Origin: a bacterium
GTDB taxonomy: Bacteria; UBA8248; JACPRG01; G963555815
Direction: 5' to 3'
Assembly: GCA_965261595.1 (NCBI GenBank)
Contig: CBDHDG010000001.1
Coordinates: 64,001 to 128,000 of the forward strand
Length of the DNA: 64,000 bases
In this document: positions 1-64,000 of the stretch, piece by piece
How positions within the stretch are numbered: the stretch's first letter is position 1
Layout: each line of letters starts with the position of its first letter
Made by a program: the position numbers and the translations under genes
Notes under the pieces: generated by a model
Told to the model about the DNA's origin: nothing
The model's database searches: none
What the model saw: only the letters and a program-made list of their open reading frames with translations

Positions 1-445
1 CGGCAAGCTGCTCAACGGCGGCGGGCCGACTCAAATCGCACGGCGCCAGATAGGGGCGCTTGCCCTCCCCCTTGAGCCGGCAGGCCAGCTTTGCGGCCGT
101 GGTCGTTTTCCCCGCCCCGTGCAGACCCGCCAGAAGGATGACCGTCGGGGGCGCTTCTGCCTCGGCCAATGGCGCGGACCGCTCGCCCATCAGGGACGTC
201 AGCTCCTCGTGGACAATCTTGACGACCTGCTGTCCCGGCGTCAGGCTCTTCATCACATCGGCGCCGACGGCCCTTTCGCGAACCGCGCCGACGAATTGCT
301 TCACGACCCGGAAATGGACGTCTGCTTCCAGCAGCGCGAGGCGGACCTCCCGCATGGCTTCGGTGACGTCGGATTCGCTCAGTTTTCCCCGCCCGCGAAG
401 CCTCTTGAAGACCCCTTCCAGGCGGCGGCTCAAATTCTCGAACAT
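1..445 (-). CDS. ffh: Signal recognition particle protein Ffh (5' part; runs off the window edge, absent from the ORF track)
   Basis: Manual translation from ATG at 445: MFENLSRRLEGVFKRLRGRGKLSESDVTEAMREVRLALLEADV...LTPGQQVVKIVHEEL...GLHGAGKTTTAAKLA...DLSRPAAVEQL; SRP54 N and G domain motifs. Confidence 0.96.
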   Translation of the reverse strand, partial: MFENLSRRLEGVFKRLRGRGKLSESDVTEAMREVRLALLEADVHFRVVKQFVGAVRERAVGADVMKSLTPGQQVVKIVHEELTSLMGERSAPLAEAEAPPTVILLAGLHGAGKTTTAAKLACRLKGEGKRPYLAPCDLSRPAAVEQLA

Positions 446-549
446 GACCCACCCATCACGGATAGAAAACGCTCAAAGGCCCGGGAACACAAGGCGTTAA
501 GTTAGACCCGGGAGGGCCTCCCCGTCAACGGATTTCCCGGGGCGCCCTT

Positions 550-1290
550 TCACGGGCCGCCGTCCGCCCCGTCTTTGTCCGGCCCATTCAGGGAGGCGGC
601 GCGAATCCGGGCGATCGCCCCCCGGTAATCTTCCTGACCGAAAACCGCCGTACCCGCCACTAGTATCCGAGCGCCGGCTTCAACGGCGGGACCGGCCGTG
701 TCCGGGTCCACCCCTCCGTCCACCTCGAGGATCGGCCGGACGGCCGCCGAATCCAGGCGCTCGCTCACCCGCCGGATTTTCGGCAGGACGCCCCGGATAA
801 AGCGCTGTCCCCCGAACCCCGGGTTCACGGTCATCAGGAGAACCAGGTCGGCGAGCGCAAGGACCTCGAAAACCGCCTCCGGCGGGGTGGCCGGGTTGAT
901 CGCGACCCCCGCGCGCACCGGCTCGCCCCGGGACGTCGTCATCTTGCGGATGGCCTCGAGCGTCCGGTGAAGATGGGGACACGTCTCGGCGTGAACGGTC
1001 AGAACGTCCGCCCCGGCCCGAACAAAGGCGTCGAGGTGCCGCTCGGGCTCGACCATCATCAGGTGAACGTCCAGGAGGACATCGCTCCGCTCCGTCTCCC
1101 GAACGCTTCGGACGGCTTCGACCGCCAACGGCCCCAGGGTCAGGTTCGGAACGAACCGCCCGTCCATGACATCGATGTGGAGCCAGTCGGCGCCCGCGTC
1201 GATCACCCGGCGCACCTCCTCCCCGAGGCGGGTGAAATCGCACGCCAGCAGAGAGGGCGCAACGCGAATCTTCTCTGTGGGTCCCGGCAC
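550..1290 (-). CDS. rpe: Ribulose-phosphate 3-epimerase
   Basis: APSLLA, HIDVMDGRFVPNLTLG, DVHLM, MTVNPGFGGQ, EVDGG, VAGTAVF motifs. Confidence 0.97.
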   Translation of the reverse strand: MPGPTEKIRVAPSLLACDFTRLGEEVRRVIDAGADWLHIDVMDGRFVPNLTLGPLAVEAVRSVRETERSDVLLDVHLMMVEPERHLDAFVRAGADVLTVHAETCPHLHRTLEAIRKMTTSRGEPVRAGVAINPATPPEAVFEVLALADLVLLMTVNPGFGGQRFIRGVLPKIRRVSERLDSAAVRPILEVDGGVDPDTAGPAVEAGARILVAGTAVFGQEDYRGAIARIRAASLNGPDKDGADGGP

Positions 1291-2246
1291 TATTGAAGCA
1301 CCCTCTCTTCCGACAGCTTGCCGTCCAGGTAGATACGGGCCACGGTCCTTCCGCTGAGCCGGACGAGCATCCCCACTTCCTGGCCGCCTTTCTTTTTTCC
1401 GTTGAAAATCTCGCGGGCGCTCTGGCCGTGGACCAGGACGACGCGCACCACGCTCTCCCGAATCTTTTCGGAGAGCGTATACCGGAAGTAGGCATACGTC
1501 CCGGTCGGCTTCGCCCCGGGACCCGCGCCCCGGGCCACGAACAGCCGGACGCCGTCATCCTTTCCAATCGGTGAGCCGGCTCTCGGCTCATGGCGGAGGA
1601 CGACGCCGACCTTCACGCCCGGGTAGTCGGCCCGGACGACCTTTCCCACACGAAGGGAGGAGTTCTGTAGGATGCGCAAGGCGACGCCGAGGTCCTTCCC
1701 CACAAAGTCGGGCATCAGAAACGCCGATCGCGGCCGCCCGTTGCTCACCAGGAGACTCACTTGCCGTCCCCGCTCGACGACCCGCGCCGGAGTGGGAACT
1801 TGGGCGATGACGCCGTTTTCGTGGTAGGAATTCGATTCCACCCAGGCGACCCGGCCCACCTTGAACCCCATCGCTTTCAGGATATTGACCGCCCGGTTCC
1901 AGGACTCCCCCCGCACCTCGGGCACCCGCGCCTCACGGGGGCCCTTGCTGAGGATGACGGACACCCGCCGCCCGCGCTTCACCCGCCGCCCCGCCGGCGG
2001 GTCCTGCCGGATGACGTTGTGCTTCGCCACGACCGGGTCAAACTCCTGGCTCCGGATCCCCAGACCCAGATCGGACTGGCCCATGATCTCCAGCGCATCG
2101 ACGATGTGCTTCCCGGACACGGACGGGACCGGAATATCCCCACCGCCCAGGACCACCTTCATGGCCACGTAACCGCTGACCGCGCTCGCGCCCACGATGA
2201 GGATCAAGAACAGAAAAAAGCGAATCACCTTCAGGATCGCCTTCAT
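1290..2246 (-). CDS. Membrane-anchored PASTA-repeat protein (3 PASTA domains, no kinase domain)
   Basis: N-terminal TM helix; repeats VPSVSG...VIRQDPPAG...V.LSKG, VPEVRG...VIAQVPTP...VSNG, MPDFVG...EPRAG. Confidence 0.88.
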   Translation of the reverse strand: MKAILKVIRFFLFLILIVGASAVSGYVAMKVVLGGGDIPVPSVSGKHIVDALEIMGQSDLGLGIRSQEFDPVVAKHNVIRQDPPAGRRVKRGRRVSVILSKGPREARVPEVRGESWNRAVNILKAMGFKVGRVAWVESNSYHENGVIAQVPTPARVVERGRQVSLLVSNGRPRSAFLMPDFVGKDLGVALRILQNSSLRVGKVVRADYPGVKVGVVLRHEPRAGSPIGKDDGVRLFVARGAGPGAKPTGTYAYFRYTLSEKIRESVVRVVLVHGQSAREIFNGKKKGGQEVGMLVRLSGRTVARIYLDGKLSEERVLQ

Positions 2247-3682
2247 CCGCTTCTCCGTTCCTCAGGAGAGATCCGTCTCCATCCGGCGGCGAAAAATCCA
2301 TCTGTTCCGGCGTCGCCGGGGCGCAGGGCGAAGCACCCGGACCGATCAACGAACCGCCGGGCGGAGGAGAGTCCGTCGGGCAATCGCGAGGAGAGGTCTT
2401 CCCGTTGAAAGCGGGCGCCCTCCGCGCTTTGCTCGAAGGCCTCAACGACCCGGCCGGTTTCCTCCTCCTCGAGGGAGCACACGCAATAGAGCAATCTCCC
2501 CCCCTCCCCCTCCCCCTTCCCCGGCCCCACCGCCCGCGACGCCGCCCTCAAAATCTTCAGCGCCAACCCGCTCAGCCGCAGGATATCCGCTTCGGTCTTG
2601 TTCCACTTGGCCTCGGGGTGGCGCCGCAGCACGCCCAGACCGGAGCAGGGGGCGTCCACCAAAACGGCGTCAAACGCCTCGCCGCGCGAGGCGTCCATTC
2701 CGCCGCGGACGGGGGACACCGACCGCAACCCCATGCGCCGCGCGGTCTCCGCCACCCGCGCCAACCGGGTCCGGTGCGGATCCGTGGCCAAAAGCAACCC
2801 TTCGTCCTCCATCAATTCGGCGAGGTGCGCCGTTTTCCCGCCGGGACCCGCGCACACGTCCCACACCCGGTCCCCCGGACGGACGCCCAGAAGCGGGGCC
2901 ATGAGGGCCGCCCCTTCATCCTGGACGGCGAACCACCCATCCCGAAAGCCGGGCAGGGTCCGCACGTCTCCTCCTCCCCGGAGGGTCAGGACATCGGGAG
3001 AGATTCGCCCCCGCGCCACCTCGGCGCCCGCCGACCGAAGCGCCTCTTCGAGGACCTCCGGCGTCGCGCGGCGCCGATTCACCCTCAGCGTCAGAGGGCC
3101 CGCCGCGTTGTTCGCGCGGCAGACGCGGACCGCCCCTTCCATCCCCCACCGCCGCGCCCATCGCCGGACCATCCAACGCGGGTGGGACTCGGCGTCGGCC
3201 AATGCGTCCGCGTCCTGGGGCGAGGCCGCGTCATCGGTTCGCCTCCAGCCTTCGGCCTCCCGGGCCAAACGCCTCAGGACCCCGTTCACCAGGGCCGCGA
3301 GCCCGGCGAACCCTCTTGCCCGAACCTGACCGACGGCTTCATCGACGGCCGCCCAAGGGGGGATCCGATCCGTGAAGAGGATCTGGTAAGCGCCCAGACG
3401 CAGGACATTCAGAACGACAGGAGGAAGCTTTTCGGCGCTTCCTGAAAGGCAAAACGACAGCGCCTGGTCCAGCTGGCCCCGCCATCGCAAGGTTCCGTAG
3501 GCCAACTCCCGGACGAAGGCCCGGTCTTTCGCGTCGAGAGACTTTCTCGCTTCACACCCCCTCAACCGCTCATCCAGCCGGACGCCGGGGCGCCCGGCGT
3601 CCTGGATCAAGTCCAGCGCAACCCCGCGGGCGCCCCGATCCATTTTTCCCGCCGACCGTCTCCGAACCGCCGTTCTTCCCAT
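2243..3682 (-). CDS. rsmB: 16S rRNA m5C967 methyltransferase RsmB/Sun
   Basis: NusB-like N-terminus (ELAYGTLRW, LRLGAYQI), VQDE, DVCAGPGGKT, DAPCSGLGVLRRHPE, TDGFF. Confidence 0.95.
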   Translation of the reverse strand: MGRTAVRRRSAGKMDRGARGVALDLIQDAGRPGVRLDERLRGCEARKSLDAKDRAFVRELAYGTLRWRGQLDQALSFCLSGSAEKLPPVVLNVLRLGAYQILFTDRIPPWAAVDEAVGQVRARGFAGLAALVNGVLRRLAREAEGWRRTDDAASPQDADALADAESHPRWMVRRWARRWGMEGAVRVCRANNAAGPLTLRVNRRRATPEVLEEALRSAGAEVARGRISPDVLTLRGGGDVRTLPGFRDGWFAVQDEGAALMAPLLGVRPGDRVWDVCAGPGGKTAHLAELMEDEGLLLATDPHRTRLARVAETARRMGLRSVSPVRGGMDASRGEAFDAVLVDAPCSGLGVLRRHPEAKWNKTEADILRLSGLALKILRAASRAVGPGKGEGEGGRLLYCVCSLEEEETGRVVEAFEQSAEGARFQREDLSSRLPDGLSSARRFVDRSGCFALRPGDAGTDGFFAAGWRRISPEERRSG

Positions 3683-3703
3683 CTCTCAGCCCCAAGGAGG
3701 CGC

Positions 3704-3889
3704 ATCCACAAATTTCACAGATAATTCCAGTTTCTTAAATCCCTCAAATTCATCCAATCCGTCGATCCATTAGTCTCTATAATGGCCTCGAAAATGTCCA
3801 CGGATTTCACAGCTCTACAAAGACTTCCCGTTCTTTCTAATCTGTGTAATCTGTGGATTCGTCTTGAATTCGTTGATTCATCCAATCCG
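3704..3889. repeat. Cluster of ATCCACAGATT-type palindromic repeats in the fmt-rsmB intergenic region
   Basis: atccacaaatttcacag (3704), gtccacggatttcacag (3796), inverted aatctgtgtaatctgtggattc (3839-3860); attcatccaatccg repeated at 3748 and 3876; AT-richer than flanks. Confidence 0.75.
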
Positions 3890-3901
3890 GACACGGGGGC
3901 G

Positions 3902-4948
3902 CTAGCCCACAACGGCGCCTTCCGGCAGCCGATATCCCTGCCAGAACGCCTTGGCATCCATCCGTCGCTTTCCTTCCGGTTGAACTTCCGTGAGGAGGAC
4001 CCACCCATCGGCGGCGGCGATTCGGATCCCTTCCCGGCCCGACGGACCCTTCGCCAAACCACCAATGAAACCCGGGGGAACATCCATCGCTCCCACGCAA
4101 TCCCCCGGTTTTTTCAAATCCGGGTCATCGGCGCAATCTGTGGATTCCCCGGACTCGGGCGCGGCCATCCACACCCGAAGCCAAGGTTCGCCGCCGTTTT
4201 CACCGGCCGCCCTGTCTCCGCCGAGGGCAACCCACCGGGTTCGGGCGACAGGCCAGGGGCGGAGGCCCCGGACACGGCGGCAGATGGCCGCCGCCTCCTG
4301 ATGCCAGTCCAAGACAGCATCTTCTTTCTTGAGCTTCGAGGCATACGTCGCCAACGCTTCATCCTGAGGGATGGGCTCAAGCATCCCCGCCCCTCCCCCC
4401 CCCAAGGCATCGATCGTCTCCATGCAGACCGCCGCGGCCAGCCCCGACAGCTTTTCGGAGAGCGACTCCGCGGTCTCATCCAGTGCGATCGGGCATCGCC
4501 GCCGCAAAAGGATGTCCCCGGCGTCGAGCTTCTCCACCATTTGCATGGAAGTAACGCCGGTTTCCTTATCTCCCTCGATCAACGCCCATTGGATGGGCGC
4601 CGCCCCGCGATGCCGGGGCAGGAGGGAGGCGTGCAGGTTGACGCACCCGAGCGGCGGCCAATCGAGAAGGTCTGATTTCAAGATGCGCCCGTAGGCGACC
4701 ACGACGATGAGGTCCGGCGACAGGGCCGGCCAGAGCTCCCGAGCCGGCCGCCGAGGCTGATAGACGGCAACGCCGGCCTTCACCGCCCTTTTCTTGACCG
4801 GCGGGGGCCGCAGCTTCCTGCCCCGTCCGGCGGGCGCGTCCGGCTGGGTGACGACCCCGATGATCTCGTGGGAGGAGGCCAGCAGGGCGTCGAGGGTCGG
4901 AACGGCGAATTCGGGGGTTCCCATCAGGAGGATTTTCATCTGCCCCAC
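3902..4948 (-). CDS. fmt: Methionyl-tRNA formyltransferase (with C-terminal loop insertions)
   Basis: MGTPEFA, VTQPD, VAYGRIL, NLHASLLPRHRGAAPIQWA, LDAGD, EVQPEGKRRM. Confidence 0.97.
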   Translation of the reverse strand: MGQMKILLMGTPEFAVPTLDALLASSHEIIGVVTQPDAPAGRGRKLRPPPVKKRAVKAGVAVYQPRRPARELWPALSPDLIVVVAYGRILKSDLLDWPPLGCVNLHASLLPRHRGAAPIQWALIEGDKETGVTSMQMVEKLDAGDILLRRRCPIALDETAESLSEKLSGLAAAVCMETIDALGGGGAGMLEPIPQDEALATYASKLKKEDAVLDWHQEAAAICRRVRGLRPWPVARTRWVALGGDRAAGENGGEPWLRVWMAAPESGESTDCADDPDLKKPGDCVGAMDVPPGFIGGLAKGPSGREGIRIAAADGWVLLTEVQPEGKRRMDAKAFWQGYRLPEGAVVG

Positions 4949-5029
4949 CTCTCCGCCCTTTCGGGGTGGTTCTCCCTCTCAGGCGGCCCTCCTTCTCCGA
5001 CCCAGGCGACTCAGCTTCGCCCGACCGCT

Positions 5030-5080
5030 CCGGAGGCGCGACCTCCCCGGAGGCCCGACCTCCCCGGAGGCCCGGCCTCA
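5030..5080. repeat. 3 x 17-bp tandem repeat with an internal GGAGG/CCTCC hairpin
   Basis: ccggaggcgcgacctcc / ccggaggcccgacctcc / ccggaggcccggcctca between def and fmt. Confidence 0.8.
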
Positions 5081-5087
5081 ACCGGGG

Positions 5088-5597
5088 TCAGGCTTCCACA
5101 CGTTGGCGTTTTCGGAGCTTCCGCTTGACCAGATCTCTTTTGACGGGACCCAGAAAATCAATGATGAGCACGCCGTTCAGGTGGTCAAGCTCGTGTTGGA
5201 GGATCAGCGCAAGATAGCCTTCCGCTTCGATCCGCACGTTTCGGCCGTCGGGCAACAACCCCTCGAAGGTTGCCCGCTCCGGCCGTTCGATCAGCACTTG
5301 GACCTCCGGGAAGCTGAGACATCCCTCTTCGGATGTCTGGCTGCCCTCGGTGTTCAAGAGCACGGGATTGATCACCGCGAGGACCGCCGCCGGGTCTTCC
5401 CCGGAAGAAGGGTCGACGACGATGATCCGGCGGCTCTCGCCCACCTGGGGCGCCGCCAAGCCAACGCCGGGAGCGGCGTGCATCGTCTCGATCATGTCCG
5501 AGACGAGCGTCCGGACCCCTTCGTCCACCTCCGCAACCGGGTCCGCCTCCTGGCGAAGCACGGAATCGGGAAAGATTCGAATTTTCATTACGGCCAT
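5088..5597 (-). CDS. def: Peptide deformylase
   Basis: GVGLAAPQVG, EGCLS, QHELDHLNG motifs. Confidence 0.98.
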   Translation of the reverse strand: MAVMKIRIFPDSVLRQEADPVAEVDEGVRTLVSDMIETMHAAPGVGLAAPQVGESRRIIVVDPSSGEDPAAVLAVINPVLLNTEGSQTSEEGCLSFPEVQVLIERPERATFEGLLPDGRNVRIEAEGYLALILQHELDHLNGVLIIDFLGPVKRDLVKRKLRKRQRVEA

Positions 5598-5668
5598 GAA
5601 ATCAAATCATCCATCCTGGAAAAGGGGTCCCAAAAACCCTCTGAATTCAGGGATATAAAGGCAAATTG

Positions 5669-5697
5669 AATATAGCTCACGACCCGGCCGGATTCAA
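5669..5697 (-). promoter_or_regulatory. Putative sigma70 promoter for def-fmt-rsmB
   Basis: Minus strand TTGAAT-N17-TATATT about 70 bp upstream of the def start. Confidence 0.55.
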
Positions 5698-5908
5698 CTG
5701 AATGCTCCCCCGAGGGAGGCGACGCGGGCGGTCTCTACAACCATTGGCCGAAAGGCCCGGGGCGTCCAATGCCGGGTTCACGGATTGGGGTGCGGCGCAG
5801 GTCGGTTGACCCTCCGCCTCCGCCAAAGGTCCCGCTGACTCGAAAACCCAAAGAGACCGAAGCCTCGACGCCGAACCGCTTTTGAATCTGTCCGGTTTGC
5901 ACTCCCGG

Positions 5909-8317
5909 TCAGTAAAGGTCCATCGGATCGACGTCCACCCCCAACCGCACGCCGGAGGGCGGGCGGAGGTCCTCCTCCATCCGCCGCCGCGCCGCGCTCA
6001 CGACCCGCCCCAGCTTCCGGACGGACGCCTCTTTGAGGACCACCTGCCAGCGGAACCTGTTCTGAAGCTTTCCGAAGACGCCGGGCGCGGGACCGAGAAT
6101 CTCCGGAACGCCTTTTCCGGCCCCCCCCCCCTCGCGCGCCGCAAGGTTTGTCAGGGCCAAGGCCAAACGGCCGGCGAACTTTTCGGTCTTCTCCGCCGAT
6201 TCGCCCTCGATTCGGAACCGAACCATGCGTGTGTAGGGGGGATAGGCCAGATCACGGCGGAATCGGAGCTCTTCCTGAACAAACCCCTCGTAATCATGAG
6301 CGGCGGCGTGGAGGACGGCGTAGTGATCGGGCCGGTACGTCTGGATGATCACCTCGCCCGGAACCTGCCCGCGCCCCGCCCTTCCGGAAACCTGCGTCAG
6401 GAGTTGAAACGTCCTTTCCCCCGACCGGAAATCGGGGATGTTGATGGTCGCGTCGGCCAGGAGCACGCCCACCAGTGTAATCCCCGGATAATCGTGGCCC
6501 TTGGCCACCATTTGCGTCCCCACCAGGATGTCAATCTCGCCCCGCGAGACGGCGCCGAGAATCCGTCCGTGCGCCCCCCGGCTTCGCGTTGTATCGCGGT
6601 CCATCCTCACGACGCGCGCGGCGGGAAACAACGCCCGGAGCGAGTCCTCCACCCGCTGCGTCCCCACCCCTTTCGTGTCCAGGTTCAAGCCGGAGCAATC
6701 CGGACATTTTTCAGGCACCCGGGCGTGATGGCCGCAATAGTGGCACCGCAGACTCCGGCCGGAGAGGTGGAAGGTCAACGAAACGCTGCAAGCCGGGCAA
6801 TCCGCCGTCCAGCCGCAATCGCGGCACTGCACACAGGAGGCGAACCCCCGCCGATTGAGGAAGAGAAGCGACTGCTCTTTGCGATCCAGGCGCGCGGCAA
6901 GGGCGTCGATCAACCGCCCGGAAAAGATTCCGTCTCCCCGTTCCGCGCCGTCCATCACCTGTCCGGCCTTCTTTCTCAGGTCCACGACGCTCACCTGGGG
7001 AAGGGGCCGGTCTTCGACCCGCTTGGGGAGGCTCAGGCGCTCATATTTTTCGGTTTCTCCATTGAAGAAACTCTCCAGGGACGGAGTGGCCGACCCCAGG
7101 ACAACGCAGGCCCCCGCCTGCCGCGCCCGGACCACGGCGACATCCCGCGCGTTGTATCGCGGGGTCTCCTCCTGCTTGTACGACGCCTCGTGCTCCTCGT
7201 CCACGACGATCAATCCCAGTCGGCGCACCGGCGCGAACACCGAGGACCGGGCGCCGACGATGATGGAGGCGGCCCCCGCGGCGGCCCGGCGCCACTGGTG
7301 GATCCGCCCGGCCGGCGTCAGCCCGCTGTGGAGCTCCGCCACCCGCTCGCCGAACCGCGCCCGGAACCGCTCCAAAAGCTGGGGCGTCAAGGCGATTTCC
7401 GGGACCAGGACAATCACATCGCGGCCGAGGGCCAGCACCCGGTCGATGGCCCGCAGATAGACCTCCGTCTTGCCGCTTCCGGTGACGCCCCGCAACAGAA
7501 ACGCATGGAATCCCCCGGACTCGACCCCCGCGACGACCGCCTTCAAGGCTCGCTCCTGATGCGCGTTGAGGATCAGGGGAGACCCCGCGGGCGAGTGCGT
7601 TCCCGGCGGGATCATATCCTCCGGCGCCACCTCCCGGAGCCGGAGCCAGCCGCGGCCCACCAGGGCCTTGAGGGGAGCGGACCTCAGGTTTTCGGGAAGA
7701 GACATCAGGCTCACGCCCGTCTGAACGATCTCGATCTGGGGGTCCCGTCCGGCGGCTTCCAACACCCGGCCGAGGAGCTCCCGCTGCCGGGGAGAGCGTC
7801 GCAGCGCCCGGTCGATCTCTTCTTGAGGCGGCAGGTGTCCGAGCACGCAGATCCGCCGCCGCGCGGCGTTGCTTCGCCCCCCGCCCCCCCCTCCCCCCCG
7901 CCCGCCTCCGCCGGGCAGGGCGGCCTTGAGGACCTCTCCCCAACCCGCGCAATAATAATCCGCCATCCAACGGGTGAGGCGGAGGACGTCTTGGGAAAGG
8001 ACCAGGCCATCGTCCAGCACGGAGGAGACGTCGAGGATCTTCTTGGCCTCGCCCGGCTGATCGGAGGCGGCGACGACGACGCCCGTCAGGACCCTTCCGC
8101 CGAACGGCACGCGGACCCGCTCGCCGCGCCGCGGACGCTTCCGGTCCCGCATGGACTCCGGCACCCGGTAGGTGAACGTTCGGTCCACCGGGATGGGGAT
8201 CGCCACCTCGACAAATTCAGGGGATCGTTCCGTGGGCGAATGGCTTTTCATATCAAAAGGCGGGTTCGAATAATCCGCAAATTCATGAGCCTTTAAAAAG
8301 ACTTTGGAATGATCCAC
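5909..8317 (-). CDS. priA: Primosomal protein N' (PriA); true start probably near 8251
   Basis: VAIPIPVDRTFTY, GVTGSGKTEVY, LVPEIALTPQ, VDEEHE, LNRRGF, CxxC zinc motifs, GTQMVAKGHD, QVSGRAGR. Confidence 0.97.
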   Translation of the reverse strand: MDHSKVFLKAHEFADYSNPPFDMKSHSPTERSPEFVEVAIPIPVDRTFTYRVPESMRDRKRPRRGERVRVPFGGRVLTGVVVAASDQPGEAKKILDVSSVLDDGLVLSQDVLRLTRWMADYYCAGWGEVLKAALPGGGGRGGGGGGGRSNAARRRICVLGHLPPQEEIDRALRRSPRQRELLGRVLEAAGRDPQIEIVQTGVSLMSLPENLRSAPLKALVGRGWLRLREVAPEDMIPPGTHSPAGSPLILNAHQERALKAVVAGVESGGFHAFLLRGVTGSGKTEVYLRAIDRVLALGRDVIVLVPEIALTPQLLERFRARFGERVAELHSGLTPAGRIHQWRRAAAGAASIIVGARSSVFAPVRRLGLIVVDEEHEASYKQEETPRYNARDVAVVRARQAGACVVLGSATPSLESFFNGETEKYERLSLPKRVEDRPLPQVSVVDLRKKAGQVMDGAERGDGIFSGRLIDALAARLDRKEQSLLFLNRRGFASCVQCRDCGWTADCPACSVSLTFHLSGRSLRCHYCGHHARVPEKCPDCSGLNLDTKGVGTQRVEDSLRALFPAARVVRMDRDTTRSRGAHGRILGAVSRGEIDILVGTQMVAKGHDYPGITLVGVLLADATINIPDFRSGERTFQLLTQVSGRAGRGQVPGEVIIQTYRPDHYAVLHAAAHDYEGFVQEELRFRRDLAYPPYTRMVRFRIEGESAEKTEKFAGRLALALTNLAAREGGGAGKGVPEILGPAPGVFGKLQNRFRWQVVLKEASVRKLGRVVSAARRRMEEDLRPPSGVRLGVDVDPMDLY

Positions 8318-8550
8318 AGATTACACAGATTGCACGGATTATCAAAAAACAAGACGACACCTTTCAAAACGAGAAAGCGGGACGCCCTCAACTCCGATAC
8401 GGGGTTTTTGGCTTTTCGCGCGGAAACTTCCGGCCTTTTCGAATGTGTCGATTTTTTCGACTCGGCAACGATCTTGGGATCATTCACAGATTTCAGAGGG
8501 GTCCGGTTTTTCAAATCCGTATAATCTGTGTAATCTGTGGATTCATTCCA
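8305..8550. mobile_element. MITE-like element with ~36-bp terminal inverted repeats
   Basis: Left tggaatg-atccacagattacacagattgcacggatt vs reverse complement of right end tggaatgaatccacagattacacagattatacggatt (1 indel, 2 mismatches); no credible ORF inside. Confidence 0.7.
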
Positions 8551-8570
8551 TTTTTAGAATTTGACGCACC

Positions 8571-8599
8571 ATTGTGAGTCACCCGGCGGGGCCTGGCAA
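8571..8599 (-). promoter_or_regulatory. Putative sigma70 promoter for priA
   Basis: Minus strand TTGCCA-N17-CACAAT. Confidence 0.4.
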
Positions 8600-8638
8600 G
8601 ACGAACCCCGAACCAACCCGAAGAAGCGGAGAAGAAGA

Positions 8639-9391
8639 ATGATTCTGGAAGGGAAGACCGCAATCATCACCGGGCCGGCGACGGGGATCGGCGCGGCAAC
8701 GGCCCGCCGCTTTTCACGCGAAGGGGCGAACCTCGCCCTGGTGGACATCGATGAATCCGGCCTGGCCGGAATCGAGCGGGCGTGCCGGGAGAACGGGGCG
8801 AACGTGCTGCGCCTGGCGAAAGACGTCTCGGATCTCGCCGTCATGGATGAGATCGCGGAGAAAACGGCGGAGGCCTTCGGGGGCATTGACATCCTCGTCA
8901 ACAACGCCGCCGTCCGGGAGTTCAAACCATTCCTGGAGGTGCGGCCCGAGGATTTCTCCAAGGCGCTGGAGGTGAACGTCGCCGGTTACTTTTTCATGAT
9001 CCAGAAGGTTCTTCCGTACATGATCGAGCGCGGCGGCGGGAAGATCATCAACCTGGCGTCCATCTTCGGGTTCGTGGGCTGCCTGGGCCTTTCGACCTAT
9101 TGCGTCACCAAGGGCGCCGTCGTCAACATGACCCGGACGCTCGCCCTGGAGCTGGCGGACAAGAACATCCGCGTCAACGCCATCGCCTCGGGCCCCATCG
9201 AAACGGAAGGGCTGAAGAAGGTGGTCGCGTCGGACCCCGCGCTGATGGAACAAAGGGTGCGGGACGTGGCCATGCGCCGCTTGGGAACGACGGAGGAGGT
9301 GGCCGAAGCGTGCCTCTTTCTCGCCGGCGACGCCTCGAGCTACGTCAACGGCCACAACCTGGTCGCGGACGGCGGATATTTGACGCACTGA
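8639..9391 (+). CDS. Short-chain dehydrogenase/reductase (FabG-like SDR)
   Basis: TGPATGIG, DILVNNA, YCVTKG (YxxxK), IRVNAI, ADGG. Confidence 0.93.
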   Translation: MILEGKTAIITGPATGIGAATARRFSREGANLALVDIDESGLAGIERACRENGANVLRLAKDVSDLAVMDEIAEKTAEAFGGIDILVNNAAVREFKPFLEVRPEDFSKALEVNVAGYFFMIQKVLPYMIERGGGKIINLASIFGFVGCLGLSTYCVTKGAVVNMTRTLALELADKNIRVNAIASGPIETEGLKKVVASDPALMEQRVRDVAMRRLGTTEEVAEACLFLAGDASSYVNGHNLVADGGYLTH

Positions 9392-9521
9392 GCGATGGTT
9401 TCCCGGTCCGTTCGGCGTCCCACCGCCACCGGGGGGAGGGGGGGGGCGGGGAAACCCGTGGAAGGGCGGCGGCGCCGGACGACGCGCCGAAAGCTCGCGC
9501 CGCTCCGGCTCGAAGGAGGAA

Positions 9522-9998
9522 ATGTCCATGACGCCGGCCGACCACGATCACTTCATGGGATTGGCCATCGAGGAATCCCGCCTGGCCCTGGAGGCGGGCA
9601 ACGCCCCCGTCGGGTCCGTCATCGTCCGGGACGGAGAAGTCATCGGGCGCGGGTGGAACCGTGTCAACTCGGACGCGAATCCGACCCTCCACGGCGAGAC
9701 CGACGCCATCCGGGACGCTTGTGAAAACCTCGGGACGCCGGACCTCTCCGGCGCCATCCTCTTTACAGCGATGGAGCCCTGTCCCATGTGCTGCTGGGCC
9801 ATCGTGGAAGCGGGAATCGAACGGCTGGTCCTGGGCGCCCGGCACGCGGACATGAAAAGGACGGACTACGGGGATTATTCCGTCGAGAAGCTCTTGACGA
9901 TGGCGAACAGAAAGTTGCACATCGTCACGGGCGTCCGGTCGGCCGAGTGCGAGGCCCTCCGGAGAAGCTGGCCGGGGTGGAGAGAGCCGCGGGCGTAA
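9522..9998 (+). CDS. Zn-dependent nucleoside/nucleobase deaminase (CDA superfamily, guanine deaminase/TadA-like)
   Basis: PVGSVIV, HGE and EPCPMC motifs; RBS aaggagga. Confidence 0.92.
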   Translation: MSMTPADHDHFMGLAIEESRLALEAGNAPVGSVIVRDGEVIGRGWNRVNSDANPTLHGETDAIRDACENLGTPDLSGAILFTAMEPCPMCCWAIVEAGIERLVLGARHADMKRTDYGDYSVEKLLTMANRKLHIVTGVRSAECEALRRSWPGWREPRA

Positions 9999-10086
9999 TC
10001 CCTTGCTTTCCCGGGGTGCGAACCCATCTCTTGAATCCTGAAACCGCGAGGGAAGCCGGGTCCGGCAATCGAAAGGAGGTGGACCG

Positions 10087-10917
10087 ATGAGCCGTTGGAT
10101 CCAGGAGATGACGTGGCCGGACATCGCCGAACACCTGGAGAGGGGGAGGGGGGACACGGTGCTCGTGCCCGTAGGCGCAACGGAGCAGCACGGGCGGCAC
10201 TGCCCGATGGGGACGGACGCGGCGGAGGCCGTCGCCACGGCGGAAGGCGTCGCCGAAAGGACGGATGCGCTGATCGCCCCGCCCCTCTGGTTCGGCTGGT
10301 CGCCCCATCACTTGGCGTTTCCCGGAACCATTTCCCTTTCGGCGGACACACTGACCCGTGCGGCGGAGGACGTCTGTCACAGCCTCATCCATCACGGTTT
10401 CAAACATCTCGTCATTCTCAACGGCCACCGGGTCGCCAACCTGGCGCCGCTGGAGATAGCCATGGTCCGCGTGCGGAATACAACCGGCGCGGCGGTGGCC
10501 CTGGTGGACCTGGCCCTGGTGGCGGGAAAGGAGATTCGGGCCGTTTGCGAGAGCCCGCCGGGCGGCATCGGCCACGCGTGCGAGTCCGAAACGTCATTCA
10601 TGCTTTACAAGCACCCCGGCCTGGTTAAGATGGACGAGGCGGTGGACCGGATTCCCGAGATGGGCGAATTTGAACACCGGTTCGTCTCGGTGGACCACGC
10701 GGTGAACAGGATTGAGAACGTCAAGCTGTCCTTTCCGCCGACCATCGAGGAGTACGGCGGGGACGGGAAGGTCTCAGGCGTGGGAGGCGCCCCGACCCTG
10801 GCAACAGCGGAAAAAGGAGAGAAGATCTATGATGCGATCGTCGCCAATACGGTCCGATTCGTGGAGTCGTTCAAGGAAGTTCCCGTGACCATCAAGGGAA
10901 CTTTCCCCCCGCTTTGA
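10087..10917 (+). CDS. Creatininase/creatinine amidohydrolase family protein
   Basis: PVGATEQHGRHCPMGTD, SPHHLAFPGTIS, NGH, GHACESETS; RBS aaggaggt. Confidence 0.92.
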   Translation: MSRWIQEMTWPDIAEHLERGRGDTVLVPVGATEQHGRHCPMGTDAAEAVATAEGVAERTDALIAPPLWFGWSPHHLAFPGTISLSADTLTRAAEDVCHSLIHHGFKHLVILNGHRVANLAPLEIAMVRVRNTTGAAVALVDLALVAGKEIRAVCESPPGGIGHACESETSFMLYKHPGLVKMDEAVDRIPEMGEFEHRFVSVDHAVNRIENVKLSFPPTIEEYGGDGKVSGVGGAPTLATAEKGEKIYDAIVANTVRFVESFKEVPVTIKGTFPPL

Positions 10918-11142
10918 CCGGACCGGCCGGGCATGGAAAGTTTCAAAGAGCGGGCCGGGCCGCCCGGGAGATGGACCCAAGCCAAACCCGCGCGGGAATT
11001 GGCAAATTCCGGCTGTTCATGTTATTCTCCCGCCATCGGCGGTAGGAGATGGGAAACGCGATTCCCCCGAATGCGCCTTTCCTTTTTCCGGCCGAGAAGG
11101 GCGGGCTGTATACCGAAAAGTGTCCGTGGGAGCAGGGTTGTG

Positions 11143-11323
11143 ATGGGGCGAATACTGAGATTGGTGATCGGTGTGATGATGGTTCTGACCCTGGGGGCTT
11201 GCGCCCTCTCCGACTCCTTCGGTGATGTGGATCGGGAGCCGATGTCGGATTTCGAGATTAATCGATACCGCTATGAGTTTTACCTGAAAATGGTTCCGGC
11301 GCAACGCAATTATTATGAGGGAT
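11143..11323 (+). pseudogene. Lipoprotein gene, 5' fragment truncated by IS3 copy 1
   Basis: MGRILRLVIGVMMVLTLGAC lipobox signal; frame runs directly into the IS end at 11324. Confidence 0.6.
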
Positions 11324-11369
11324 TGGACCGCCCCTGGGTTATTGGACACTCGGGTGAGGGTATTCGACC

Positions 11370-12278
11370 TCATGCGGCCTCCGCAACTTGAGCGAGTTTT
11401 TCCTGCCTTGCCTGGGCCGGCGTTCGGTAGCCGTAGCCCTCGAGAATCCAATGATGGTTGTACAGGTTTTTGAACTCAAGCAGCGCCCACCGCAGTTCCT
11501 CTACGGTGGCGAAAGAGCGCACCCACAGGAGATTCTCCTTTAAGATGCGGATGAACCACTCACAGTAGCCATTTCCCTCGGGCGCCCGCACGAAGCTGGG
11601 CGAACTGGTCATGCCCAGGTAGGCGATCTCCCGCTGAAAGTCATCGGACAGATAGGCGGGGCCGTGGTCGTGACGAACTTTAAGCCCCTCGGCGACGTCC
11701 GCCTCCAAGCCGGCGAAGCGCTCGGCGACCCCCTGCCGGATCGGCTCCAGGGCCTCGAAGCGGTTGCCGCTCTTGGCCGCATGGATCCCCACGCAGTCCA
11801 CCGAGCAGTGATCCACCGCCACGAACACCGAGGCCACCCCCTCCTCGGTGGTCACCGTCGTCGTCATGTCCGTGCCCCACATTCGGTCGGGCCGCTCGGT
11901 GCGGATGGTCCCGTTGTGGGCCTTGGGACCTCGGGGTTTGCCCACCCGGTGGGGGGCCTGAAGCCCCGCCTCCCGCATCAGGCGACGCACCCGCTCCTTG
12001 CTGGTGCGGATGCCCGCGAAGCGCAGCCTCGCCCACACCTTGCGGTAGCCCTCGCCATGGAAGGGAGAGTCCTCCAGGACCTGCCGGATGTGGCCGAGGA
12101 GTTCCGCATCGGTGCACGGGCCCACAGGGCCGCGCTTATTGGGCGTGGGGCGTTCATGAACGGGGACCGCCTCTCGCCGCCGTTGCGCGTAGACCGTGGA
12201 GCGCGCCAAGCCCCAAAGGGCGCACACCCGCTTCAGGCCGTAGGCTCTGCCCGTGGAGGTGAAGCGGGCCTGACTCAT
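11370..12278 (-). CDS. IS3-family transposase OrfB (DDE integrase core)
   Basis: GYRKVWARL, RVRRLMRE, WGTD, HDHG, PEGNGYCE; ATGA overlap with orfA. Confidence 0.92.
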   Translation of the reverse strand: MSQARFTSTGRAYGLKRVCALWGLARSTVYAQRRREAVPVHERPTPNKRGPVGPCTDAELLGHIRQVLEDSPFHGEGYRKVWARLRFAGIRTSKERVRRLMREAGLQAPHRVGKPRGPKAHNGTIRTERPDRMWGTDMTTTVTTEEGVASVFVAVDHCSVDCVGIHAAKSGNRFEALEPIRQGVAERFAGLEADVAEGLKVRHDHGPAYLSDDFQREIAYLGMTSSPSFVRAPEGNGYCEWFIRILKENLLWVRSFATVEELRWALLEFKNLYNHHWILEGYGYRTPAQARQEKLAQVAEAA

Positions 12279-12661
12279 CGCCTCCACCTCCTGCCGGCTA
12301 AAGGGCGGCCGGCCTCCAGGCGGTCGATCTTCTCCCGCAGGACCTCGCCCTCCATCGTGAGTTCGCCCACCTTGGCCTTGAGCCGGGCGTTCTCCTCGGC
12401 CCGCTCATCCGCCGGGCGGGCTTTGAGCGCCGCCTCGCCCCCGCGAAGGAACGCCTCGCGCCAGGCGGAAAGCCGAGCCGCTGTCGTGCCCAACTCGCGG
12501 CAGAGCGTCTCCAGGCTCTCGCCCCGCAAAAGACGCAGGACCGCCTCCCGCTTGCGCTGGCAGGAGAACCGACCCCGCTCACTGCGATGCCCTGGGGCCT
12601 TGGCTCCGTTCGCCCTGCGGGCGCCCTCCGCCAAAGCCCCCTCTTGCTTTTGTTCGTTCAT
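12275..12661 (-). CDS. IS3-family transposase OrfA (HTH)
   Basis: RFSCQRKREAVLRLLRGESLETLCRELG...W, ENARLKAKVGELTME zipper. Confidence 0.9.
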   Translation of the reverse strand: MNEQKQEGALAEGARRANGAKAPGHRSERGRFSCQRKREAVLRLLRGESLETLCRELGTTAARLSAWREAFLRGGEAALKARPADERAEENARLKAKVGELTMEGEVLREKIDRLEAGRPLAGRRWRR

Positions 12662-12727
12662 CGCGACACCCCTTTCTCCATGAATCATGGATCAATCGAG
12701 TGTCCAACAAAACCCTAGAGCGGGGGA

Positions 12728-12844
12728 GCAGCCGGCTAGATACTCACCGTCCAATTCTATCTTGAGATTCTTTGAGTAGGCCCCCCACGACAGCTTCAGC
12801 CGTTTCGATCCGCCCTTTTCGAATGCAAACTGCTTTTTTGGCAT
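12728..12844 (-). pseudogene. 5' fragment of a hypothetical gene truncated by IS3 copy 1
   Basis: Purine-rich RBS then ATG at 12844: MPKKQFAFEKGGSKRLKLSWGAYSKNLKIELDGEYLAG, running into the IS end. Confidence 0.5.
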
Positions 12845-12883
12845 CACCCCCCCCCTTTCTACGCTTAATGTTTCGCTTCTTTC

Positions 12884-13276
12884 TTATGAACCATCTCCCC
12901 TCGCAACCTTTAGCCCCGGCCCATTCCATATCAAATCCGGACGGGTCCGTCCCGGCCACTCGTTGCTGTTTAGCCGATTAGACCGCTCTCTGAGGAAATT
13001 GTCAACAGTTATGCTGATCCTGAAGCCCAAATTTTGCCGGAGTCGCTTGGCAAAAGGATGCCGTCCTGGCCTGTAAACGAACTGGACCGGCAGGTTAAGC
13101 GCCTTGGCCGTTGTGTGGACTCCGATTAGGACGCTAGACGCGGGACTGGGCGCAATCGGCTTATCCCGATCCAGATGAGGACAAAAACCATCCCTAAACA
13201 CGCCTAGCTCGGCCAACTTGAAGATGATCTGCCGGGCGTTGCGGGCGATCCTGTACCCCTTTTCGATGATCGTCAC
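12884..13276 (-). CDS. Hypothetical protein, possibly excisionase-like HTH (may be decayed)
   Basis: Segment LIGVHTTAKALNLPVQFVYR...PFAKRL...RIS resembles the HTH_17/Xis pattern; low-GC region near an att-like repeat. Confidence 0.3.
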   Translation of the reverse strand: MTIIEKGYRIARNARQIIFKLAELGVFRDGFCPHLDRDKPIAPSPASSVLIGVHTTAKALNLPVQFVYRPGRHPFAKRLRQNLGFRISITVDNFLRERSNRLNSNEWPGRTRPDLIWNGPGLKVARGDGS

Positions 13277-13758
13277 CTAACACGCCTGCAGCGACCAGTG
13301 CCCTATGCGCCTCACGAGCAGCGGGGTGGCGCGGAAGGGTGGAGGCGGGGATTGATCTTGCCAGTTCTACGCGCGACCAGACGAGTACGAAAATGAAATC
13401 GCGAAAATTTTTTTAAAATATTTTCCTCAGCCCGCGAGAACGTCCGATAGCGTCATCTCGGCGCGTGAAAAGCGATCTTGGCATACCGGTCCCAGGAGGG
13501 CTGAGCTCGTAGATCTGCGTTCTGCTGAAAGAGCTAGCGAGAGAGCCTTTCAGCTCATAGCTGACCTGGGGCCGCGTGACGTGCAGAAATGGCGGGAATC
13601 GAAGACGGATAAGGGGGTTGCTGGCCTGCCCTTTTTCGAGCAAGAGGACGAACGGCAGATGGATCTCCAAAGCTCGTAGCTTTCGGCTACGCCACCAGCC
13701 TGAGGCCCTTGCGCTGATGCAGACGGCCAACTATTCTTAAACAGGTGTTACGGACACA

Positions 13759-13776
13759 TCCCCCTGGGGACGCCAA
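13759..13776 (+). repeat. att-like direct repeat 1 (tRNA-Glu 3' end)
   Basis: TCCCCCTGGGGACGCCAA, identical to 16328-16345; fits the T-arm, acceptor stem and CCA of tRNA-Glu. Confidence 0.8.
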
Positions 13777-13940
13777 AATAAATCAATTACTTACAAAGAC
13801 CCTGCCACCCTCCCCTCTTGCATGGTGTCCATATAGGTTGTCCAAGCGATGGATTGCGACCCGCTTGTGGCCTGCCCCGATTGTCCCCCGGCCCACATAG
13901 GCCGACCTCGGCCATTCTGGTATGCTGTCCAGGAAAAAGG

Positions 13941-14041
13941 AAAAAGGGGTCAGATCTATTTTTCGCGTCCCTTTTTTGTCCCCTATTTTTCGAAGTCAAC
14001 CGATATCGGTTATGACGGAAAAATAGATCTGTCCCCTTTTT
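13941..14041. repeat. 23-bp inverted repeat pair with GGGG(T/A)CAG core, REP/TIR-like
   Basis: aaaaaggggtcagatctattttt (13941-13963) and aaaaatagatctgtccccttttt (14019-14041), 22/23 match; internal palindrome aaccgatatcggtt. Confidence 0.8.
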
Positions 14042-14195
14042 GTCATATCCCATATCCTATGCCCGGCTTTCGTTCAGCAGGTCGAGAACAACCTTTCGCA
14101 CAAAAGCCGAGAAGGCCCGGCGGGGCTTCCATCGTCCCGCGTCCTAGCCGACACTTCCGTGGTCGCGCCTATACCGGTCGAATAAGGAGATCTTG

Positions 14196-15470
14196 ATGTC
14201 GGACGAGAGCCCTCGAAACCAGAACGCCGCCGCTCCGCCGGCCCGGTGGATGTACCCCATCGCCGGCATTCTGATGATGCTCTGCATCGGAAACGTCTAC
14301 TCCTGGTCTGTCTTCGCAAAGCCGCTCTGGAAGGAGGGATTCGATCCCGCACAGACGACGTTCGCCTTCCAGATGAGCATCGTCATCTTCACGATCGCGA
14401 TGATCTTTGCGGGACGCTGGCAGGATAAGGCAGGGCCCCGGCCGGTTGCCGTCTTCTCCGGAATCATGATGGGCCTCGGGTTCATTCTCATCAAATGGTT
14501 CGGCCACACCGAGACCGGGATGCTCGTCTGCTTCTCCGGTATCGTCGGTATCGGCATGGGCGCCGGCTACGTCACGCCGCTCGCCACCGCGCTCAAGTGG
14601 TACCCGGACAAGCGCGGCCTCATGAGCGGCCTCGTCGCCTTGGGGATGGGCGCCGGCTCGATCTTCGGCGGCATGGGCGGCCCGATCCTCATCGAGCGCT
14701 ACGGCGTCTGGAACACCTTCGTCATCTTCGGCATCGTCTTCGGCGCCATCATCACGGGCTGCGGCCTTGTCTTGAAGAACTTGCCCGAGGGCTACCAGCC
14801 GCCCGTGCCCGTCTCGAAGGCCGGCGCCACGCCGGCGAAGCCCGCGGCCGTCTCGGTCGACTGGAGGGCTACCGAGATGTTGCGGACCGCTCCGTTTTAC
14901 CTGCTCTGGCTCGTATTCCTGATCGGCACCGGCGGCGGCCTGATGGTGATCTCGCAGACCGCGAACTTCGGCGAGGACATCGTCGGCCTCACGAATGTGG
15001 TCGCCGGCTCGGTCATCATGATTCTCGGTGTCTTCAACGGCGCCGGCCGCCCCGTATGCGGCGCGCTCTCGGACAAGATCGGCCGCCGCAACGTCATATT
15101 CGTCGCCTTCGCCGTCCAGATCCCCGCGCTCGTCTTCTTCCTCCCGAACGCATCGAGCTACTGGATGTACGCGATCGGAGTCGTGCTCATGGGCTTCTCG
15201 TACGGCGGCTTCCTCGGCACGATGCCCTCGATCACGTCCGACTACTACGGCCTCAAGAACGTCGGCCTCAACTACGCCTGGGTCTACACCGGCTGGGGCG
15301 CGGCCGGATACTTCGGCCCTCAGGTCGCCAAGGTGTTGGTCGGCGGCTCCGTCGACCGCAGCGACTGGAATCAGGCCTTCTACTTCATCGCCGGCGCCTG
15401 CGTCGTCGGGATGGTTCTCTGGTTCTTCACCAAGCCGCCCGTGAAGCAGGTCGAGGCCGTTCGGCCCTAG
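14196..15470 (+). CDS. MFS transporter, oxalate:formate antiporter (OFA/YhjX) family
   Basis: GNVYSWSVF, GRWQDKAGPR, GAGYVTPLATALKWYPDKRGL, NGAGRP.CGALSDKIGR, YGLKNVGLNY; ~12 TM; RBS aaggag. Confidence 0.92.
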   Translation: MSDESPRNQNAAAPPARWMYPIAGILMMLCIGNVYSWSVFAKPLWKEGFDPAQTTFAFQMSIVIFTIAMIFAGRWQDKAGPRPVAVFSGIMMGLGFILIKWFGHTETGMLVCFSGIVGIGMGAGYVTPLATALKWYPDKRGLMSGLVALGMGAGSIFGGMGGPILIERYGVWNTFVIFGIVFGAIITGCGLVLKNLPEGYQPPVPVSKAGATPAKPAAVSVDWRATEMLRTAPFYLLWLVFLIGTGGGLMVISQTANFGEDIVGLTNVVAGSVIMILGVFNGAGRPVCGALSDKIGRRNVIFVAFAVQIPALVFFLPNASSYWMYAIGVVLMGFSYGGFLGTMPSITSDYYGLKNVGLNYAWVYTGWGAAGYFGPQVAKVLVGGSVDRSDWNQAFYFIAGACVVGMVLWFFTKPPVKQVEAVRP

Positions 15471-15688
15471 CTTCGCCAATATCCCGTCCACGGGACACTG
15501 GTGCGCAGGTTGTTCACCCGCGGAACGCGGAGCGCATTGAGATCCATACCACAAGCCGGCTGGGCACGGCGCGCATATGAGCAGCTCACCGTCGTGGGGC
15601 ATGGGATGACACTGGCGAAACACGCGCTGGCCTGGCCTGCAATGCGGTCAGGTCAAGGCATTCCCTGCGAGGTAAGCACGCCGAACGA

Positions 15689-15985
15689 CTACGCGGCTGT
15701 GCTCCACTCGTATCGGTGGTGGAGCCCGGCGACACGTGGAAGGGCTACGACCATCGCATCGGCCGACGGCCTCGGCTGCACTGGTCGGGGCTTGGGAGGG
15801 TCTTTGTCCAGACCGAGGTGGCAGCGGTCGTCATGATAGTAGTTCAGGTAATCGCGCACCAGACGGCAGAGGTGGACCTCATCGAGAACGATCACGTGGT
15901 TGAGCAAATCCTCTCGACAACTTCTGACCCAGCGCTCCGCGGTTCCATTTTGCCATGGACTTCGATACGTTGTGCGCTTGACCTT
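15689..15985 (-). pseudogene. C-terminal fragment of an integrase-core (rve) DDE transposase
   Basis: SPWQNGTAERWVRSCREDLLNHVIVLDEVHLCRLVRDYLNYYH...HLGLDKDPP...GLHHRYEW; N-terminus absent. Confidence 0.8.
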
Positions 15986-16327
15986 TATACCCTCCAGGGA
16001 AATTGCCCGTGGTCCAAAGAACGTCGCTTAGAGAGCGTCTATGGGCTTCACTTTTGGGCGGAAGTCACAGAATTGGCCACTTCCATGGCCGGTTGGTGGG
16101 TCGGCGCAGGAGGCCACAGACGGGGGGCGTTTTCAGGTGGGAGGAGGTGCCTGGGGAGGAGGCGTCCCTCTCCGTACGGGCGAAGCTGGTGGAAGGGTCG
16201 TTTGGCACAAGCGATAGAATCGGGGAGGTACACAGGAATTGCTAAAGATGGTACGTTGAACTAAGCGTACGGGCGAACTTAATTTAATTTACCTGGCGTT
16301 GAGGACTCACAGGCCAATGGCTTCCCC

Positions 16328-16345
16328 TCCCCCTGGGGACGCCAA
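16328..16345 (+). repeat. att-like direct repeat 2 (tRNA-Glu 3' end)
   Basis: TCCCCCTGGGGACGCCAA, identical to 13759-13776; GC-rich host-like sequence resumes after it. Confidence 0.8.
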
Positions 16346-16522
16346 CAACCCGGCAAAGATCCCGGCGCCCCCCCGCCCGCTGAAGCTATAGTCAACACAA
16401 GGCTCCCCCGGTGGACAGTCAGCCGTCAAAGGCCGGCCCTCCCGATTTTCTCGCGCCGCGGGCCGATTTGAACCTGTTTTTGTTCCTTGAGTTTCGGTAG
16501 AATTCAGCGAGGGGCATCCACA

Positions 16523-17287
16523 ATGGGAAATCGTGTGAAGGACAAGGTCGCGATCGTCACGGGGGCCGGGCGGGGCCTGGGCGAGCATATCGCGCGGGCG
16601 TATTGCCGGGAAGGCGCCCAAGTGGTCCTGACAGCCCGGTCCGATGATGAAATTCAAGGCGTTGCGTCTGATTTGAACGCGGCGGGATTGCCGGCCTTTG
16701 CGGTTTCAGGGGACGTGAGGGACGAAGAGGACGTACGCGCGGTCTTCTCCCGAGCCAGGGCGGCCTTCGGGCCGGTGGACATCCTGGTGAACAACGCCGG
16801 CGCGAATCAGTTGAAGCCCTTCACAGAAACGACGGTCGAGGAGTGGGATCGCATCCTGACGACGAACCTCAGGGGCGCGTTCCTCTGCGTCCGCGAGGCC
16901 CTGACGGACATGGTCCCGAACCGGAGCGGCGCAATCCTTAACATCAGCTCGGGCTTCGGCAGCCGGCCCTTTCCGAATTTCACCGCCTACTGCGCGTCCA
17001 AGTTCGGCTTGGAAGGGTTCACGCTCTCGCTCGCGATGGAGATGGAGGCCGAAGGCATACGTGTGAACACCCTTCATCCCGGAGGGGTGTGCGACACCAC
17101 GATCGGGGCGGCCACCGCGCCCACCGACCTCCCTCGGGAACAATGGCTCCCCGCCGACATCCTGGTCGAGCCGGCCGTCTTCCTGGCCTCGGAAGAAGGG
17201 CGAGCCGTCACCGGCCAATGCATCAACGCGAAGGGGTGGCCGAAGGGACGCGAGGCCGGGGTGAAACCCGGGGACGAGGCGGGCTGA
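16523..17287 (+). CDS. Short-chain dehydrogenase/reductase (SDR)
   Basis: TGAGRGLG, DILVNNAG, NISS, YCASKF, GIRVN. Confidence 0.93.
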   Translation: MGNRVKDKVAIVTGAGRGLGEHIARAYCREGAQVVLTARSDDEIQGVASDLNAAGLPAFAVSGDVRDEEDVRAVFSRARAAFGPVDILVNNAGANQLKPFTETTVEEWDRILTTNLRGAFLCVREALTDMVPNRSGAILNISSGFGSRPFPNFTAYCASKFGLEGFTLSLAMEMEAEGIRVNTLHPGGVCDTTIGAATAPTDLPREQWLPADILVEPAVFLASEEGRAVTGQCINAKGWPKGREAGVKPGDEAG

Positions 17288-17456
17288 CGCCCGTTTCCAA
17301 ACCGCCGAGCCGGGTGCGTACGCAGCCCGAGGCTCCCGGACGCTGACATTTCGAGTGCGGCCGGGAATCCACTCAACCTGAATGGCGCGCGGAGGACGAC
17401 CCAAACCGGAAGTCGCCGAATCCTCGCGGCTTCAACCGCCCTGCGGGAAACAACGC

Positions 17457-18848
17457 ATGAAAGCGGATCTGAACATTGTGGGGGGAACCCTCGTCATCCC
17501 GGGCTCGGGACTCGTCCGCGCGGGCGTCTCGATCCACCGCGGGAAAATCCTCTCGGTGGCCTTCGAGGATGCGCTCCCTCCCGCCCGCGAGACCTTCGAG
17601 GCCTCGGGCCTCCACGTGTTCCCGGGCGTCATGGATCCCCACGTCCACCTGGGGTTTTCCGGCAGCTTCGCCAACGACTGCCGGACAGAAAGCCTCTCCG
17701 CCCTGTCCGCAGGGACCACAACCCTCTCGGCCCTCCTGCGGGAGCCGGGCTCCTATCTGAAAACCTTCCCGGATTTCCGAAAAGACGCCGAGGCCAACAG
17801 CTATACGGACATGGTTTTTTCCATCCGGCTCGGGGAAGAGCGGCAAGTGGAAGAAATCCCCGAGTACGTGGACCGCCTGGGCGTCACCGGCTTCAAATGC
17901 TACCAGTACGGGCTTCCGGGCATCGTCGAGGCCGAGGACGACGGACTCATGTTCATGGCCATGAAGACCCTGGCGAAGCTGGGAGACCCGACGTTCCTGG
18001 CCATTCACTGCGAGAACGAAGACCTCGTCATTCAGGCGACCGAGCGCGTCCGGGCGAAAAAGAAAAAAGGCGCCCTCGCCGACTGGGCGGATACGCACCC
18101 CGACGAGGCCGAGGAAGAGGGCGTCCTCCGGGCGGCTTATCTATCCGAAGCGACGGGCGCGCGGGTTTACATCGTCCACCTCTCGACCGCCCTGGCGGCG
18201 AGGCGGCTGCCCGCGCTTCGCCGGCGGAACCCGAACCTCCTCGTCGAGACAACCTCCCCCAACCTGTCCATCACGAAGTACTCGAAAAAGGGGTTCCTCG
18301 CCAAAATGTCGCCCCCCTTCCGCGCGCCCGAATCAGTCGAGGCGCTCTGGGAGGCGCTGCGGGACGGGCATATCGACGCCCTGGGCACGGACCACACGCC
18401 CAGGACGAGGGCGGAAAAGAACCTTCGAGGAGGGCTCTGGGGCTCCAAGACGGGAATCGCGGCCGTCGGAACCCACCTGCCCGTCCTGTTGCATGAGGGC
18501 CACCACAAGCGGGGCGTTTCCCTGGTCCGCATCGCCGAAGCGACCAGCCGGAACCCGGCTCGGATCTACGGCGTTTATCCGCAAAAAGGGGACATCCGCC
18601 CCGGAACGGACGCGGACCTGGCCCTGGTGGACCTCGAAACCGAAAAGCGCGTCCGCCCGGAGAAGCTGCACAGCTTTTCGGATTTCAGCCTGTATGAAGG
18701 GGATGTCCTCAAGGGATGGCCGAAGGCGATCATCAAGGGAGGCCGGCTGGCCCTTGTAGACGATGAGGTTCGTATCGAGCCGGGCGCGGGCCGTTACCTG
18801 CGCCGGAAGCTTGCCTCCGGCCGCCGCGCAACCGACATGACGCGATAA
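17457..18848 (+). CDS. Cyclic amidohydrolase (dihydropyrimidinase/hydantoinase/allantoinase family)
   Basis: PGVMDPHVH, GFK, HCEN, IVHLS, KMSPPFR, GTDH, NPARIYGVYPQKG..DADL. Confidence 0.9.
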   Translation: MKADLNIVGGTLVIPGSGLVRAGVSIHRGKILSVAFEDALPPARETFEASGLHVFPGVMDPHVHLGFSGSFANDCRTESLSALSAGTTTLSALLREPGSYLKTFPDFRKDAEANSYTDMVFSIRLGEERQVEEIPEYVDRLGVTGFKCYQYGLPGIVEAEDDGLMFMAMKTLAKLGDPTFLAIHCENEDLVIQATERVRAKKKKGALADWADTHPDEAEEEGVLRAAYLSEATGARVYIVHLSTALAARRLPALRRRNPNLLVETTSPNLSITKYSKKGFLAKMSPPFRAPESVEALWEALRDGHIDALGTDHTPRTRAEKNLRGGLWGSKTGIAAVGTHLPVLLHEGHHKRGVSLVRIAEATSRNPARIYGVYPQKGDIRPGTDADLALVDLETEKRVRPEKLHSFSDFSLYEGDVLKGWPKAIIKGGRLALVDDEVRIEPGAGRYLRRKLASGRRATDMTR

Positions 18849-19272
18849 GCAGAAGTGTTTTATTGGGTTTTGGCGGCGGGTGTGACGGAGGCCGAGTATT
18901 TCGAACCCGGAAGACCCAGCAGGCCCTCAGCCATCCGAATCACCTCCACCCACTGGGCGGCGCTCAGCTCGCCTTCCGATCCCCTAGTTTACCACTCGAT
19001 TGATCGCGCGTCAGGGGTCTCTCGCGGGAAATAATCCGCCCGACCCGACGTCTCCCCTGTCTCCCCAAACCGGACCGCCGGACAAGGCCGCTCAACCCGT
19101 CCGAGTCGGCAAGCGGGGTGCGAAACCATCTGAGGGTCAATGGACGGATAATGCGAGTGATGCGAGGAGGGCTGATTCTTTGAACCCCGGCCCCTAGCCG
19201 GCAGACAACGCGGGGAGGGCCGCTTCGGGGAGCCTCGGACAGCCACCTATCCCGACCCCCCTTGAAGTGAGC

Positions 19273-21558
19273 TTAATCCTGTCTCTCTTTCAACCGGTTC
19301 AGAAGCCGCTCCGCATTGATGGGCAGGGACTTCACCGCTATGCCTGTCGCGTCGGTGATGGCGTTCGCGATAGCGGGGGCGATGCCCACCAGCGCGGGCT
19401 CCGCCAAACCCTTCGCTCCCCAGGGACCCGTCGGCTCGTTGGACTCCACAATAATGGGAATGGTCTCGTCCGGCATATCCTCCGAGCAAGCGATCCGGTA
19501 ATCCACGATGTTGGCGTTCTGCGGAAGGCACGTGGCCGGATCCACCACCAAGTCTTCGATCAGGGCGTAACCGATCCCCTGCCCCGCCCCGCCTTCGATC
19601 TGACCCTCGCAAATCTGGGGATTGATCGCCCGGCCGAGGTCATGGGCGCACACCAGCTTCAGGACCTTGACCTCTCCCGTCTCGGTGTCGACCTCGACGT
19701 GGGCGAAATGCGCCAGAAAAGGCGGGCAGTTCGTCACCGGAGCGAAGGTCCCCCGTCCCATCACCATGACGTTCTTGTCGCAGTGAATGGCGTACATGGC
19801 GGCCTCCTCAAAGGGCAGCGCGCGCTTCGGCGCGCTCCGGACATAGACCTTTCCGTCCGCGCACGCCAAGTCCGCGGCGTCCGCCTCGAGCGCGTCGGCG
19901 ACCGCGGCCATGAGCTGGTCCCTCGCCTCCTCGGCGGCCATCTTCACCGCGTTTCCGGCCATGTAAGCCTGCCGGCTGCTGTGGGTCCCGTTGTCGTAAG
20001 GACAAAAATCGGTGTCGCCGTTGAAGACGTCGATCCGCTCCGGGTCGATCCCGAGAACCTCGCCGGCCACCTGCGCCAGGATGGTGTCGGAGCCCTGTCC
20101 CAAGTCACACGCCCCGACAGCGATGTTCACCGTTCCGTCCTCATTGATTTTCAGGACCGCCCCGGTGATCTCGTTCACGAAGGGTTTGACGCCCGTGTTG
20201 TGCGTGCCGACGGCCATTCCCACGCCCCGGACCTTCGATCCGTCCCGAAACCTCTTGCCCCGAATCTCCGACCAGCCGACAGCCTCGGCGCCTTTCCGGA
20301 TACACTCCTCCATCCCGGAGGATTCAATCGTGATCTTGCTCATTTCGTCGAAATCGCCGGCCCGCACGTGGTTCTTCAGGCGAAGCTCCAGGGCGTCCAT
20401 CTCCAGGGCCTCGGCCGCCCGGTCCATCAGGATCTCCATGGCGAAGGTCTGCTGGGGGGTCCCGAAACCGCGAAAGGCTCCCGCCACGGGGAAATTCGTG
20501 TAGGCGGCGAATCCCTCGTAGCGTACGTGCGGCGTGCGGTAGAGCATCATCCACCGGTGGCCGGTCGTCATCGTCACCTTGGGACTGGCGGCGGAATACC
20601 CGCCCGCGTTCAGATAGGCCCGAAGCGTGCGCGCGTGGAGCGTCCCGTCCGACTTGAACCCCAGCTTGAGATGGAAGCGGTTCGCGTGCCGGGTCCGCGT
20701 CCCCACAAACTCCTCCCACCGGGTCAGGGTCAGCCGGACCGGCCGGCCGGTCTCCATGGTCATCAGGGCGACAACGATCTCGTCGAACAGGTCGTTCTTG
20801 CCGCCGAAGCTGCCGCCCGTGAACGGCTTGATGACGCGGATTCGCGTCAGGGGCATATCGAGGATCTTGCCCAGGAGAATCCGGATGTTATGAACACCCT
20901 GGGTCGAGGTCCAGACCGTGAGCCGGCCCGAGTGCCTGTCGTGCTCGGCCGCGTAGGTGTGCGTCTCCATCGGCATGTGCTGGACCACGTGGGTCTCGAA
21001 GGAATCCTCCAGGACCAGGTCGCACTCCCGGAAGCCTTCCTCCGCGTCGCCGACAGACCACTCCACGTGCTTCAGGAGGTTGGTGTCCCCGTGAATGGGA
21101 CGCGCGTCCGGCTCGAGCGCCTTCTCGGGATCTCCGATCACGGGCAGGTGCTCATAATCCACCTTGATGAGGTGAAGGGCGTCTTCCGCGGCCTGCGGCG
21201 TGGTCGCCGCCACGGCCGCCACGCGGTCGCCCACGTGCCGGACAACGGGAGAAAACGCCCGCTCATCGGGAGGGAGCCGATCGTCGTCCACGGGTTCGCG
21301 CCAATAGCTGTTGAAAAGAACGTCGGGCGTGTTCTCGTGGGTCAGGACGGCCTTGACGCCCGGAACCGCCAGGGCCTTGGAAACGTCGATCCCCCGGATC
21401 CGGGCGTGGGGGACGGGGCTGCGCAGGATTCGCATGGTCAACGCCCGGTGCATCGGCAGGTCCGCCGTGTAACGCGCCTGCCCCGTCACCTTGACAAAGG
21501 CGTCCTTCTTCTTGACCGGCTTTCCGATGTACCGGAGGTCGCTCCCGTTTCCGCTCAT
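19273..21558 (-). CDS. Xanthine dehydrogenase-family molybdopterin-binding subunit
   Basis: KVTGQARY, RSPVPHA, GGSFGGK, AFRGFG, DLGQG, GQIEGG..QGIG, GAKGLAE; start MSGNGSDLRYIG overlaps the FeS gene stop. Confidence 0.93.
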   Translation of the reverse strand: MSGNGSDLRYIGKPVKKKDAFVKVTGQARYTADLPMHRALTMRILRSPVPHARIRGIDVSKALAVPGVKAVLTHENTPDVLFNSYWREPVDDDRLPPDERAFSPVVRHVGDRVAAVAATTPQAAEDALHLIKVDYEHLPVIGDPEKALEPDARPIHGDTNLLKHVEWSVGDAEEGFRECDLVLEDSFETHVVQHMPMETHTYAAEHDRHSGRLTVWTSTQGVHNIRILLGKILDMPLTRIRVIKPFTGGSFGGKNDLFDEIVVALMTMETGRPVRLTLTRWEEFVGTRTRHANRFHLKLGFKSDGTLHARTLRAYLNAGGYSAASPKVTMTTGHRWMMLYRTPHVRYEGFAAYTNFPVAGAFRGFGTPQQTFAMEILMDRAAEALEMDALELRLKNHVRAGDFDEMSKITIESSGMEECIRKGAEAVGWSEIRGKRFRDGSKVRGVGMAVGTHNTGVKPFVNEITGAVLKINEDGTVNIAVGACDLGQGSDTILAQVAGEVLGIDPERIDVFNGDTDFCPYDNGTHSSRQAYMAGNAVKMAAEEARDQLMAAVADALEADAADLACADGKVYVRSAPKRALPFEEAAMYAIHCDKNVMVMGRGTFAPVTNCPPFLAHFAHVEVDTETGEVKVLKLVCAHDLGRAINPQICEGQIEGGAGQGIGYALIEDLVVDPATCLPQNANIVDYRIACSEDMPDETIPIIVESNEPTGPWGAKGLAEPALVGIAPAIANAITDATGIAVKSLPINAERLLNRLKERQD

Positions 21559-22034
21559 CCCGCTTCCCCCATCCTCTTCGCCGCGAGCTCGATGGCGTCG
21601 ATGATCTTGATGTATCCCGTACACCGGCAGTAGTTCCCGTGGAGGGCCTCCCGGATTTGACCTTTGTCGGGATTCGGAATTTCGTCCAGAAGCGAGATGG
21701 AAGTCAGAACCATGGCCGGGGTGCAGAATCCGCACTGCACGGCCCCGCATTCGATGAAGGCCGTCTGGACCGGGTGCAGCGCGTCTCCGTCCGCCACGCC
21801 CTCGATCGTCCGGACCTCGGTCCCGTCGGCGCGAACGGCGGGGATCAGGCAGGAACACGCCAACTCCCCCCCCATCAGGACGATGCAGCAGCCGCACACG
21901 CCGACGTCACAACCCACCTTCGTCCCGGTAAGCTGAAGGTCTTCCCGCAACACTTCCGACAGGAACCGGTTCACCGCGACGGTGAGCTCGATGGGTTCGT
22001 CATTGACTGAGAATCGGATTGTCTTTCTGTCCAC
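21555..22034 (-). CDS. XDH-family (2Fe-2S) subunit
   Basis: GTKVGCDVGVCGCC, SCL, QCGFCTP, GNYCRCTGY. Confidence 0.95.
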   Translation of the reverse strand: MDRKTIRFSVNDEPIELTVAVNRFLSEVLREDLQLTGTKVGCDVGVCGCCIVLMGGELACSCLIPAVRADGTEVRTIEGVADGDALHPVQTAFIECGAVQCGFCTPAMVLTSISLLDEIPNPDKGQIREALHGNYCRCTGYIKIIDAIELAAKRMGEAG

Positions 22035-22090
22035 GAGGATCCTTTCCGGAACCGGCGAACGCCCGGCGCCGGGCCGTGGGTGTCGCCCGG

Positions 22091-22954
22091 TTAATCCCCG
22101 GGCGTGATTTGCTTCAACAGGCGCGGGAGGAGGACCTTGACCATCTCCCGCTTGTACGTCCCGGAGCAGTAAACGTCGTCGGGCGGATCGACTTCGGCGG
22201 CCGCGGCCGCGGCCGCCGCGTCAAAGACTCCCGCATCGAGCGCCTTCTCACGCAGGGCCTCTTCCGCCCCCGTCGAGCGCATCGGCGTCGGCGCGGCGTT
22301 GGAAAAAGCAACGCGGGCTTCCAGGCACGTCCTGCCGTCGGGCGCGAGATCCAGCCGGACGGCGATGCCCAGGGTGGGCTTGTCCGCCTTCGAGCGGGGC
22401 GTGAACTTCAGGTGTCCGAAGACCGAATTCTCCCTGACCTTCGGGATTGAGATCTCGCCGATGACCTCAGAGCGCGTCAGGCAGGTCTCATAGGTGTCGA
22501 CGAAGAGGTCTTTCACCTCGATAGTCCGGTAGCGCCCCTTCCGGACGGCGTGGACCGAGGCGTCCAGAACCAGGCAGGCCGCGGGCGGGTCCGAAGCCGT
22601 CTCCCCATAGGCCAGACACCCGCCCAGCGTAATCTGGTTGCGAAGCCGCCGGGAGGCGACCTTCCCCACGACTTCCGCGAGGAACGGAACGGTGTTGAGG
22701 ACAACGGGCGATCGCTCGATCTCGGTCAGCGTCGCCAACGCGCCGATCCGAAGACCCTCCTCACCGGCCAGAAGGAACCGGAGCTCGGGTATGCCCTGGA
22801 GGTCCACCAATGATTCCGGGGAGAAAATCCGCTCCTTCATGAGGGCGAAGAGCGCGGTTCCGCCGCCGACGGCCTTCGCCATCTCTCCCCTGGTTTCCAG
22901 CAGCGCAACGGCTTCTTTCAGGTCGTGCGGCAGTTGATAGTCGAAGTTCTTCAC
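22091..22954 (-). CDS. XDH-family FAD-binding subunit
   Basis: FDYQLP, GGGTAL, IGALATL, RNQITLGG, SGTYKR. Confidence 0.93.
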   Translation of the reverse strand: MKNFDYQLPHDLKEAVALLETRGEMAKAVGGGTALFALMKERIFSPESLVDLQGIPELRFLLAGEEGLRIGALATLTEIERSPVVLNTVPFLAEVVGKVASRRLRNQITLGGCLAYGETASDPPAACLVLDASVHAVRKGRYRTIEVKDLFVDTYETCLTRSEVIGEISIPKVRENSVFGHLKFTPRSKADKPTLGIAVRLDLAPDGRTCLEARVAFSNAAPTPMRSTGAEEALREKALDAGVFDAAAAAAAAEVDPPDDVYCSGTYKREMVKVLLPRLLKQITPGD

Positions 22955-23016
22955 GGTCCGCTGAATCCTTCCCCGGGGTCGTTCCGCCCCGCCGCTTGGT
23001 CCATCCGCCTCGGGCC

Positions 23017-23058
23017 TCGGCGTGAATTATACTTCAATCGGCGTGAATTATACTTCAA
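23017..23058. repeat. Perfect 21-bp tandem duplication in a divergent promoter region
   Basis: tcggcgtgaattatacttcaa x2; each copy reads TATAAT on the minus strand. Confidence 0.85.
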
Positions 23059-23249
23059 ACGGAATCCGGATCAGGGCTTTCCCGGAAGTTGTCACCCCGC
23101 ACGAATGTTGATACACTTGGGGCTTTGCGGAGGTTCAAGCCATCATCCCGCGCGGCGCCGTTTTGGTTCGGAGGGCGCCGGGGGGGTTCGCTTCACCGAG
23201 CCGGTCCGAATCTCAGGATGTTTTCCACCGTTAAAAAGAGGAGAGCAAC

Positions 23250-24665
23250 GTGGCCATCGACCTTCTTATCCGGAACGGGACCATCGTCACCCCCGACGCA
23301 ACGTTCGAGGCGGCCATCGGCATCGACAAGGGTGTCATCGTCGCCATCGGCGATGAGACCAGCATGCCGGAAGGCAGAACTAACATCAACGCCAAGGGCC
23401 TTCATGTCCTGCCCGGCCTCATCGACGCACACGTCCATTTCCGGGAGCCCGGCGTAGAGTACAAGGAAGACTTCAACACGGGCAGCCGGGCCGCGGTGTG
23501 CGGCGGCATCACGACCGTCGTCGACATGCCCAACGTCATCCCCGCCACGGCCGACGTGCCTGCGTTCAATCTGAAGGTGAGCCGTCTCCAAGGGAAATCC
23601 TTCGTGGACGTCGCGGTCCTGGCGGTCGTCGTCAACACCAACCTGGGACAGCTCAAGGAGCTCGCGAAGGCCGGCGTGATCGGCTTCAAGGTCTTCCTCG
23701 GCGAGACGGTGGGCGGAATCCCCGCCCCGGACGACGGCCCGCTCCTCGAGGCCTGGGACATCATCGCCGCGACCGGCCGCCGGACGTGCATTCACGGCGA
23801 GCACCGGCCCATCACCAGCCACCTCATCGAGAAGTTCAAGAAGGAGGGCCGCACGGACCCGCTGGCCCACGTGGACAGCCGCCCGCCCATCTCCGCGGTC
23901 CAGGCCGTCATGACCGCCGTCAACTACTGCCGGGTGACCGGGGCGAAACTGCACGACCTGCACGAAGGGTGCGCGGACGTGATCAACATGCTCCGCGAGG
24001 TGAGGGCCAAAGGGGACGTGGACGTCACCGTCGAGACGGGGCCCCACTACCTGCTCATGACGGCCGAGGACATGAAGAAGAAGCACATCGGCAACCTCAT
24101 CCGGATGAACCCGCCCATCCGGTATAAGGGACATCAGGAAACCCTTTGGGAGGGTCTGAACGACGGGTCCATCGACATGGTCGCCACCGATCACTCCCCG
24201 CACACCATCAAGGAAAAGACCCAAAAGAGCATCTGGGACACCATCCCCGGATTCCCGGGCGTCGAGACCAACGTCCCCATCATGCTGACCCAGGTCGACG
24301 CGGGGAGAATCAGTCTCGAGCAGTATGTCCGCGTCCAGTCCGAGAATCCCGCCAAGGTCTGGCAGATGTACCCGCAGAAGGGCTCGCTTCAGCTCGGCAC
24401 CGACGGGGACATCACGATCGTGGACTTGAACAAGACGGGCACGATCCGCGCCAAGAACCTCCACTCCAAAAACAAGATCACGCCCTGGGAGGGGTGGAAG
24501 GTGAAGGGGATGCCCGTTTACACCATCGTCCGGGGAAACGTGGTCATGAGGAACGGGAAGGTCATGGGCAAACCGCAGGGGCGGTTGGTGACCCCCATCG
24601 ATCACAAACCCGAGGCCCCCAAGAAAAAAGCCGCCCCCAAGGCGAAGGCTGCCAAGAAAAAGTAA
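23250..24665 (+). CDS. Allantoinase/dihydroorotase-like cyclic amidohydrolase
   Basis: PGLIDAHVHFREPG, GGITTVVDMPN, GFKVFL, HGE, ETGPHYL, MNPPIR, ATDHSPH, NPAK; Lys-rich tail. Confidence 0.92.
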   Translation: MAIDLLIRNGTIVTPDATFEAAIGIDKGVIVAIGDETSMPEGRTNINAKGLHVLPGLIDAHVHFREPGVEYKEDFNTGSRAAVCGGITTVVDMPNVIPATADVPAFNLKVSRLQGKSFVDVAVLAVVVNTNLGQLKELAKAGVIGFKVFLGETVGGIPAPDDGPLLEAWDIIAATGRRTCIHGEHRPITSHLIEKFKKEGRTDPLAHVDSRPPISAVQAVMTAVNYCRVTGAKLHDLHEGCADVINMLREVRAKGDVDVTVETGPHYLLMTAEDMKKKHIGNLIRMNPPIRYKGHQETLWEGLNDGSIDMVATDHSPHTIKEKTQKSIWDTIPGFPGVETNVPIMLTQVDAGRISLEQYVRVQSENPAKVWQMYPQKGSLQLGTDGDITIVDLNKTGTIRAKNLHSKNKITPWEGWKVKGMPVYTIVRGNVVMRNGKVMGKPQGRLVTPIDHKPEAPKKKAAPKAKAAKKK

Positions 24666-24671
24666 GGGATG

Positions 24672-24715
24672 GGGCGCCGGCGGTTCCCGATGCGGAAAAG
24701 CCGGCGCCCTTTTTT
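24672..24715 (+). terminator. Rho-independent terminator
   Basis: gggcgccggc ... gccggcgccc followed by tttttt just after the stop at 24665. Confidence 0.65.
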
Positions 24716-24759
24716 CATTCGGTGAACCGGAAAATCAGGGGAAATTGGAGGAAGAGAAG

Positions 24760-25929
24760 ATGAGCGCCGCCCTGGAGGACCGGGGCGCGGTGACGCGCCC
24801 TGCCATCGAAGACAACCTGCACCTCTTCTGGCAAACCCTGAAGAACCGGGGCGTCCACCGACGCGAAGTCCTGGGGACCCTTCGGCGGGCGGAGCGCGCC
24901 CTCGGCCCGGGCCGACTGGAAGAGATCGCGGACCTCTCGGCCGGATCGGAGACCCCCTTTGAAGACCTCCTCGCCTTCAACCTCTACGAGGACGCGGTCT
25001 TCCGGGACGGCTGCACGGTCCTGATGGCGCTGGGAAAGACCTCGGCCTCGGGCAACCCCATCCTCCTGAAGAACAGCGACAAGGTCGGTGGCCAGAGCCT
25101 GACCGGACCGAACTTTCATCTCAACAAGGAAATCAACGTCATTCAGGACGTCCGCTCCGATTCCGGACACCGGATCCTGGGCGTGTGCGCGGCCGGCTCC
25201 ACGGGGATCAAGATGGGGATGAACGACGCCGGCGTCATCACCGCCAGCAACATCGGCCGGACGGTCGAGCTCAAAGAGAAGAAGACGGACCTCACCACCC
25301 TGCGGGCCATCGACCGGGCGCAGGTCATGCGCGACGGACTCGAATTCGACAACGCCCGCGACGCCGCCGAAAGGACCCTGTCCGACCTCATCGACAGTCC
25401 GATGAGCACGCCGGGGAACGTGGAGTTTCTGGACAAAGAAGCCTGCTACATCATCGAGGGGTCGTACACGCAGTTCGCCGTCGAGATCATCCGCGGAGAC
25501 CGCGTGGCCGCCCGGGCCAACCACTTCAAACTCCTCCACGACCTGAACGATCCTGAAGACATCGCCGGGCACAAGCGGTACGCCCGCTGCATGGAGCTCC
25601 TCGAAGGCAACGCCGGGCGCGTCGACCGCGAGAAGATGATCGAGTTCTCCATGGACCACGCCAACGGACCGGGGCCCAATTCGATCTGCCGCTATGGGAC
25701 GACACCGGAGGAAGAGACCTCTCTCTCGTCCATGATCATGGAGATCAATCCGGACGATCCAAAAAAATCCGCCGTTCACATCTGCCTCGGCAAGCCCAGC
25801 CACGCCTGGCGGGATCCGGCGGGGAACCTCACTCTGTCCATGGACAGCAAGCCGAAGGACATCCCGCAAGGCTTCCTCAACGGCGACATCTGGAAGCGGT
25901 TCTACACCGAAGAGCCCAACGCGGCGTAG
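24760..25929 (+). CDS. C45-family Ntn-hydrolase (autoproteolytic amidase/acyltransferase)
   Basis: LEEI...LLAFN...DG/CT autocleavage motif, GNPILLKNSD, GMNDAGV, ANHF, SICR. Confidence 0.8.
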   Translation: MSAALEDRGAVTRPAIEDNLHLFWQTLKNRGVHRREVLGTLRRAERALGPGRLEEIADLSAGSETPFEDLLAFNLYEDAVFRDGCTVLMALGKTSASGNPILLKNSDKVGGQSLTGPNFHLNKEINVIQDVRSDSGHRILGVCAAGSTGIKMGMNDAGVITASNIGRTVELKEKKTDLTTLRAIDRAQVMRDGLEFDNARDAAERTLSDLIDSPMSTPGNVEFLDKEACYIIEGSYTQFAVEIIRGDRVAARANHFKLLHDLNDPEDIAGHKRYARCMELLEGNAGRVDREKMIEFSMDHANGPGPNSICRYGTTPEEETSLSSMIMEINPDDPKKSAVHICLGKPSHAWRDPAGNLTLSMDSKPKDIPQGFLNGDIWKRFYTEEPNAA

Positions 25930-26214
25930 GAACGAGGCAAGAAACCGCTCTCGGGATTAAGCGGGGGAAGATCGCCCTTCCACACAATGTGGCGACACGG
26001 ACTGGCTCCGCATTCGGATTGAACCCTCTTCGAATTATGAACGCTTCCACGGCAAAATCGTTCTGAACAATACGGATCCGCCTGAATTCCTTTCTCATCG
26101 ATGACAGTGGAGGATGGCTTCCTCTTCTCCAACCCGTCCGCATTGGGTAGGATTGGTCCCGGCGGGCGATTTTTCCCCGCGAGAAAACCGGACCTCCTTC
26201 AGAGGGCGCTCCCC

Positions 26215-27579
26215 ATGAACTTGAAGACACTCGGATGCCTCGCACTGTCCTGCATCCTCGTCGCGCCCTGGGCCGCGGCGGCGGAAACGGTCGAGATCAT
26301 CGTCTGGGCCCCGGCCGACCGGAATGAGCGATACCGCTACGAGGGCGTCGTCCTGGCCGCGAAGATCCTCAACGAGGAGCTCAAGATTGAGGGCCGCTCC
26401 ACCCGCGTGACTGTCCGGGCCCAGGCCTTCTCGGGCGCGCAGACCTGGCAGAAATTGAAGCAGGGATTCTCCCTCGCGGTCGAGGCCGGCCGGGGACCGC
26501 ACATCATCGTCGGCGGCCACGAGGACATTGCGGTCTGGGGACGCGCCGGCATCATCCAACCCATCGAAGACCTCGTCGATCTCGAACAATGGCCCCTGAG
26601 CAACGTGCACCCGAACCTCTGGCCGATGATGTCTTATGACGGCCGGGTCTGGGGCGTTCCGCAGGACGCGGAAATCCGGTCGTTCTTCGGCTGGATTCCT
26701 CACCTGAAGGCCATCGGATATTCCGACGCGGACATCCAGGCCCTCCCCCAAAGGATACGCGACGGCGAATACACCCTGCGAAACGTCCTGGAGGACGCGA
26801 AGAAGATCCAGGACGCCGGGCGCGTCGAAAAAGGATACGGCTTCTATCCCCGCCCCTCGAAGGGGAGCGATTTCTGGCAGTTCTACCTGGCGAGCGGCGG
26901 CGCGATGATGGACCCGAAGAGCGGGAAGCTGGTCCTGGACAAGGCCGCCCTGCTGAAATATTACCGGTTCTTTCACGAGGCGGTCTTCAAGTACGGCGTC
27001 ACCAAGAAAAACCACCTGGGCATGGAATGGGACCAGTGGTACAAGGAGGTCGCAACCGGCAAGGCCGGCCTCTGGCACGGCGGCTCGTGGCATTACGCGC
27101 GCTACACCCGCAAGGAGGGGCTGGACGACTTCTTCGGCAAGGTGACATACGGGTTGATCCCTTCCGGTGGGCCGGCCTCCGGCGGGCCGGGAGGAAGGGC
27201 GGTCACGCTCACCCATCCGCTGGTCTACCTGGTCTCGAAGCGGGCCCGGGGGGTGGAGGCGGAGATGGCCGGACGGCTGATCACCATCGTCTCCGAACCG
27301 CGACTGAACACCCTGCACGCGATTGCCTCGGCCCATCTCGGGATCACGCGCTCCCAGGAGAAGGTCGCGCTCTACGCCGATGATCGGTGGACGATCGAGA
27401 TGACGAAACTGCTGAAGGGCGCAGTCGCCCTGCCCAACAACGTCCATTTCGGCCGGTACGATCAAATCGTCTGGCGGGGCCTGACCGCATCGTGGAGCGG
27501 CGTCCCGCCCCTGGAGGCGGTGAACACCGTGGTCAAGGAAATCCGGGCCGTTATGGGGGACAAGGTCATCATCCGTTAG
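26215..27579 (+). CDS. Carbohydrate ABC transporter substrate-binding protein (InoE-like)
   Basis: Signal peptide; GHEDIAVW, WGVPQDAEIR, GEYTL, RPSKGSDF, WHGGSW, TLTHP, as recalled for inositol-phosphate binding proteins. Confidence 0.85.
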   Translation: MNLKTLGCLALSCILVAPWAAAAETVEIIVWAPADRNERYRYEGVVLAAKILNEELKIEGRSTRVTVRAQAFSGAQTWQKLKQGFSLAVEAGRGPHIIVGGHEDIAVWGRAGIIQPIEDLVDLEQWPLSNVHPNLWPMMSYDGRVWGVPQDAEIRSFFGWIPHLKAIGYSDADIQALPQRIRDGEYTLRNVLEDAKKIQDAGRVEKGYGFYPRPSKGSDFWQFYLASGGAMMDPKSGKLVLDKAALLKYYRFFHEAVFKYGVTKKNHLGMEWDQWYKEVATGKAGLWHGGSWHYARYTRKEGLDDFFGKVTYGLIPSGGPASGGPGGRAVTLTHPLVYLVSKRARGVEAEMAGRLITIVSEPRLNTLHAIASAHLGITRSQEKVALYADDRWTIEMTKLLKGAVALPNNVHFGRYDQIVWRGLTASWSGVPPLEAVNTVVKEIRAVMGDKVIIR

Positions 27580-27634
27580 GATTTCCCGTCCACCGGGGGG
27601 CGCGCCGCTCGCGTCCAGGAAGCAGGAATGCCCG

Positions 27635-28942
27635 ATGTTGAAACCCCAGAGCCGGCTGCTTTTCGGGTTCCTCTTCCCGGCGGGCCTTGCCGTCACCCTC
27701 TTTTATCTCATCCCGGCCATCCTGACGTTTCTGTTCAGCTTCACGAACATGGGATCCGAAACCGGCATTCTCGGGAAGCGGTACATCCTCTCGGGGGAGA
27801 CCCTCCGCCGACTCGAGGCGGCGGACTTCAACGCGGAGGCCGTCCGCAAGCTCGCCCGCACTGTTTTCGAATTCGACGACAGGGGCCTGGAAGCGTTACA
27901 GGCGTCGGGTCTCGATCCGGGCACGCTGCGGGAAATTCGGCGGAAGTTTTCCGGGAAAACCTATCGCTCGGAAAGGAGGCTGCTCTCCGATCTCAAGAGG
28001 CTCGAGAACCGTCCGCGTTCTCACATGGAACGAAAGAAAATATCCAAGGCCGTCGCCCGAACGATCAAGAACACGGCGTTCTCTTCCGCCGATGAGCTCC
28101 GGGCTGCCTTGCTCGGTCTCGGCATTGAATTGAGCGGGAAAGATTTCAGGACCCTGCTGGACCTCGCCAATACAAGCTGGAAATGGACGCTCGGCAACTA
28201 CAAGGAGCTTTTCGCCAGCCAGTTTTCGGCGCGGATTTTGATGAACACGCTGTTCTACGTTTTCTCGACGCTTCTCCTGTTCAACACCGGCCTCGCGCTT
28301 CTTCTGGCATTACTGACCTTCTACATCCCGCCGGGACAATCGAAATTCTTCCGGGCCATTTGGCTCATCCCCCGGATCAGCCCGTCCGTCCTCTACATCC
28401 TGGTGTGGAAATGGTTCACTTACGATAAGGGTTTCATCAGCCATTTCCTCGAACCCATGGGAGTCGGCGGCGCCAACTGGCTGATGGAATTTCCCTGGAC
28501 CTTCATCATTTTCATCAACGGATTCGTGGGCGCGAGCATGGGGCTGATCATATTTTCCAGCGCCATGCAGGCCATTCCCAGGTCCATCCTCCACGCGGCC
28601 GAGGTGGACGGGGCCTATCCGCTTCAGCAGGCCTTTCGGATCGTCCTCCCGCTGATGCGCTGGCCGATCCTGTTCATCACCAGCTACCAGACGCTGAGCC
28701 TCCTGACCTCGTGGGAATACATCCAGTTGACCACCGACGGGGGGCCGGGATTTTTCACGACCGAGGTCTGGGCGCTGCACGCTTATCATACGGCGCTGTC
28801 CAACTACTTCGGCAGCCTCCGGTACGGCTACGGCTCGACGCTGGCGGTGGTCCTGGTGTTGGTCGGCGTCGGCCTGGGGCTCGTCTATCTGCGTTTGTTC
28901 AACTTCAAGACGCTTCTTTCCGACCCGCCGATAGAGAACTGA
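27635..28942 (+). CDS. Carbohydrate ABC transporter permease with a large extracytoplasmic insertion
   Basis: TLGNY, PRISPSV, EAA-like loop HAAEVDGA, TDGGPG; ~140-aa helical insert after TM1. Confidence 0.9.
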   Translation: MLKPQSRLLFGFLFPAGLAVTLFYLIPAILTFLFSFTNMGSETGILGKRYILSGETLRRLEAADFNAEAVRKLARTVFEFDDRGLEALQASGLDPGTLREIRRKFSGKTYRSERRLLSDLKRLENRPRSHMERKKISKAVARTIKNTAFSSADELRAALLGLGIELSGKDFRTLLDLANTSWKWTLGNYKELFASQFSARILMNTLFYVFSTLLLFNTGLALLLALLTFYIPPGQSKFFRAIWLIPRISPSVLYILVWKWFTYDKGFISHFLEPMGVGGANWLMEFPWTFIIFINGFVGASMGLIIFSSAMQAIPRSILHAAEVDGAYPLQQAFRIVLPLMRWPILFITSYQTLSLLTSWEYIQLTTDGGPGFFTTEVWALHAYHTALSNYFGSLRYGYGSTLAVVLVLVGVGLGLVYLRLFNFKTLLSDPPIEN

Positions 28943-28944
28943 CG

Positions 28945-29769
28945 ATGAACCACGCGAAAAAACACCGGGGAGCGACCGTCTTCCTGGCACTTATCTCCCT
29001 GCCCATCATGATCATGTACGTCTGGTTGTTCGTGGACAGCGTCACCTTGACCGAAGACGGCGGCATCTGGCCCTCGGCGTTGACGCTGAAAAACTGGCGT
29101 TTCCTCTATCAGACCCTCGAAGGCCATGCCTCGATCTGGCCCGTCGCGCTGAACACCCTGATCTTCGCGTGCAGCGTCGTCGCGATCGTCGTCAGCCTTT
29201 CCGCCACGGCCGGGTACGCCCTCTCCCGCCTGAAGTGGCGCTTTCGCGGTCCCGTCCTCGGCGGCGTTCTTCTCCTTCACGCCTTTCCGAGCATCACCCT
29301 CATCATCGCCATCTTCGTCATGCTCCAGGCCCTCCATCTCTACAACACGCTGATCGGCGTGATCCTCGTCAAGGCCTCCCTGGAATTGCCGCTGGGGATC
29401 TGGGTCATGAAGGGGTTTTACGATTCGGTCCCCTGGGAGATCGAGATGGCCGGCCTCCAGGACGGCGCCAGCCGTTTCCAGGTTTGGCGAAAGCTCATCC
29501 TGCCGCAGATTCGGCCCGGCATCGCCGCCTTATCGATCTTTTCCTTCATCGCCGGCTGGAGTGAATACGTCCTGCCCCTGATCCTCGCGCCGAGCGCCGG
29601 CGTTCAAACCCTCTCCGTTTATCTCGCGGGCCTGTTGCAGGACAATTACCTGTCCGACTTCGGCCTGTTCAAAGCGGTCGGGATTTTCTACATCGCCCCG
29701 GTCCTGATCTTCTATCTGTTCACGCAGGAAAAACTCATGCACATCTACGCCGGAGGGACGAAAGGCTGA
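28945..29769 (+). CDS. Carbohydrate ABC transporter permease
   Basis: AGYALSR, HAFPS, MKGFYDSVPWEIEMAGLQDGASR, PGIAA. Confidence 0.92.
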   Translation: MNHAKKHRGATVFLALISLPIMIMYVWLFVDSVTLTEDGGIWPSALTLKNWRFLYQTLEGHASIWPVALNTLIFACSVVAIVVSLSATAGYALSRLKWRFRGPVLGGVLLLHAFPSITLIIAIFVMLQALHLYNTLIGVILVKASLELPLGIWVMKGFYDSVPWEIEMAGLQDGASRFQVWRKLILPQIRPGIAALSIFSFIAGWSEYVLPLILAPSAGVQTLSVYLAGLLQDNYLSDFGLFKAVGIFYIAPVLIFYLFTQEKLMHIYAGGTKG

Positions 29770-30848
29770 TGCGCATTCTCCTGGAAGGCGTCTCCAAATC
29801 CTTCGGCGCGACGCCCGTCATCGAAAACCTGGACCTGGAGGTGCGCGACGGGGAAATGATGGCCCTGCTGGGTCCCTCGGGCTGCGGCAAGACGACGACC
29901 CTCCTGTCCATCTGCGGCATCCACCGGATCTCGGCGGGCCGAATCCTGTTCGGCGAGCGCGAGGTCGGCGATTGGCCGCCCCAACGGCGCAACGTGGGCG
30001 TCGTCTTTCAGAACTACGCCCTCTACCCGCATCTCACGGTCTATGAAAACATCGCCTTCCCTTTGCGCGTCCGAAAGGAAAGCCACCGGGAGATCGACGC
30101 GAAGATCACCGGCATCGTTTCCATCCTGCGGGTCGGCGAGCTCCTGGACCGCCGCCCCGCCCAGCTCTCCGGCGGCCAGCAGCAGCGCGTCGCCCTGGCG
30201 CGCGCCCTGGTTCGGAACCCCGATGTTCTGCTAATGGATGAGCCCCTCGTCAATCTCGACGCCGGCCTTCGTCTCGATATGCGGAGCGAGATCCGGCGGA
30301 TCCAGCGGGAGACGGGGATCACCGCGATTCTGGTGACGCACGATCAAGCCGAGGCCATGAGCATGTGCGACCGGATCGCGTTGATGCATGAGGGGAAGAT
30401 CCAGCAAGAGGACGCGCCCAAAGAAATGTACGAGCGGCCGGTGAACGTGTTCGTCGCGGGTTTCCTCGGCTCTCCCCCCATCTCTTTTTACGAGGGAAAG
30501 ATCGCGGAAGGCCGCTTCGAGGGGCGGGGGGGGAGGGGGGGGGGCTCGATAAGCTTCGAATTGTCCGATCCCATCCGCCGCGCCGCCGGGGTTTCGGAAC
30601 AGAAAGCGACCCTCGGCATACGGCCCGAAAACTTCCAACCCGGGTTCGGCCTGACGGTCGAAGGCGAAGTCGCTGTCGTCGAGCCGGCGGGCCGTGAAAC
30701 GGTTTTCAGCGTCAGGCTCGGGGACGGACAAACCCTGCGCTCAATCCAGAACGGCAGCCCGAGCGTCCATCCCGGCGACAGGGTCCATTGGGGGATCGAA
30801 AGAGAGGCCCTCTTGTTTTTCGATGATCGGGGCCGCCGGATCGGTTAG
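29769..30848 (+). CDS. ABC transporter ATP-binding protein (MalK/UgpC-like)
   Basis: GPSGCGKTT, VFQNYALYPH, LSGGQQQRVALAR, LLMDEP, VTHDQ. Confidence 0.96.
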   Translation: MRILLEGVSKSFGATPVIENLDLEVRDGEMMALLGPSGCGKTTTLLSICGIHRISAGRILFGEREVGDWPPQRRNVGVVFQNYALYPHLTVYENIAFPLRVRKESHREIDAKITGIVSILRVGELLDRRPAQLSGGQQQRVALARALVRNPDVLLMDEPLVNLDAGLRLDMRSEIRRIQRETGITAILVTHDQAEAMSMCDRIALMHEGKIQQEDAPKEMYERPVNVFVAGFLGSPPISFYEGKIAEGRFEGRGGRGGGSISFELSDPIRRAAGVSEQKATLGIRPENFQPGFGLTVEGEVAVVEPAGRETVFSVRLGDGQTLRSIQNGSPSVHPGDRVHWGIEREALLFFDDRGRRIG

Positions 30849-30919
30849 TGAGGATGGCATAAATAATGTCCTACACATAGCGGCTCACCAAAGTATCCGG
30901 AGGATTCCCTCACACCTCT

Positions 30920-30995
30920 GGGGCGGGTGCGGAGCCCCGCCCCTACACGCAATTCTGCAATAGACATGTAGAGGCCGGGCTCTGTGCCGGCCTCT
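30920..30995. repeat. Inverted pair of GTAG-type REP-like palindromes
   Basis: Reverse complement of 30920-30946 is gtaggggcggggctccgcacccgcccc; 30968-30995 is gtagaggccgggctctgtgccggcctct. Confidence 0.6.
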
Positions 30996-31029
30996 TCTCG
31001 GCAGACGCAGATAGCCAATAATAATAAAA

Positions 31030-31929
31030 GGGGATTATAAAGGTTTTGACACTAATTGAGTGAGATGTTGGACCACCAGGGGAAAGAGATCCTGGTGTCG
31101 GTGATTGTAACGGAATTCCATCTCCTTCAGGTAGAGGGGGAACCGCTCTTTGGACACCCCATGATGTTTGATGAGCCTCTCCTTGGCGTAGGCCCAAAAG
31201 CCTTCCAGGCCGTTGATGTGCACTTTGCCCCGACTGAAGCGCCGATCATGATCCACCCGCAAGTGGCGATAGCCGCAGAACATCAGGGCGTCATAGACCC
31301 GGTAGCGGTCGGTGTAGACCACGCTGCCCCGACGGACCAACTTCACGGTGGAGGCCAAAAGGGTCTGGGCCTTGACGTTGCCGACCGCCTCCACCTTCAC
31401 CCGGCCGCCCCGCTCCAATATGCCGAAAACAGGGACTTTACCCGCTGCGCCTCGGCCTCTCTTGCCCTTGCGCTTGCCCCCGAAGTAGGCCTCGTCCGCC
31501 TCCACCTCCCCTCGAAGAAGCTCCTGTCCCCCCGGCGTGCCGGCCACAAGACTGCGCCTGAGCGTCGTCACGGCCCGCAGCGCTGTCGGATAGCTCACGG
31601 CGAGTTGCTGGGCCATCTTGCGGGCCGAGACCTCCAGCTCAAAGAGCTTCACCACCCAAAGCCACTGCCGGGCCGAGAGGCGAAGTTGGCCCAGCCAGCG
31701 GCCCGTGAACGGCCCGAAGGTGTACCGACACCCAGCGCAGCGAAAGCGCCCCCGCGTGCCCAAAACGTAGCGTTTTCGACCCTCACAACGAGGGCAGATT
31801 TTACGCCCGTTTTTCTGACACGCCATGAGCAGATGGCGTCTCGCTGTAGCTTCCGATTTTACAAGGACTTCAAAGCTCTTCAGGTCCACGACACCAGCCT
31901 AATCCGGTGTCATATCTTTTACAATCGCC
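31030..31929 (-). mobile_element. IS1595-family insertion sequence (900 bp) with an 8-bp target duplication
   Basis: Imperfect TIRs ggggattataaaggttttgacact / ggcgattgtaaaagatatgacacc (18/24); TAATAAAA at 31022-31029 and 31930-31937. Confidence 0.93.
31035..31889 (-). CDS. IS1595-family transposase
   Basis: Zn ribbon CPRC...CAGC, HTH, VEADEAYFGG, GSVVYTD, HINGLEGFW, YLKEMEFRYN. Confidence 0.95.
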   Translation of the reverse strand: MDLKSFEVLVKSEATARRHLLMACQKNGRKICPRCEGRKRYVLGTRGRFRCAGCRYTFGPFTGRWLGQLRLSARQWLWVVKLFELEVSARKMAQQLAVSYPTALRAVTTLRRSLVAGTPGGQELLRGEVEADEAYFGGKRKGKRGRGAAGKVPVFGILERGGRVKVEAVGNVKAQTLLASTVKLVRRGSVVYTDRYRVYDALMFCGYRHLRVDHDRRFSRGKVHINGLEGFWAYAKERLIKHHGVSKERFPLYLKEMEFRYNHRHQDLFPLVVQHLTQLVSKPL

Positions 31930-31977
31930 TAATAAAAAGATCAATAGCCGGGATTCCCCGAAAAAAGCCCCTTCGGG

Positions 31978-33051
31978 TCACGAAAGCTTCGCCGCGAGCC
32001 AGTCCGCCATTTTGGGCCGCTCGATGTGGGCCACGTGGTGGACGCCGTGAATCCCGTCTTTGATCAGGACCAGCTCGGTCTCCCCGCCGGTCTCGTCCGC
32101 CACCTGCTTGAGCCCGCTCCGCCGGCATGATCGCGTCCCGCTCACCATGCAGGATGTAGTAGGGGCACTTGAGGTTTTTCAAGACCCCCGCGAGGGTGAA
32201 GGATTTGAGATAGTCCGCCGCCTCATCCCAGCTCCCGGCCTTCGTCACGAACTGAAAACCGTCCTTGATGACGGCCGGCATGGCCTCCCAGTTCCTGAAG
32301 TCGTAAAAGGCCCCGTAGGAAACGCACGCGCGGAAGCGCGGCTCATGGGCGGCGCAGAGCGGGGCGTAATAACCGCCCAGGCTCCTGCCCAGGACCCCCA
32401 CCCGCTCTCCGTCGATCTCCGGCCGGGTCAGGAGGTGGTCCAGGACCGCAATCGCCGTCCGCTCGAAACCGGGTTGCATGGGCAGGTCGATGTGGACATC
32501 TCCCTGTCCCGGACCGTCATAGGCGAAGGTGGCGATCCCCCGGCGGAGGCAAAGGTTCTCAAACAGGTAGCTTTCCTCCTTCGTGCTTTCGAGTCCGCCG
32601 ATGAGGACGACGCAAGGTACCTTCGGCCGGCCGACGGGCAGCTCAGGCACCCCGGCAGGACGGTCCCTTCGTAGGGGATCTCGACCCACTCGGCGGGGGG
32701 GAGCAGGAGGGGCGCCGCCCGCCTGTAGAGATTTACCTTCCGGCGCTGGGCGGCGTTTTTCTTCTCCGGGTCGTGCCAGAAGAGAAATTGGCCGTAATGG
32801 ACGTGGAGGCCGGCCATCCAAAGCTCCTCCCCAGCGGTCACCCGGGCCCCGCCTTTCAGGGCCTCCTCGCCCCGGGCCTCATGCCGGTCCGCCAGCTCGC
32901 ACCAGACATCGAGCCAGTCCTCCCACGTCCGGGTCTTGGACCGCATCTCAACCAGGTCGTTGTGGTTGACGCCATCGGACAAAAACCGCGCGGTGTAGTA
33001 GTCCCACAACTTGGAGGCGTCGTATTTATCCGAAACAACATATTCGACCAT
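31978..33051 (-). pseudogene. Alpha/beta hydrolase (2,6-dihydroxypseudooxynicotine hydrolase/FrsA-like) with two frameshifts
   Basis: Frame 1 ends ...VEIPYEGTVLPG (~32645); frame 2 has GGLESTKEE, DGPGQG, GRSLGG, HGERD; frame 3 (~32115) ELVLIKDGIHGVHH...MADWLAAKLS*. Confidence 0.85.
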
Positions 33052-33336
33052 GCTGGATCACTCCTGAGAACGAGACACTGCCTTTCACGCGATGGATTCA
33101 CCTGCGCCGCTTTGTCTTCTCGCCGACCGCACGAAATCCACCGCCTATCTTATCCGGATTTTTTTCCCGGAGGATAACCGAAATCTTGCGTGGCTTCTCG
33201 TGTCGGGGAAATGGTGACACGTATGATTCAGCAGCGCCGTCGGCGGTTTCGCCCCCACCCACAGCATGTTTCCCCCGCTCTAGGGTTTTGTTGGACACTC
33301 GATTGATCCATGATTCATGGAGAAAGGGGTGTCGTG

Positions 33337-33723
33337 ATGAACGAACAAAAGCAAGAGGGGGCTTTGGCGGAGGGCGCCCGTAGGGCGAACGGAGCCAAGG
33401 CCCCAGGGCATCGCAGTGAGCGGGGTCGGTTCTCCTGCCAGCGCAAGCGGGAGGCGGTCCTGCGTCTTTTGCGGGGCGAGAGCCTGGAGACGCTCTGCCG
33501 CGAGTTGGGCACGACAGCGGCTCGGCTTTCCGCCTGGCGCGAGGCGTTCCTTCGCGGGGGCGAGGCGGCGCTCAAAGCCCGCCCGGCGGATGAGCGGGCC
33601 GAGGAGAACGCCCGGCTCAAGGCCAAGGTGGGCGAACTCACGATGGAGGGCGAGGTCCTGCGGGAGAAGATCGACCGCCTGGAGGCCGGCCGCCCTTTAG
33701 CCGGCAGGAGGTGGAGGCGATGA
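33337..33723 (+). CDS. IS3-family transposase OrfA
   Basis: Same protein as the copy 1 OrfA. Confidence 0.9.
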   Translation: MNEQKQEGALAEGARRANGAKAPGHRSERGRFSCQRKREAVLRLLRGESLETLCRELGTTAARLSAWREAFLRGGEAALKARPADERAEENARLKAKVGELTMEGEVLREKIDRLEAGRPLAGRRWRR

Positions 33724-34628
33724 GTCAGGCCCGCTTCACCTCCACGGGCAGAGCCTACGGCCTGAAGCGGGTGTGCGCCCTTTGGGGCTTGGCGCGCTCC
33801 ACGGTCTACGCGCAACGGCGGCGAGAGGCGGTCCCCGTTCATGAACGCCCCACGCCCAATAAGCGCGGCCCTGTGGGCCCGTGCACCGATGCGGAACTCC
33901 TCGGCCACATCCGGCAGGTCCTGGAGGACTCTCCCTTCCATGGCGAGGGCTACCGCAAGGTGTGGGCGAGGCTGCGCTTCGCGGGCATCCGCACCAGCAA
34001 GGAGCGGGTGCGTCGCCTGATGCGGGAGGCGGGGCTTCAGGCCCCCCACCGGGTGGGCAAACCCCGAGGTCCCAAGGCCCACAACGGGACCATCCGCACC
34101 GAGCGGCCCGACCGAATGTGGGGCACGCACATGACGACGACGGTGACCACCGAGGAGGGGATGGCCTCGGTGTTCGTGGCGGTGGATCACTGCTCGGTGG
34201 ACTGCGTGGGGATCCATGCGGCCAAGAGCGGCAACCGCTTCGAGGCCCTGGAGCCGATCCGGCAGGGGGTCGCCGAGCGCTTCGCCGGCTTGGAGGCGGA
34301 CGTCGCCGAGGGGCTTAAAGTTCGTCACGACCACGGCCCCGCCTATCTGTCCGATGACTTTCAGCGGGAGATCGCCTACCTGGGCATGACCAGTTCGCCC
34401 AGCTTCGTGCGGGCGCCCGAGGGAAATGGCTACTGTGAGTGGTTCATCCGCATCTTGAAGGAGAATCTCCTGTGGGTGCGCTCTTTCGCCACCGTAGAGG
34501 AACTGCGGTGGGCGCTGCTTGAGTTCAAGAACCTGTACAACCATCATTGGATTCTCGAGGGCTACGGCTACCGAACGCCGGCCCAGGCAAGGCAGGAAAA
34601 ACTCGCTCAAGTTGCGGAGGCCGCATGA
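33720..34628 (+). CDS. IS3-family transposase OrfB (first catalytic Asp replaced by His)
   Basis: WGTHMTT here vs WGTDMTT in copy 1 (codon 34128-34130, CAC). Confidence 0.9.
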   Translation: MSQARFTSTGRAYGLKRVCALWGLARSTVYAQRRREAVPVHERPTPNKRGPVGPCTDAELLGHIRQVLEDSPFHGEGYRKVWARLRFAGIRTSKERVRRLMREAGLQAPHRVGKPRGPKAHNGTIRTERPDRMWGTHMTTTVTTEEGMASVFVAVDHCSVDCVGIHAAKSGNRFEALEPIRQGVAERFAGLEADVAEGLKVRHDHGPAYLSDDFQREIAYLGMTSSPSFVRAPEGNGYCEWFIRILKENLLWVRSFATVEELRWALLEFKNLYNHHWILEGYGYRTPAQARQEKLAQVAEAA

Positions 34629-34674
34629 GGTCGAATACCCTCACCCGAGTGTCCAATAACCCAGGGGCGGTCCA

Positions 34675-35121
34675 TGTTCGACGTATGGCTGGTCTTTCTT
34701 TTCGGGTTCGCGGGGTACGTCTTCCGCAAGCTCGACTACCCCCTAGAACCCTTGGTCCTGGCCCACGGCGGAGGAGCGCTTCCTTTCCTGATCGGCCGCC
34801 TCAACCTGGGTTACTACGCGCCCAAATATGAATTCAATACCGACTGCCAAAAAAACATCTCGCCCCCCCCCTGGGGAGTTCATCAAACAGCTTTATTTCG
34901 ACTCACTGGTCTCCAGCGGCGAATCCCTCCGGTTCCTGGTTGAGCTCGTCGGCGCGGATCGGGTGATGCTCGGGACGGACTTTCCCTTCGAAGTCGGCGA
35001 TTCGGAAGGGAAGGTGACGCTTCCGGTCGTCAACGAAATACCCGAGGCCGATCGGGGGAAAATCCTGTCGGGAAACGCGGCGGCGCTCCTGGCGGACGCG
35101 GGCGGCGGGAATAGCCATTGA
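34675..35121 (+). pseudogene. Chimeric relic: TctA permease fragment fused to an amidohydrolase_2 (ACMSD/LigW-like) C-terminus
   Basis: MFDVWLVFLFGFAGYVFRKLDYPLEPLVLA (TctA-like) joined to HGGGALPFLIGRL; then a frameshift to LYFDSLV...VGADRVMLGTDFPF...ILSGNA. Confidence 0.75.
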
Positions 35122-35163
35122 CATCCACCGATTTCCCAAGCCATTATAGTTGTCAGGCCAATT
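35118..35163 (+). promoter_or_regulatory. Sigma70 promoter plus FadR/PdhR-type operator upstream of the GntR gene
   Basis: TTGACA (35118) N18 CATTAT; AGTTGTCAGGCCAATT (35148-35163) resembles FadR-subfamily TGGT-N3-ACCA boxes. Confidence 0.55.
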
Positions 35164-35226
35164 CTCTGAGTGCTTGGCAGGACCCCCTGTCCGCCCCAAC
35201 CGGGCGGCGCGCAAGGTGCCCTTAGC

Positions 35227-36060
35227 TTGCAGCTTCAGGAAATCAAGAAGAGCCGGGTGTACGAGACCATCGTCACGCAGGTCCAAGACCTGATTGTCCG
35301 GGGGGACCTGAAAAACGGCGACCGCCTCCCGCCCGAAAGAGACCTCGTCGCGGCCTTCGGCGTGAGCCGGGCGTCGGTGAGAGAGGGCATCTGCGTCCTG
35401 GAATCCCTGGGGCTTGTGGAAAGCCGGGCGGGCAGCGGGACGTACGTCACGACGGCCAGCGTCGAGAACCTCATCCAGCCCCTTGCGCTCACCATCCTTC
35501 AGGAGCAGGACAGCATCCGGGAGATCTTCGAGGTCCGCCGGCTCATCGAGCCTCATCTGGCGGCTCTGGCAGCCGAGCGGGCGACGGAGGACGAAAGACA
35601 GGAGCTTCGGGCCATCGTTGAGCGCCACGGCGAGATACTGGACCGCGGCGAGACCGGGGCCGAGGCCGATGGGGAATTCCACCTCGCCATCGCCCGGGCG
35701 GCCCGCAACGCCGTGTTCCTGCGGCTGATCTTCGGCGTCCATGACCTTTTGCGGAAAAGCCGGGACCCCCGGTTTCAGACCGGCGGACGGCCGAAACAAT
35801 CCCTGAACGGCCACCTGGAAGTCCTGACGGCCATTGAGCGCGGCGACAGTGAGGGCGCACGCGGCGCCATGAACGCCCACTTGGCGACTGTGGAAGAATT
35901 CGTCTGGAAAAACATGCGGAAAGAGACCTCCGTGGCCGGAGGTCGGATTGGCCGGGCGGGCGTACCCCTGGCTCGGGCGGCCTCCGGGGCTCGCGCCGGG
36001 ACCAACAGAGGCCGGACCCGAGGGAGCGGCGCTGGACCGAGAGCAAAAAGAAAGGGTTGA
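35227..36060 (+). CDS. GntR/FadR-family transcriptional regulator
   Basis: GDRLPPERDL...GVSRASVRE...GLVE..GSGTYV, EVRRLIE, DGEFHLAIA..A.N, H..V..AI..GD; start uncertain (TTG 35227). Confidence 0.95.
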   Translation: MQLQEIKKSRVYETIVTQVQDLIVRGDLKNGDRLPPERDLVAAFGVSRASVREGICVLESLGLVESRAGSGTYVTTASVENLIQPLALTILQEQDSIREIFEVRRLIEPHLAALAAERATEDERQELRAIVERHGEILDRGETGAEADGEFHLAIARAARNAVFLRLIFGVHDLLRKSRDPRFQTGGRPKQSLNGHLEVLTAIERGDSEGARGAMNAHLATVEEFVWKNMRKETSVAGGRIGRAGVPLARAASGARAGTNRGRTRGSGAGPRAKRKG

Positions 36061-36107
36061 ACTCAAATGTCTGATCGAAACGCGGTAGCGCAACGGGAGA
36101 AGAGAGA

Positions 36108-37253
36108 ATGAGCATCGTCGCAGTCGAGATCGTCTACCGCGGCATCTTCCAGAAGCAGCTGGCCGGTAAGCTCAGCCGCTGCCTGGTCTTCGCAGCGCGG
36201 AAGGCGGGAAAGGTCGGAATCTCTTTCGGCCGTTACGGAGACTCTCCGGAGCGGAACGGGATACCGGCCAAGCAGTTCGCTTACATCGCGGACTCGCCCG
36301 AGGAACTGGAAGAGGTGGCCGCGCAGTACGAGCCCAAGTCGGTGGACGTGTCCATCGTGGCGGATGACACCCTGTGCAAGGGCGTCGAGTGCTGGGGGTG
36401 GTACGGTCTTCAGCCCATCAACGCCCTGACGAAAGAGAACGGCGTCCTGATCGTCACCTCCAAGAAAAAGCCCGAGGAACTCGTTCCGCACATTCACAAG
36501 AAGGACACGCCCTACCAGATCTGCGTCCTGGACGGCGAAGCCAGCTTCGCGGGCCTGTGGGTCTACAAAGATGACCACACCGACGCACGGATCCTGGGCG
36601 CCTTGGCGAAGGTCTGCCCCCAGCTTGCTGGCCTGACGGCCATGGAAGAGACCATCCGCGAGAACCTCAAGGATGAGGACGCCCTGGTGGAATCGGCCCG
36701 CTCCTCCCATGAGGACGCGAGCCTGACAACGGTCGATCCCGGAGAAGGCGAGCAGGAAGAACCCTTCAAGTTCGACTTGCCCGGCTGGAAGACCATGGAG
36801 GAGGGCCTGGTGGTCCGGGGAATCGATGTCGGCGGAGGCTTCCACGGCGAAGAGGGGGGCTACCAGCCCGGCCGCAACCCCTACTTCAAGAAGTGGAGCA
36901 CGCGCACCATGCGGCCGGTGGTCAACTTCGAGACGTGCACCAAGTGCACACTGTGCTGGATCGCCTGCCCGGATTCGTGCTTCGACGTCACACCCGAGCA
37001 CTACTACGACGCCAACATGGAATCCTGCTGCGGCTGCGGCGTCTGCGAGCAGATCTGTCCGGTGAAGGATTGCATCGTGATGGTCAACGAGACGGTCTTC
37101 ACCGACCGGGACAGCCAGTTCGAGATGTTCAAGGAGAACAAGGAAGAGTACGAGACGTGGCGGGCCGATGTGGTGGACGCGGGCCGCGTCGAAAACCGCA
37201 ACCCCGTGACCGGGTTCTCGCCGGCTTTTGGAGGACTTCCCCATGGCGCCTGA
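36108..37253 (+). CDS. 2-oxoacid:ferredoxin oxidoreductase fused gamma/delta subunit (OOR-like)
   Basis: Gamma-like N-terminus (RYGDSPER); WSTRTMRPVV, CTKCTLCWIACP and CCGCGVCEQICP for two [4Fe-4S] clusters. Confidence 0.9.
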   Translation: MSIVAVEIVYRGIFQKQLAGKLSRCLVFAARKAGKVGISFGRYGDSPERNGIPAKQFAYIADSPEELEEVAAQYEPKSVDVSIVADDTLCKGVECWGWYGLQPINALTKENGVLIVTSKKKPEELVPHIHKKDTPYQICVLDGEASFAGLWVYKDDHTDARILGALAKVCPQLAGLTAMEETIRENLKDEDALVESARSSHEDASLTTVDPGEGEQEEPFKFDLPGWKTMEEGLVVRGIDVGGGFHGEEGGYQPGRNPYFKKWSTRTMRPVVNFETCTKCTLCWIACPDSCFDVTPEHYYDANMESCCGCGVCEQICPVKDCIVMVNETVFTDRDSQFEMFKENKEEYETWRADVVDAGRVENRNPVTGFSPAFGGLPHGA

Positions 37254-38457
37254 GACCGCCGTCCTCGAGCGCGAGGAGCTCATCAGCGGGAGTGAAGCCA
37301 TCGCCCACGCCTGCCGCCTGGCCGACGTGGACGTCATCACCGCCTACCCCATCCGGCCCTATGACACGGTCATGCAGTGCGTCGCCAAGATGATCGCCGA
37401 CGGCGACATGGACGCCGACTACATCGTGGCCGAGAGCGAGCACTCCCAGTTCGAGATCGTCAAGCACGCATCCGCCGTCGGAGCAAGGGTCTTCACCGGC
37501 AGCAGCGGTGTGGGCTGGTTCTACGCCATGGAGGCCCTGGCCGTGACGGCGGGGCTTCGTATTCCCGTCGTCGCCATGGTGGGCAACCGCGCCCTGGACG
37601 ACCCGGGGGCCTTCGGCACCGAGCACAACGACGCCCTGGCCGTCCGGGACCTGGGGTGGATGCTGACCTGGGTGGACACCGCCCAGGAGGCCCTGGACAC
37701 CGCCCTCATGGCCTTCCGGGTGGCCGAGAGCCGGGACGTCATGCTCCCCTGCGCCATCGCCACCGACGGGGCATTTCTCACCCACAGCCAGTCGCTGGTC
37801 ATGGTGCCCGACAAGGAGTCCGTGGACAATTACCTGCCCCCCTATGACCGGGGCGAGCTCCGGCTTCATCCCGACAACCCCATCACCATCGCCCCCCAGG
37901 TCAACGAGGACTGGCTGATGGAGATGCGCAAGCAGAGCGACGAGGGGATGAAGCGGGCCCGGGGCGTCCTGGAGGCGGCCCACGCCGATCTCCGGGCCAA
38001 ATTCGGCCGGGGCGGAGAATCCCCCTATCTGGAAGAGTACATGACCGAAGACGCCGACGCCGTCCTGGTCGGCATGGGGACCCTGGCCCTGCCCGTCCGG
38101 GTGGCCGTCCGCAAGGCCCGGGAGGCCGGCAAGAAGATCGGCTTCGTCCGCGTCAAGTGGTTCCGGCCCTTCGGCACCGAGCCCATCCAGGAATGCCTGA
38201 GCAAGTTCAAGGCGGTGGGCGTCGTGGATCGGGATTATTCGTTCGGCTCTCCGAACTGCGGCGGGGTGTTGTACACCGAGATCCGCTCCGCCCTCTACGA
38301 CGCGGACGCGCGTCCTCACGTCCTGGGGTACATCGCCGGATTGGGCGGCCGAGAGGTGACGCTCGGGACAACGAATGAGATCATCAACCAGACACTGGCC
38401 GCGGCGGCCGACGGAAAGGTCGAGGAAGCCGTGCGCTGGGTCGATGTGAGGGAGTAA
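37243..38457 (+). CDS. 2-oxoacid:ferredoxin oxidoreductase alpha subunit (OOR-like)
   Basis: SGSEAIA, AYPIRPY, ESEH, GARVFTGSSGVG, NRAL, FRPF, GLGGRE. Confidence 0.93.
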   Translation: MAPETAVLEREELISGSEAIAHACRLADVDVITAYPIRPYDTVMQCVAKMIADGDMDADYIVAESEHSQFEIVKHASAVGARVFTGSSGVGWFYAMEALAVTAGLRIPVVAMVGNRALDDPGAFGTEHNDALAVRDLGWMLTWVDTAQEALDTALMAFRVAESRDVMLPCAIATDGAFLTHSQSLVMVPDKESVDNYLPPYDRGELRLHPDNPITIAPQVNEDWLMEMRKQSDEGMKRARGVLEAAHADLRAKFGRGGESPYLEEYMTEDADAVLVGMGTLALPVRVAVRKAREAGKKIGFVRVKWFRPFGTEPIQECLSKFKAVGVVDRDYSFGSPNCGGVLYTEIRSALYDADARPHVLGYIAGLGGREVTLGTTNEIINQTLAAAADGKVEEAVRWVDVRE

Positions 38458-38462
38458 AGGAA

Positions 38463-39464
38463 ATGGCGGAAGACACCGCAATCCAGGTTCTCGAACCGAT
38501 CAAGAAGCTCAAGAACATCCCCCTCAAGCTGGTGGAGGAGTATTACACTTCCGGCCACCGGACGTGCCAGGGTTGCGAGTCGGCCCTGGTGATGAAGCTC
38601 ATGGCCAAGGCCGCCGGCCCCCGGACCATCATCCTCGGGAGCACCGGCTGTATGTACGTGGCCAACACCACCTACTACTCTACGCCATGGGTGGTGCCGT
38701 GGATGCACACCCAGCTCGGCTCCTCGGGCTCGGCCGCGACGGGGACCGCCGCCGGGCTTCGCGCGCTGATGCGCAAGGGCAAGATCGCCGAGGAGCCCAT
38801 CAACGTCATCGCCTTCTGCGGCGACGGCGGGGGGATGGATATGGGCATCGCGTCCATCTCGGCCGCCCTCCAGCACACCGAGTACAACCTGCTCATCATC
38901 ATGTACGACAACGAGTCCTACGCCAACACGGACATCCAGGCGTCCGGGGCCTCCCCCTGGGGGGTGAACACCACGTTCACCCCGCCGGGAAAGAAGCACC
39001 GGATCCTCCAGACCCGCTGGAAGAAGAACATGGCCGGGATGATGGCCGTCGGACATCCGGAGTGCCGCTACGTGGCCACGGCCGACGCCTCCTATCCCAC
39101 GGACCTCATCGACAAGGTCCGCAGAGGCCTCAGCATCCCGGGGCCGGCCTTCCTCCACACCCTCGACCCCTGCCCCAAGGGGTGGGACTACGACCCTTAC
39201 TTCTCCCACGAGCTGGGGGAACTGGCCTGCGAAACGGGGATCTGGCCGCTGTTCACGTGCGAGGACGGCAAAATCACCTACCAGAAGCCCACCCGGAACC
39301 TCATCAACGGCTACAAAAAGCGCAAGCCGGTCCGGGAATACATGGAGAAACAGGGCCGCTTCGCCCACTTCACCGATGAGGATTACGACTACTTCCAGGC
39401 GAAGATCGACAAGCAGTGGGAGACGTGGACCGTTCCCGGCGCCATTCCGATCCTCAAGGATTGA
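38463..39464 (+). CDS. 2-oxoacid:ferredoxin oxidoreductase beta (TPP-binding) subunit
   Basis: GHRTCQGC, TGCMYVANT, GDGG...YDNESYANT, PCPKGW, QGRFAHF. Confidence 0.93.
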   Translation: MAEDTAIQVLEPIKKLKNIPLKLVEEYYTSGHRTCQGCESALVMKLMAKAAGPRTIILGSTGCMYVANTTYYSTPWVVPWMHTQLGSSGSAATGTAAGLRALMRKGKIAEEPINVIAFCGDGGGMDMGIASISAALQHTEYNLLIIMYDNESYANTDIQASGASPWGVNTTFTPPGKKHRILQTRWKKNMAGMMAVGHPECRYVATADASYPTDLIDKVRRGLSIPGPAFLHTLDPCPKGWDYDPYFSHELGELACETGIWPLFTCEDGKITYQKPTRNLINGYKKRKPVREYMEKQGRFAHFTDEDYDYFQAKIDKQWETWTVPGAIPILKD

Positions 39465-39496
39465 GCGGGGCGGAGACCGCACACTGACGCACGCCG

Positions 39497-39531
39497 GGGC
39501 CTCCGGGAGACTTTCTCCCGGAGGCCCTTTT
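39497..39531 (+). terminator. Rho-independent terminator ending the OFOR operon
   Basis: gggcctccgggaga-ctt-tctcccggaggccc followed by tttt. Confidence 0.85.
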
Positions 39532-39787
39532 GCTTTCAGGGCCCAAGCCGCCCGCCGCCACCTTGCAACACCCCCCTATTGTCATTCCCGCGCAGACATG
39601 CCCCGATGAAAACCGGGTATGACCAAGGGGTCCAGGTGGGCTCAGCCTCCAATCCATGAGAGAATAATTCGCGTATCGGTTCATTTCGGTTGAACCGAAC
39701 CCATCGGCGGGCAGCGCACATCCAACAGGAGAGTCCCCGGGACGCCGTAGGGCCGCGAGGGAGGGAGGGGGGGGGAGGGGAGAATCC

Positions 39788-41851
39788 GTGGCTGAAGAGA
39801 GGCAGTTGGACGATCTCGCTGTCAACACCATCCGCACACTCTCGATGGACGCCGTTCAGGAAGCGGGCTCCGGCCACCCCGGCACAGCCATGGCCCTGGC
39901 GCCCGTGGTCTATCGCCTCTGGCAGCGACACCTCCGTTTCGACCCCGCCGACCCCATCTGGCCCAACCGGGACCGCTTCGTCCTCTCCATCGGCCACGCC
40001 TCGATGCTCCTCTATTCCCTCCTTCACCTGTGCGGCGTCAAGGCCGTCAACCCCATGTACGAAACCCTCGGGGAGCCGTCGGTCACACTCGACGACATCA
40101 AGCGGTTCCGGCAGCTCGACAGCAAGTGTCCCGGCCACCCCGAATATCGCTGGACTTCCGGCGTGGAGACGACGACCGGGCCCCTCGGCCAGGGCGTGGC
40201 GACCAGCGTGGGCATGGCCGTCGCCGAAAGGTGGATGGCCGCGCACTTCAACCGGCCGGGGTTCGAGATGTTCGACTACGACGTCTACGCCCTTTGCGGC
40301 GACGGTTGCATGATGGAGGGGGTCTCGGGCGAAGCCGCGTCCCTGGCGGGCCATCTCAAGCTCTCCAACCTGTGTTGGATCTACGACAACAACAAGATCA
40401 CCATCGAGGGCCACACGGCGTGGGCCTTCTCCGAGGACGTCGCGACCCGGTTCATCGGCTACGGCTGGAACGTCACGCGCGTCGGAGACGCCAACGATCA
40501 AGAGATGCTCGGCCGGGCGTTCGAGACCTTTCGGCAAACCGGCGACCGGCCGACCCTCGTCATCGTGGACAGCCACATCGCCTACGGCTCGCCGCACAAG
40601 CAGGACACCCACGCCGCCCACGGCGAACCCCTGGGCGATGAGGAGATCCGCCTGACCAAAAAGAACTACGGCTGGCCGCAGGACGCCAAGTTCCTCGTCC
40701 CCGAAGGCGTCCGCGAGCACTTTGAAGCGGGGATCGGAAGACGCGGCGGCGCGCTCCGCGCCGCGTGGATGGCCCGGTTCGATGAATACCGCGCGCTTCA
40801 CCCCGATTTGTCCGACCATCTCTACAAGATGCAGCACCGCCGACTGCCCGACGGGTGGGACCGGAACCTGCCCGAGTTTCCGCCGGACGCCAAGGGCCTC
40901 GCCAGCCGGGAATCCTCCGGAAAGGTCCTCAACGCCCTGGCGGAAAACGTGCCGTGGCTTATCGGCGGCTCGGCGGACCTGGCCCCATCCACCAAGACCC
41001 GCCTGACGTTCGGGGGGGCGGGGGACTTCTCCGCGGATGACCGCGCCGGCCGAAACCTCCACTTCGGCGTCCGCGAACACGCGATGGCGTCCATCCTGAA
41101 CGGGCTCTCCCTCAGCAAGGTCCGCCCCTACGGGTCCGGGTTCCTGATCTTCAGCGATTACTCCCGGCCCGCGATCCGGCTGAGCGCCCTGATGGAGATC
41201 CCGGTCATCTACATCTTCACCCACGACTCCATCGGCGTCGGCGAGGACGGCCCGACACACCAGCCCGTCGAGCACCTGACTTCCCTCCGGGCCATTCCCG
41301 GGCTGATCACCCTGCGGCCGGGCGACGCCAACGAAGTCGCCGAGGCGTGGCGGGTCATCGCCGGGCTCCGCCACGAGCCGGTGGCGTTGGTCCTCTCCCG
41401 GCAAGCGCTTCCAACGCTGGACCGCTCGAAATACGCCCCGGCCGCCGGCGTGGCGAGGGGCGGATATGTGTTGGCGGACGCCGAAGACGGCCGGCCGGAG
41501 GTCCTCCTTCTCGCAAGCGGCAGCGAGGTGTCCCTTTGCGTCGAAGCCTTCGAGGAATTAAAGTCCGAAGGCGTCCGGGCCCGCGTCGTGAGCCTGCCGT
41601 CCTGGGAGCTGTTCGACCGGCAGGACGCGGCGTACCGGGAAAGCGTCCTTCCCGCCGAGGTGACCGCCCGGCTCTCCGTGGAACAGTCAGCCACGCTCGG
41701 CTGGGACCGCTACGTCGGCCTCCGCGGGCGGAGCATCGGGATGAAGACCTTCGGGGCCTCGGCGCCGCTGAAGGAATTGCAGAAAAGATTCGGATTCTCG
41801 CCCGGCCGCGTCGCCGCCGCGGCCAAAGACCTCCTGACGAAAACGGGGTAA
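39788..41851 (+). CDS. tkt: Transketolase
   Basis: SGHPG, RDRFVLSIGH, GHPEY, TTGPLGQG, GDGCMMEG, FGVREHAM, THDSIGVGEDGPTHQPVE. Confidence 0.98.
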   Translation: MAEERQLDDLAVNTIRTLSMDAVQEAGSGHPGTAMALAPVVYRLWQRHLRFDPADPIWPNRDRFVLSIGHASMLLYSLLHLCGVKAVNPMYETLGEPSVTLDDIKRFRQLDSKCPGHPEYRWTSGVETTTGPLGQGVATSVGMAVAERWMAAHFNRPGFEMFDYDVYALCGDGCMMEGVSGEAASLAGHLKLSNLCWIYDNNKITIEGHTAWAFSEDVATRFIGYGWNVTRVGDANDQEMLGRAFETFRQTGDRPTLVIVDSHIAYGSPHKQDTHAAHGEPLGDEEIRLTKKNYGWPQDAKFLVPEGVREHFEAGIGRRGGALRAAWMARFDEYRALHPDLSDHLYKMQHRRLPDGWDRNLPEFPPDAKGLASRESSGKVLNALAENVPWLIGGSADLAPSTKTRLTFGGAGDFSADDRAGRNLHFGVREHAMASILNGLSLSKVRPYGSGFLIFSDYSRPAIRLSALMEIPVIYIFTHDSIGVGEDGPTHQPVEHLTSLRAIPGLITLRPGDANEVAEAWRVIAGLRHEPVALVLSRQALPTLDRSKYAPAAGVARGGYVLADAEDGRPEVLLLASGSEVSLCVEAFEELKSEGVRARVVSLPSWELFDRQDAAYRESVLPAEVTARLSVEQSATLGWDRYVGLRGRSIGMKTFGASAPLKELQKRFGFSPGRVAAAAKDLLTKTG

Positions 41852-41854
41852 GAC

Positions 41855-42337
41855 ATGCGCGTCGCGATGGGAGCCGATCACGCCGGGTTCGAGCTGAAGC
41901 GGACCTTGGCCGACCATGTGCGTGGACTCGGGCATGAAGTCGAGGACCTGGGGACCGGAAGCGCCGAACCGGTGGATTATCCCGACTTCGCCGAAGCCGT
42001 GGGCGTCGCCATTCGCGAGGACCGGGCGGATCGCGGAATCCTCGTCTGCGGCAGCGGCGTGGGCGCCTCCATCACGGCCAACAAGCTCCCCGGGATTCGG
42101 GCCGGCCTGTGTCATGACGTCTATTCCGCGCGCCAGGGCGTCGAGCACGATGAAATGAACATCCTGGTGATGGGGGCGCGCGTGATCGGACCCGAGCTGG
42201 CCCGGGACCTGGTCCGCTCTTTTCTGGACACGAAGTTCACCGGAGAGGAACGCCACCGCCGGAGACTCGGGAAACTCAACGCGATTGAGAAGCGCTACGG
42301 AGGGGCCGGCTCGGGCCCGGAGGAAGAAGCGCCATGA
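41855..42337 (+). CDS. rpiB: Ribose-5-phosphate isomerase B
   Basis: [30 protein letters not shown]. Confidence 0.96.
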
Positions 42338-45186
42338 ACCCTTTGAAAGCGCTGAGCGAATACGGCCAGTCCGTCTGGCTGGACTACATCCGCCGGAACC
42401 TCATCGCGACGGGCGAGCTGAAGCGTCTCATCGAGGAAGACGGCCTGGCGGGCGTCACGTCGAATCCGGCCATCTTCGAGAAGGCCATCACCGGGAGCAC
42501 GGATTACTCCGAAGACCTGGCCGCCTTGCAGGAACAGGACTTCGACCCCACGTCGGTCTTCGAGCGGCTGGCGGTCCGGGACATCCAGGACGCCGCCGAT
42601 GTCTTGAGGCCGCTCTTTGATCGAACCAACCGCCGCGACGGATTCGTCAGCCTGGAGGTCTCCCCGTACAAGGCCAACGAGACCGAGGCCACCATCGAGG
42701 AGGCGAGGCGGCTCTGGTCGGCCGTCGGGCGCGAGAACCTCATGATCAAGGTCCCGGCCACCCCGGCCGGCCTCCCCGCCATCGAGACGCTCATTGGCGA
42801 GGGGATCAACGTCAACATCACCCTCCTCTTCGCCCGGGAGGCCTACGAACGGGTCGCCGAGGCCTATCTCCGGGGACTCGAAGCCCTGAGCGCGAAGGGC
42901 GAAGACCCGGGCCGCGTGGCGAGCGTCGCCAGCTTCTTCATCAGCCGGATCGACGCCGCGATTGAAGCCATCGTCAAGGTCCGGCTCAAATCCGTCGCCG
43001 AACCGGCCGAACGGGAGCTGCTCAAAAGCCTGCCCGGCAAGGTCGCCATCGCCAACGCCAAGCTCGCCTACCGGCAATACAAGTCCATCTTCAGCGGAGA
43101 CCGCTGGCGGGCCCTGGCGGATCGGGGGGCGCGGACACAGCGACTTCTGTGGGCCAGCACGAGCGCCAAGAACCCGAGTTACCGGGACGTGATCTACGTC
43201 GAGGAGCTCATCGGCCCCGATACGGTGAACACCATTCCGCCGGCCACCCTGGACGCGTTCCGGGATCACGGCCGCCCGCGCGCGAGCCTGGAAGAGGACG
43301 TCGACGCCGCGCAGGATGCGATGGACCGCCTCGAAGCGGCGGGCATCTCGATGAAAGACGTCACCGACAAGCTTCTCGAAGACGGCGTGCGGCTCTTCGC
43401 CGAGGCCTTCGACAAATTGTTGGCCGCGGTGAACAAGCGGTGCCGGGTGGTCGTGGACGCCCAGATCAACCGCCAACGCCACTCCCTGTCGGAAGCGGAC
43501 GCCGCGCGGGTCCAGGCGACGCTCGATGACTGGAAGCTCACCGGGAAGGTCCTGAGGCTCTGGACGCGGGACGCGACCCTGTGGACAGGCATGGACGAAG
43601 GAAAATGGCTCGGGTGGCTCGGCGTCACGGAAGACCAGCTCGCCCACGGCCAACACCTGCGGGACCTGGCCGATGAGGTGAAGGCCGACGGGTTTTCCCA
43701 TGTGGCGCTGTTAGGGATGGGCGGCTCCAGCCTGTGCCCGGAAGTCCTCAGAAAGACGTTCGGCCGGATCGAGGGGTTCCCCGAGCTGCAGGTCCTCGAT
43801 TCCACCGACCCCGCCCAGGTCAAGGCGCTCGAAAACCGGATCGACCCGGCCGACACCCTGTTCATCGTGTCCAGCAAATCGGGGAGCACGCTGGAGCCCA
43901 ACATTTTCAAGCAATATTTTTTCGAGCGGGTCCGGGAGGCCATCGGCGCGGACCGGGCGGGGGACCGGTTCATCGCCGTCACCGACCCCGGATCAAAACT
44001 CGAAGCCATCGCGGAGGAGGACGGCTTCCGCCACATTTTCCACGGCGATCCGAGCATCGGCGGCCGGTACTCCGCCCTGTCGAACTTCGGGATGGTCCCG
44101 GCGGCCGCGATGGGCCTGGACGCGCTGAAGCTCCTGGACAGCGCGGACGAGATGGCCGTCTCTTCCTCCTCCTGTCTGCCCGCGGACGAGAATCCCGGCG
44201 TGGTCCTGGGAGCGGCCCTGGGCGTCCTGGCCCAGGGGGGGCGGGACAAGGTGACGCTCATCGCCTCGCCGGGCATTGAGGCTCTCGGGGCCTGGATCGA
44301 ACAGCTGATCGCCGAGTCCACCGGGAAGGATGGCCGGGGTCTCATCCCCGTGGACCGGGAGCCCCTGGGACCGCCGGATGTGTACGGCGACGACCGGATC
44401 TTCGTCTACGAACGGCTGGAATCCGCCCCGGACGCCTCCCAGGACGCGGCGGTCTCGGCCCTCGAGGAGGCCGGACATCCCGTCCTCCGGTTCTCCGTCG
44501 CCGAGCCCCATGACCTGGGGCAGGAGTTTTTCCGCTGGGAGCTCGCCACGGCCGTTGCGGGATCCATTCTCGGAATCAATCCCTTCGATCAGCCGGACGT
44601 GGAGGCCGGCAAAGCGGCGACCCGGGAGCTGATGGCGGAATACGAGAAAACGGGCGCCCTCCCTCCGGAGACCCCCATCTTCGAAGAAAAAGGCGTCAAG
44701 TTGTTCGCGGATGAGCAGAACGCCATTTCGCTCTGGACAACGGTGACCTCCCATCCATCCCTCGCCGCATATCTCGGGGCGCACCTCGACCGGATCGAGG
44801 CGGGGGATTACTTCGCGCTGCTTGCGTATATCGAGATGAAGGACGCCCACGAAGGACCGCTCCAGACAATGCGCCGGGCGGTTCGCGACCATCGCCGCGC
44901 GGCCACCTGTCTGGGATTCGGCCCGCGCTTCCTCCATTCAACCGGGCAGGCGTACAAGGGCGGTCCGAACACCGGGGTTTTCCTGCAAATCACGTGCGAC
45001 GACGCGCAAGACCTGCCGGTCCCCGGCCAGCGGTTTACTTTCGGCGCCGTGAAGGCCGCGCAGGCCCGGGGCGACTTCCAGGTTCTGGCCGAGCGGGATC
45101 GGCGCGCCCTTCGGGTCCACCTGGGCGAAGACGTAACGGCCGGGCTGGAGATTTTGCAAACCGCCATCCTCCAAACGACAGGGTAA
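42334..45186 (+). CDS. Bifunctional transaldolase / glucose-6-phosphate isomerase fusion
   Basis: N-terminal [31 protein letters not shown]-terminal [30 protein letters not shown]. Confidence 0.95.
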
Positions 45187-45256
45187 GACAAAGCGGCGGA
45201 CCGCCCGGACCCTTTGCGGTCCCGGGTGCGGTCTCTTCCGGAAAGGAGCGGCGACG

Positions 45257-46242
<986 letters not shown>

Positions 46243-46246
<4 letters not shown>

Positions 46247-47790
46247 AGAAGATGGCGCACGGGCGGGAGACGGGCGCGGGCGAAGAACCGGCGGGAAAAA
46301 CGGCCGACCCCTGTGTCATGGTGATCTTCGGCGCGTCCGGGGACCTGACCAAGCGAAAGCTCATCCCGGCCCTCTACAACCTGGCGAGCCAGAATCTGCT
46401 CTCGGAAAACTTCGCCGTCATCGGCTTCGCCCGGCGCGAGATGAGCACGGAAGACTTCCGGGAGAAACTCAGCCGGGAGATCGGGGAGTACGCCACCGGC
46501 CCGATCGATCCTGAGCTCTGGCGACGGTGCGTCGACCGGATCCACTACTTTTGCGGCAACCTGGGGGACGCGGACGCTTACGGGCGGCTGCAAAACCTCC
46601 TTTCCGAGCTGGAGGTGAAGCACAACACCCGGGGCAACATCCTCTACTACTTGGCGACCGCGCCCGATTTCTTCTCTCCGGTGACCCGATGCCTGGGCGA
46701 CGCCGGGTTGGTCCGCGAGGAGGAGGGCGCTTGGCGGCGCGTCATCTTTGAAAAACCGTTCGGGCGGGACCTCCAATCGGCGAAGACCCTCAATCAGGAC
46801 ATCCGGCAGGTCCTGGACGAGGGCCAGATCTATCGCATCGACCATTATCTGGGCAAAGAAACCGTCCAGAACATCATGGTCTTCCGGTTCGCCAACGGCA
46901 TTTTCGAGCCCATCTGGAACCGCCGCTATATCGATCACGTCCAGATCACCGTGGCCGAGCGTTTGGGGGTCGAGCAGCGCGGCGGTTACTACGACGAGTC
47001 CGGCGCGCTTCGGGACATGGCGCCCAACCACATCTGTCAACTGATCAGTCTGACGGCCATGGAGCCCCCCATCTCCTTCGAAGCGGACGCCGTCCGGGAT
47101 GAGCAAGCCAAGATCCTACGGGCCATCCAGCCCCTGTCCTCCGAAGAAGTGCTCACCCGAACCGTCCGGGGGCAATACGGAGAAGGGACAGTGGACGGAG
47201 CGCGCGTCCCCGGGTATCGCGGCAAGGAGCGGGTGCCGGACGACTCCGGCACGGAAACCTATGTGGCGTTGAAACTGTATATCGACAACTGGCGCTGGGC
47301 CGGGGTGCCCTTTTACATCCGCACGGGGAAGAGCCTTCCCGTTCGGCGCACGGAAATCACCATCCAGTTCAAGCGCGCCCCGTTCATCCTGTTCCGGAAT
47401 ACGCCGGTCGAGACCCTGACGCCGAACCAGCTCGTCCTCCAACTCCAGCCCGACGAAGGCATCTCCTTGAGCTTCGGGGCCAAGGTCCCCGGACCGATCG
47501 TCAACGTCGGCACGGTCGACATGAGCTTTCATTACGAAGACCACTTCGGGATCACCCCCAGCACCGGGTACGAGCGGTTGCTTTACGACGGCATGCTCGG
47601 GGACGCGACGCTGTTCCAGCGCGCGGACATGGTGGAGGCCGGCTGGGCCGTGGTGGAACCGATCCTCGACGTATGGAAGGCCCTGCCACCGCGCGATTTC
47701 CCCAACTACACCGCGGGCGAATGGGGGCCGAAGGGGGCGGATGAGCTGATGGCGCGGGACGGACGTGAATGGAGGGCTTCCGACGAATGA
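46243..47790 (+). CDS. zwf: Glucose-6-phosphate 1-dehydrogenase
   Basis: [32 protein letters not shown]. Confidence 0.97.
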
Positions 47791-48776
47791 TCCTGGCGGG
47801 CGACGTCGGCGGCACGAACGCGAGGCTGGCGATCTACGATGTGGAACACGGAAAACCCAAGCCCCTGGCATTGGAGGTCGTTCCCACCCGTCTCTATGGG
47901 AGCTTCCGGGAAGTCGCCGCCGGGTTCATGGAAAGACACGCCACGCCCGTTGAGCGGGCCTGCTTCGGCGTCGCCGGTCCGGTCAAGGACGGCCGGGCCG
48001 ATCCCCCGAACCTGGAGTGGGAATTCGATGAAGAACGCCTCGCGGACGAGTTGGGGTTGAAGAAGGTCTACCTGGTCAACGACCTCGTCGCCAACGCGCA
48101 CGGGATCGCCGCGCTCGAGGAGGAGGATTTCGCCCCGCTCAACGCGGGCGAGCCGCTCGAAGGGGGCGCCCGCGCCCTGATTTCCCCCGGCACCGGACTC
48201 GGCGAGGCCGGGCTGATCCGACTCGGCGGCCACCACCGGCCGTTTCCTTCCGAGGGCGGACACACCGATTTCGCGCCCCGCGATGAGCTCGAAATCGCGC
48301 TCCTCCAATTCCTCCTCACCGACCTGGAGCACGTCAGTTACGAGAGCGTCCTTTCCGGCGCCGGTCTCCACAGGATTTATCAATTCCTCCGCGAGACGGG
48401 CCGGGCGGAGGAGCCCGCGTGGCTGGCCGGCCGGATCCGGGCCGAGGACCCCGCCGCCGTCATCTCCACGGTTGCGCTGGAAGACGGTTCGGAGTTGTGC
48501 GTCCGGGCGCTGGACCTGTTCGTGTCGATCCTTGGAGCGGAGGCCGGAAACCTGGCGCTCAAGGTCTTCGCGACCGGAGGCGTATTCATCGGCGGAGGCA
48601 TCGCGCCGAAAATCCTTCCCAAGCTGAAGGCGCCGACGTTCATGAGAGCCTTCACCGCCAAGGGAAGGATGAAGGCGCTGCTCCGCTCGATACCCGTCCA
48701 TGCCATTTTGAACGACAAAACGGCCCTGTTGGGCGCGGCGCGATATGCCGGGCTGCAAGGAGCACAGCCTGAATAG
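47787..48776 (+). CDS. glk: Glucokinase (Glk family)
   Basis: [40 protein letters not shown]. Confidence 0.95.
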
Positions 48777-48888
48777 CGAAGGGTGGCGTCCCCGGCGGGG
48801 ACAGGCCCAACCGGGTCGAGTTTTAAAATGGCCCTCCGGAAGATCTCCCTTGCCTTTCCGCAACCCGCGGCAAGTGAAACGGCCATCC

Positions 48889-49653
48889 ATGTCATCCCCC
48901 GAACGAGAGATAGAGATCCTGGACGACCCCGAGGCCATGACCCGCCGGGCGGCGGCGGAATTCGTCCGTCTGGGGGAGGATGCGGTCCGGGCGAAGGGGC
49001 GGTTCACGGTCGCCCTCTCGGGCGGGTCCACCCCCAGGGCCCTCTATACACTCCTGGCAAGCGATGGGGCGCCGTATCGGTCCCGGATCCCTTGGGGGCA
49101 AACCCATTTATTCTGGGGAGATGAACGGCACGTTCCCGCCGACCATCCCGAGAGCAACTTCCGCATGGTCCATGAAGCCCTCCTGTCCCGGGCGCCCGTC
49201 CTGGCGGAAAACATCCATCGAATCCGGGCTGAAAATCCCGATGCCGAAGCGGCGGCCCGAGACTATGAAACGTCCCTCCGGGATTTTTTCGGCCTGAAGG
49301 CGGGAGAGCCGCCCCGGTTCGATCTGGTCTTGCTGGGGATGGGGGCGGATGGACACACTGCGTCGATCTTTCCGGGAACCGGCGTGATCGCCGAGGCGGA
49401 CCGTCTCGTCGCGGCCCCTTGGGTCGGAAAATTCAGCGCCCGCCGAATCACCCTGACGCCGCCCGTCCTGAACAACGCGGCCTGCGTCCTCTTTGTCGTC
49501 GGCGGAGCGGAGAAGGCGGACGCGCTGCGCGCCGTCCTGTCCGGAGCGTTCAATCCCGGCCGCTTCCCCGCCCAGATCGTCATTCCCGCAAAGGGAAGAC
49601 TTCACTGGCTGGTGGACCGGGCGGCCGCGGGCCGTTTGGAAAAAGGGGGATGA
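48889..49653 (+). CDS. pgl: 6-phosphogluconolactonase (DevB type)
   Basis: LSGGSTP, FWGDERHVP, SNF, LLGMGADGHTASIFP, RITLT. Confidence 0.95.
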   Translation: MSSPEREIEILDDPEAMTRRAAAEFVRLGEDAVRAKGRFTVALSGGSTPRALYTLLASDGAPYRSRIPWGQTHLFWGDERHVPADHPESNFRMVHEALLSRAPVLAENIHRIRAENPDAEAAARDYETSLRDFFGLKAGEPPRFDLVLLGMGADGHTASIFPGTGVIAEADRLVAAPWVGKFSARRITLTPPVLNNAACVLFVVGGAEKADALRAVLSGAFNPGRFPAQIVIPAKGRLHWLVDRAAAGRLEKGG

Positions 49654-49864
49654 CCCGCTCAGACGCCCTGCGATTCGCGCAAGCGCTGTAGACGCGCGGC
49701 CCGGGGTGTGGGAAAATAACGCACATGGTCGATCCAAACCTTTTCGGTCACAACACAGGAAGTGACACCGGGCGTCAGGGGCTTCTCCGTTCGTCGAGAG
49801 CCTCTTGCCTGAATTCGCGCGGGACCCCGTTGGGATTCACAATCAGCCGGAGGATGGATTCAAG

Positions 49865-50725
49865 ATGAAGCCGGCCCCTTTTGATTACGTCGCGCCCTCA
49901 TCGGTGCCGGAAGTGTTGGAGTTGTTGAAGCGGTATGGGGAGGAGGCGAAGCTTCTGGCGGGCGGGCAAAGCCTGCTGCCCATGCTCGGGATGCGTCTTC
50001 ACCAGGCGGGGGTGTTGATCGACCTCAATCGGGTCGGCGATCTGCAAGGCATCCGGCGGGAGGACGGCTTCCTCAAGGTGGGCGCCATGACCCGGCATTC
50101 GGACGTGGAACGCTCCTCCGAGGTTGCCGAGTCGGCCCCGCTGCTGTCCCAGGCGGTTCCCCTGATCGGCCACGCGGCGATCCGGAACCGGGGTACGTTG
50201 GGGGGATCGCTGGCCCACAACCATCCGGCGTCGGAGCTTCCGGCCGTGGTGGCGGCGTTAGAAGCGCGGATTGAGATCCGGAGCCCCTCTTCGACCCGCA
50301 CGCTGAGCGCCCAGGAGTTTTTCACGTCCTATCTGTCCACCGACCTCGCGGAGGACGAGCTGTTGACCGAGGTGAGTTTTCCCATTCTGGGCGAAGGCTG
50401 GCGGACGGCGTTTCTGGAGTTTTCCCGCCGGGTCGGGGATTTCGCCCTGGTCGGGGTGGCCGCGGCCGCGCGGATGGAGAACGGACAGTGCCGGGAAGCG
50501 CGGATCGCGCTGACGGGCGTCGGGGGCGTCCCCGCACGGGCGACGGAAGCGGAGGCGATTCTTCGGGATTCGCCCCTTTCGCCCGAGGTGATGGAGCGGG
50601 CGGCCGAGGCGGTGAAGGGCGAGGTCGAGCCGCTTTCGGATTTTCATGGCTCATCGGATTACCGGCGGCACTTGTGCGGCGTGTTCACGCGGCGGGCGCT
50701 GGCCCGGATTGCCGGAGGGGAGTAG
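49865..50725 (+). CDS. Molybdenum hydroxylase FAD subunit (CoxM/CutM-like)
   Basis: MKPAPFDY, AGGQSL, IGHAAIRNRGTLGGS, GDFAL, DYRR. Confidence 0.94.
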   Translation: MKPAPFDYVAPSSVPEVLELLKRYGEEAKLLAGGQSLLPMLGMRLHQAGVLIDLNRVGDLQGIRREDGFLKVGAMTRHSDVERSSEVAESAPLLSQAVPLIGHAAIRNRGTLGGSLAHNHPASELPAVVAALEARIEIRSPSSTRTLSAQEFFTSYLSTDLAEDELLTEVSFPILGEGWRTAFLEFSRRVGDFALVGVAAAARMENGQCREARIALTGVGGVPARATEAEAILRDSPLSPEVMERAAEAVKGEVEPLSDFHGSSDYRRHLCGVFTRRALARIAGGE

Positions 50726-51223
50726 ATGGGGAAGTTGGAGCCGAAGCGGCGGTTGAACGTGCGCCTGGAGGTGAACGGCCGCCCGGCGGAGGGGGAGACC
50801 GAGGCGCGCAAGAGCCTGGCGGACTTTCTTCGCGAGGACCTGCGCCTGACGGGGACGCACGTGGGCTGCGAGCAGGGGGTGTGCGGGGCGTGCACGGTGC
50901 TGCTGGACGGCGAGCCGGTGCGCTCGTGCCTGCTGTTGGCGGCGCAGGCGGAGGGGTGCTCGGTGGAGACGGTGGAAGGTCTTGCGCCTCCGGAGGGACC
51001 GCTCCATCCGATTCAGGAGGCGTTTCACATCCATCACGCGCTCCAATGCGGGTTTTGCACGCCGGGGTTTTTGATGACGCTGAAGGCGGCGCTGTCGGAG
51101 CCGCGGACCTGGACACGGGATGAGATCCGCGAGCTGTTGTCGGGGAACATCTGCCGGTGCACGGGCTATCACCACATCGTAGACGCCGTGGAGAAGGCGG
51201 CCGAGCTCCTCCACCCGAAATGA
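50726..51223 (+). CDS. Molybdenum hydroxylase (2Fe-2S) subunit (CoxS-like)
   Basis: GTHVGCEQGVCGACTV, QCGFCTPG, GNICRCTGY. Confidence 0.95.
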   Translation: MGKLEPKRRLNVRLEVNGRPAEGETEARKSLADFLREDLRLTGTHVGCEQGVCGACTVLLDGEPVRSCLLLAAQAEGCSVETVEGLAPPEGPLHPIQEAFHIHHALQCGFCTPGFLMTLKAALSEPRTWTRDEIRELLSGNICRCTGYHHIVDAVEKAAELLHPK

Positions 51224-51233
51224 GAAGCGATCC

Positions 51234-53570
51234 GTGACCCCGGATTTCATGAAAAACCCTAAGTACATCGGGACCGGCATGCCGAGGTTTGAAGACCGGC
51301 GGCTTCTGACGGGCGGGGGGCGGTTTGCGGACGACATCCACTGCCCCGAGGCCCTTCACGCGGCCTTCCTGCGGTCGCCCTATGCGCATGCACGCATTTT
51401 GGAAATCGATCTCTCACGGTGCGCCGAGGCGGGGGCCGTCGCCGCGTTCACGGGCGAGGACATGGGGACCGCCGGCGAGCCCTACCCCATTCAGGCCCCT
51501 CACCCCTCCATCCGGGGGCGCAATTGGGCGCCGCTCGCCCGGGAGAAGACACGCTTTTACGGCGAGCCTGTCGCGGTCGTCGTCGCGAAGAGCCGGGCCG
51601 AAGCCGAAGACGCCGCGGAAGCCGCGCGGGTGGAATACGAAGTCCTTCCGGCTTCGCACCATCCGATCCAGGCCATGGCGCCCGGTGCCCCGCTGGTCCA
51701 GGACGAGGTTGGGGACAACCTGTGCGCTCACCTGGAATCCACGATCGGCGAGCCGGACGAGGCGCTGTCGAAGGCCCCTCACGTGGAAGAATTCGAGCTG
51801 AAAACCCAGCGCGGAGCGGCGGGCGCGATGGAGTGCCGGGCGATCCTCGCCCAGTATGATCCCCGTCTCGACCGCCTCCGGATATACAGCTCGACCCAGG
51901 TCCCCCATGGCACACGCCAGCTGGTGGCGGCGATCCTCGGGCGTTCCGAGGCGTCGGTGGAGGTGCTCGCCCACGACGTCGGAGGCGGCTTCGGGCCCAA
52001 AGGAAGGCTCTACCCGGAAGACTTGGTCATTCCCTGGCTCGCGGTGAAGCTGGAGCGGCCGGTGAAATGGACGGGGGATCGCCTGGAATTCATCCAGGCG
52101 GCGATTCAGGAGCGAGAAGGCATCCACAAAGTCACCGTGGGATTCGACGGCGAAGGCAGGATTCTGGTTTTGCGGGTGCATACGATCATGGACACCGGGG
52201 CTTATCCGGTGGCCGGGCTCATCAATTCCCAGAACGTGATCACCCACGCCGTCGGTCTTTACAAGTTCGCCCATTACGCGGCCTCTCTGGATTTGGTTTA
52301 CACCCACCGCGTCCCATGCGGGCCGGTCCGGGGGGCGAGCCGGCCCCAGGGAACGTTCATCATCGAGCGGACGATGGACCGGATCGCCGGCGTTCTGGGA
52401 CTCGACAATGCGGAGGTGAGGTTCCGGAACTTCGTCCAGCCCGGCGACATGCCCTACGTCGTCGGCCTGCCCACCTGGGGCGGACCGATGACCTATGAAA
52501 GCGGCGATTACCCGGAGTTGCTGAAGCGGACCCTGGAAAAGGTCGGATACGCGTCGTTGCAAAAGCGGGAGCGCGGGAAGGGGAACGGAAAACTCCTCGG
52601 CGTCGGCATCGCCTGCAACATCGAGATGACCGGGAGCGGTCCGTTCGAGGGGGCGAAGATGCGGATCGAGCCGAACGGCACGGTCGTCGTGGCGACAGGC
52701 TCATGTCCCCAGGGGCAGGGCCACGTATCGACCTTCGCCCAGGTCGCCGCCGACGCGATGGGGGTGACTCCGGAGGACGTGAAGGTGCTCACGGGGGACA
52801 CGAACCACATCACGTACGGCGTCGGAACCTTCGGCAGCCGGAGCACGGTGAACGCGGCGAACGCCATCGTCCTGGCGGCCCGGGTGCTGCGGGAAAAGGT
52901 GTTCGCCCTCGCAGCCGCGAAGCTCGAAGCCGGGGAGGAAGACATGGACATCGCCGACGGGAAGGTGTTCGTCAAAAGCGCCCCCGAGCGCGCCATCCCG
53001 TTGGGAGAGCTGGCCCGATACTCGATGACCGGCGCCGGGGGGCCCCCGCTCCCCAAGGGATCGAACCCGGGCCTGAACGCCGAGGAGTATTTCAGGCCGG
53101 ACGTCCCCGCCTTCGCGTGCGGAGTCCACGTGGCTCTCGTCGAGGTGGACCCGGACACCGGGTTCGTGAAAGTCCTCCATTACACCGCCGGCCATGATTG
53201 CGGCACGGTCGTCAATCCCTTGCTGGTGGACGGCCAGGTGCACGGCGGCGTGGCCCACGGGATCGGCGACGCGCTCATCGAAGACCTCGCCTTCGACGAG
53301 AACGGCACGCCCCTGGCCTCGACGCTCCTGGATTACCTCCTTCCGCTCTCGACGGACATTCCGCCGATCGACACCATCCATATGGAAAGCCCCTGCCCCA
53401 CGAATCCTCTCGGCGTCAAAGGGGCGGGCGAGGGCGGGACCATCGGATCCATCTCCGCGGTTGTTTCAGCGATTGAAGACGCGCTGAAGCCGTTGGGCGT
53501 CCGGCTGAACGAATCCCACCTCCCGCCGGCGAGGCTTCACGCCCTGATTCAGCAGGCCGGCGGGGATTAA
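51234..53570 (+). CDS. Molybdenum hydroxylase large subunit (CoxL-like; not form I CODH)
   Basis: EDRRLLTG, RSPYAHA, VGGGFGPK, PVRGASR, GQGH, GTFGSR, GQVHGG, GVKGAGEGG. Confidence 0.92.
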   Translation: MTPDFMKNPKYIGTGMPRFEDRRLLTGGGRFADDIHCPEALHAAFLRSPYAHARILEIDLSRCAEAGAVAAFTGEDMGTAGEPYPIQAPHPSIRGRNWAPLAREKTRFYGEPVAVVVAKSRAEAEDAAEAARVEYEVLPASHHPIQAMAPGAPLVQDEVGDNLCAHLESTIGEPDEALSKAPHVEEFELKTQRGAAGAMECRAILAQYDPRLDRLRIYSSTQVPHGTRQLVAAILGRSEASVEVLAHDVGGGFGPKGRLYPEDLVIPWLAVKLERPVKWTGDRLEFIQAAIQEREGIHKVTVGFDGEGRILVLRVHTIMDTGAYPVAGLINSQNVITHAVGLYKFAHYAASLDLVYTHRVPCGPVRGASRPQGTFIIERTMDRIAGVLGLDNAEVRFRNFVQPGDMPYVVGLPTWGGPMTYESGDYPELLKRTLEKVGYASLQKRERGKGNGKLLGVGIACNIEMTGSGPFEGAKMRIEPNGTVVVATGSCPQGQGHVSTFAQVAADAMGVTPEDVKVLTGDTNHITYGVGTFGSRSTVNAANAIVLAARVLREKVFALAAAKLEAGEEDMDIADGKVFVKSAPERAIPLGELARYSMTGAGGPPLPKGSNPGLNAEEYFRPDVPAFACGVHVALVEVDPDTGFVKVLHYTAGHDCGTVVNPLLVDGQVHGGVAHGIGDALIEDLAFDENGTPLASTLLDYLLPLSTDIPPIDTIHMESPCPTNPLGVKGAGEGGTIGSISAVVSAIEDALKPLGVRLNESHLPPARLHALIQQAGGD

Positions 53571-53830
53571 AACGGAGCCGGGGGGGGATCGGGCGGGAGA
53601 GATGATCCACCCGCGACCCACCGGCCCGGAGGCCTGCCGTCATCCGTCCCGGCGCCCACTTCCGGCTCATCCTTTACCGAGAGAACCGATTCGTCTTATC
53701 ATGGCGCGATGAATAGGTTTGACCGTGTTCGACATGGCCCGGCGCCCCGGCGATCCGGCCCGAAAAAGACACTTCACGGGAAGCCGTGATGAGATGAAAA
53801 TCCTGACAACCTGACATGGGACCACACAAC

Positions 53831-55102
53831 ATGAATATTGACACCATCCTCGCATCCATTGATCGCAAAGAGCTCGCGGAAGTCGCCCTGGGCTTCGGAA
53901 ACGTCGGCAGCCCCACGGGCCTCGAGGGGGAGATGGGCGAGGCCCTGTTCCAGTGGCTGACCGATCAAGGCTTCTCACCCCGCAAGATGGAAGTGGCGCC
54001 CGGGCGCCACAACGTCGTGGCCGTCCTGAAAGGGACCGGCGGGGGGAAGAACCTGATCTTCAACGCCCACATCGACACCAAGTACGGAGCGCCTGAGGAC
54101 GTCTGGAGCGCCGGTGAGATGCGCCCCGAATACGTCCGGGCCTGGATGGAAGACGATCGGATCTATGGCCAGGGGGTGTTCAACGACAAGGGTCCCCTGA
54201 CGGCCACGTTGTTCGCCGCGCGGGCGATCAAGGACAGCGGTGTCCAGCTCAAGGGCGACCTCTACATCACGGCGGTGGTCGGTGAGATCGGAACGGCCCC
54301 CGTGGACGAATTCCAGGGGAGCCGCTATCTGGGCAAGGGCGTGGGGGCGCGCCACCTGGTGGACCACGGCATCAACGCCGATTTCGCCCTGGTGGCTGAA
54401 TGCACCAACTTCGCCAAGACCTGGGCCCAATGCGGGTGCGCCTATTTCCAGATCACCACGCGCGGCGCCGGGATCTACACACCCTTCATCCCGCGGCCCA
54501 CGGCGCGCACCGAGAGTCCGAACGCCATCATCAAGATGGCCCAGATCATCAACGCCCTGGAGGACTGGGCCGACCGCTACATCGAGCGCGACCAGGTCGA
54601 TTTCGGCGGCGGCGTCATCAAACCCAACGTCAGCGTGGGTGCCATCCGGGGCGGGCTCCCCTGGAAGATCGGGAACTCGGTGGGGCGGTGCAGCATCTAT
54701 CTGGACGTCCGGATCCCCCCGGGAAAAAACCCCCTATATGTTCAGCCCGAGATCGAGAAGCTCATCGCCGAAACCGGGGTCGAGGCCGAGGTTCGGCCGT
54801 ATATGACCCGGCGGGGATACATCGCCGAGGGTCACGAACCGCTCACGGACTCAATCGAAAAATCCCATCAGAAGGTCTTCGGAAATCCCACGGAGACCAT
54901 CTTCACGCCCATCACCAGCATGTGGCGGGACATGAACATCTTCAATGAGGTGGGGATCCCTTCGGCGACGTACGGGCCTTCGTACACGAAGTCCTTCTCC
55001 CAGGGAGAGGAACAGGACGCCATCCAAGTCGACGACTTGCTGAACGCCTCGAAGGTCTACGCCCAAGTCGCGATGGACATCTGCAACACGGACGCGGATT
55101 GA
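53831..55102 (+). CDS. M20-fold hydrolase of the NaaA (5-nitroanthranilate aminohydrolase)-like subgroup
   Basis: SPTG.EG, FNAHIDT, NDKG, GEI..PVDEFQG, AECTNF, YTPFIPRP...SPNAI, GAIRGGLP, RRGY, SMWRD; no C-terminal M20 His. Confidence 0.85.
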   Translation: MNIDTILASIDRKELAEVALGFGNVGSPTGLEGEMGEALFQWLTDQGFSPRKMEVAPGRHNVVAVLKGTGGGKNLIFNAHIDTKYGAPEDVWSAGEMRPEYVRAWMEDDRIYGQGVFNDKGPLTATLFAARAIKDSGVQLKGDLYITAVVGEIGTAPVDEFQGSRYLGKGVGARHLVDHGINADFALVAECTNFAKTWAQCGCAYFQITTRGAGIYTPFIPRPTARTESPNAIIKMAQIINALEDWADRYIERDQVDFGGGVIKPNVSVGAIRGGLPWKIGNSVGRCSIYLDVRIPPGKNPLYVQPEIEKLIAETGVEAEVRPYMTRRGYIAEGHEPLTDSIEKSHQKVFGNPTETIFTPITSMWRDMNIFNEVGIPSATYGPSYTKSFSQGEEQDAIQVDDLLNASKVYAQVAMDICNTDAD

Positions 55103-55178
55103 GGAAGAGCGCCGGCGGCCGAGGCTCCAGCGATTCGCCGGCTTCGTTGCGAAGGGTCATGGGGGGGGGAGAACGAAG

Positions 55179-55841
55179 ATGACGGGCGCGTTCATCGAGA
55201 AAGTCGATGAGTTGAAAGAGGGGGTTTCGAAGGTCGCCGTCGACAGCGTGGAGGAATACTTCAAGGAGCGGCCGAGCCTGCGAAGCATGCTGGCGTGGCT
55301 TGAAGTGCGGAACGAACGGGAAATCGGGGCGGCCCAGATGATCTCCCAAGCCGTGGTCAAGATCCGGGGGATTGACAAGAAGATCCTCGTCAGCCTGGGC
55401 AAGTTCATCTGGGATGAAACCCGGCATTACCGGGACCTCAGCCGGCAGATCGAGCGAATGAAGGAAGGCGCTCCCGAGGAGGAGACCGCCCGCCTGGTCG
55501 CCCCGGAGGCCGAATCCGGATGGTGGGAGACGTTGTGGCGGAACGTCGAGAAGGAACAGCTCACGCCCTTCGCGGGCTTTTACGTCTCGGAGGGATCGGC
55601 CCTGTCCATCACCGATCCGCTCGTCACGGGCTTGAGGAAGTACGGGTACAACAAGCTGGCCGACCTCTATACGAAGATCGGCAGTGATGAGGAATTTCAC
55701 GTCGCCCTCGACCGGGAAATGATAAAGCGCTATGTCATCGAATCCGGGCAACAGGACCTGGTGATGGAAACGGCGACGGACGTGGCCGAATACCTTTCCA
55801 CCGCCTGGGCGTCCATCTTCCAGCGCAAACCGTCCGGATGA
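55179..55841 (+). CDS. Ferritin-like diiron-carboxylate protein
   Basis: Two motifs: E-x30-DETRH and E-x31-DEEFH. Confidence 0.8.
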   Translation: MTGAFIEKVDELKEGVSKVAVDSVEEYFKERPSLRSMLAWLEVRNEREIGAAQMISQAVVKIRGIDKKILVSLGKFIWDETRHYRDLSRQIERMKEGAPEEETARLVAPEAESGWWETLWRNVEKEQLTPFAGFYVSEGSALSITDPLVTGLRKYGYNKLADLYTKIGSDEEFHVALDREMIKRYVIESGQQDLVMETATDVAEYLSTAWASIFQRKPSG

Positions 55842-55955
55842 TCTCTCCCTCGCGCGGCCCCCTAGATTCGGCGGCGACGCGCCGCTGTTCCGAATGGGGC
55901 CGCTCCGCTCTGTTTCCATCCGAAGGGGTCCGGGCGCGGGCCCTTCGCGAACCCC

Positions 55956-56997
55956 TTGAATCATACTGGTAAGACTTTGCCGACGTTCGGCCTATCCATG
56001 GGCGTGAGCCACCGGGAGCCCATCCGCCGGGCTGTCGAGGTCGTCAAGGAGGCGGACCGCCGCGGGATCGATTGTCTGTGGCTCATCGATTCCCAGCTCA
56101 TCATGAAAGACGTCCACGTCGTCCTCGCCCTTTGCGCGGCGGAGACGGAGCGGGTACGCCTCGCCACCGGCGTCACCAACCCCCTCACCCGCCACTTGAC
56201 GGTGACGGCCGGCGCCGCCTGCGCCCTCCAAGAGGTGAGCGGCGGGCGGTTTATTCTGGACTTGGGGGCGGGCGACAGCGCGGTCTACCCGCTGGGCCTT
56301 CGGCCCGCGTCGGTCCGCCGCTGCGAGGAGAGCCTTCGCACCCTGCGGACGCTCTTTCAGGGGGAAGAGATCTCGGAGGGAAACAGCGCCTTCCGCCTCA
56401 AAACCGCGCGAGCCGCACCCCTGTTTTTCGCCACCAGCCAACCGAGGATGCTTCGCCTCGCGGGCCGGGCGGCCGACGGCGCCAACATCCTGGGGATCGC
56501 CGCCCCGGAGATTGTCAATCAGCAAATCGAGCACGTCCGCCGCGGCGCCTCGGAAGCCGGCCGGAAGCCGGCGGACGTTTTCATCGACCTGTGGCTGACG
56601 CTCTCCGTGGATGCGGACAGCGGCGCGGCGCTGGACGGCGCGCGATCCTGGGCATCCACCAAGGCGCGCTGGCTCGCTACGTGGGAATCCCCGCCCTCCA
56701 CCCCTACCGGGAGGACATCGCGCGGGCGGCCAAGGGGTATGACTTCGCCGAGCACCTCTCCGTCGGCGCGTCTCATAAGCAGACGGTCAGCGACGATTTC
56801 ACGGCGGCCGTCGCCATCGCGGGAACCCCGAAGCACGTCGCCTCGCGGCTTCAGGAGCTCGTCAAATGGACGTAGACCGAATCACTTTGACCCTCCTTTC
56901 CGGCGGGAGAATGGAGCATCTCCGCCTCCTTTGCGAGGAGGTTCTTCCCCGCGTGAACCATTCCGGCGCGGAAACCCCTGCTCCCCGAAGTGACTGA
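55956..56997 (+). pseudogene. LLM-class (Mer-like) flavin-dependent oxidoreductase with two frameshifts
   Basis: WLIDSQ, LATGVTNPLTRH, SGGRFILDLGAGDS, AGRAADG; shift ~56690 to YDFAEH...IAGTP; shift ~56866 to DVDRITLTLLSGGR...EEVLP. Confidence 0.8.
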
Positions 56998-58573
56998 GCG
57001 TCAGTCCACCTCGTCCGGGCGGCGGATGATGCCTTCCCCCGGATCACAGTCTTGGCCCGGCGTGTTGCTTCGTTTTCCTGTTCCCGTCTTGGCGCTGATC
57101 CTCATGGAATGCGCCCCGGCTCTCGCGCACGGCGCGGATGAGGCCCGCTTTGCCTCGAAAATTCCGGGATGGGTCGTCCTCGCGGCGGCGGCCGCCGCCC
57201 TGGTCCTTTCATTCCTCCTGCTGAACCGCTTCAAGCCGGGAGCCCGCCCGGATTCCGCACCGTCCGCGGCCTACAGGTCCCGCGATGTCGAGCACATCCC
57301 GATCCTGGCGTGGATTGTTCAAAGCCCCGCGGTCCGGCTCTCGGCCCGGCTCATCTCCGTAGGGCTGTTCCTGCTGGTCCTGGCGACGGGGTTCTTCGGG
57401 CGCGTCCACTCCAAATACAACGCCGCTCCCGAGCTTGTATGGACTCTCTTCTGGTTCGGTCTCAGCCTCTTCTCCTTCCTCATCGGAAATCCCTGGAACG
57501 CCGTCAATCCCTGGCGGGCGATGTTTCACTGGGCGTCGAAAGCGGCCGGACGAAACCTCTCCCTCGGCCTTCGCTATCCCGCCGCCCTGGGCATCTGGCC
57601 GGCCCTGATCCTTTACGTGTCATTCATCTGGTTCGAGTTGGGCTGGTTTCAATCCGATGAGCCGCGCTCACTCGCCCTGCTGGCGGTTCTGTACTCGGCG
57701 TATCTCTGGATCGGGATGGCGTTGTTCGGGACTGTCTGGCTGGAGCGGGCGGACCCTTTCACGCGCTATTTTCAGGTCCTGGGCCTTTTCGCGCCCCTCG
57801 GGCCGGGGAAGCGGGGGGGGGAGGGAGAGAGAGAGGGGGGAATCGAGCTGCGGCCCTACGCGTCGGCGTTGCGCGGCGCCCGAATGACCGCGAGTCTGGA
57901 AGTCGCGTTCGTCATCGCGATGATGTACTCGGTCACGCATGACGGATTCATGGCGACGCGGGAATGGGTGGGAGTCACCGGGGCCCTGATGGAACAGGCC
58001 ATGCGGATGTTTCCGGACGTTCCGGTGATGGAGGGCGTTCAACTGATCTCCTTGTTGATCGGCCTGTTGATCTTTGTCGCCGCGTATTGGGGGGCCTGCG
58101 CCTGGATGAGCGCGCTGACGGATGGGAAAACGGCCTCGGAATTGGCGAGGGCCTTTGGTTTCACACTTCTGCCAATCGCCTTCGGGTATTTTCTCGCCCA
58201 CTTCTTCATGGTCATAGGCCCCCGTTTTGCGGAGCTGGCTCTGGCGCTATCGGACCCCTTCGGCGCATCCTCGCCCGCACATCCCCCACCCGCCCAGCCG
58301 CCTCTCCCGAAGGGGCCGACGTTTTGGACGACCGGGGTCATTTGGGTCTCCATGATGATCCTGATTGTTCTGGGCCACGTCCTCTCGGTCATCACCGCCC
58401 ACCACACGGCCCGAAACGTCCTGGCCGGAACAAGACGGTTCGTCGCCGCCCAGCTTCCCATGTTGGCCTTGATGGTTTTTTACACCTGGGTCAGTCTGTG
58501 GATAGCGTCCCGCCCCCTCCTCTTCAAACCCCTGGCGCCCCTGTTCAAGGAGTTGACGACCAACCCGTATTAG
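56990..58573 (+). CDS. Multi-pass membrane protein (FedB-like hypothetical family); start uncertain
   Basis: PALAH signal-like site, APELVWTLFWFG...GNPWNAVNPW, LGIWPA, WFEL, DPF, LLPIAFGYFLAH, SDPFG, GHV...AH, SLWI. Confidence 0.7.
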   Translation: MTERQSTSSGRRMMPSPGSQSWPGVLLRFPVPVLALILMECAPALAHGADEARFASKIPGWVVLAAAAAALVLSFLLLNRFKPGARPDSAPSAAYRSRDVEHIPILAWIVQSPAVRLSARLISVGLFLLVLATGFFGRVHSKYNAAPELVWTLFWFGLSLFSFLIGNPWNAVNPWRAMFHWASKAAGRNLSLGLRYPAALGIWPALILYVSFIWFELGWFQSDEPRSLALLAVLYSAYLWIGMALFGTVWLERADPFTRYFQVLGLFAPLGPGKRGGEGEREGGIELRPYASALRGARMTASLEVAFVIAMMYSVTHDGFMATREWVGVTGALMEQAMRMFPDVPVMEGVQLISLLIGLLIFVAAYWGACAWMSALTDGKTASELARAFGFTLLPIAFGYFLAHFFMVIGPRFAELALALSDPFGASSPAHPPPAQPPLPKGPTFWTTGVIWVSMMILIVLGHVLSVITAHHTARNVLAGTRRFVAAQLPMLALMVFYTWVSLWIASRPLLFKPLAPLFKELTTNPY

Positions 58574-58848
58574 CCGGGCGCCGCATGCGGGGTTGGCGTC
58601 GGCCGGGGATTTGCGGGTGAATCAGCGCCCCGGCATCGAGAGGATTCGTTTTCCGCAATCCGTCAAGAGGAAACGTCCCGCGGCGGGACGCGGGTTGACG
58701 AATGTCAGCCCGCTTACGTAGGCTCAAACCGAATTTGAACCAAGAGGGGACGGGCCGCGAGCCTGAGCATCGCCGGTCCATCCCCTCCGAACCCCTCCTT
58801 TCCATCACGAACAACGTGGAGCGGGCTTCTCGCACCGAGGGAAAATCT

Positions 58849-60489
58849 ATGGGCAACTGGGACGTCCCCCTTCCGGAAAACTATCTGAAGATCCCCCCCG
58901 CTCTGAACATGGCCGAAGCCGTTTGCGACCGCTGGGTGGCCGAGGGCGGAGGCGGCGACACGGCCATCGTCTTCGGAACCGAACGGATCACGTTCGGAGC
59001 GCTCCACGATCGAATGCGGCGATGCGCCCGCTTTCTTCTGGACCTCGGCATCGGCCCCGGGGACACATATGTCATTCGGTCCCCCAACCATCCGGGCTAT
59101 GTCGTGGCCGTCCTGGCAGGCCTACGAATCGGCGCCGTCCCGGTCTTGAGCAATTCCCTCCTCGGGCCCAAGGAGCTGGGCCACGTCATCGACAACTCGG
59201 ACGCACGGGCGATTCTGACGACCCGGGACCGCATCGAGGCCGTCGAAGCGGTTCGTCCGGACTGCCCCCGGTTGGAGCACGTCATTCTGTTCGACGACGA
59301 GCTTCCGGGCGCCCTTCCCTTCGACCGCTTCCTCGACGCCGAGCCGGCCGAGGTCGAACGGTTTCAGACCGGTCCCGAGGATCGGGCGTTTATGCTCTAC
59401 ACCTCGGGCACGACCGGGCCGCCGAAGGGAATCGTCCACGTCCACCGGTGGATCGTCGGAACCGGCGATCCCGTCGGGAACCTGATGCTGAAACTCCGCC
59501 CCGGTGACCTCAGCTGGAACCCGGCCGAGTTCAGCTTCATGTACGCCTGGGGCCACGGACTGATGCACTGCCTGTATAAAGGGACGGCCGTGTTCATCCA
59601 CCCCGGCCGGTTCGATCCCGCGCGGGCCGTCGGCGTGATCGCCGAAAACCGGATCACCGTCTTCTCCACCGTTCCCACGGCGTACCGGATGATCCTCGCC
59701 GGAGAAGATGGGGAAGGGGAGGACGAGACGCCGGCGGCCCGCGGCCTGGACGCGCTTCGACTCTGTGTCAGCTCGGGCGAGACCCTGCCGCCGGAGACGT
59801 ATCGGGAATGGAAGAAGCGCTTCGGCTGCGACATCATCGACGGCCTCGGCGTCTCGGAGCTTCAGAAGTTCTGCTGCAACCTGGACGGCGAGCCCATCAA
59901 GCCGGGTTCGACGGGAAAAACAATCCCCGGTTACGTCATGGAGATGCATGACGACGACGGGAAACCCGTTCCCGACGGCGAGGTCGGGCGCGTCGCGCTG
60001 CGGGAGGATTGCCCCGGCCTGTTCGTCGAATACCGAAAAATGCCAGAGCGGTGGGCGGAGAACCACATCAACGGGTGGTACTACACGGGCGACCTGGGCC
60101 GGTTCGACGAGGACGGATATTTCTGGTACCTGAGCCGGAAGGACGACCTCATCAAGAGCCGCGGCTATCTGATCTCCCCCAAAGAGGTGGAAGAGACCTG
60201 CATGGAACACCCCGGGGTTCTGGAAGCCGGCGTGATCGGGCTTCCCGACCCAGAGATCGGTTTCCGGGTGAAGGCCTACGTCATCCTGAAACCCTCTTGG
60301 CCGCCGGGCGAAGCAATGGCCCGGGAAGTGCGGGACCTGCTCCGCGAGCGCATCGCGCTTTACAAAGTGCCGAAAATCATCGAATTCCTGTCCGACCTTC
60401 CGAAAACCTCGACCGGGAAGATCCGCCGGAACGTCCTGCGAGAGCGGTCCTTGAACGAGGAAGCCGGCGAACACCGCTACGATTTCTGA
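58849..60489 (+). CDS. Acyl/aryl-CoA ligase (benzoate-CoA ligase-like)
   Basis: YTSGTTGPPKG, VPTAYR, SSGETLP, DGLGVSE, GSTG, TGD, RKDD, LPKTSTGKI. Confidence 0.93.
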   Translation: MGNWDVPLPENYLKIPPALNMAEAVCDRWVAEGGGGDTAIVFGTERITFGALHDRMRRCARFLLDLGIGPGDTYVIRSPNHPGYVVAVLAGLRIGAVPVLSNSLLGPKELGHVIDNSDARAILTTRDRIEAVEAVRPDCPRLEHVILFDDELPGALPFDRFLDAEPAEVERFQTGPEDRAFMLYTSGTTGPPKGIVHVHRWIVGTGDPVGNLMLKLRPGDLSWNPAEFSFMYAWGHGLMHCLYKGTAVFIHPGRFDPARAVGVIAENRITVFSTVPTAYRMILAGEDGEGEDETPAARGLDALRLCVSSGETLPPETYREWKKRFGCDIIDGLGVSELQKFCCNLDGEPIKPGSTGKTIPGYVMEMHDDDGKPVPDGEVGRVALREDCPGLFVEYRKMPERWAENHINGWYYTGDLGRFDEDGYFWYLSRKDDLIKSRGYLISPKEVEETCMEHPGVLEAGVIGLPDPEIGFRVKAYVILKPSWPPGEAMAREVRDLLRERIALYKVPKIIEFLSDLPKTSTGKIRRNVLRERSLNEEAGEHRYDF

Positions 60490-60542
60490 CCCTCCGCCCC
60501 ATTCGCGGGAATCAACCGATCATGAACCCGGGCAGGTTTCGG

Positions 60543-61409
60543 TTACGAAATCGCCCCTGTGTATTTGGGCCGCTCCTTGTTCAGGAACGCCCGGATGCCC
60601 TCCCGGCAATCCGGCGTGCGCGTGATCTCGAGGACCGTGTCCAGCTCGTCCTTGAATCCGGCGTCGGTCTTGTTTGAATCCCAGTAGGACTTCATCAGCC
60701 GTTTCGCCTCCCGCACGGAAATCCGGGGACCTTGGGCGATCTTGCCGGCGAGCTGGAAGGCCTCGTCCAGAAGCTTCTCATGGGGGACGACAAACTCGAC
60801 AAGGCCGATCTCCAACGCCTCCCGGGCGGTCAGGATTCTGCCGGTGAGGGTCAGCTCCATCGCCCGCCCGTATCCGACCAGCTTGGGAAGGTTCCGGCAG
60901 CCTCCGGTCTCCGGAAGGAATCCCGCGACAACGGCGACTTCGCCCATCTTGGCCTTTTCCGAAGCGACGCGCAGATCGAGCCCTGTCGTCATTTCGAGCC
61001 CGACGCCTACGGCCATGCCGTTGATGGCCGCGATCGTCACCTGGGGCAGATCCTCCAGCTTGCGGACGGCGTTCTGCATCACGACGTGGAAGACATCGTT
61101 GACGTAGTACTCCATCATCTTGGCATACGGACCTTTGAGACCCATGTCCGCGCCCCTGACCTGAAGCCCCCCGCTCTCTTCCTGAAGATCGCCGCCGGCG
61201 CAAAACCCGGGGTCCGTTCCCGTCACCACAACAACCTGGATGTCCTCCCGACGCCGGATCCGGCCGCAGAGGTAGTCCAACTCCAGACTCATCTGTGGTC
61301 CGATGGAGTTGAGCTTCTCGGGCGCGTTGAGCTTGATCAATCCGATGCATCGGTCTTCTGGATCCAGCGGGCTCGGATGGACAGACCATTCGATCTTTTC
61401 AAATTCCAT
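60543..61409 (-). CDS. Enoyl-CoA hydratase/isomerase family protein
   Basis: LNAPEKLN, FCAGGDL, IAAINGMAVGVGLE, EALEIGLV, EGIRAFLNKERP. Confidence 0.93.
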   Translation of the reverse strand: MEFEKIEWSVHPSPLDPEDRCIGLIKLNAPEKLNSIGPQMSLELDYLCGRIRRREDIQVVVVTGTDPGFCAGGDLQEESGGLQVRGADMGLKGPYAKMMEYYVNDVFHVVMQNAVRKLEDLPQVTIAAINGMAVGVGLEMTTGLDLRVASEKAKMGEVAVVAGFLPETGGCRNLPKLVGYGRAMELTLTGRILTAREALEIGLVEFVVPHEKLLDEAFQLAGKIAQGPRISVREAKRLMKSYWDSNKTDAGFKDELDTVLEITRTPDCREGIRAFLNKERPKYTGAIS

Positions 61410-61919
61410 GCGTTTTTTCTCCTTTCAAGGGATGCAAGGATCGGATTCAACAAAAAACGCGCCGCGATTCGGCGGCGTGGAAGCGGAACGCATGAGGCTG
61501 GACGGAACCGGAGGCGTGCGCGACCCAACCCGCCCGGGCCTGACCCCATTTCTCTTCACGGCTTTGAAACCGGGAAGGGGGAGGGGGAAGCCTCACCCGA
61601 AGAAGGGCGCTGGGAGGAGAATCCGGGCGGAAGTATAGCATACCGGGCGGATCCGATAGAATCCGCCGAGCGGATCCGGCGCCCCGCTGAAATTCGTCAT
61701 CCATTCGGCCGACCGGAACAGGTAAACTACTCCTGAACCCGTATAGATAGTTGACGAGATTTTGCTTCTGTGCGAAAATAACTTGGATTCAATGAAGACA
61801 ATTTCAAAGGAAACTGGACTTAAGCGGCGTGGTCGTTGGACATTGCGCGCAGCCAGCGGATGGTGTGCGGAAGTCCTGGCAATCAATTCAATGAACCCAT
61901 GGCGTCGGAGGGAAAAGCG

Positions 61920-62960
61920 ATGACCCGGAAAAGCTGGATTACCTTGATTCTGCTGCCTACATTCTTTTTCTCCCTTTCCATTTCATCCTCTCAGGCCCAG
62001 ATGAAGCCGAAGGTGACCTTAACCGAGGATTGGATCCTCTACGGAGCACAGTTGCCTGAATTCCTGGCGGCGGCGAAAGGGTATTACGCGGCCGAAGGAT
62101 TGGAAGTCAACATCGTTCGGGGCTACGGTCCGGGAGACACCGTGAAGAAGGTCGCCTTAGGGGCTTCAGAGTTCGGTCGCTCGGCGGGTATCAGCGACAT
62201 CCTGGGCCGGGCCAGCGGGGCCAAGATCAAGATCGTTGCCGTGCCCATGCTGACCCCTCCGTTCGGCGTGGTTTTTCTCAAGAGCAGCGGAATCCGGAAC
62301 CCCAAGGACCTCGAAGGGAAAAAGCTCGGGGCCCCCGCCGCCTCGTCCGCCTTCCGTATGTTCCCGGCCTTCGCCCAAGAGACGGGAATCAACCAGTCCA
62401 AGATCACGGTTGTCAATATGGACCCCGCGGGCTTGGTCGGGAGCCTGGTGGTCAAGAGCGTGGATATATCCATCTTTTGGCCCACCGAGATGCCCGCGTA
62501 TGCCAAGGCCGCCAAACAAAGGGGCGAAGAGGTGGCCTACATGCTCTTTGCCGATTACGGCGTGAGAGACATGTACGGGAACACCTTTATCACTGCGGAT
62601 AGCACCATCGCCAAGAGTCCTAAAGTCGTTCGGGGTTTTGTCCGGGCGTCCTTGCGCGGACTCTCCTACGCAATTAACCATCCGGACGAGGCAGTGAAGG
62701 CTTTCATGAAGCACAGCCCCGTCTCGGACCCGGCCGTCATCAAGGGAGAGTGGCTCGAGACCGCGAAGCTGGCCTTCGATGACCTTTACGAAAAAAACGG
62801 GCTCGGGTTCGCGGACCCCGGGAAAATGAAGGCCTCCCTGAAGCTTGTGAGGAAATATTTCGGCGGCAAGGGAACGATCAAGCCCGAGGCGGTCTACACG
62901 AACGAATTCGTCCTGGCAACGCCGCGAAAGTGGCGAACCGCCAAGCGGCCAGCCAAGTAA
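61920..62960 (+). CDS. ABC transporter substrate-binding protein, NMT1/THI5 (SsuA-like) family
   Basis: Signal peptide, KGYYAAEGLEV, RGYG, PKDLEGKKLG, YGN, VRGFVRA, YTNEF. Confidence 0.88.
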   Translation: MTRKSWITLILLPTFFFSLSISSSQAQMKPKVTLTEDWILYGAQLPEFLAAAKGYYAAEGLEVNIVRGYGPGDTVKKVALGASEFGRSAGISDILGRASGAKIKIVAVPMLTPPFGVVFLKSSGIRNPKDLEGKKLGAPAASSAFRMFPAFAQETGINQSKITVVNMDPAGLVGSLVVKSVDISIFWPTEMPAYAKAAKQRGEEVAYMLFADYGVRDMYGNTFITADSTIAKSPKVVRGFVRASLRGLSYAINHPDEAVKAFMKHSPVSDPAVIKGEWLETAKLAFDDLYEKNGLGFADPGKMKASLKLVRKYFGGKGTIKPEAVYTNEFVLATPRKWRTAKRPAK

Positions 62961-63164
62961 TTCGGCTTCCGCTTTTGCTGAACCTGGGAAAAGCTCCCTA
63001 AAGCCGGTGTGCCGTCCGATCGGTGCGCAAGGAAGCCTGCATTCGAGCTCCCGACCGCTTCCCAACGTCGTGACGAATCACAAGGTTTAAAGAGGATTTG
63101 GACAAAGGCGGACTGCCCGATTTCCGGGTAATACGTTGCGGCCAATACCCCGAAGGAGGCCATC

Positions 63165-64000
63165 GTGAAATCTAAACTTATCCGATCCGATGCGCCTCAG
63201 CCTGTAGCCGTTTATTCCGAGGCCATGACAGCCGGTCCCCTGGTATTCGCCGCCGGACAAATCGCCAGCGATTCCAGAACCGGGATTCCGCCCGAAGCCA
63301 GGGTGGACCCTGCCTTTCCCTATTACGGCTCCGACATCAAGCGCCAGACCGGGTATATCCTCAACAACCTCTCCAATACTTTCGAGGCGGCCGGATCCTC
63401 CCTTGACCATGTGGTCAAGGCCCAGGTGTTTCTCACCGACCTCAACCATTTCTTCGCCTTCGACGAGGTCTGGAAAGAATTCTTCAAGACACCGCCCCCC
63501 CGCACGACGGTCGGAACGACGGGCCTCCTCGCGCCGGGTTGTCTGGTCGAGATCGATCTAATCGCCTATCGTCCCCGTCAAGGATGGAAGCGCGAGGTGA
63601 TCCAATCGAAAGCGCCCCGTCCCCTCGCCAACTATTCCGAGGCCTTCCGGGTGGGAGACTTCGTCTTCGCCGCCGGACAGATCGCCAGCGACTACAAGAC
63701 TGGCATCCCGCCCAAAGCCGGGGTGGACCCTGCCTTTCCCTACTACGGCTCCGACATCAAGCGCCAGACCGATTACATCCTCAACAACCTCTCCAAAACC
63801 TTCGAGGCGGCCGGAACATCCCTCGACAATGTGGTCAAGGCCCAGGTATTTCTCACTGACCTCAACCATTTCTTCGCCTTCGACGAGGTCTGGAAAGAGT
63901 TCTTCAATACACCGCCCCCACGTACGACGGTCGGAACGACGGGCCTTTTGGCGCCCGGCTGTCTGGTCGAAATCGACCTCATTGCTTACGTCCCTCGAAA
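63165..64000 (+). CDS. Tandem multi-domain RidA/YjgF family protein (runs off the window end; absent from the ORF track)
   Basis: RBS aaggagg then GTG; two in-frame domains YSEA...FAAGQIA...LDxVVKAQVFL...PPPRTTV...LVEIDLIA, 420-nt period. Confidence 0.92.
   Translation, partial: MKSKLIRSDAPQPVAVYSEAMTAGPLVFAAGQIASDSRTGIPPEARVDPAFPYYGSDIKRQTGYILNNLSNTFEAAGSSLDHVVKAQVFLTDLNHFFAFDEVWKEFFKTPPPRTTVGTTGLLAPGCLVEIDLIAYRPRQGWKREVIQSKAPRPLANYSEAFRVGDFVFAAGQIASDYKTGIPPKAGVDPAFPYYGSDIKRQTDYILNNLSKTFEAAGTSLDNVVKAQVFLTDLNHFFAFDEVWKEFFNTPPPRTTVGTTGLLAPGCLVEIDLIAYVPR

Follow-up and report, generated by a model that had tools for sequence, protein, structure and literature searches.

The window analysed here is a 64,000-nucleotide stretch of bacterial DNA, in which positions 36108-39464 hold three intact open reading frames (ORFs) on the + strand, encoding a fused gamma/delta subunit, then an alpha subunit, then a beta subunit of an OFOR-type enzyme. 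An FCD/GntR regulator lies 5' of the three-gene set, and a strong terminator lies 3' of it. The features of the locus, including the relics just upstream, are the following:

33271..34674, + strand: IS3-family element inside a tctA relic (HTH_Tnp_1, HTH_21, rve_3)
34671..34763, + strand: tctA relic on the right-hand side of the IS3 copy, covering roughly residues 417-447 (tblastn 77% over 31 aa, E 9e-11)
34764..35121, + strand: C-terminal Amidohydro_2 relic (PF04909 2.4e-10, profile positions 216-287 only)
35118..35147, + strand: sigma-70-like promoter match 5' of the regulator (TTGACA, 18 nt, CATTAT; consensus match only)
35170..36060, + strand: FCD-domain GntR-family regulator, ORF as listed (Pfam GntR 5.2e-18, FCD 3e-30)
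36108..37253, + strand: fused gamma (domain III-like) and delta (two [4Fe-4S]) subunit, 381 aa (Fer4_21)
37243..38457, + strand: alpha subunit (POR_N and PFOR_II); the ORF opens at TTG 37228 (409 aa)
38463..39464, + strand: beta subunit (TPP diphosphate site and proximal [4Fe-4S]), 333 aa (TPP_enzyme_C)
39496..39528, + strand: intrinsic-terminator-like hairpin and T-run (15-pair stem, 11 G-C, then TTTTGCTTTCA)

The domain content is that of the OFOR superfamily: alpha carries domains I and II (POR_N 2.9e-58, PFOR_II 1.4e-27), beta the TPP diphosphate-binding domain (TPP_enzyme_C 5.3e-14) and gamma/delta a Fer4 dicluster, with cysteines for one proximal and two ferredoxin-type [4Fe-4S] clusters. 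The ORFs, the Pfam domains and the hairpin, which starts 32 nt past the beta stop, agree with the preliminary description of a three-gene OFOR with a regulator and its own terminator. As close homologues are 404 aa long, alpha likely starts at ATG 37243, which gives the same length. The true start of the regulator is probably later than 35170, for example at TTG 35227; its top NCBIfam matches (LldR, NanR, PdhR and GlcC) are all under cut-off. The promoter match agrees at 10/12 positions, with one site found against 0.4 expected from shuffles.

The models of oxalate oxidoreductase (OOR) are the best NCBIfam matches of all three subunits (385.6 bits against a cut-off of 500 for alpha, 348.4 against 590 for beta, and 94.4 against 230 for gamma/delta with the delta model), none of which reaches the curated cut-offs of the OOR equivalogs NF045790, NF045791 and NF045792 (EC 1.2.7.10). 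Among solved structures, the OOR chains are likewise the best phmmer matches (alpha to 5c4i_A at 7.6e-101, beta to 5c4i_C at 5.4e-86, gamma/delta to 5c4i_B at 5.3e-17). Second come PorA_Arch (355.3 bits, cut-off 550) and PorB (276.3 bits, cut-off 405) in NCBIfam, and the Methanosarcina acetivorans PFOR 9bt4 among structures (alpha 2.7e-67, beta 1.7e-59). In a 112-row tree with SH-aLRT supports, the enzyme falls in an OOR superclade of 23 rows (support 99), separated from all PorA-like representatives. Within it lies a monophyletic clade of 19 rows (support 100), called here the Ala128 clade, which includes the window enzyme; its sister is the representative P0127 (94), and next out are P0129 and P0186 (86). 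P0129 is the sole one of 20 representatives to pass the OOR alpha cut-off (583.1 against 500). Structure alignments and phylogeny, therefore, bear out the placement first proposed, nearer to OOR and outside the PorA-like representatives, and sequence comparison makes the enzyme a member of a large, uncharacterised sister clade of the Moorella OOR. The hosts of the clade are metagenome-assembled genomes (MAGs) labelled Nitrospinota, Chloroflexota (Dehalococcoidia), Pseudomonadota (Alphaproteobacteria), Methylomirabilota and Acidobacteriota, and every source name for its proteins, where given, is 'pyruvate ferredoxin oxidoreductase'. To our knowledge, the Moorella thermoacetica enzyme is the only known oxalate oxidoreductase, and literature searches returned no assay report for any member of the Ala128 clade or of the soil Asp116-type clade considered below.

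The active-site motifs reported initially are all present in the ORFs, with YPIRP at alpha residues 40-44, NRALDDPGAFG at 120-130 and EIVYRGIFQK at gamma/delta residues 7-16. In OOR, oxalate is bound by Arg31 of YPIRP, the conserved Arg is Arg109, and Asp116 counts as a key residue of the bait-and-switch mechanism (PMC5020499). The phmmer alignment to 5c4i_A pairs R109-T-L-D112-P113-P-G-D116-F-G of OOR with R121-A-L-D124-D125-P-G-A128-F-G of the window alpha. Both substrate Args are, thus, found (Arg43 and Arg121), while the switch Asp116 is Ala128 and an Asp (Asp125) stands three residues earlier, at the Pro113 position, as had been claimed. The change is fixed in the whole clade: alpha has YPIRPYD and GNRALDDPGAFG in 81/81 sequences, with Arg43, Arg121, Asp125 and Ala128 invariant and the switch Asp in none, and beta has NTD in place of NTG in 79/79, where GDGG...DNESYANTD with Asp157 is kept throughout. 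As the alpha motifs are invariant across several phyla, this signature does not arise by chance. Beta keeps Cys35, Cys38, Cys63 and Cys237 in 76-79 of the rows that cover them, and 81/81 gamma/delta sequences keep two CxxCxxCxxxCP motifs; judging from the alignment to 5c4i, these cysteines are probably the cluster ligands.

PFOR carries a GxGGQG-type loop near the start of gamma, at a position where all 78 rows covering the stretch read YRG[VI]FQK and OOR has ARGVVMNK. By alignment, the Gly-rich loop is absent from the window gamma part, as in OOR; Pfam POR gave no match there at E 0.001, and the PorC_KorC profile begins to match only at its position 16. The enzyme, thus, has the OOR arrangement of one fused gamma/delta chain, with a domain III devoid of the Gly-rich CoA loop of PFOR. 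Domain III binds CoA (PMC13768988), which is required by all OFORs except OOR (PMC12337175). Because the gamma part is without this loop, as in OOR, CoA-free chemistry can fairly be inferred.

Overall, the window enzyme shares with the Moorella OOR (5c4i, 5exd, 5exe) the three chains with gamma and delta fused, the YPIRP substrate Arg, the second Arg (R109/R121), the Phe-Gly past the switch position, the gamma part without Gly-rich loop, the two CxxCxxCxxxCP motifs, the four beta Cys and GDGG...DNESYANT. It differs by Asp116 to Ala, Pro113 to Asp, Asp108 to Asn, Thr33 to Asp and beta NTG to NTD, by a longer gamma/delta chain (381 aa against 315), and by its hosts, which are MAGs of other phyla in the Ala128 clade, whereas the OOR host is an acetogen. 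The four-subunit PFOR PorABCD of M. acetivorans (9bt4) has the OFOR fold and cofactors in common with it, but keeps gamma and delta separate, has a YPITP-type Thr where the window has Arg and NRAVSAPINIW (9bt4_B) where the window has the DDPGAFG loop, and requires CoA (PMC12337175).

Gene neighbourhoods were surveyed at 81 loci (80 related loci and the window). An orthologous FCD regulator lies directly upstream in 68/81, an OFA-family MFS transporter of the OxlT type (480.8 bits with TIGR04259, whose cut-off is 335) occurs in 35/81, and TctC, TctB and TctA each occur in 10/81. The OxlT residues Gln34, Tyr35, Tyr124, Arg272, Trp324 and Lys355 are kept in 34-36 of 37 MFS sequences; their roles in oxalate binding, including that of the Arg272/Lys355 pair on the two carboxylates of oxalate, are described in PMC10070484. 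Most of the 35 OFA-linked loci are from Acidobacteriota and are, therefore, not independent. Other neighbours do not name oxalate, such as CoA-transferase III (11 loci), an AMP ligase (7) and an ALS/Xsc-like TPP enzyme distinct from Oxc (6), and in the two closest relatives the neighbours include a hydantoinase together with a Liv-type ABC transporter. The recurrence of the regulator, of an OxlT-type antiporter with oxalate-binding residues and of TctCBA favours oxalate or a very similar small dicarboxylate as the probable substrate. The preliminary description had preferred oxamate; this preference is unsupported, because the ureide-type genes of the window are separated from the operon by over 11 kb, in an IS3-bracketed segment, and no purine or ureide enzymes occur among the annotated recurrent neighbour families of the 80 clade loci. 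Its fallback, oxalate, is the better-supported reading.

The second clade, of the Asp116 type, is itself uncharacterised and comprises P0129 as representative and 80 loci from soil metagenomes (L083-L162). It has in common with the Ala128 clade the superclade, YPIRP, the FCD regulator family (median best identity of 60% to Ala128-clade regulators), a gamma N-terminus without Gly-rich loop and the OFA transporter type (21/80 loci, 481.5 bits). Unlike the Ala128 clade, its alpha clears the OOR cut-off (583.1), and it keeps ADRTLDPPGDFG and beta NTG. Its gamma is a separate protein of 216 aa, followed by a 610 aa GltD-like Pyr_redox_2/Fer4_20 protein before alpha, whereas the fused gamma/delta of the Ala128 clade directly precedes alpha; the partner modules, thus, differ (GltD-like flavoprotein against ferredoxin-like delta). 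A CDC48-like AAA ATPase is often upstream in Asp116-type loci. The two clades carry different fixed residues at 50 positions of alpha and 45 of beta, several of them in the two active-site loops (D46/T, N120/D, D125/P, A128/D and N134/T in alpha, D157/G in beta; Ala128 clade first). Both types adjoin, each with its own regulator, on four contigs (L156, L158, L159, L160), and among five genomes searched one has both types and two have two Ala128-clade copies. Adjoining types and paralogues argue against simple redundancy, although the partner modules of the two types differ as well, and the four contigs leave room for a different C2 substrate.

From these comparisons we infer the substrate, the CoA independence, the electron acceptor and the residue replacing Asp116. 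The reading we prefer, with a probability of roughly one half, is that the enzyme oxidises oxalate to CO2 without CoA, the role of Asp116 being taken by another acid. Arg121 and the YPIRP residue Arg43 would hold oxalate between them, and the thiamine diphosphate ylide would attack it with release of one CO2. Two one-electron steps would then oxidise the carboxy-TPP intermediate, the electrons passing by way of the proximal beta cluster and both delta-part clusters to an external ferredoxin, and the second CO2 would leave without any CoA. The missing acid is probably replaced by one that is fixed in this clade only, namely alpha Asp125 or Asp46, or Asp157 of beta NTD, and the FCD regulator would control the operon in response to the substrate. 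Counted for oxalate are both Args, OOR as best match, the place in the tree, the gamma part without Gly-rich loop, the OFA/Tct neighbours, the regulator and transporter families shared with the Asp116-type clade and the tctA relic just upstream; counted against it are the sub-cut-off scores, the loss of Asp116, the fixed differences, the adjoining types, the mixed neighbours and, in the window's own genome, the lack of a surviving dedicated transporter and of Oxc, Frc or OxlT above cut-off.

In soils and waters, oxalate commonly serves as a source of carbon and electrons; its breakdown is surveyed by counting frc, oxc and oxalate decarboxylase. One large gut survey states that it left OOR out of consideration (PMC8062136). 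If oxalate is the substrate, the Ala128 clade would give lineages that are not known to be strict anaerobes an uncounted, CoA-free route to low-potential electrons. For the 'bait and switch' of OOR, the clade is a natural experiment, with the switch Asp lost and other acids gained.

Another reading, which we hold possible at well under even odds, keeps the fold and the CoA-free chemistry for another very small 2-oxoacid, namely glyoxylate (giving formate and CO2), oxamate (carbamate and CO2), mesoxalate or hydroxypyruvate. The loss of Asp116 together with Asp46, Asp125 and beta Asp157 would reshape the pocket for a non-carboxylate distal group, and this remodelling is fixed; the adjoining Asp116-type enzyme and the paralogues within genomes point the same way. 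FMN-dependent 2-hydroxyacid dehydrogenases, which could make glyoxylate, lie directly downstream in four Dehalococcoidia loci, and formyltransferase and Frc-like CoA-transferases are present at some of the loci. Nevertheless, both substrate Args are kept in 81/81 sequences, which suits a dianion, and the Arg272/Lys355 pair persists in the OFA transporters linked to the operon. The allantoinase-like (TIGR03178, 366.9 against 357.85) and XdhA-like (700.8, below 780) genes of the window could also be quoted for such an acid, but they sit in the distant 20.5 kb segment bracketed by IS3 copies, and no purine or ureide enzyme is among the annotated recurrent neighbour families; oxamate, taken by itself, is most improbable. 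A narrower version, somewhat more doubtful than the broad one, is that the Ala128/beta-Asp157 clade does not act on oxalate but is a second kind of CoA-free OFOR, for glyoxylate or oxamate, working beside the Asp116-type oxalate enzyme in the same regulon; this would explain the adjoining operons with their own regulators and the three moved acidic residues.

An ordinary CoA-dependent pyruvate or 2-ketoisovalerate:ferredoxin oxidoreductase, as in the public annotation, is suggested by the source names, the second-best NCBIfam models and 9bt4, but is very unlikely, as the enzyme falls short of the PorA and PorB cut-offs (550 and 405), scores lower with these models than with those of OOR, has neither the YPITP Thr nor the POR-type gamma domain of PorABCD/VorABCD, and is set apart in the tree from every PorA-like representative, the dividing branch having a support of 99.

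Beside oxalate oxidation by a working operon, there is scant likelihood that the operon is here a decaying remnant with no present role, lying between IS elements and a housekeeping pentose-phosphate operon after loss of its transporter. The upstream region does show decay. The tctA relic matches TctA of two related loci (L034 and L042, tblastn), and some 14 further tctA codons lie left of the IS3 copy (about 33229-33270), the two flanks reading on across the element. The Amidohydro_2 relic is fused in frame to the tctA relic, is frame-shifted near a C-run at about 34862-34875 and has no counterpart in the 80 related loci. The IS3 copy is identical to an inverted copy at 11324-12727 (1404 nt, 100% complementary, 20543 nt between the arms). 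At E 1e-30 the genome yields no further match to TctA, TctB or TctC; none of its proteins passes the cut-off for Oxc, Frc or OxlT, and no dedicated transporter survives. Against a remnant, all four genes are open, with every cofactor motif and clade-invariant residue intact, and matching contigs are present in four RNA libraries. Such presence does not prove transcription; the contigs, at least 95% alike, come from four metatranscriptome runs in as many studies, and together they cover about 35170-39490 and span all three gene junctions.

The operon at 36108-39464 of the window is made up of three genes, all open, closely spaced and on the + strand. Together with the elements around them, these are:

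35118-35147, sigma-70-like match to consensus
35170-36060, GntR regulator with an FCD domain (Pfam), just upstream of gamma/delta
first gene, + strand, gamma/delta of 381 aa, with a ferredoxin-type dicluster domain toward the C-terminus (Pfam)
second gene, + strand, alpha, open reading frame from TTG 37228, POR_N and PFOR_II (Pfam)
third gene, + strand, beta, ending the operon at 39464, TPP diphosphate-binding domain (Pfam)
39496-39528, hairpin of 15 pairs with a T-run, 32 nt past the last stop

The alpha frame itself opens at the TTG; the ATG at 37243 fits the 404 aa of the closest homologues. The alpha and gamma motifs quoted in the preliminary description are found as written, and the hairpin accounts for the terminator that it assigned to the operon. 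This is a real, intact and regulated 2-oxoacid:ferredoxin oxidoreductase (OFOR) operon of a large clade.

For all three subunits, the oxalate oxidoreductase (OOR) equivalogs of NCBIfam rank first, each below its curated cut-off (alpha 385.6/500, beta 348.4/590 and gamma/delta 94.4/230). The best solved relatives by sequence are the three OOR chains of Moorella thermoacetica (alpha 7.6e-101, beta 5.4e-86 and gamma/delta 5.3e-17), with the Methanosarcina PFOR second. A HMMER scan covered 1.84 billion cluster representatives, from which the best 150 matches were taken. Among the 20 representatives run through NCBIfam, the OOR alpha cut-off is passed only by P0129 (583.1), representative of soil-metagenome relatives (the Asp116-type clade); the window clade's own representative, P0121, scores 399.1, and P0127 scores 385.4. 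An OFOR tree was computed by a quick IQ-TREE search with SH-aLRT as the sole support measure. Its 112 rows are the window, 14 alphas from the loci, and the 97 representatives that measure 370-430 aa or 680-720 aa (first 400 residues); 53 representatives, being fragments or of different length, do not figure in it. As the preliminary description had proposed, the window alpha is related to OOR: it falls inside an OOR superclade of 23 rows (SH-aLRT 99), in which the window clade makes up 19 rows (SH-aLRT 100). P0127 is sister to this clade (94), and P0129 with P0186 comes next out (86). The window clade is sister to the recognised OOR family, yet outside it. P0129 has YPIRPYTA and ADRTLDPPGDFG, as in the Moorella enzyme, and P0127 has FPIRPYTG and DDPGNFA. 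The latter constitutes a third OOR-like type, with Asn at the switch position and 49% identity to the window alpha. Among the papers examined on oxalate oxidoreductase, YPIRP and metagenomic OOR, none describes the window clade.

At E ≤1e-30, a word-indexed search retrieved 5451 proteins out of 8000 candidates that were scored; identity is 70-96% for the best 120. Confirmed relatives in the genome collection number 165; the 80 best of them (62-91% identical) all come from MAGs labelled Nitrospinota, Chloroflexota/Dehalococcoidia, Alphaproteobacteria, Methylomirabilota or Acidobacteriota. Conservation was counted over these best 80 of 165 loci and the window, 81 in all. YPIRPYD, Arg121, Asp125 and Ala128 of alpha are invariant (81/81), and Asp124 is present in 80/81. 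Beta has YANTDIQ in 79/79 covering rows, where OOR and PFOR have NTG, and the gamma N-terminus reads YRG[VI]FQK in 78/78; both CxxCxxCxxxCP motifs and four beta cysteines are conserved across the set. When aligned with 5c4i_A, the alpha chain of OOR, the window alpha has Ala128 at OOR Asp116 and Asp125 at OOR Pro113, so that the changed switch position reported earlier is upheld. PMC5020499 assigns Asp116 a key part in the bait-and-switch mechanism of OOR and oxalate binding to Arg31 of YPIRP. The window clade has exchanged the switch Asp, a change that is fixed. Set against 80 Asp116-type alphas and 72 betas, it shows 50 alpha and 45 beta positions that are invariant on either side yet carry different residues. 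Among them are D46/T, N120/D, D125/P, A128/D and N134/T (window clade/Asp116-type) in the two active-site loops, and D157/G in beta, which means that the acids around the site have been redistributed and have not merely disappeared. As two clades are compared, these changes count as a single evolutionary event and not as statistical covariation.

The gamma loop of PFOR reads GxGGQG. In the window, the alignment of the gamma part with OOR starts at residue 8 and shows no Gly-rich stretch; the PorC_KorC profile matches this part only from profile position 16, and Pfam POR does not match it. Because of this likeness to OOR, it is reasonable to infer that the window enzyme is CoA-independent. According to excerpts of the respective papers, domain III of PFOR binds CoA (PMC13768988), and OOR is the only OFOR without a CoA requirement (PMC12337175). 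The pattern G.GG[QEDA]G was not found around the genome's other OFOR (C4), which therefore offers no in-genome comparator. With a probability of roughly one half, the enzyme is a CoA-free oxalate:ferredoxin oxidoreductase with a relocated acid.

The neighbourhood analysis covers the 80 loci and, of the window, 20 kb. ORFs called there were clustered by all-against-all BLASTP; shadow ORFs were removed by cross-locus score, and cluster representatives were annotated by Pfam and NCBIfam. The core order is regulator (68/81), gamma/delta (81/81), alpha (81/81) and beta (79/81), and at least two beta-less loci (L010, L036) stop at or just past alpha. The other recurrent neighbours are:

OFA-family MFS transporter, 35/81 loci, mostly directly downstream of beta on the same strand, TIGR04259 oxalate/formate antiporter 480.8 vs. 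335
TctC, TctB and TctA, 10/81 loci each
CoA-transferase III, 11/81 loci, top matches YfdE and Frc, below cut-off
AMP ligase, 7/81 loci
ALS/Xsc-like TPP enzyme, 6/81 loci, not Oxc
FMN 2-hydroxyacid dehydrogenase, 4/81 loci, Dehalococcoidia
small ferredoxin and GltD-like flavoprotein, 3/81 loci (L015, L023, L024)

In the window's two closest relatives (L001, L003), the operon is instead preceded by a hydantoinase/oxoprolinase gene and followed by a Liv-type ABC transporter. Neither Oxc nor Frc is recovered above cut-off from the recurrent neighbours: the 560 aa TPP enzyme, tried as Oxc, best matches sulfoacetaldehyde acetyltransferase and acetolactate synthase, below cut-off, and the CoA-transferase, tried as Frc, scores 242.8 against a cut-off of 504.2. 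The AMP ligase does not reach the cut-off of any model.

The neighbouring MFS transporter also passes the L-lactate transporter model (327.7 vs. 320). It aligns to OxlT (8hpj) at E 1.1e-64, and OxlT Gln34, Tyr35, Tyr124, Arg272, Trp324 and Lys355 are retained in 34-36 of 37 neighbour sequences; the oxalate site of OxlT consists, in an excerpt of PMC10070484, of Arg272 and Lys355, plus Gln34, Tyr35, Tyr124 and an aromatic shell. The places of Tyr150 and Tyr328 hold Tyr or Phe, and that of Trp352 holds Tyr. In the lactate transporter found by the PDB search that gave OxlT, Lys355 corresponds to Cys. Most of the 35 OFA-linked loci are Acidobacteriota and thus stand for few independent associations; in L015 and L024, both Alphaproteobacteria, the transporter gene sits elsewhere.

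Scanning metagenomes with P0129 brought up 584 confirmed stretches; the comparison uses the 80 best (86-98% identical). These Asp116-type loci contain:

FCD regulator, 37/80 loci
CDC48-like AAA ATPase, double-AAA, upstream, 32/80 loci
separate gamma of 216 aa, recognised by Pfam POR, 43/80 loci
GltD-like Pyr_redox_2/Fer4_20 protein of 610 aa, 71/80 loci
alpha, 80/80 loci, and beta, 79/80
three small ORFs downstream, one receiver-like
OFA transporter, 21/80 loci, 481.5 vs. 335

Only their alpha passes the OOR cut-off, beta (441.7/590) and gamma (171.8/230) falling below, and this clade is not proven OOR either. The partner set is unusual, with a GltD-like flavoprotein of NAD(P) type, and the Asp116-type enzyme (for example, in L121, L129 and L154) could act as an oxalate oxidoreductase linked to NAD(P). 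The regulators of the two clades are alike, with a median best identity of 60% over 228 residues for 69 regulators (range 26-88%). The window's own regulator is 42% identical to the Asp116-type ones and, L001 and L003 aside, 42-50% identical to most of its own clade's. That both clades have regulators and transporters of the same families argues for an effector and a substrate that are identical or closely alike.

Action on another C2 2-oxoacid is a possible though less probable reading, favoured by contigs where both operon types lie side by side (L156, L158, L159 and L160). In L158 and L160, an Ala128-type alpha like that of the window lies no more than a few kb from an Asp116-type operon, and an NTD-type beta stands beside one in L156. 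In L159, the neighbouring genes include another regulator and a gamma/delta of the window clade's type, which shares 87-90% identity with acidobacterial ones, and each operon has a separate regulator in L159 and L160. Five genomes were reached via clade loci: one has both types (584.4 and 363.6 bits), two have two clade copies and two have one. The two types may use the same substrate with different acceptors (ferredoxin-like delta vs. GltD-like flavoprotein) or different substrates; their adjacency counts against plain sameness.

Oxamate had been suggested in the preliminary description as suited by ureide-type genes of the window. The genes concerned and the mobile element near them are:

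23250-24665, allantoinase/dihydroorotase-like gene, TIGR03178 366.9 vs. 357.85
further purine/ureide-type genes: a second cyclic amidohydrolase, an XdhA-like molybdoenzyme (700.8, below 780) with FAD subunit, and a creatininase-family gene
31035-31889, IS1595 element
49.8-53.6 kb, CODH/glyceraldehyde-dehydrogenase-like subunits

The purine/ureide-type genes at 17-25 kb lie >11 kb from the enzyme, inside a segment bracketed by two inverted, 100% identical IS3 copies of 1404 nt (11324-12727 and 33271-34674). This 20.5 kb segment, with an SfMCT-like MFS, SDRs, two cyclic amidohydrolases, the XdhA-like molybdoenzyme, an ABC transporter and IS1595, looks composite-transposon-like or invertible. Among the annotated recurrent neighbour families of 160 related loci, no purine/ureide enzyme was found, with the possible exception of a GGT-family gene (4/80 Asp116-type loci), which scores as gamma-glutamyltransferase. 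The suggestion finds no contextual support; oxamate alone, though compatible with the sequence, is a very improbable substrate.

The right-hand IS3 copy interrupts a tctA remnant (33229-33270 and 34671 onward) of ~45 codons, ~14 to the left and 31 to the right, with a few bases repeated at both ends of the insertion. The remnant corresponds to about residues 405-447 of TctA from the enzyme-linked Tct of Methylomirabilota loci (77% over 31 aa, E 9e-11). It reads on in frame into an Amidohydro_2 gene of which the last third is left, frame-shifted at a C-run and reaching 35121, directly upstream of the regulator; nothing equivalent to this second relic is found in the 80 related loci. With TctA, TctB and TctC giving no match at E 1e-30 in the 6.17 Mb genome (96.7% complete), the ancestral order was, from the relic and the layouts of L006 and L014, probably Tct transporter, regulator, enzyme, the uptake system having since decayed. 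The same genome has no second OOR-like enzyme, and nothing over cut-off for Oxc, Frc or OxlT. Its only OFA member above 110 bits to OxlT is the MFS at 14193-15470 (L-lactate transporter (SfMCT) model 375.2 vs. 320; OxlT 192.3 vs. 335). If the enzyme uses oxalate, the cell may produce this substrate itself or take it up through a carrier that escaped recognition.

An ordinary PFOR or VOR (pyruvate or 2-ketoisovalerate type), in keeping with 'pyruvate ferredoxin oxidoreductase', the only name that sources give to any of the best 120 proteins, is hardly credible for an alpha inside the OOR superclade. That the operon, like the adjoining uptake genes, is a decaying remnant is most unlikely for three open genes.

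The stretch or part of it occurs in 20 public runs, six of them RNA libraries, and four RNA runs from four studies were mapped as assembled contigs. In each of the four, ~35170-39490 is tiled by contigs with a likeness of at least 95%. Every gene junction is spanned by at least one contig: regulator to gamma/delta (35828-36775, 35213-36579 and 35485-36726), gamma/delta to alpha (37013-37455), and alpha to beta (37138-38669). Cover is nil at 34781-35142 in the four runs, such gaps being no evidence, and at 39487-39667, save a trace of 0.1 in run X18, and almost nil beyond. These contigs hint that the operon is expressed in close strains, DNA being possible in RNA libraries and a contig spanning two genes not being equal to a single transcript.

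Downstream of the enzyme lies a complete pentose-phosphate and glucokinase operon (39788-49653) comprising tkt, rpiB, a tal-pgi fusion, gnd, zwf, glk and pgl. The transaldolase-phosphoglucose isomerase fusion has 950 aa (42334-45186), and a long G-rich purine run (GAGGGAGGGAGGGGGGGGGAGGGGAGAA) occupies 39757-39787, directly before the transketolase start codon.
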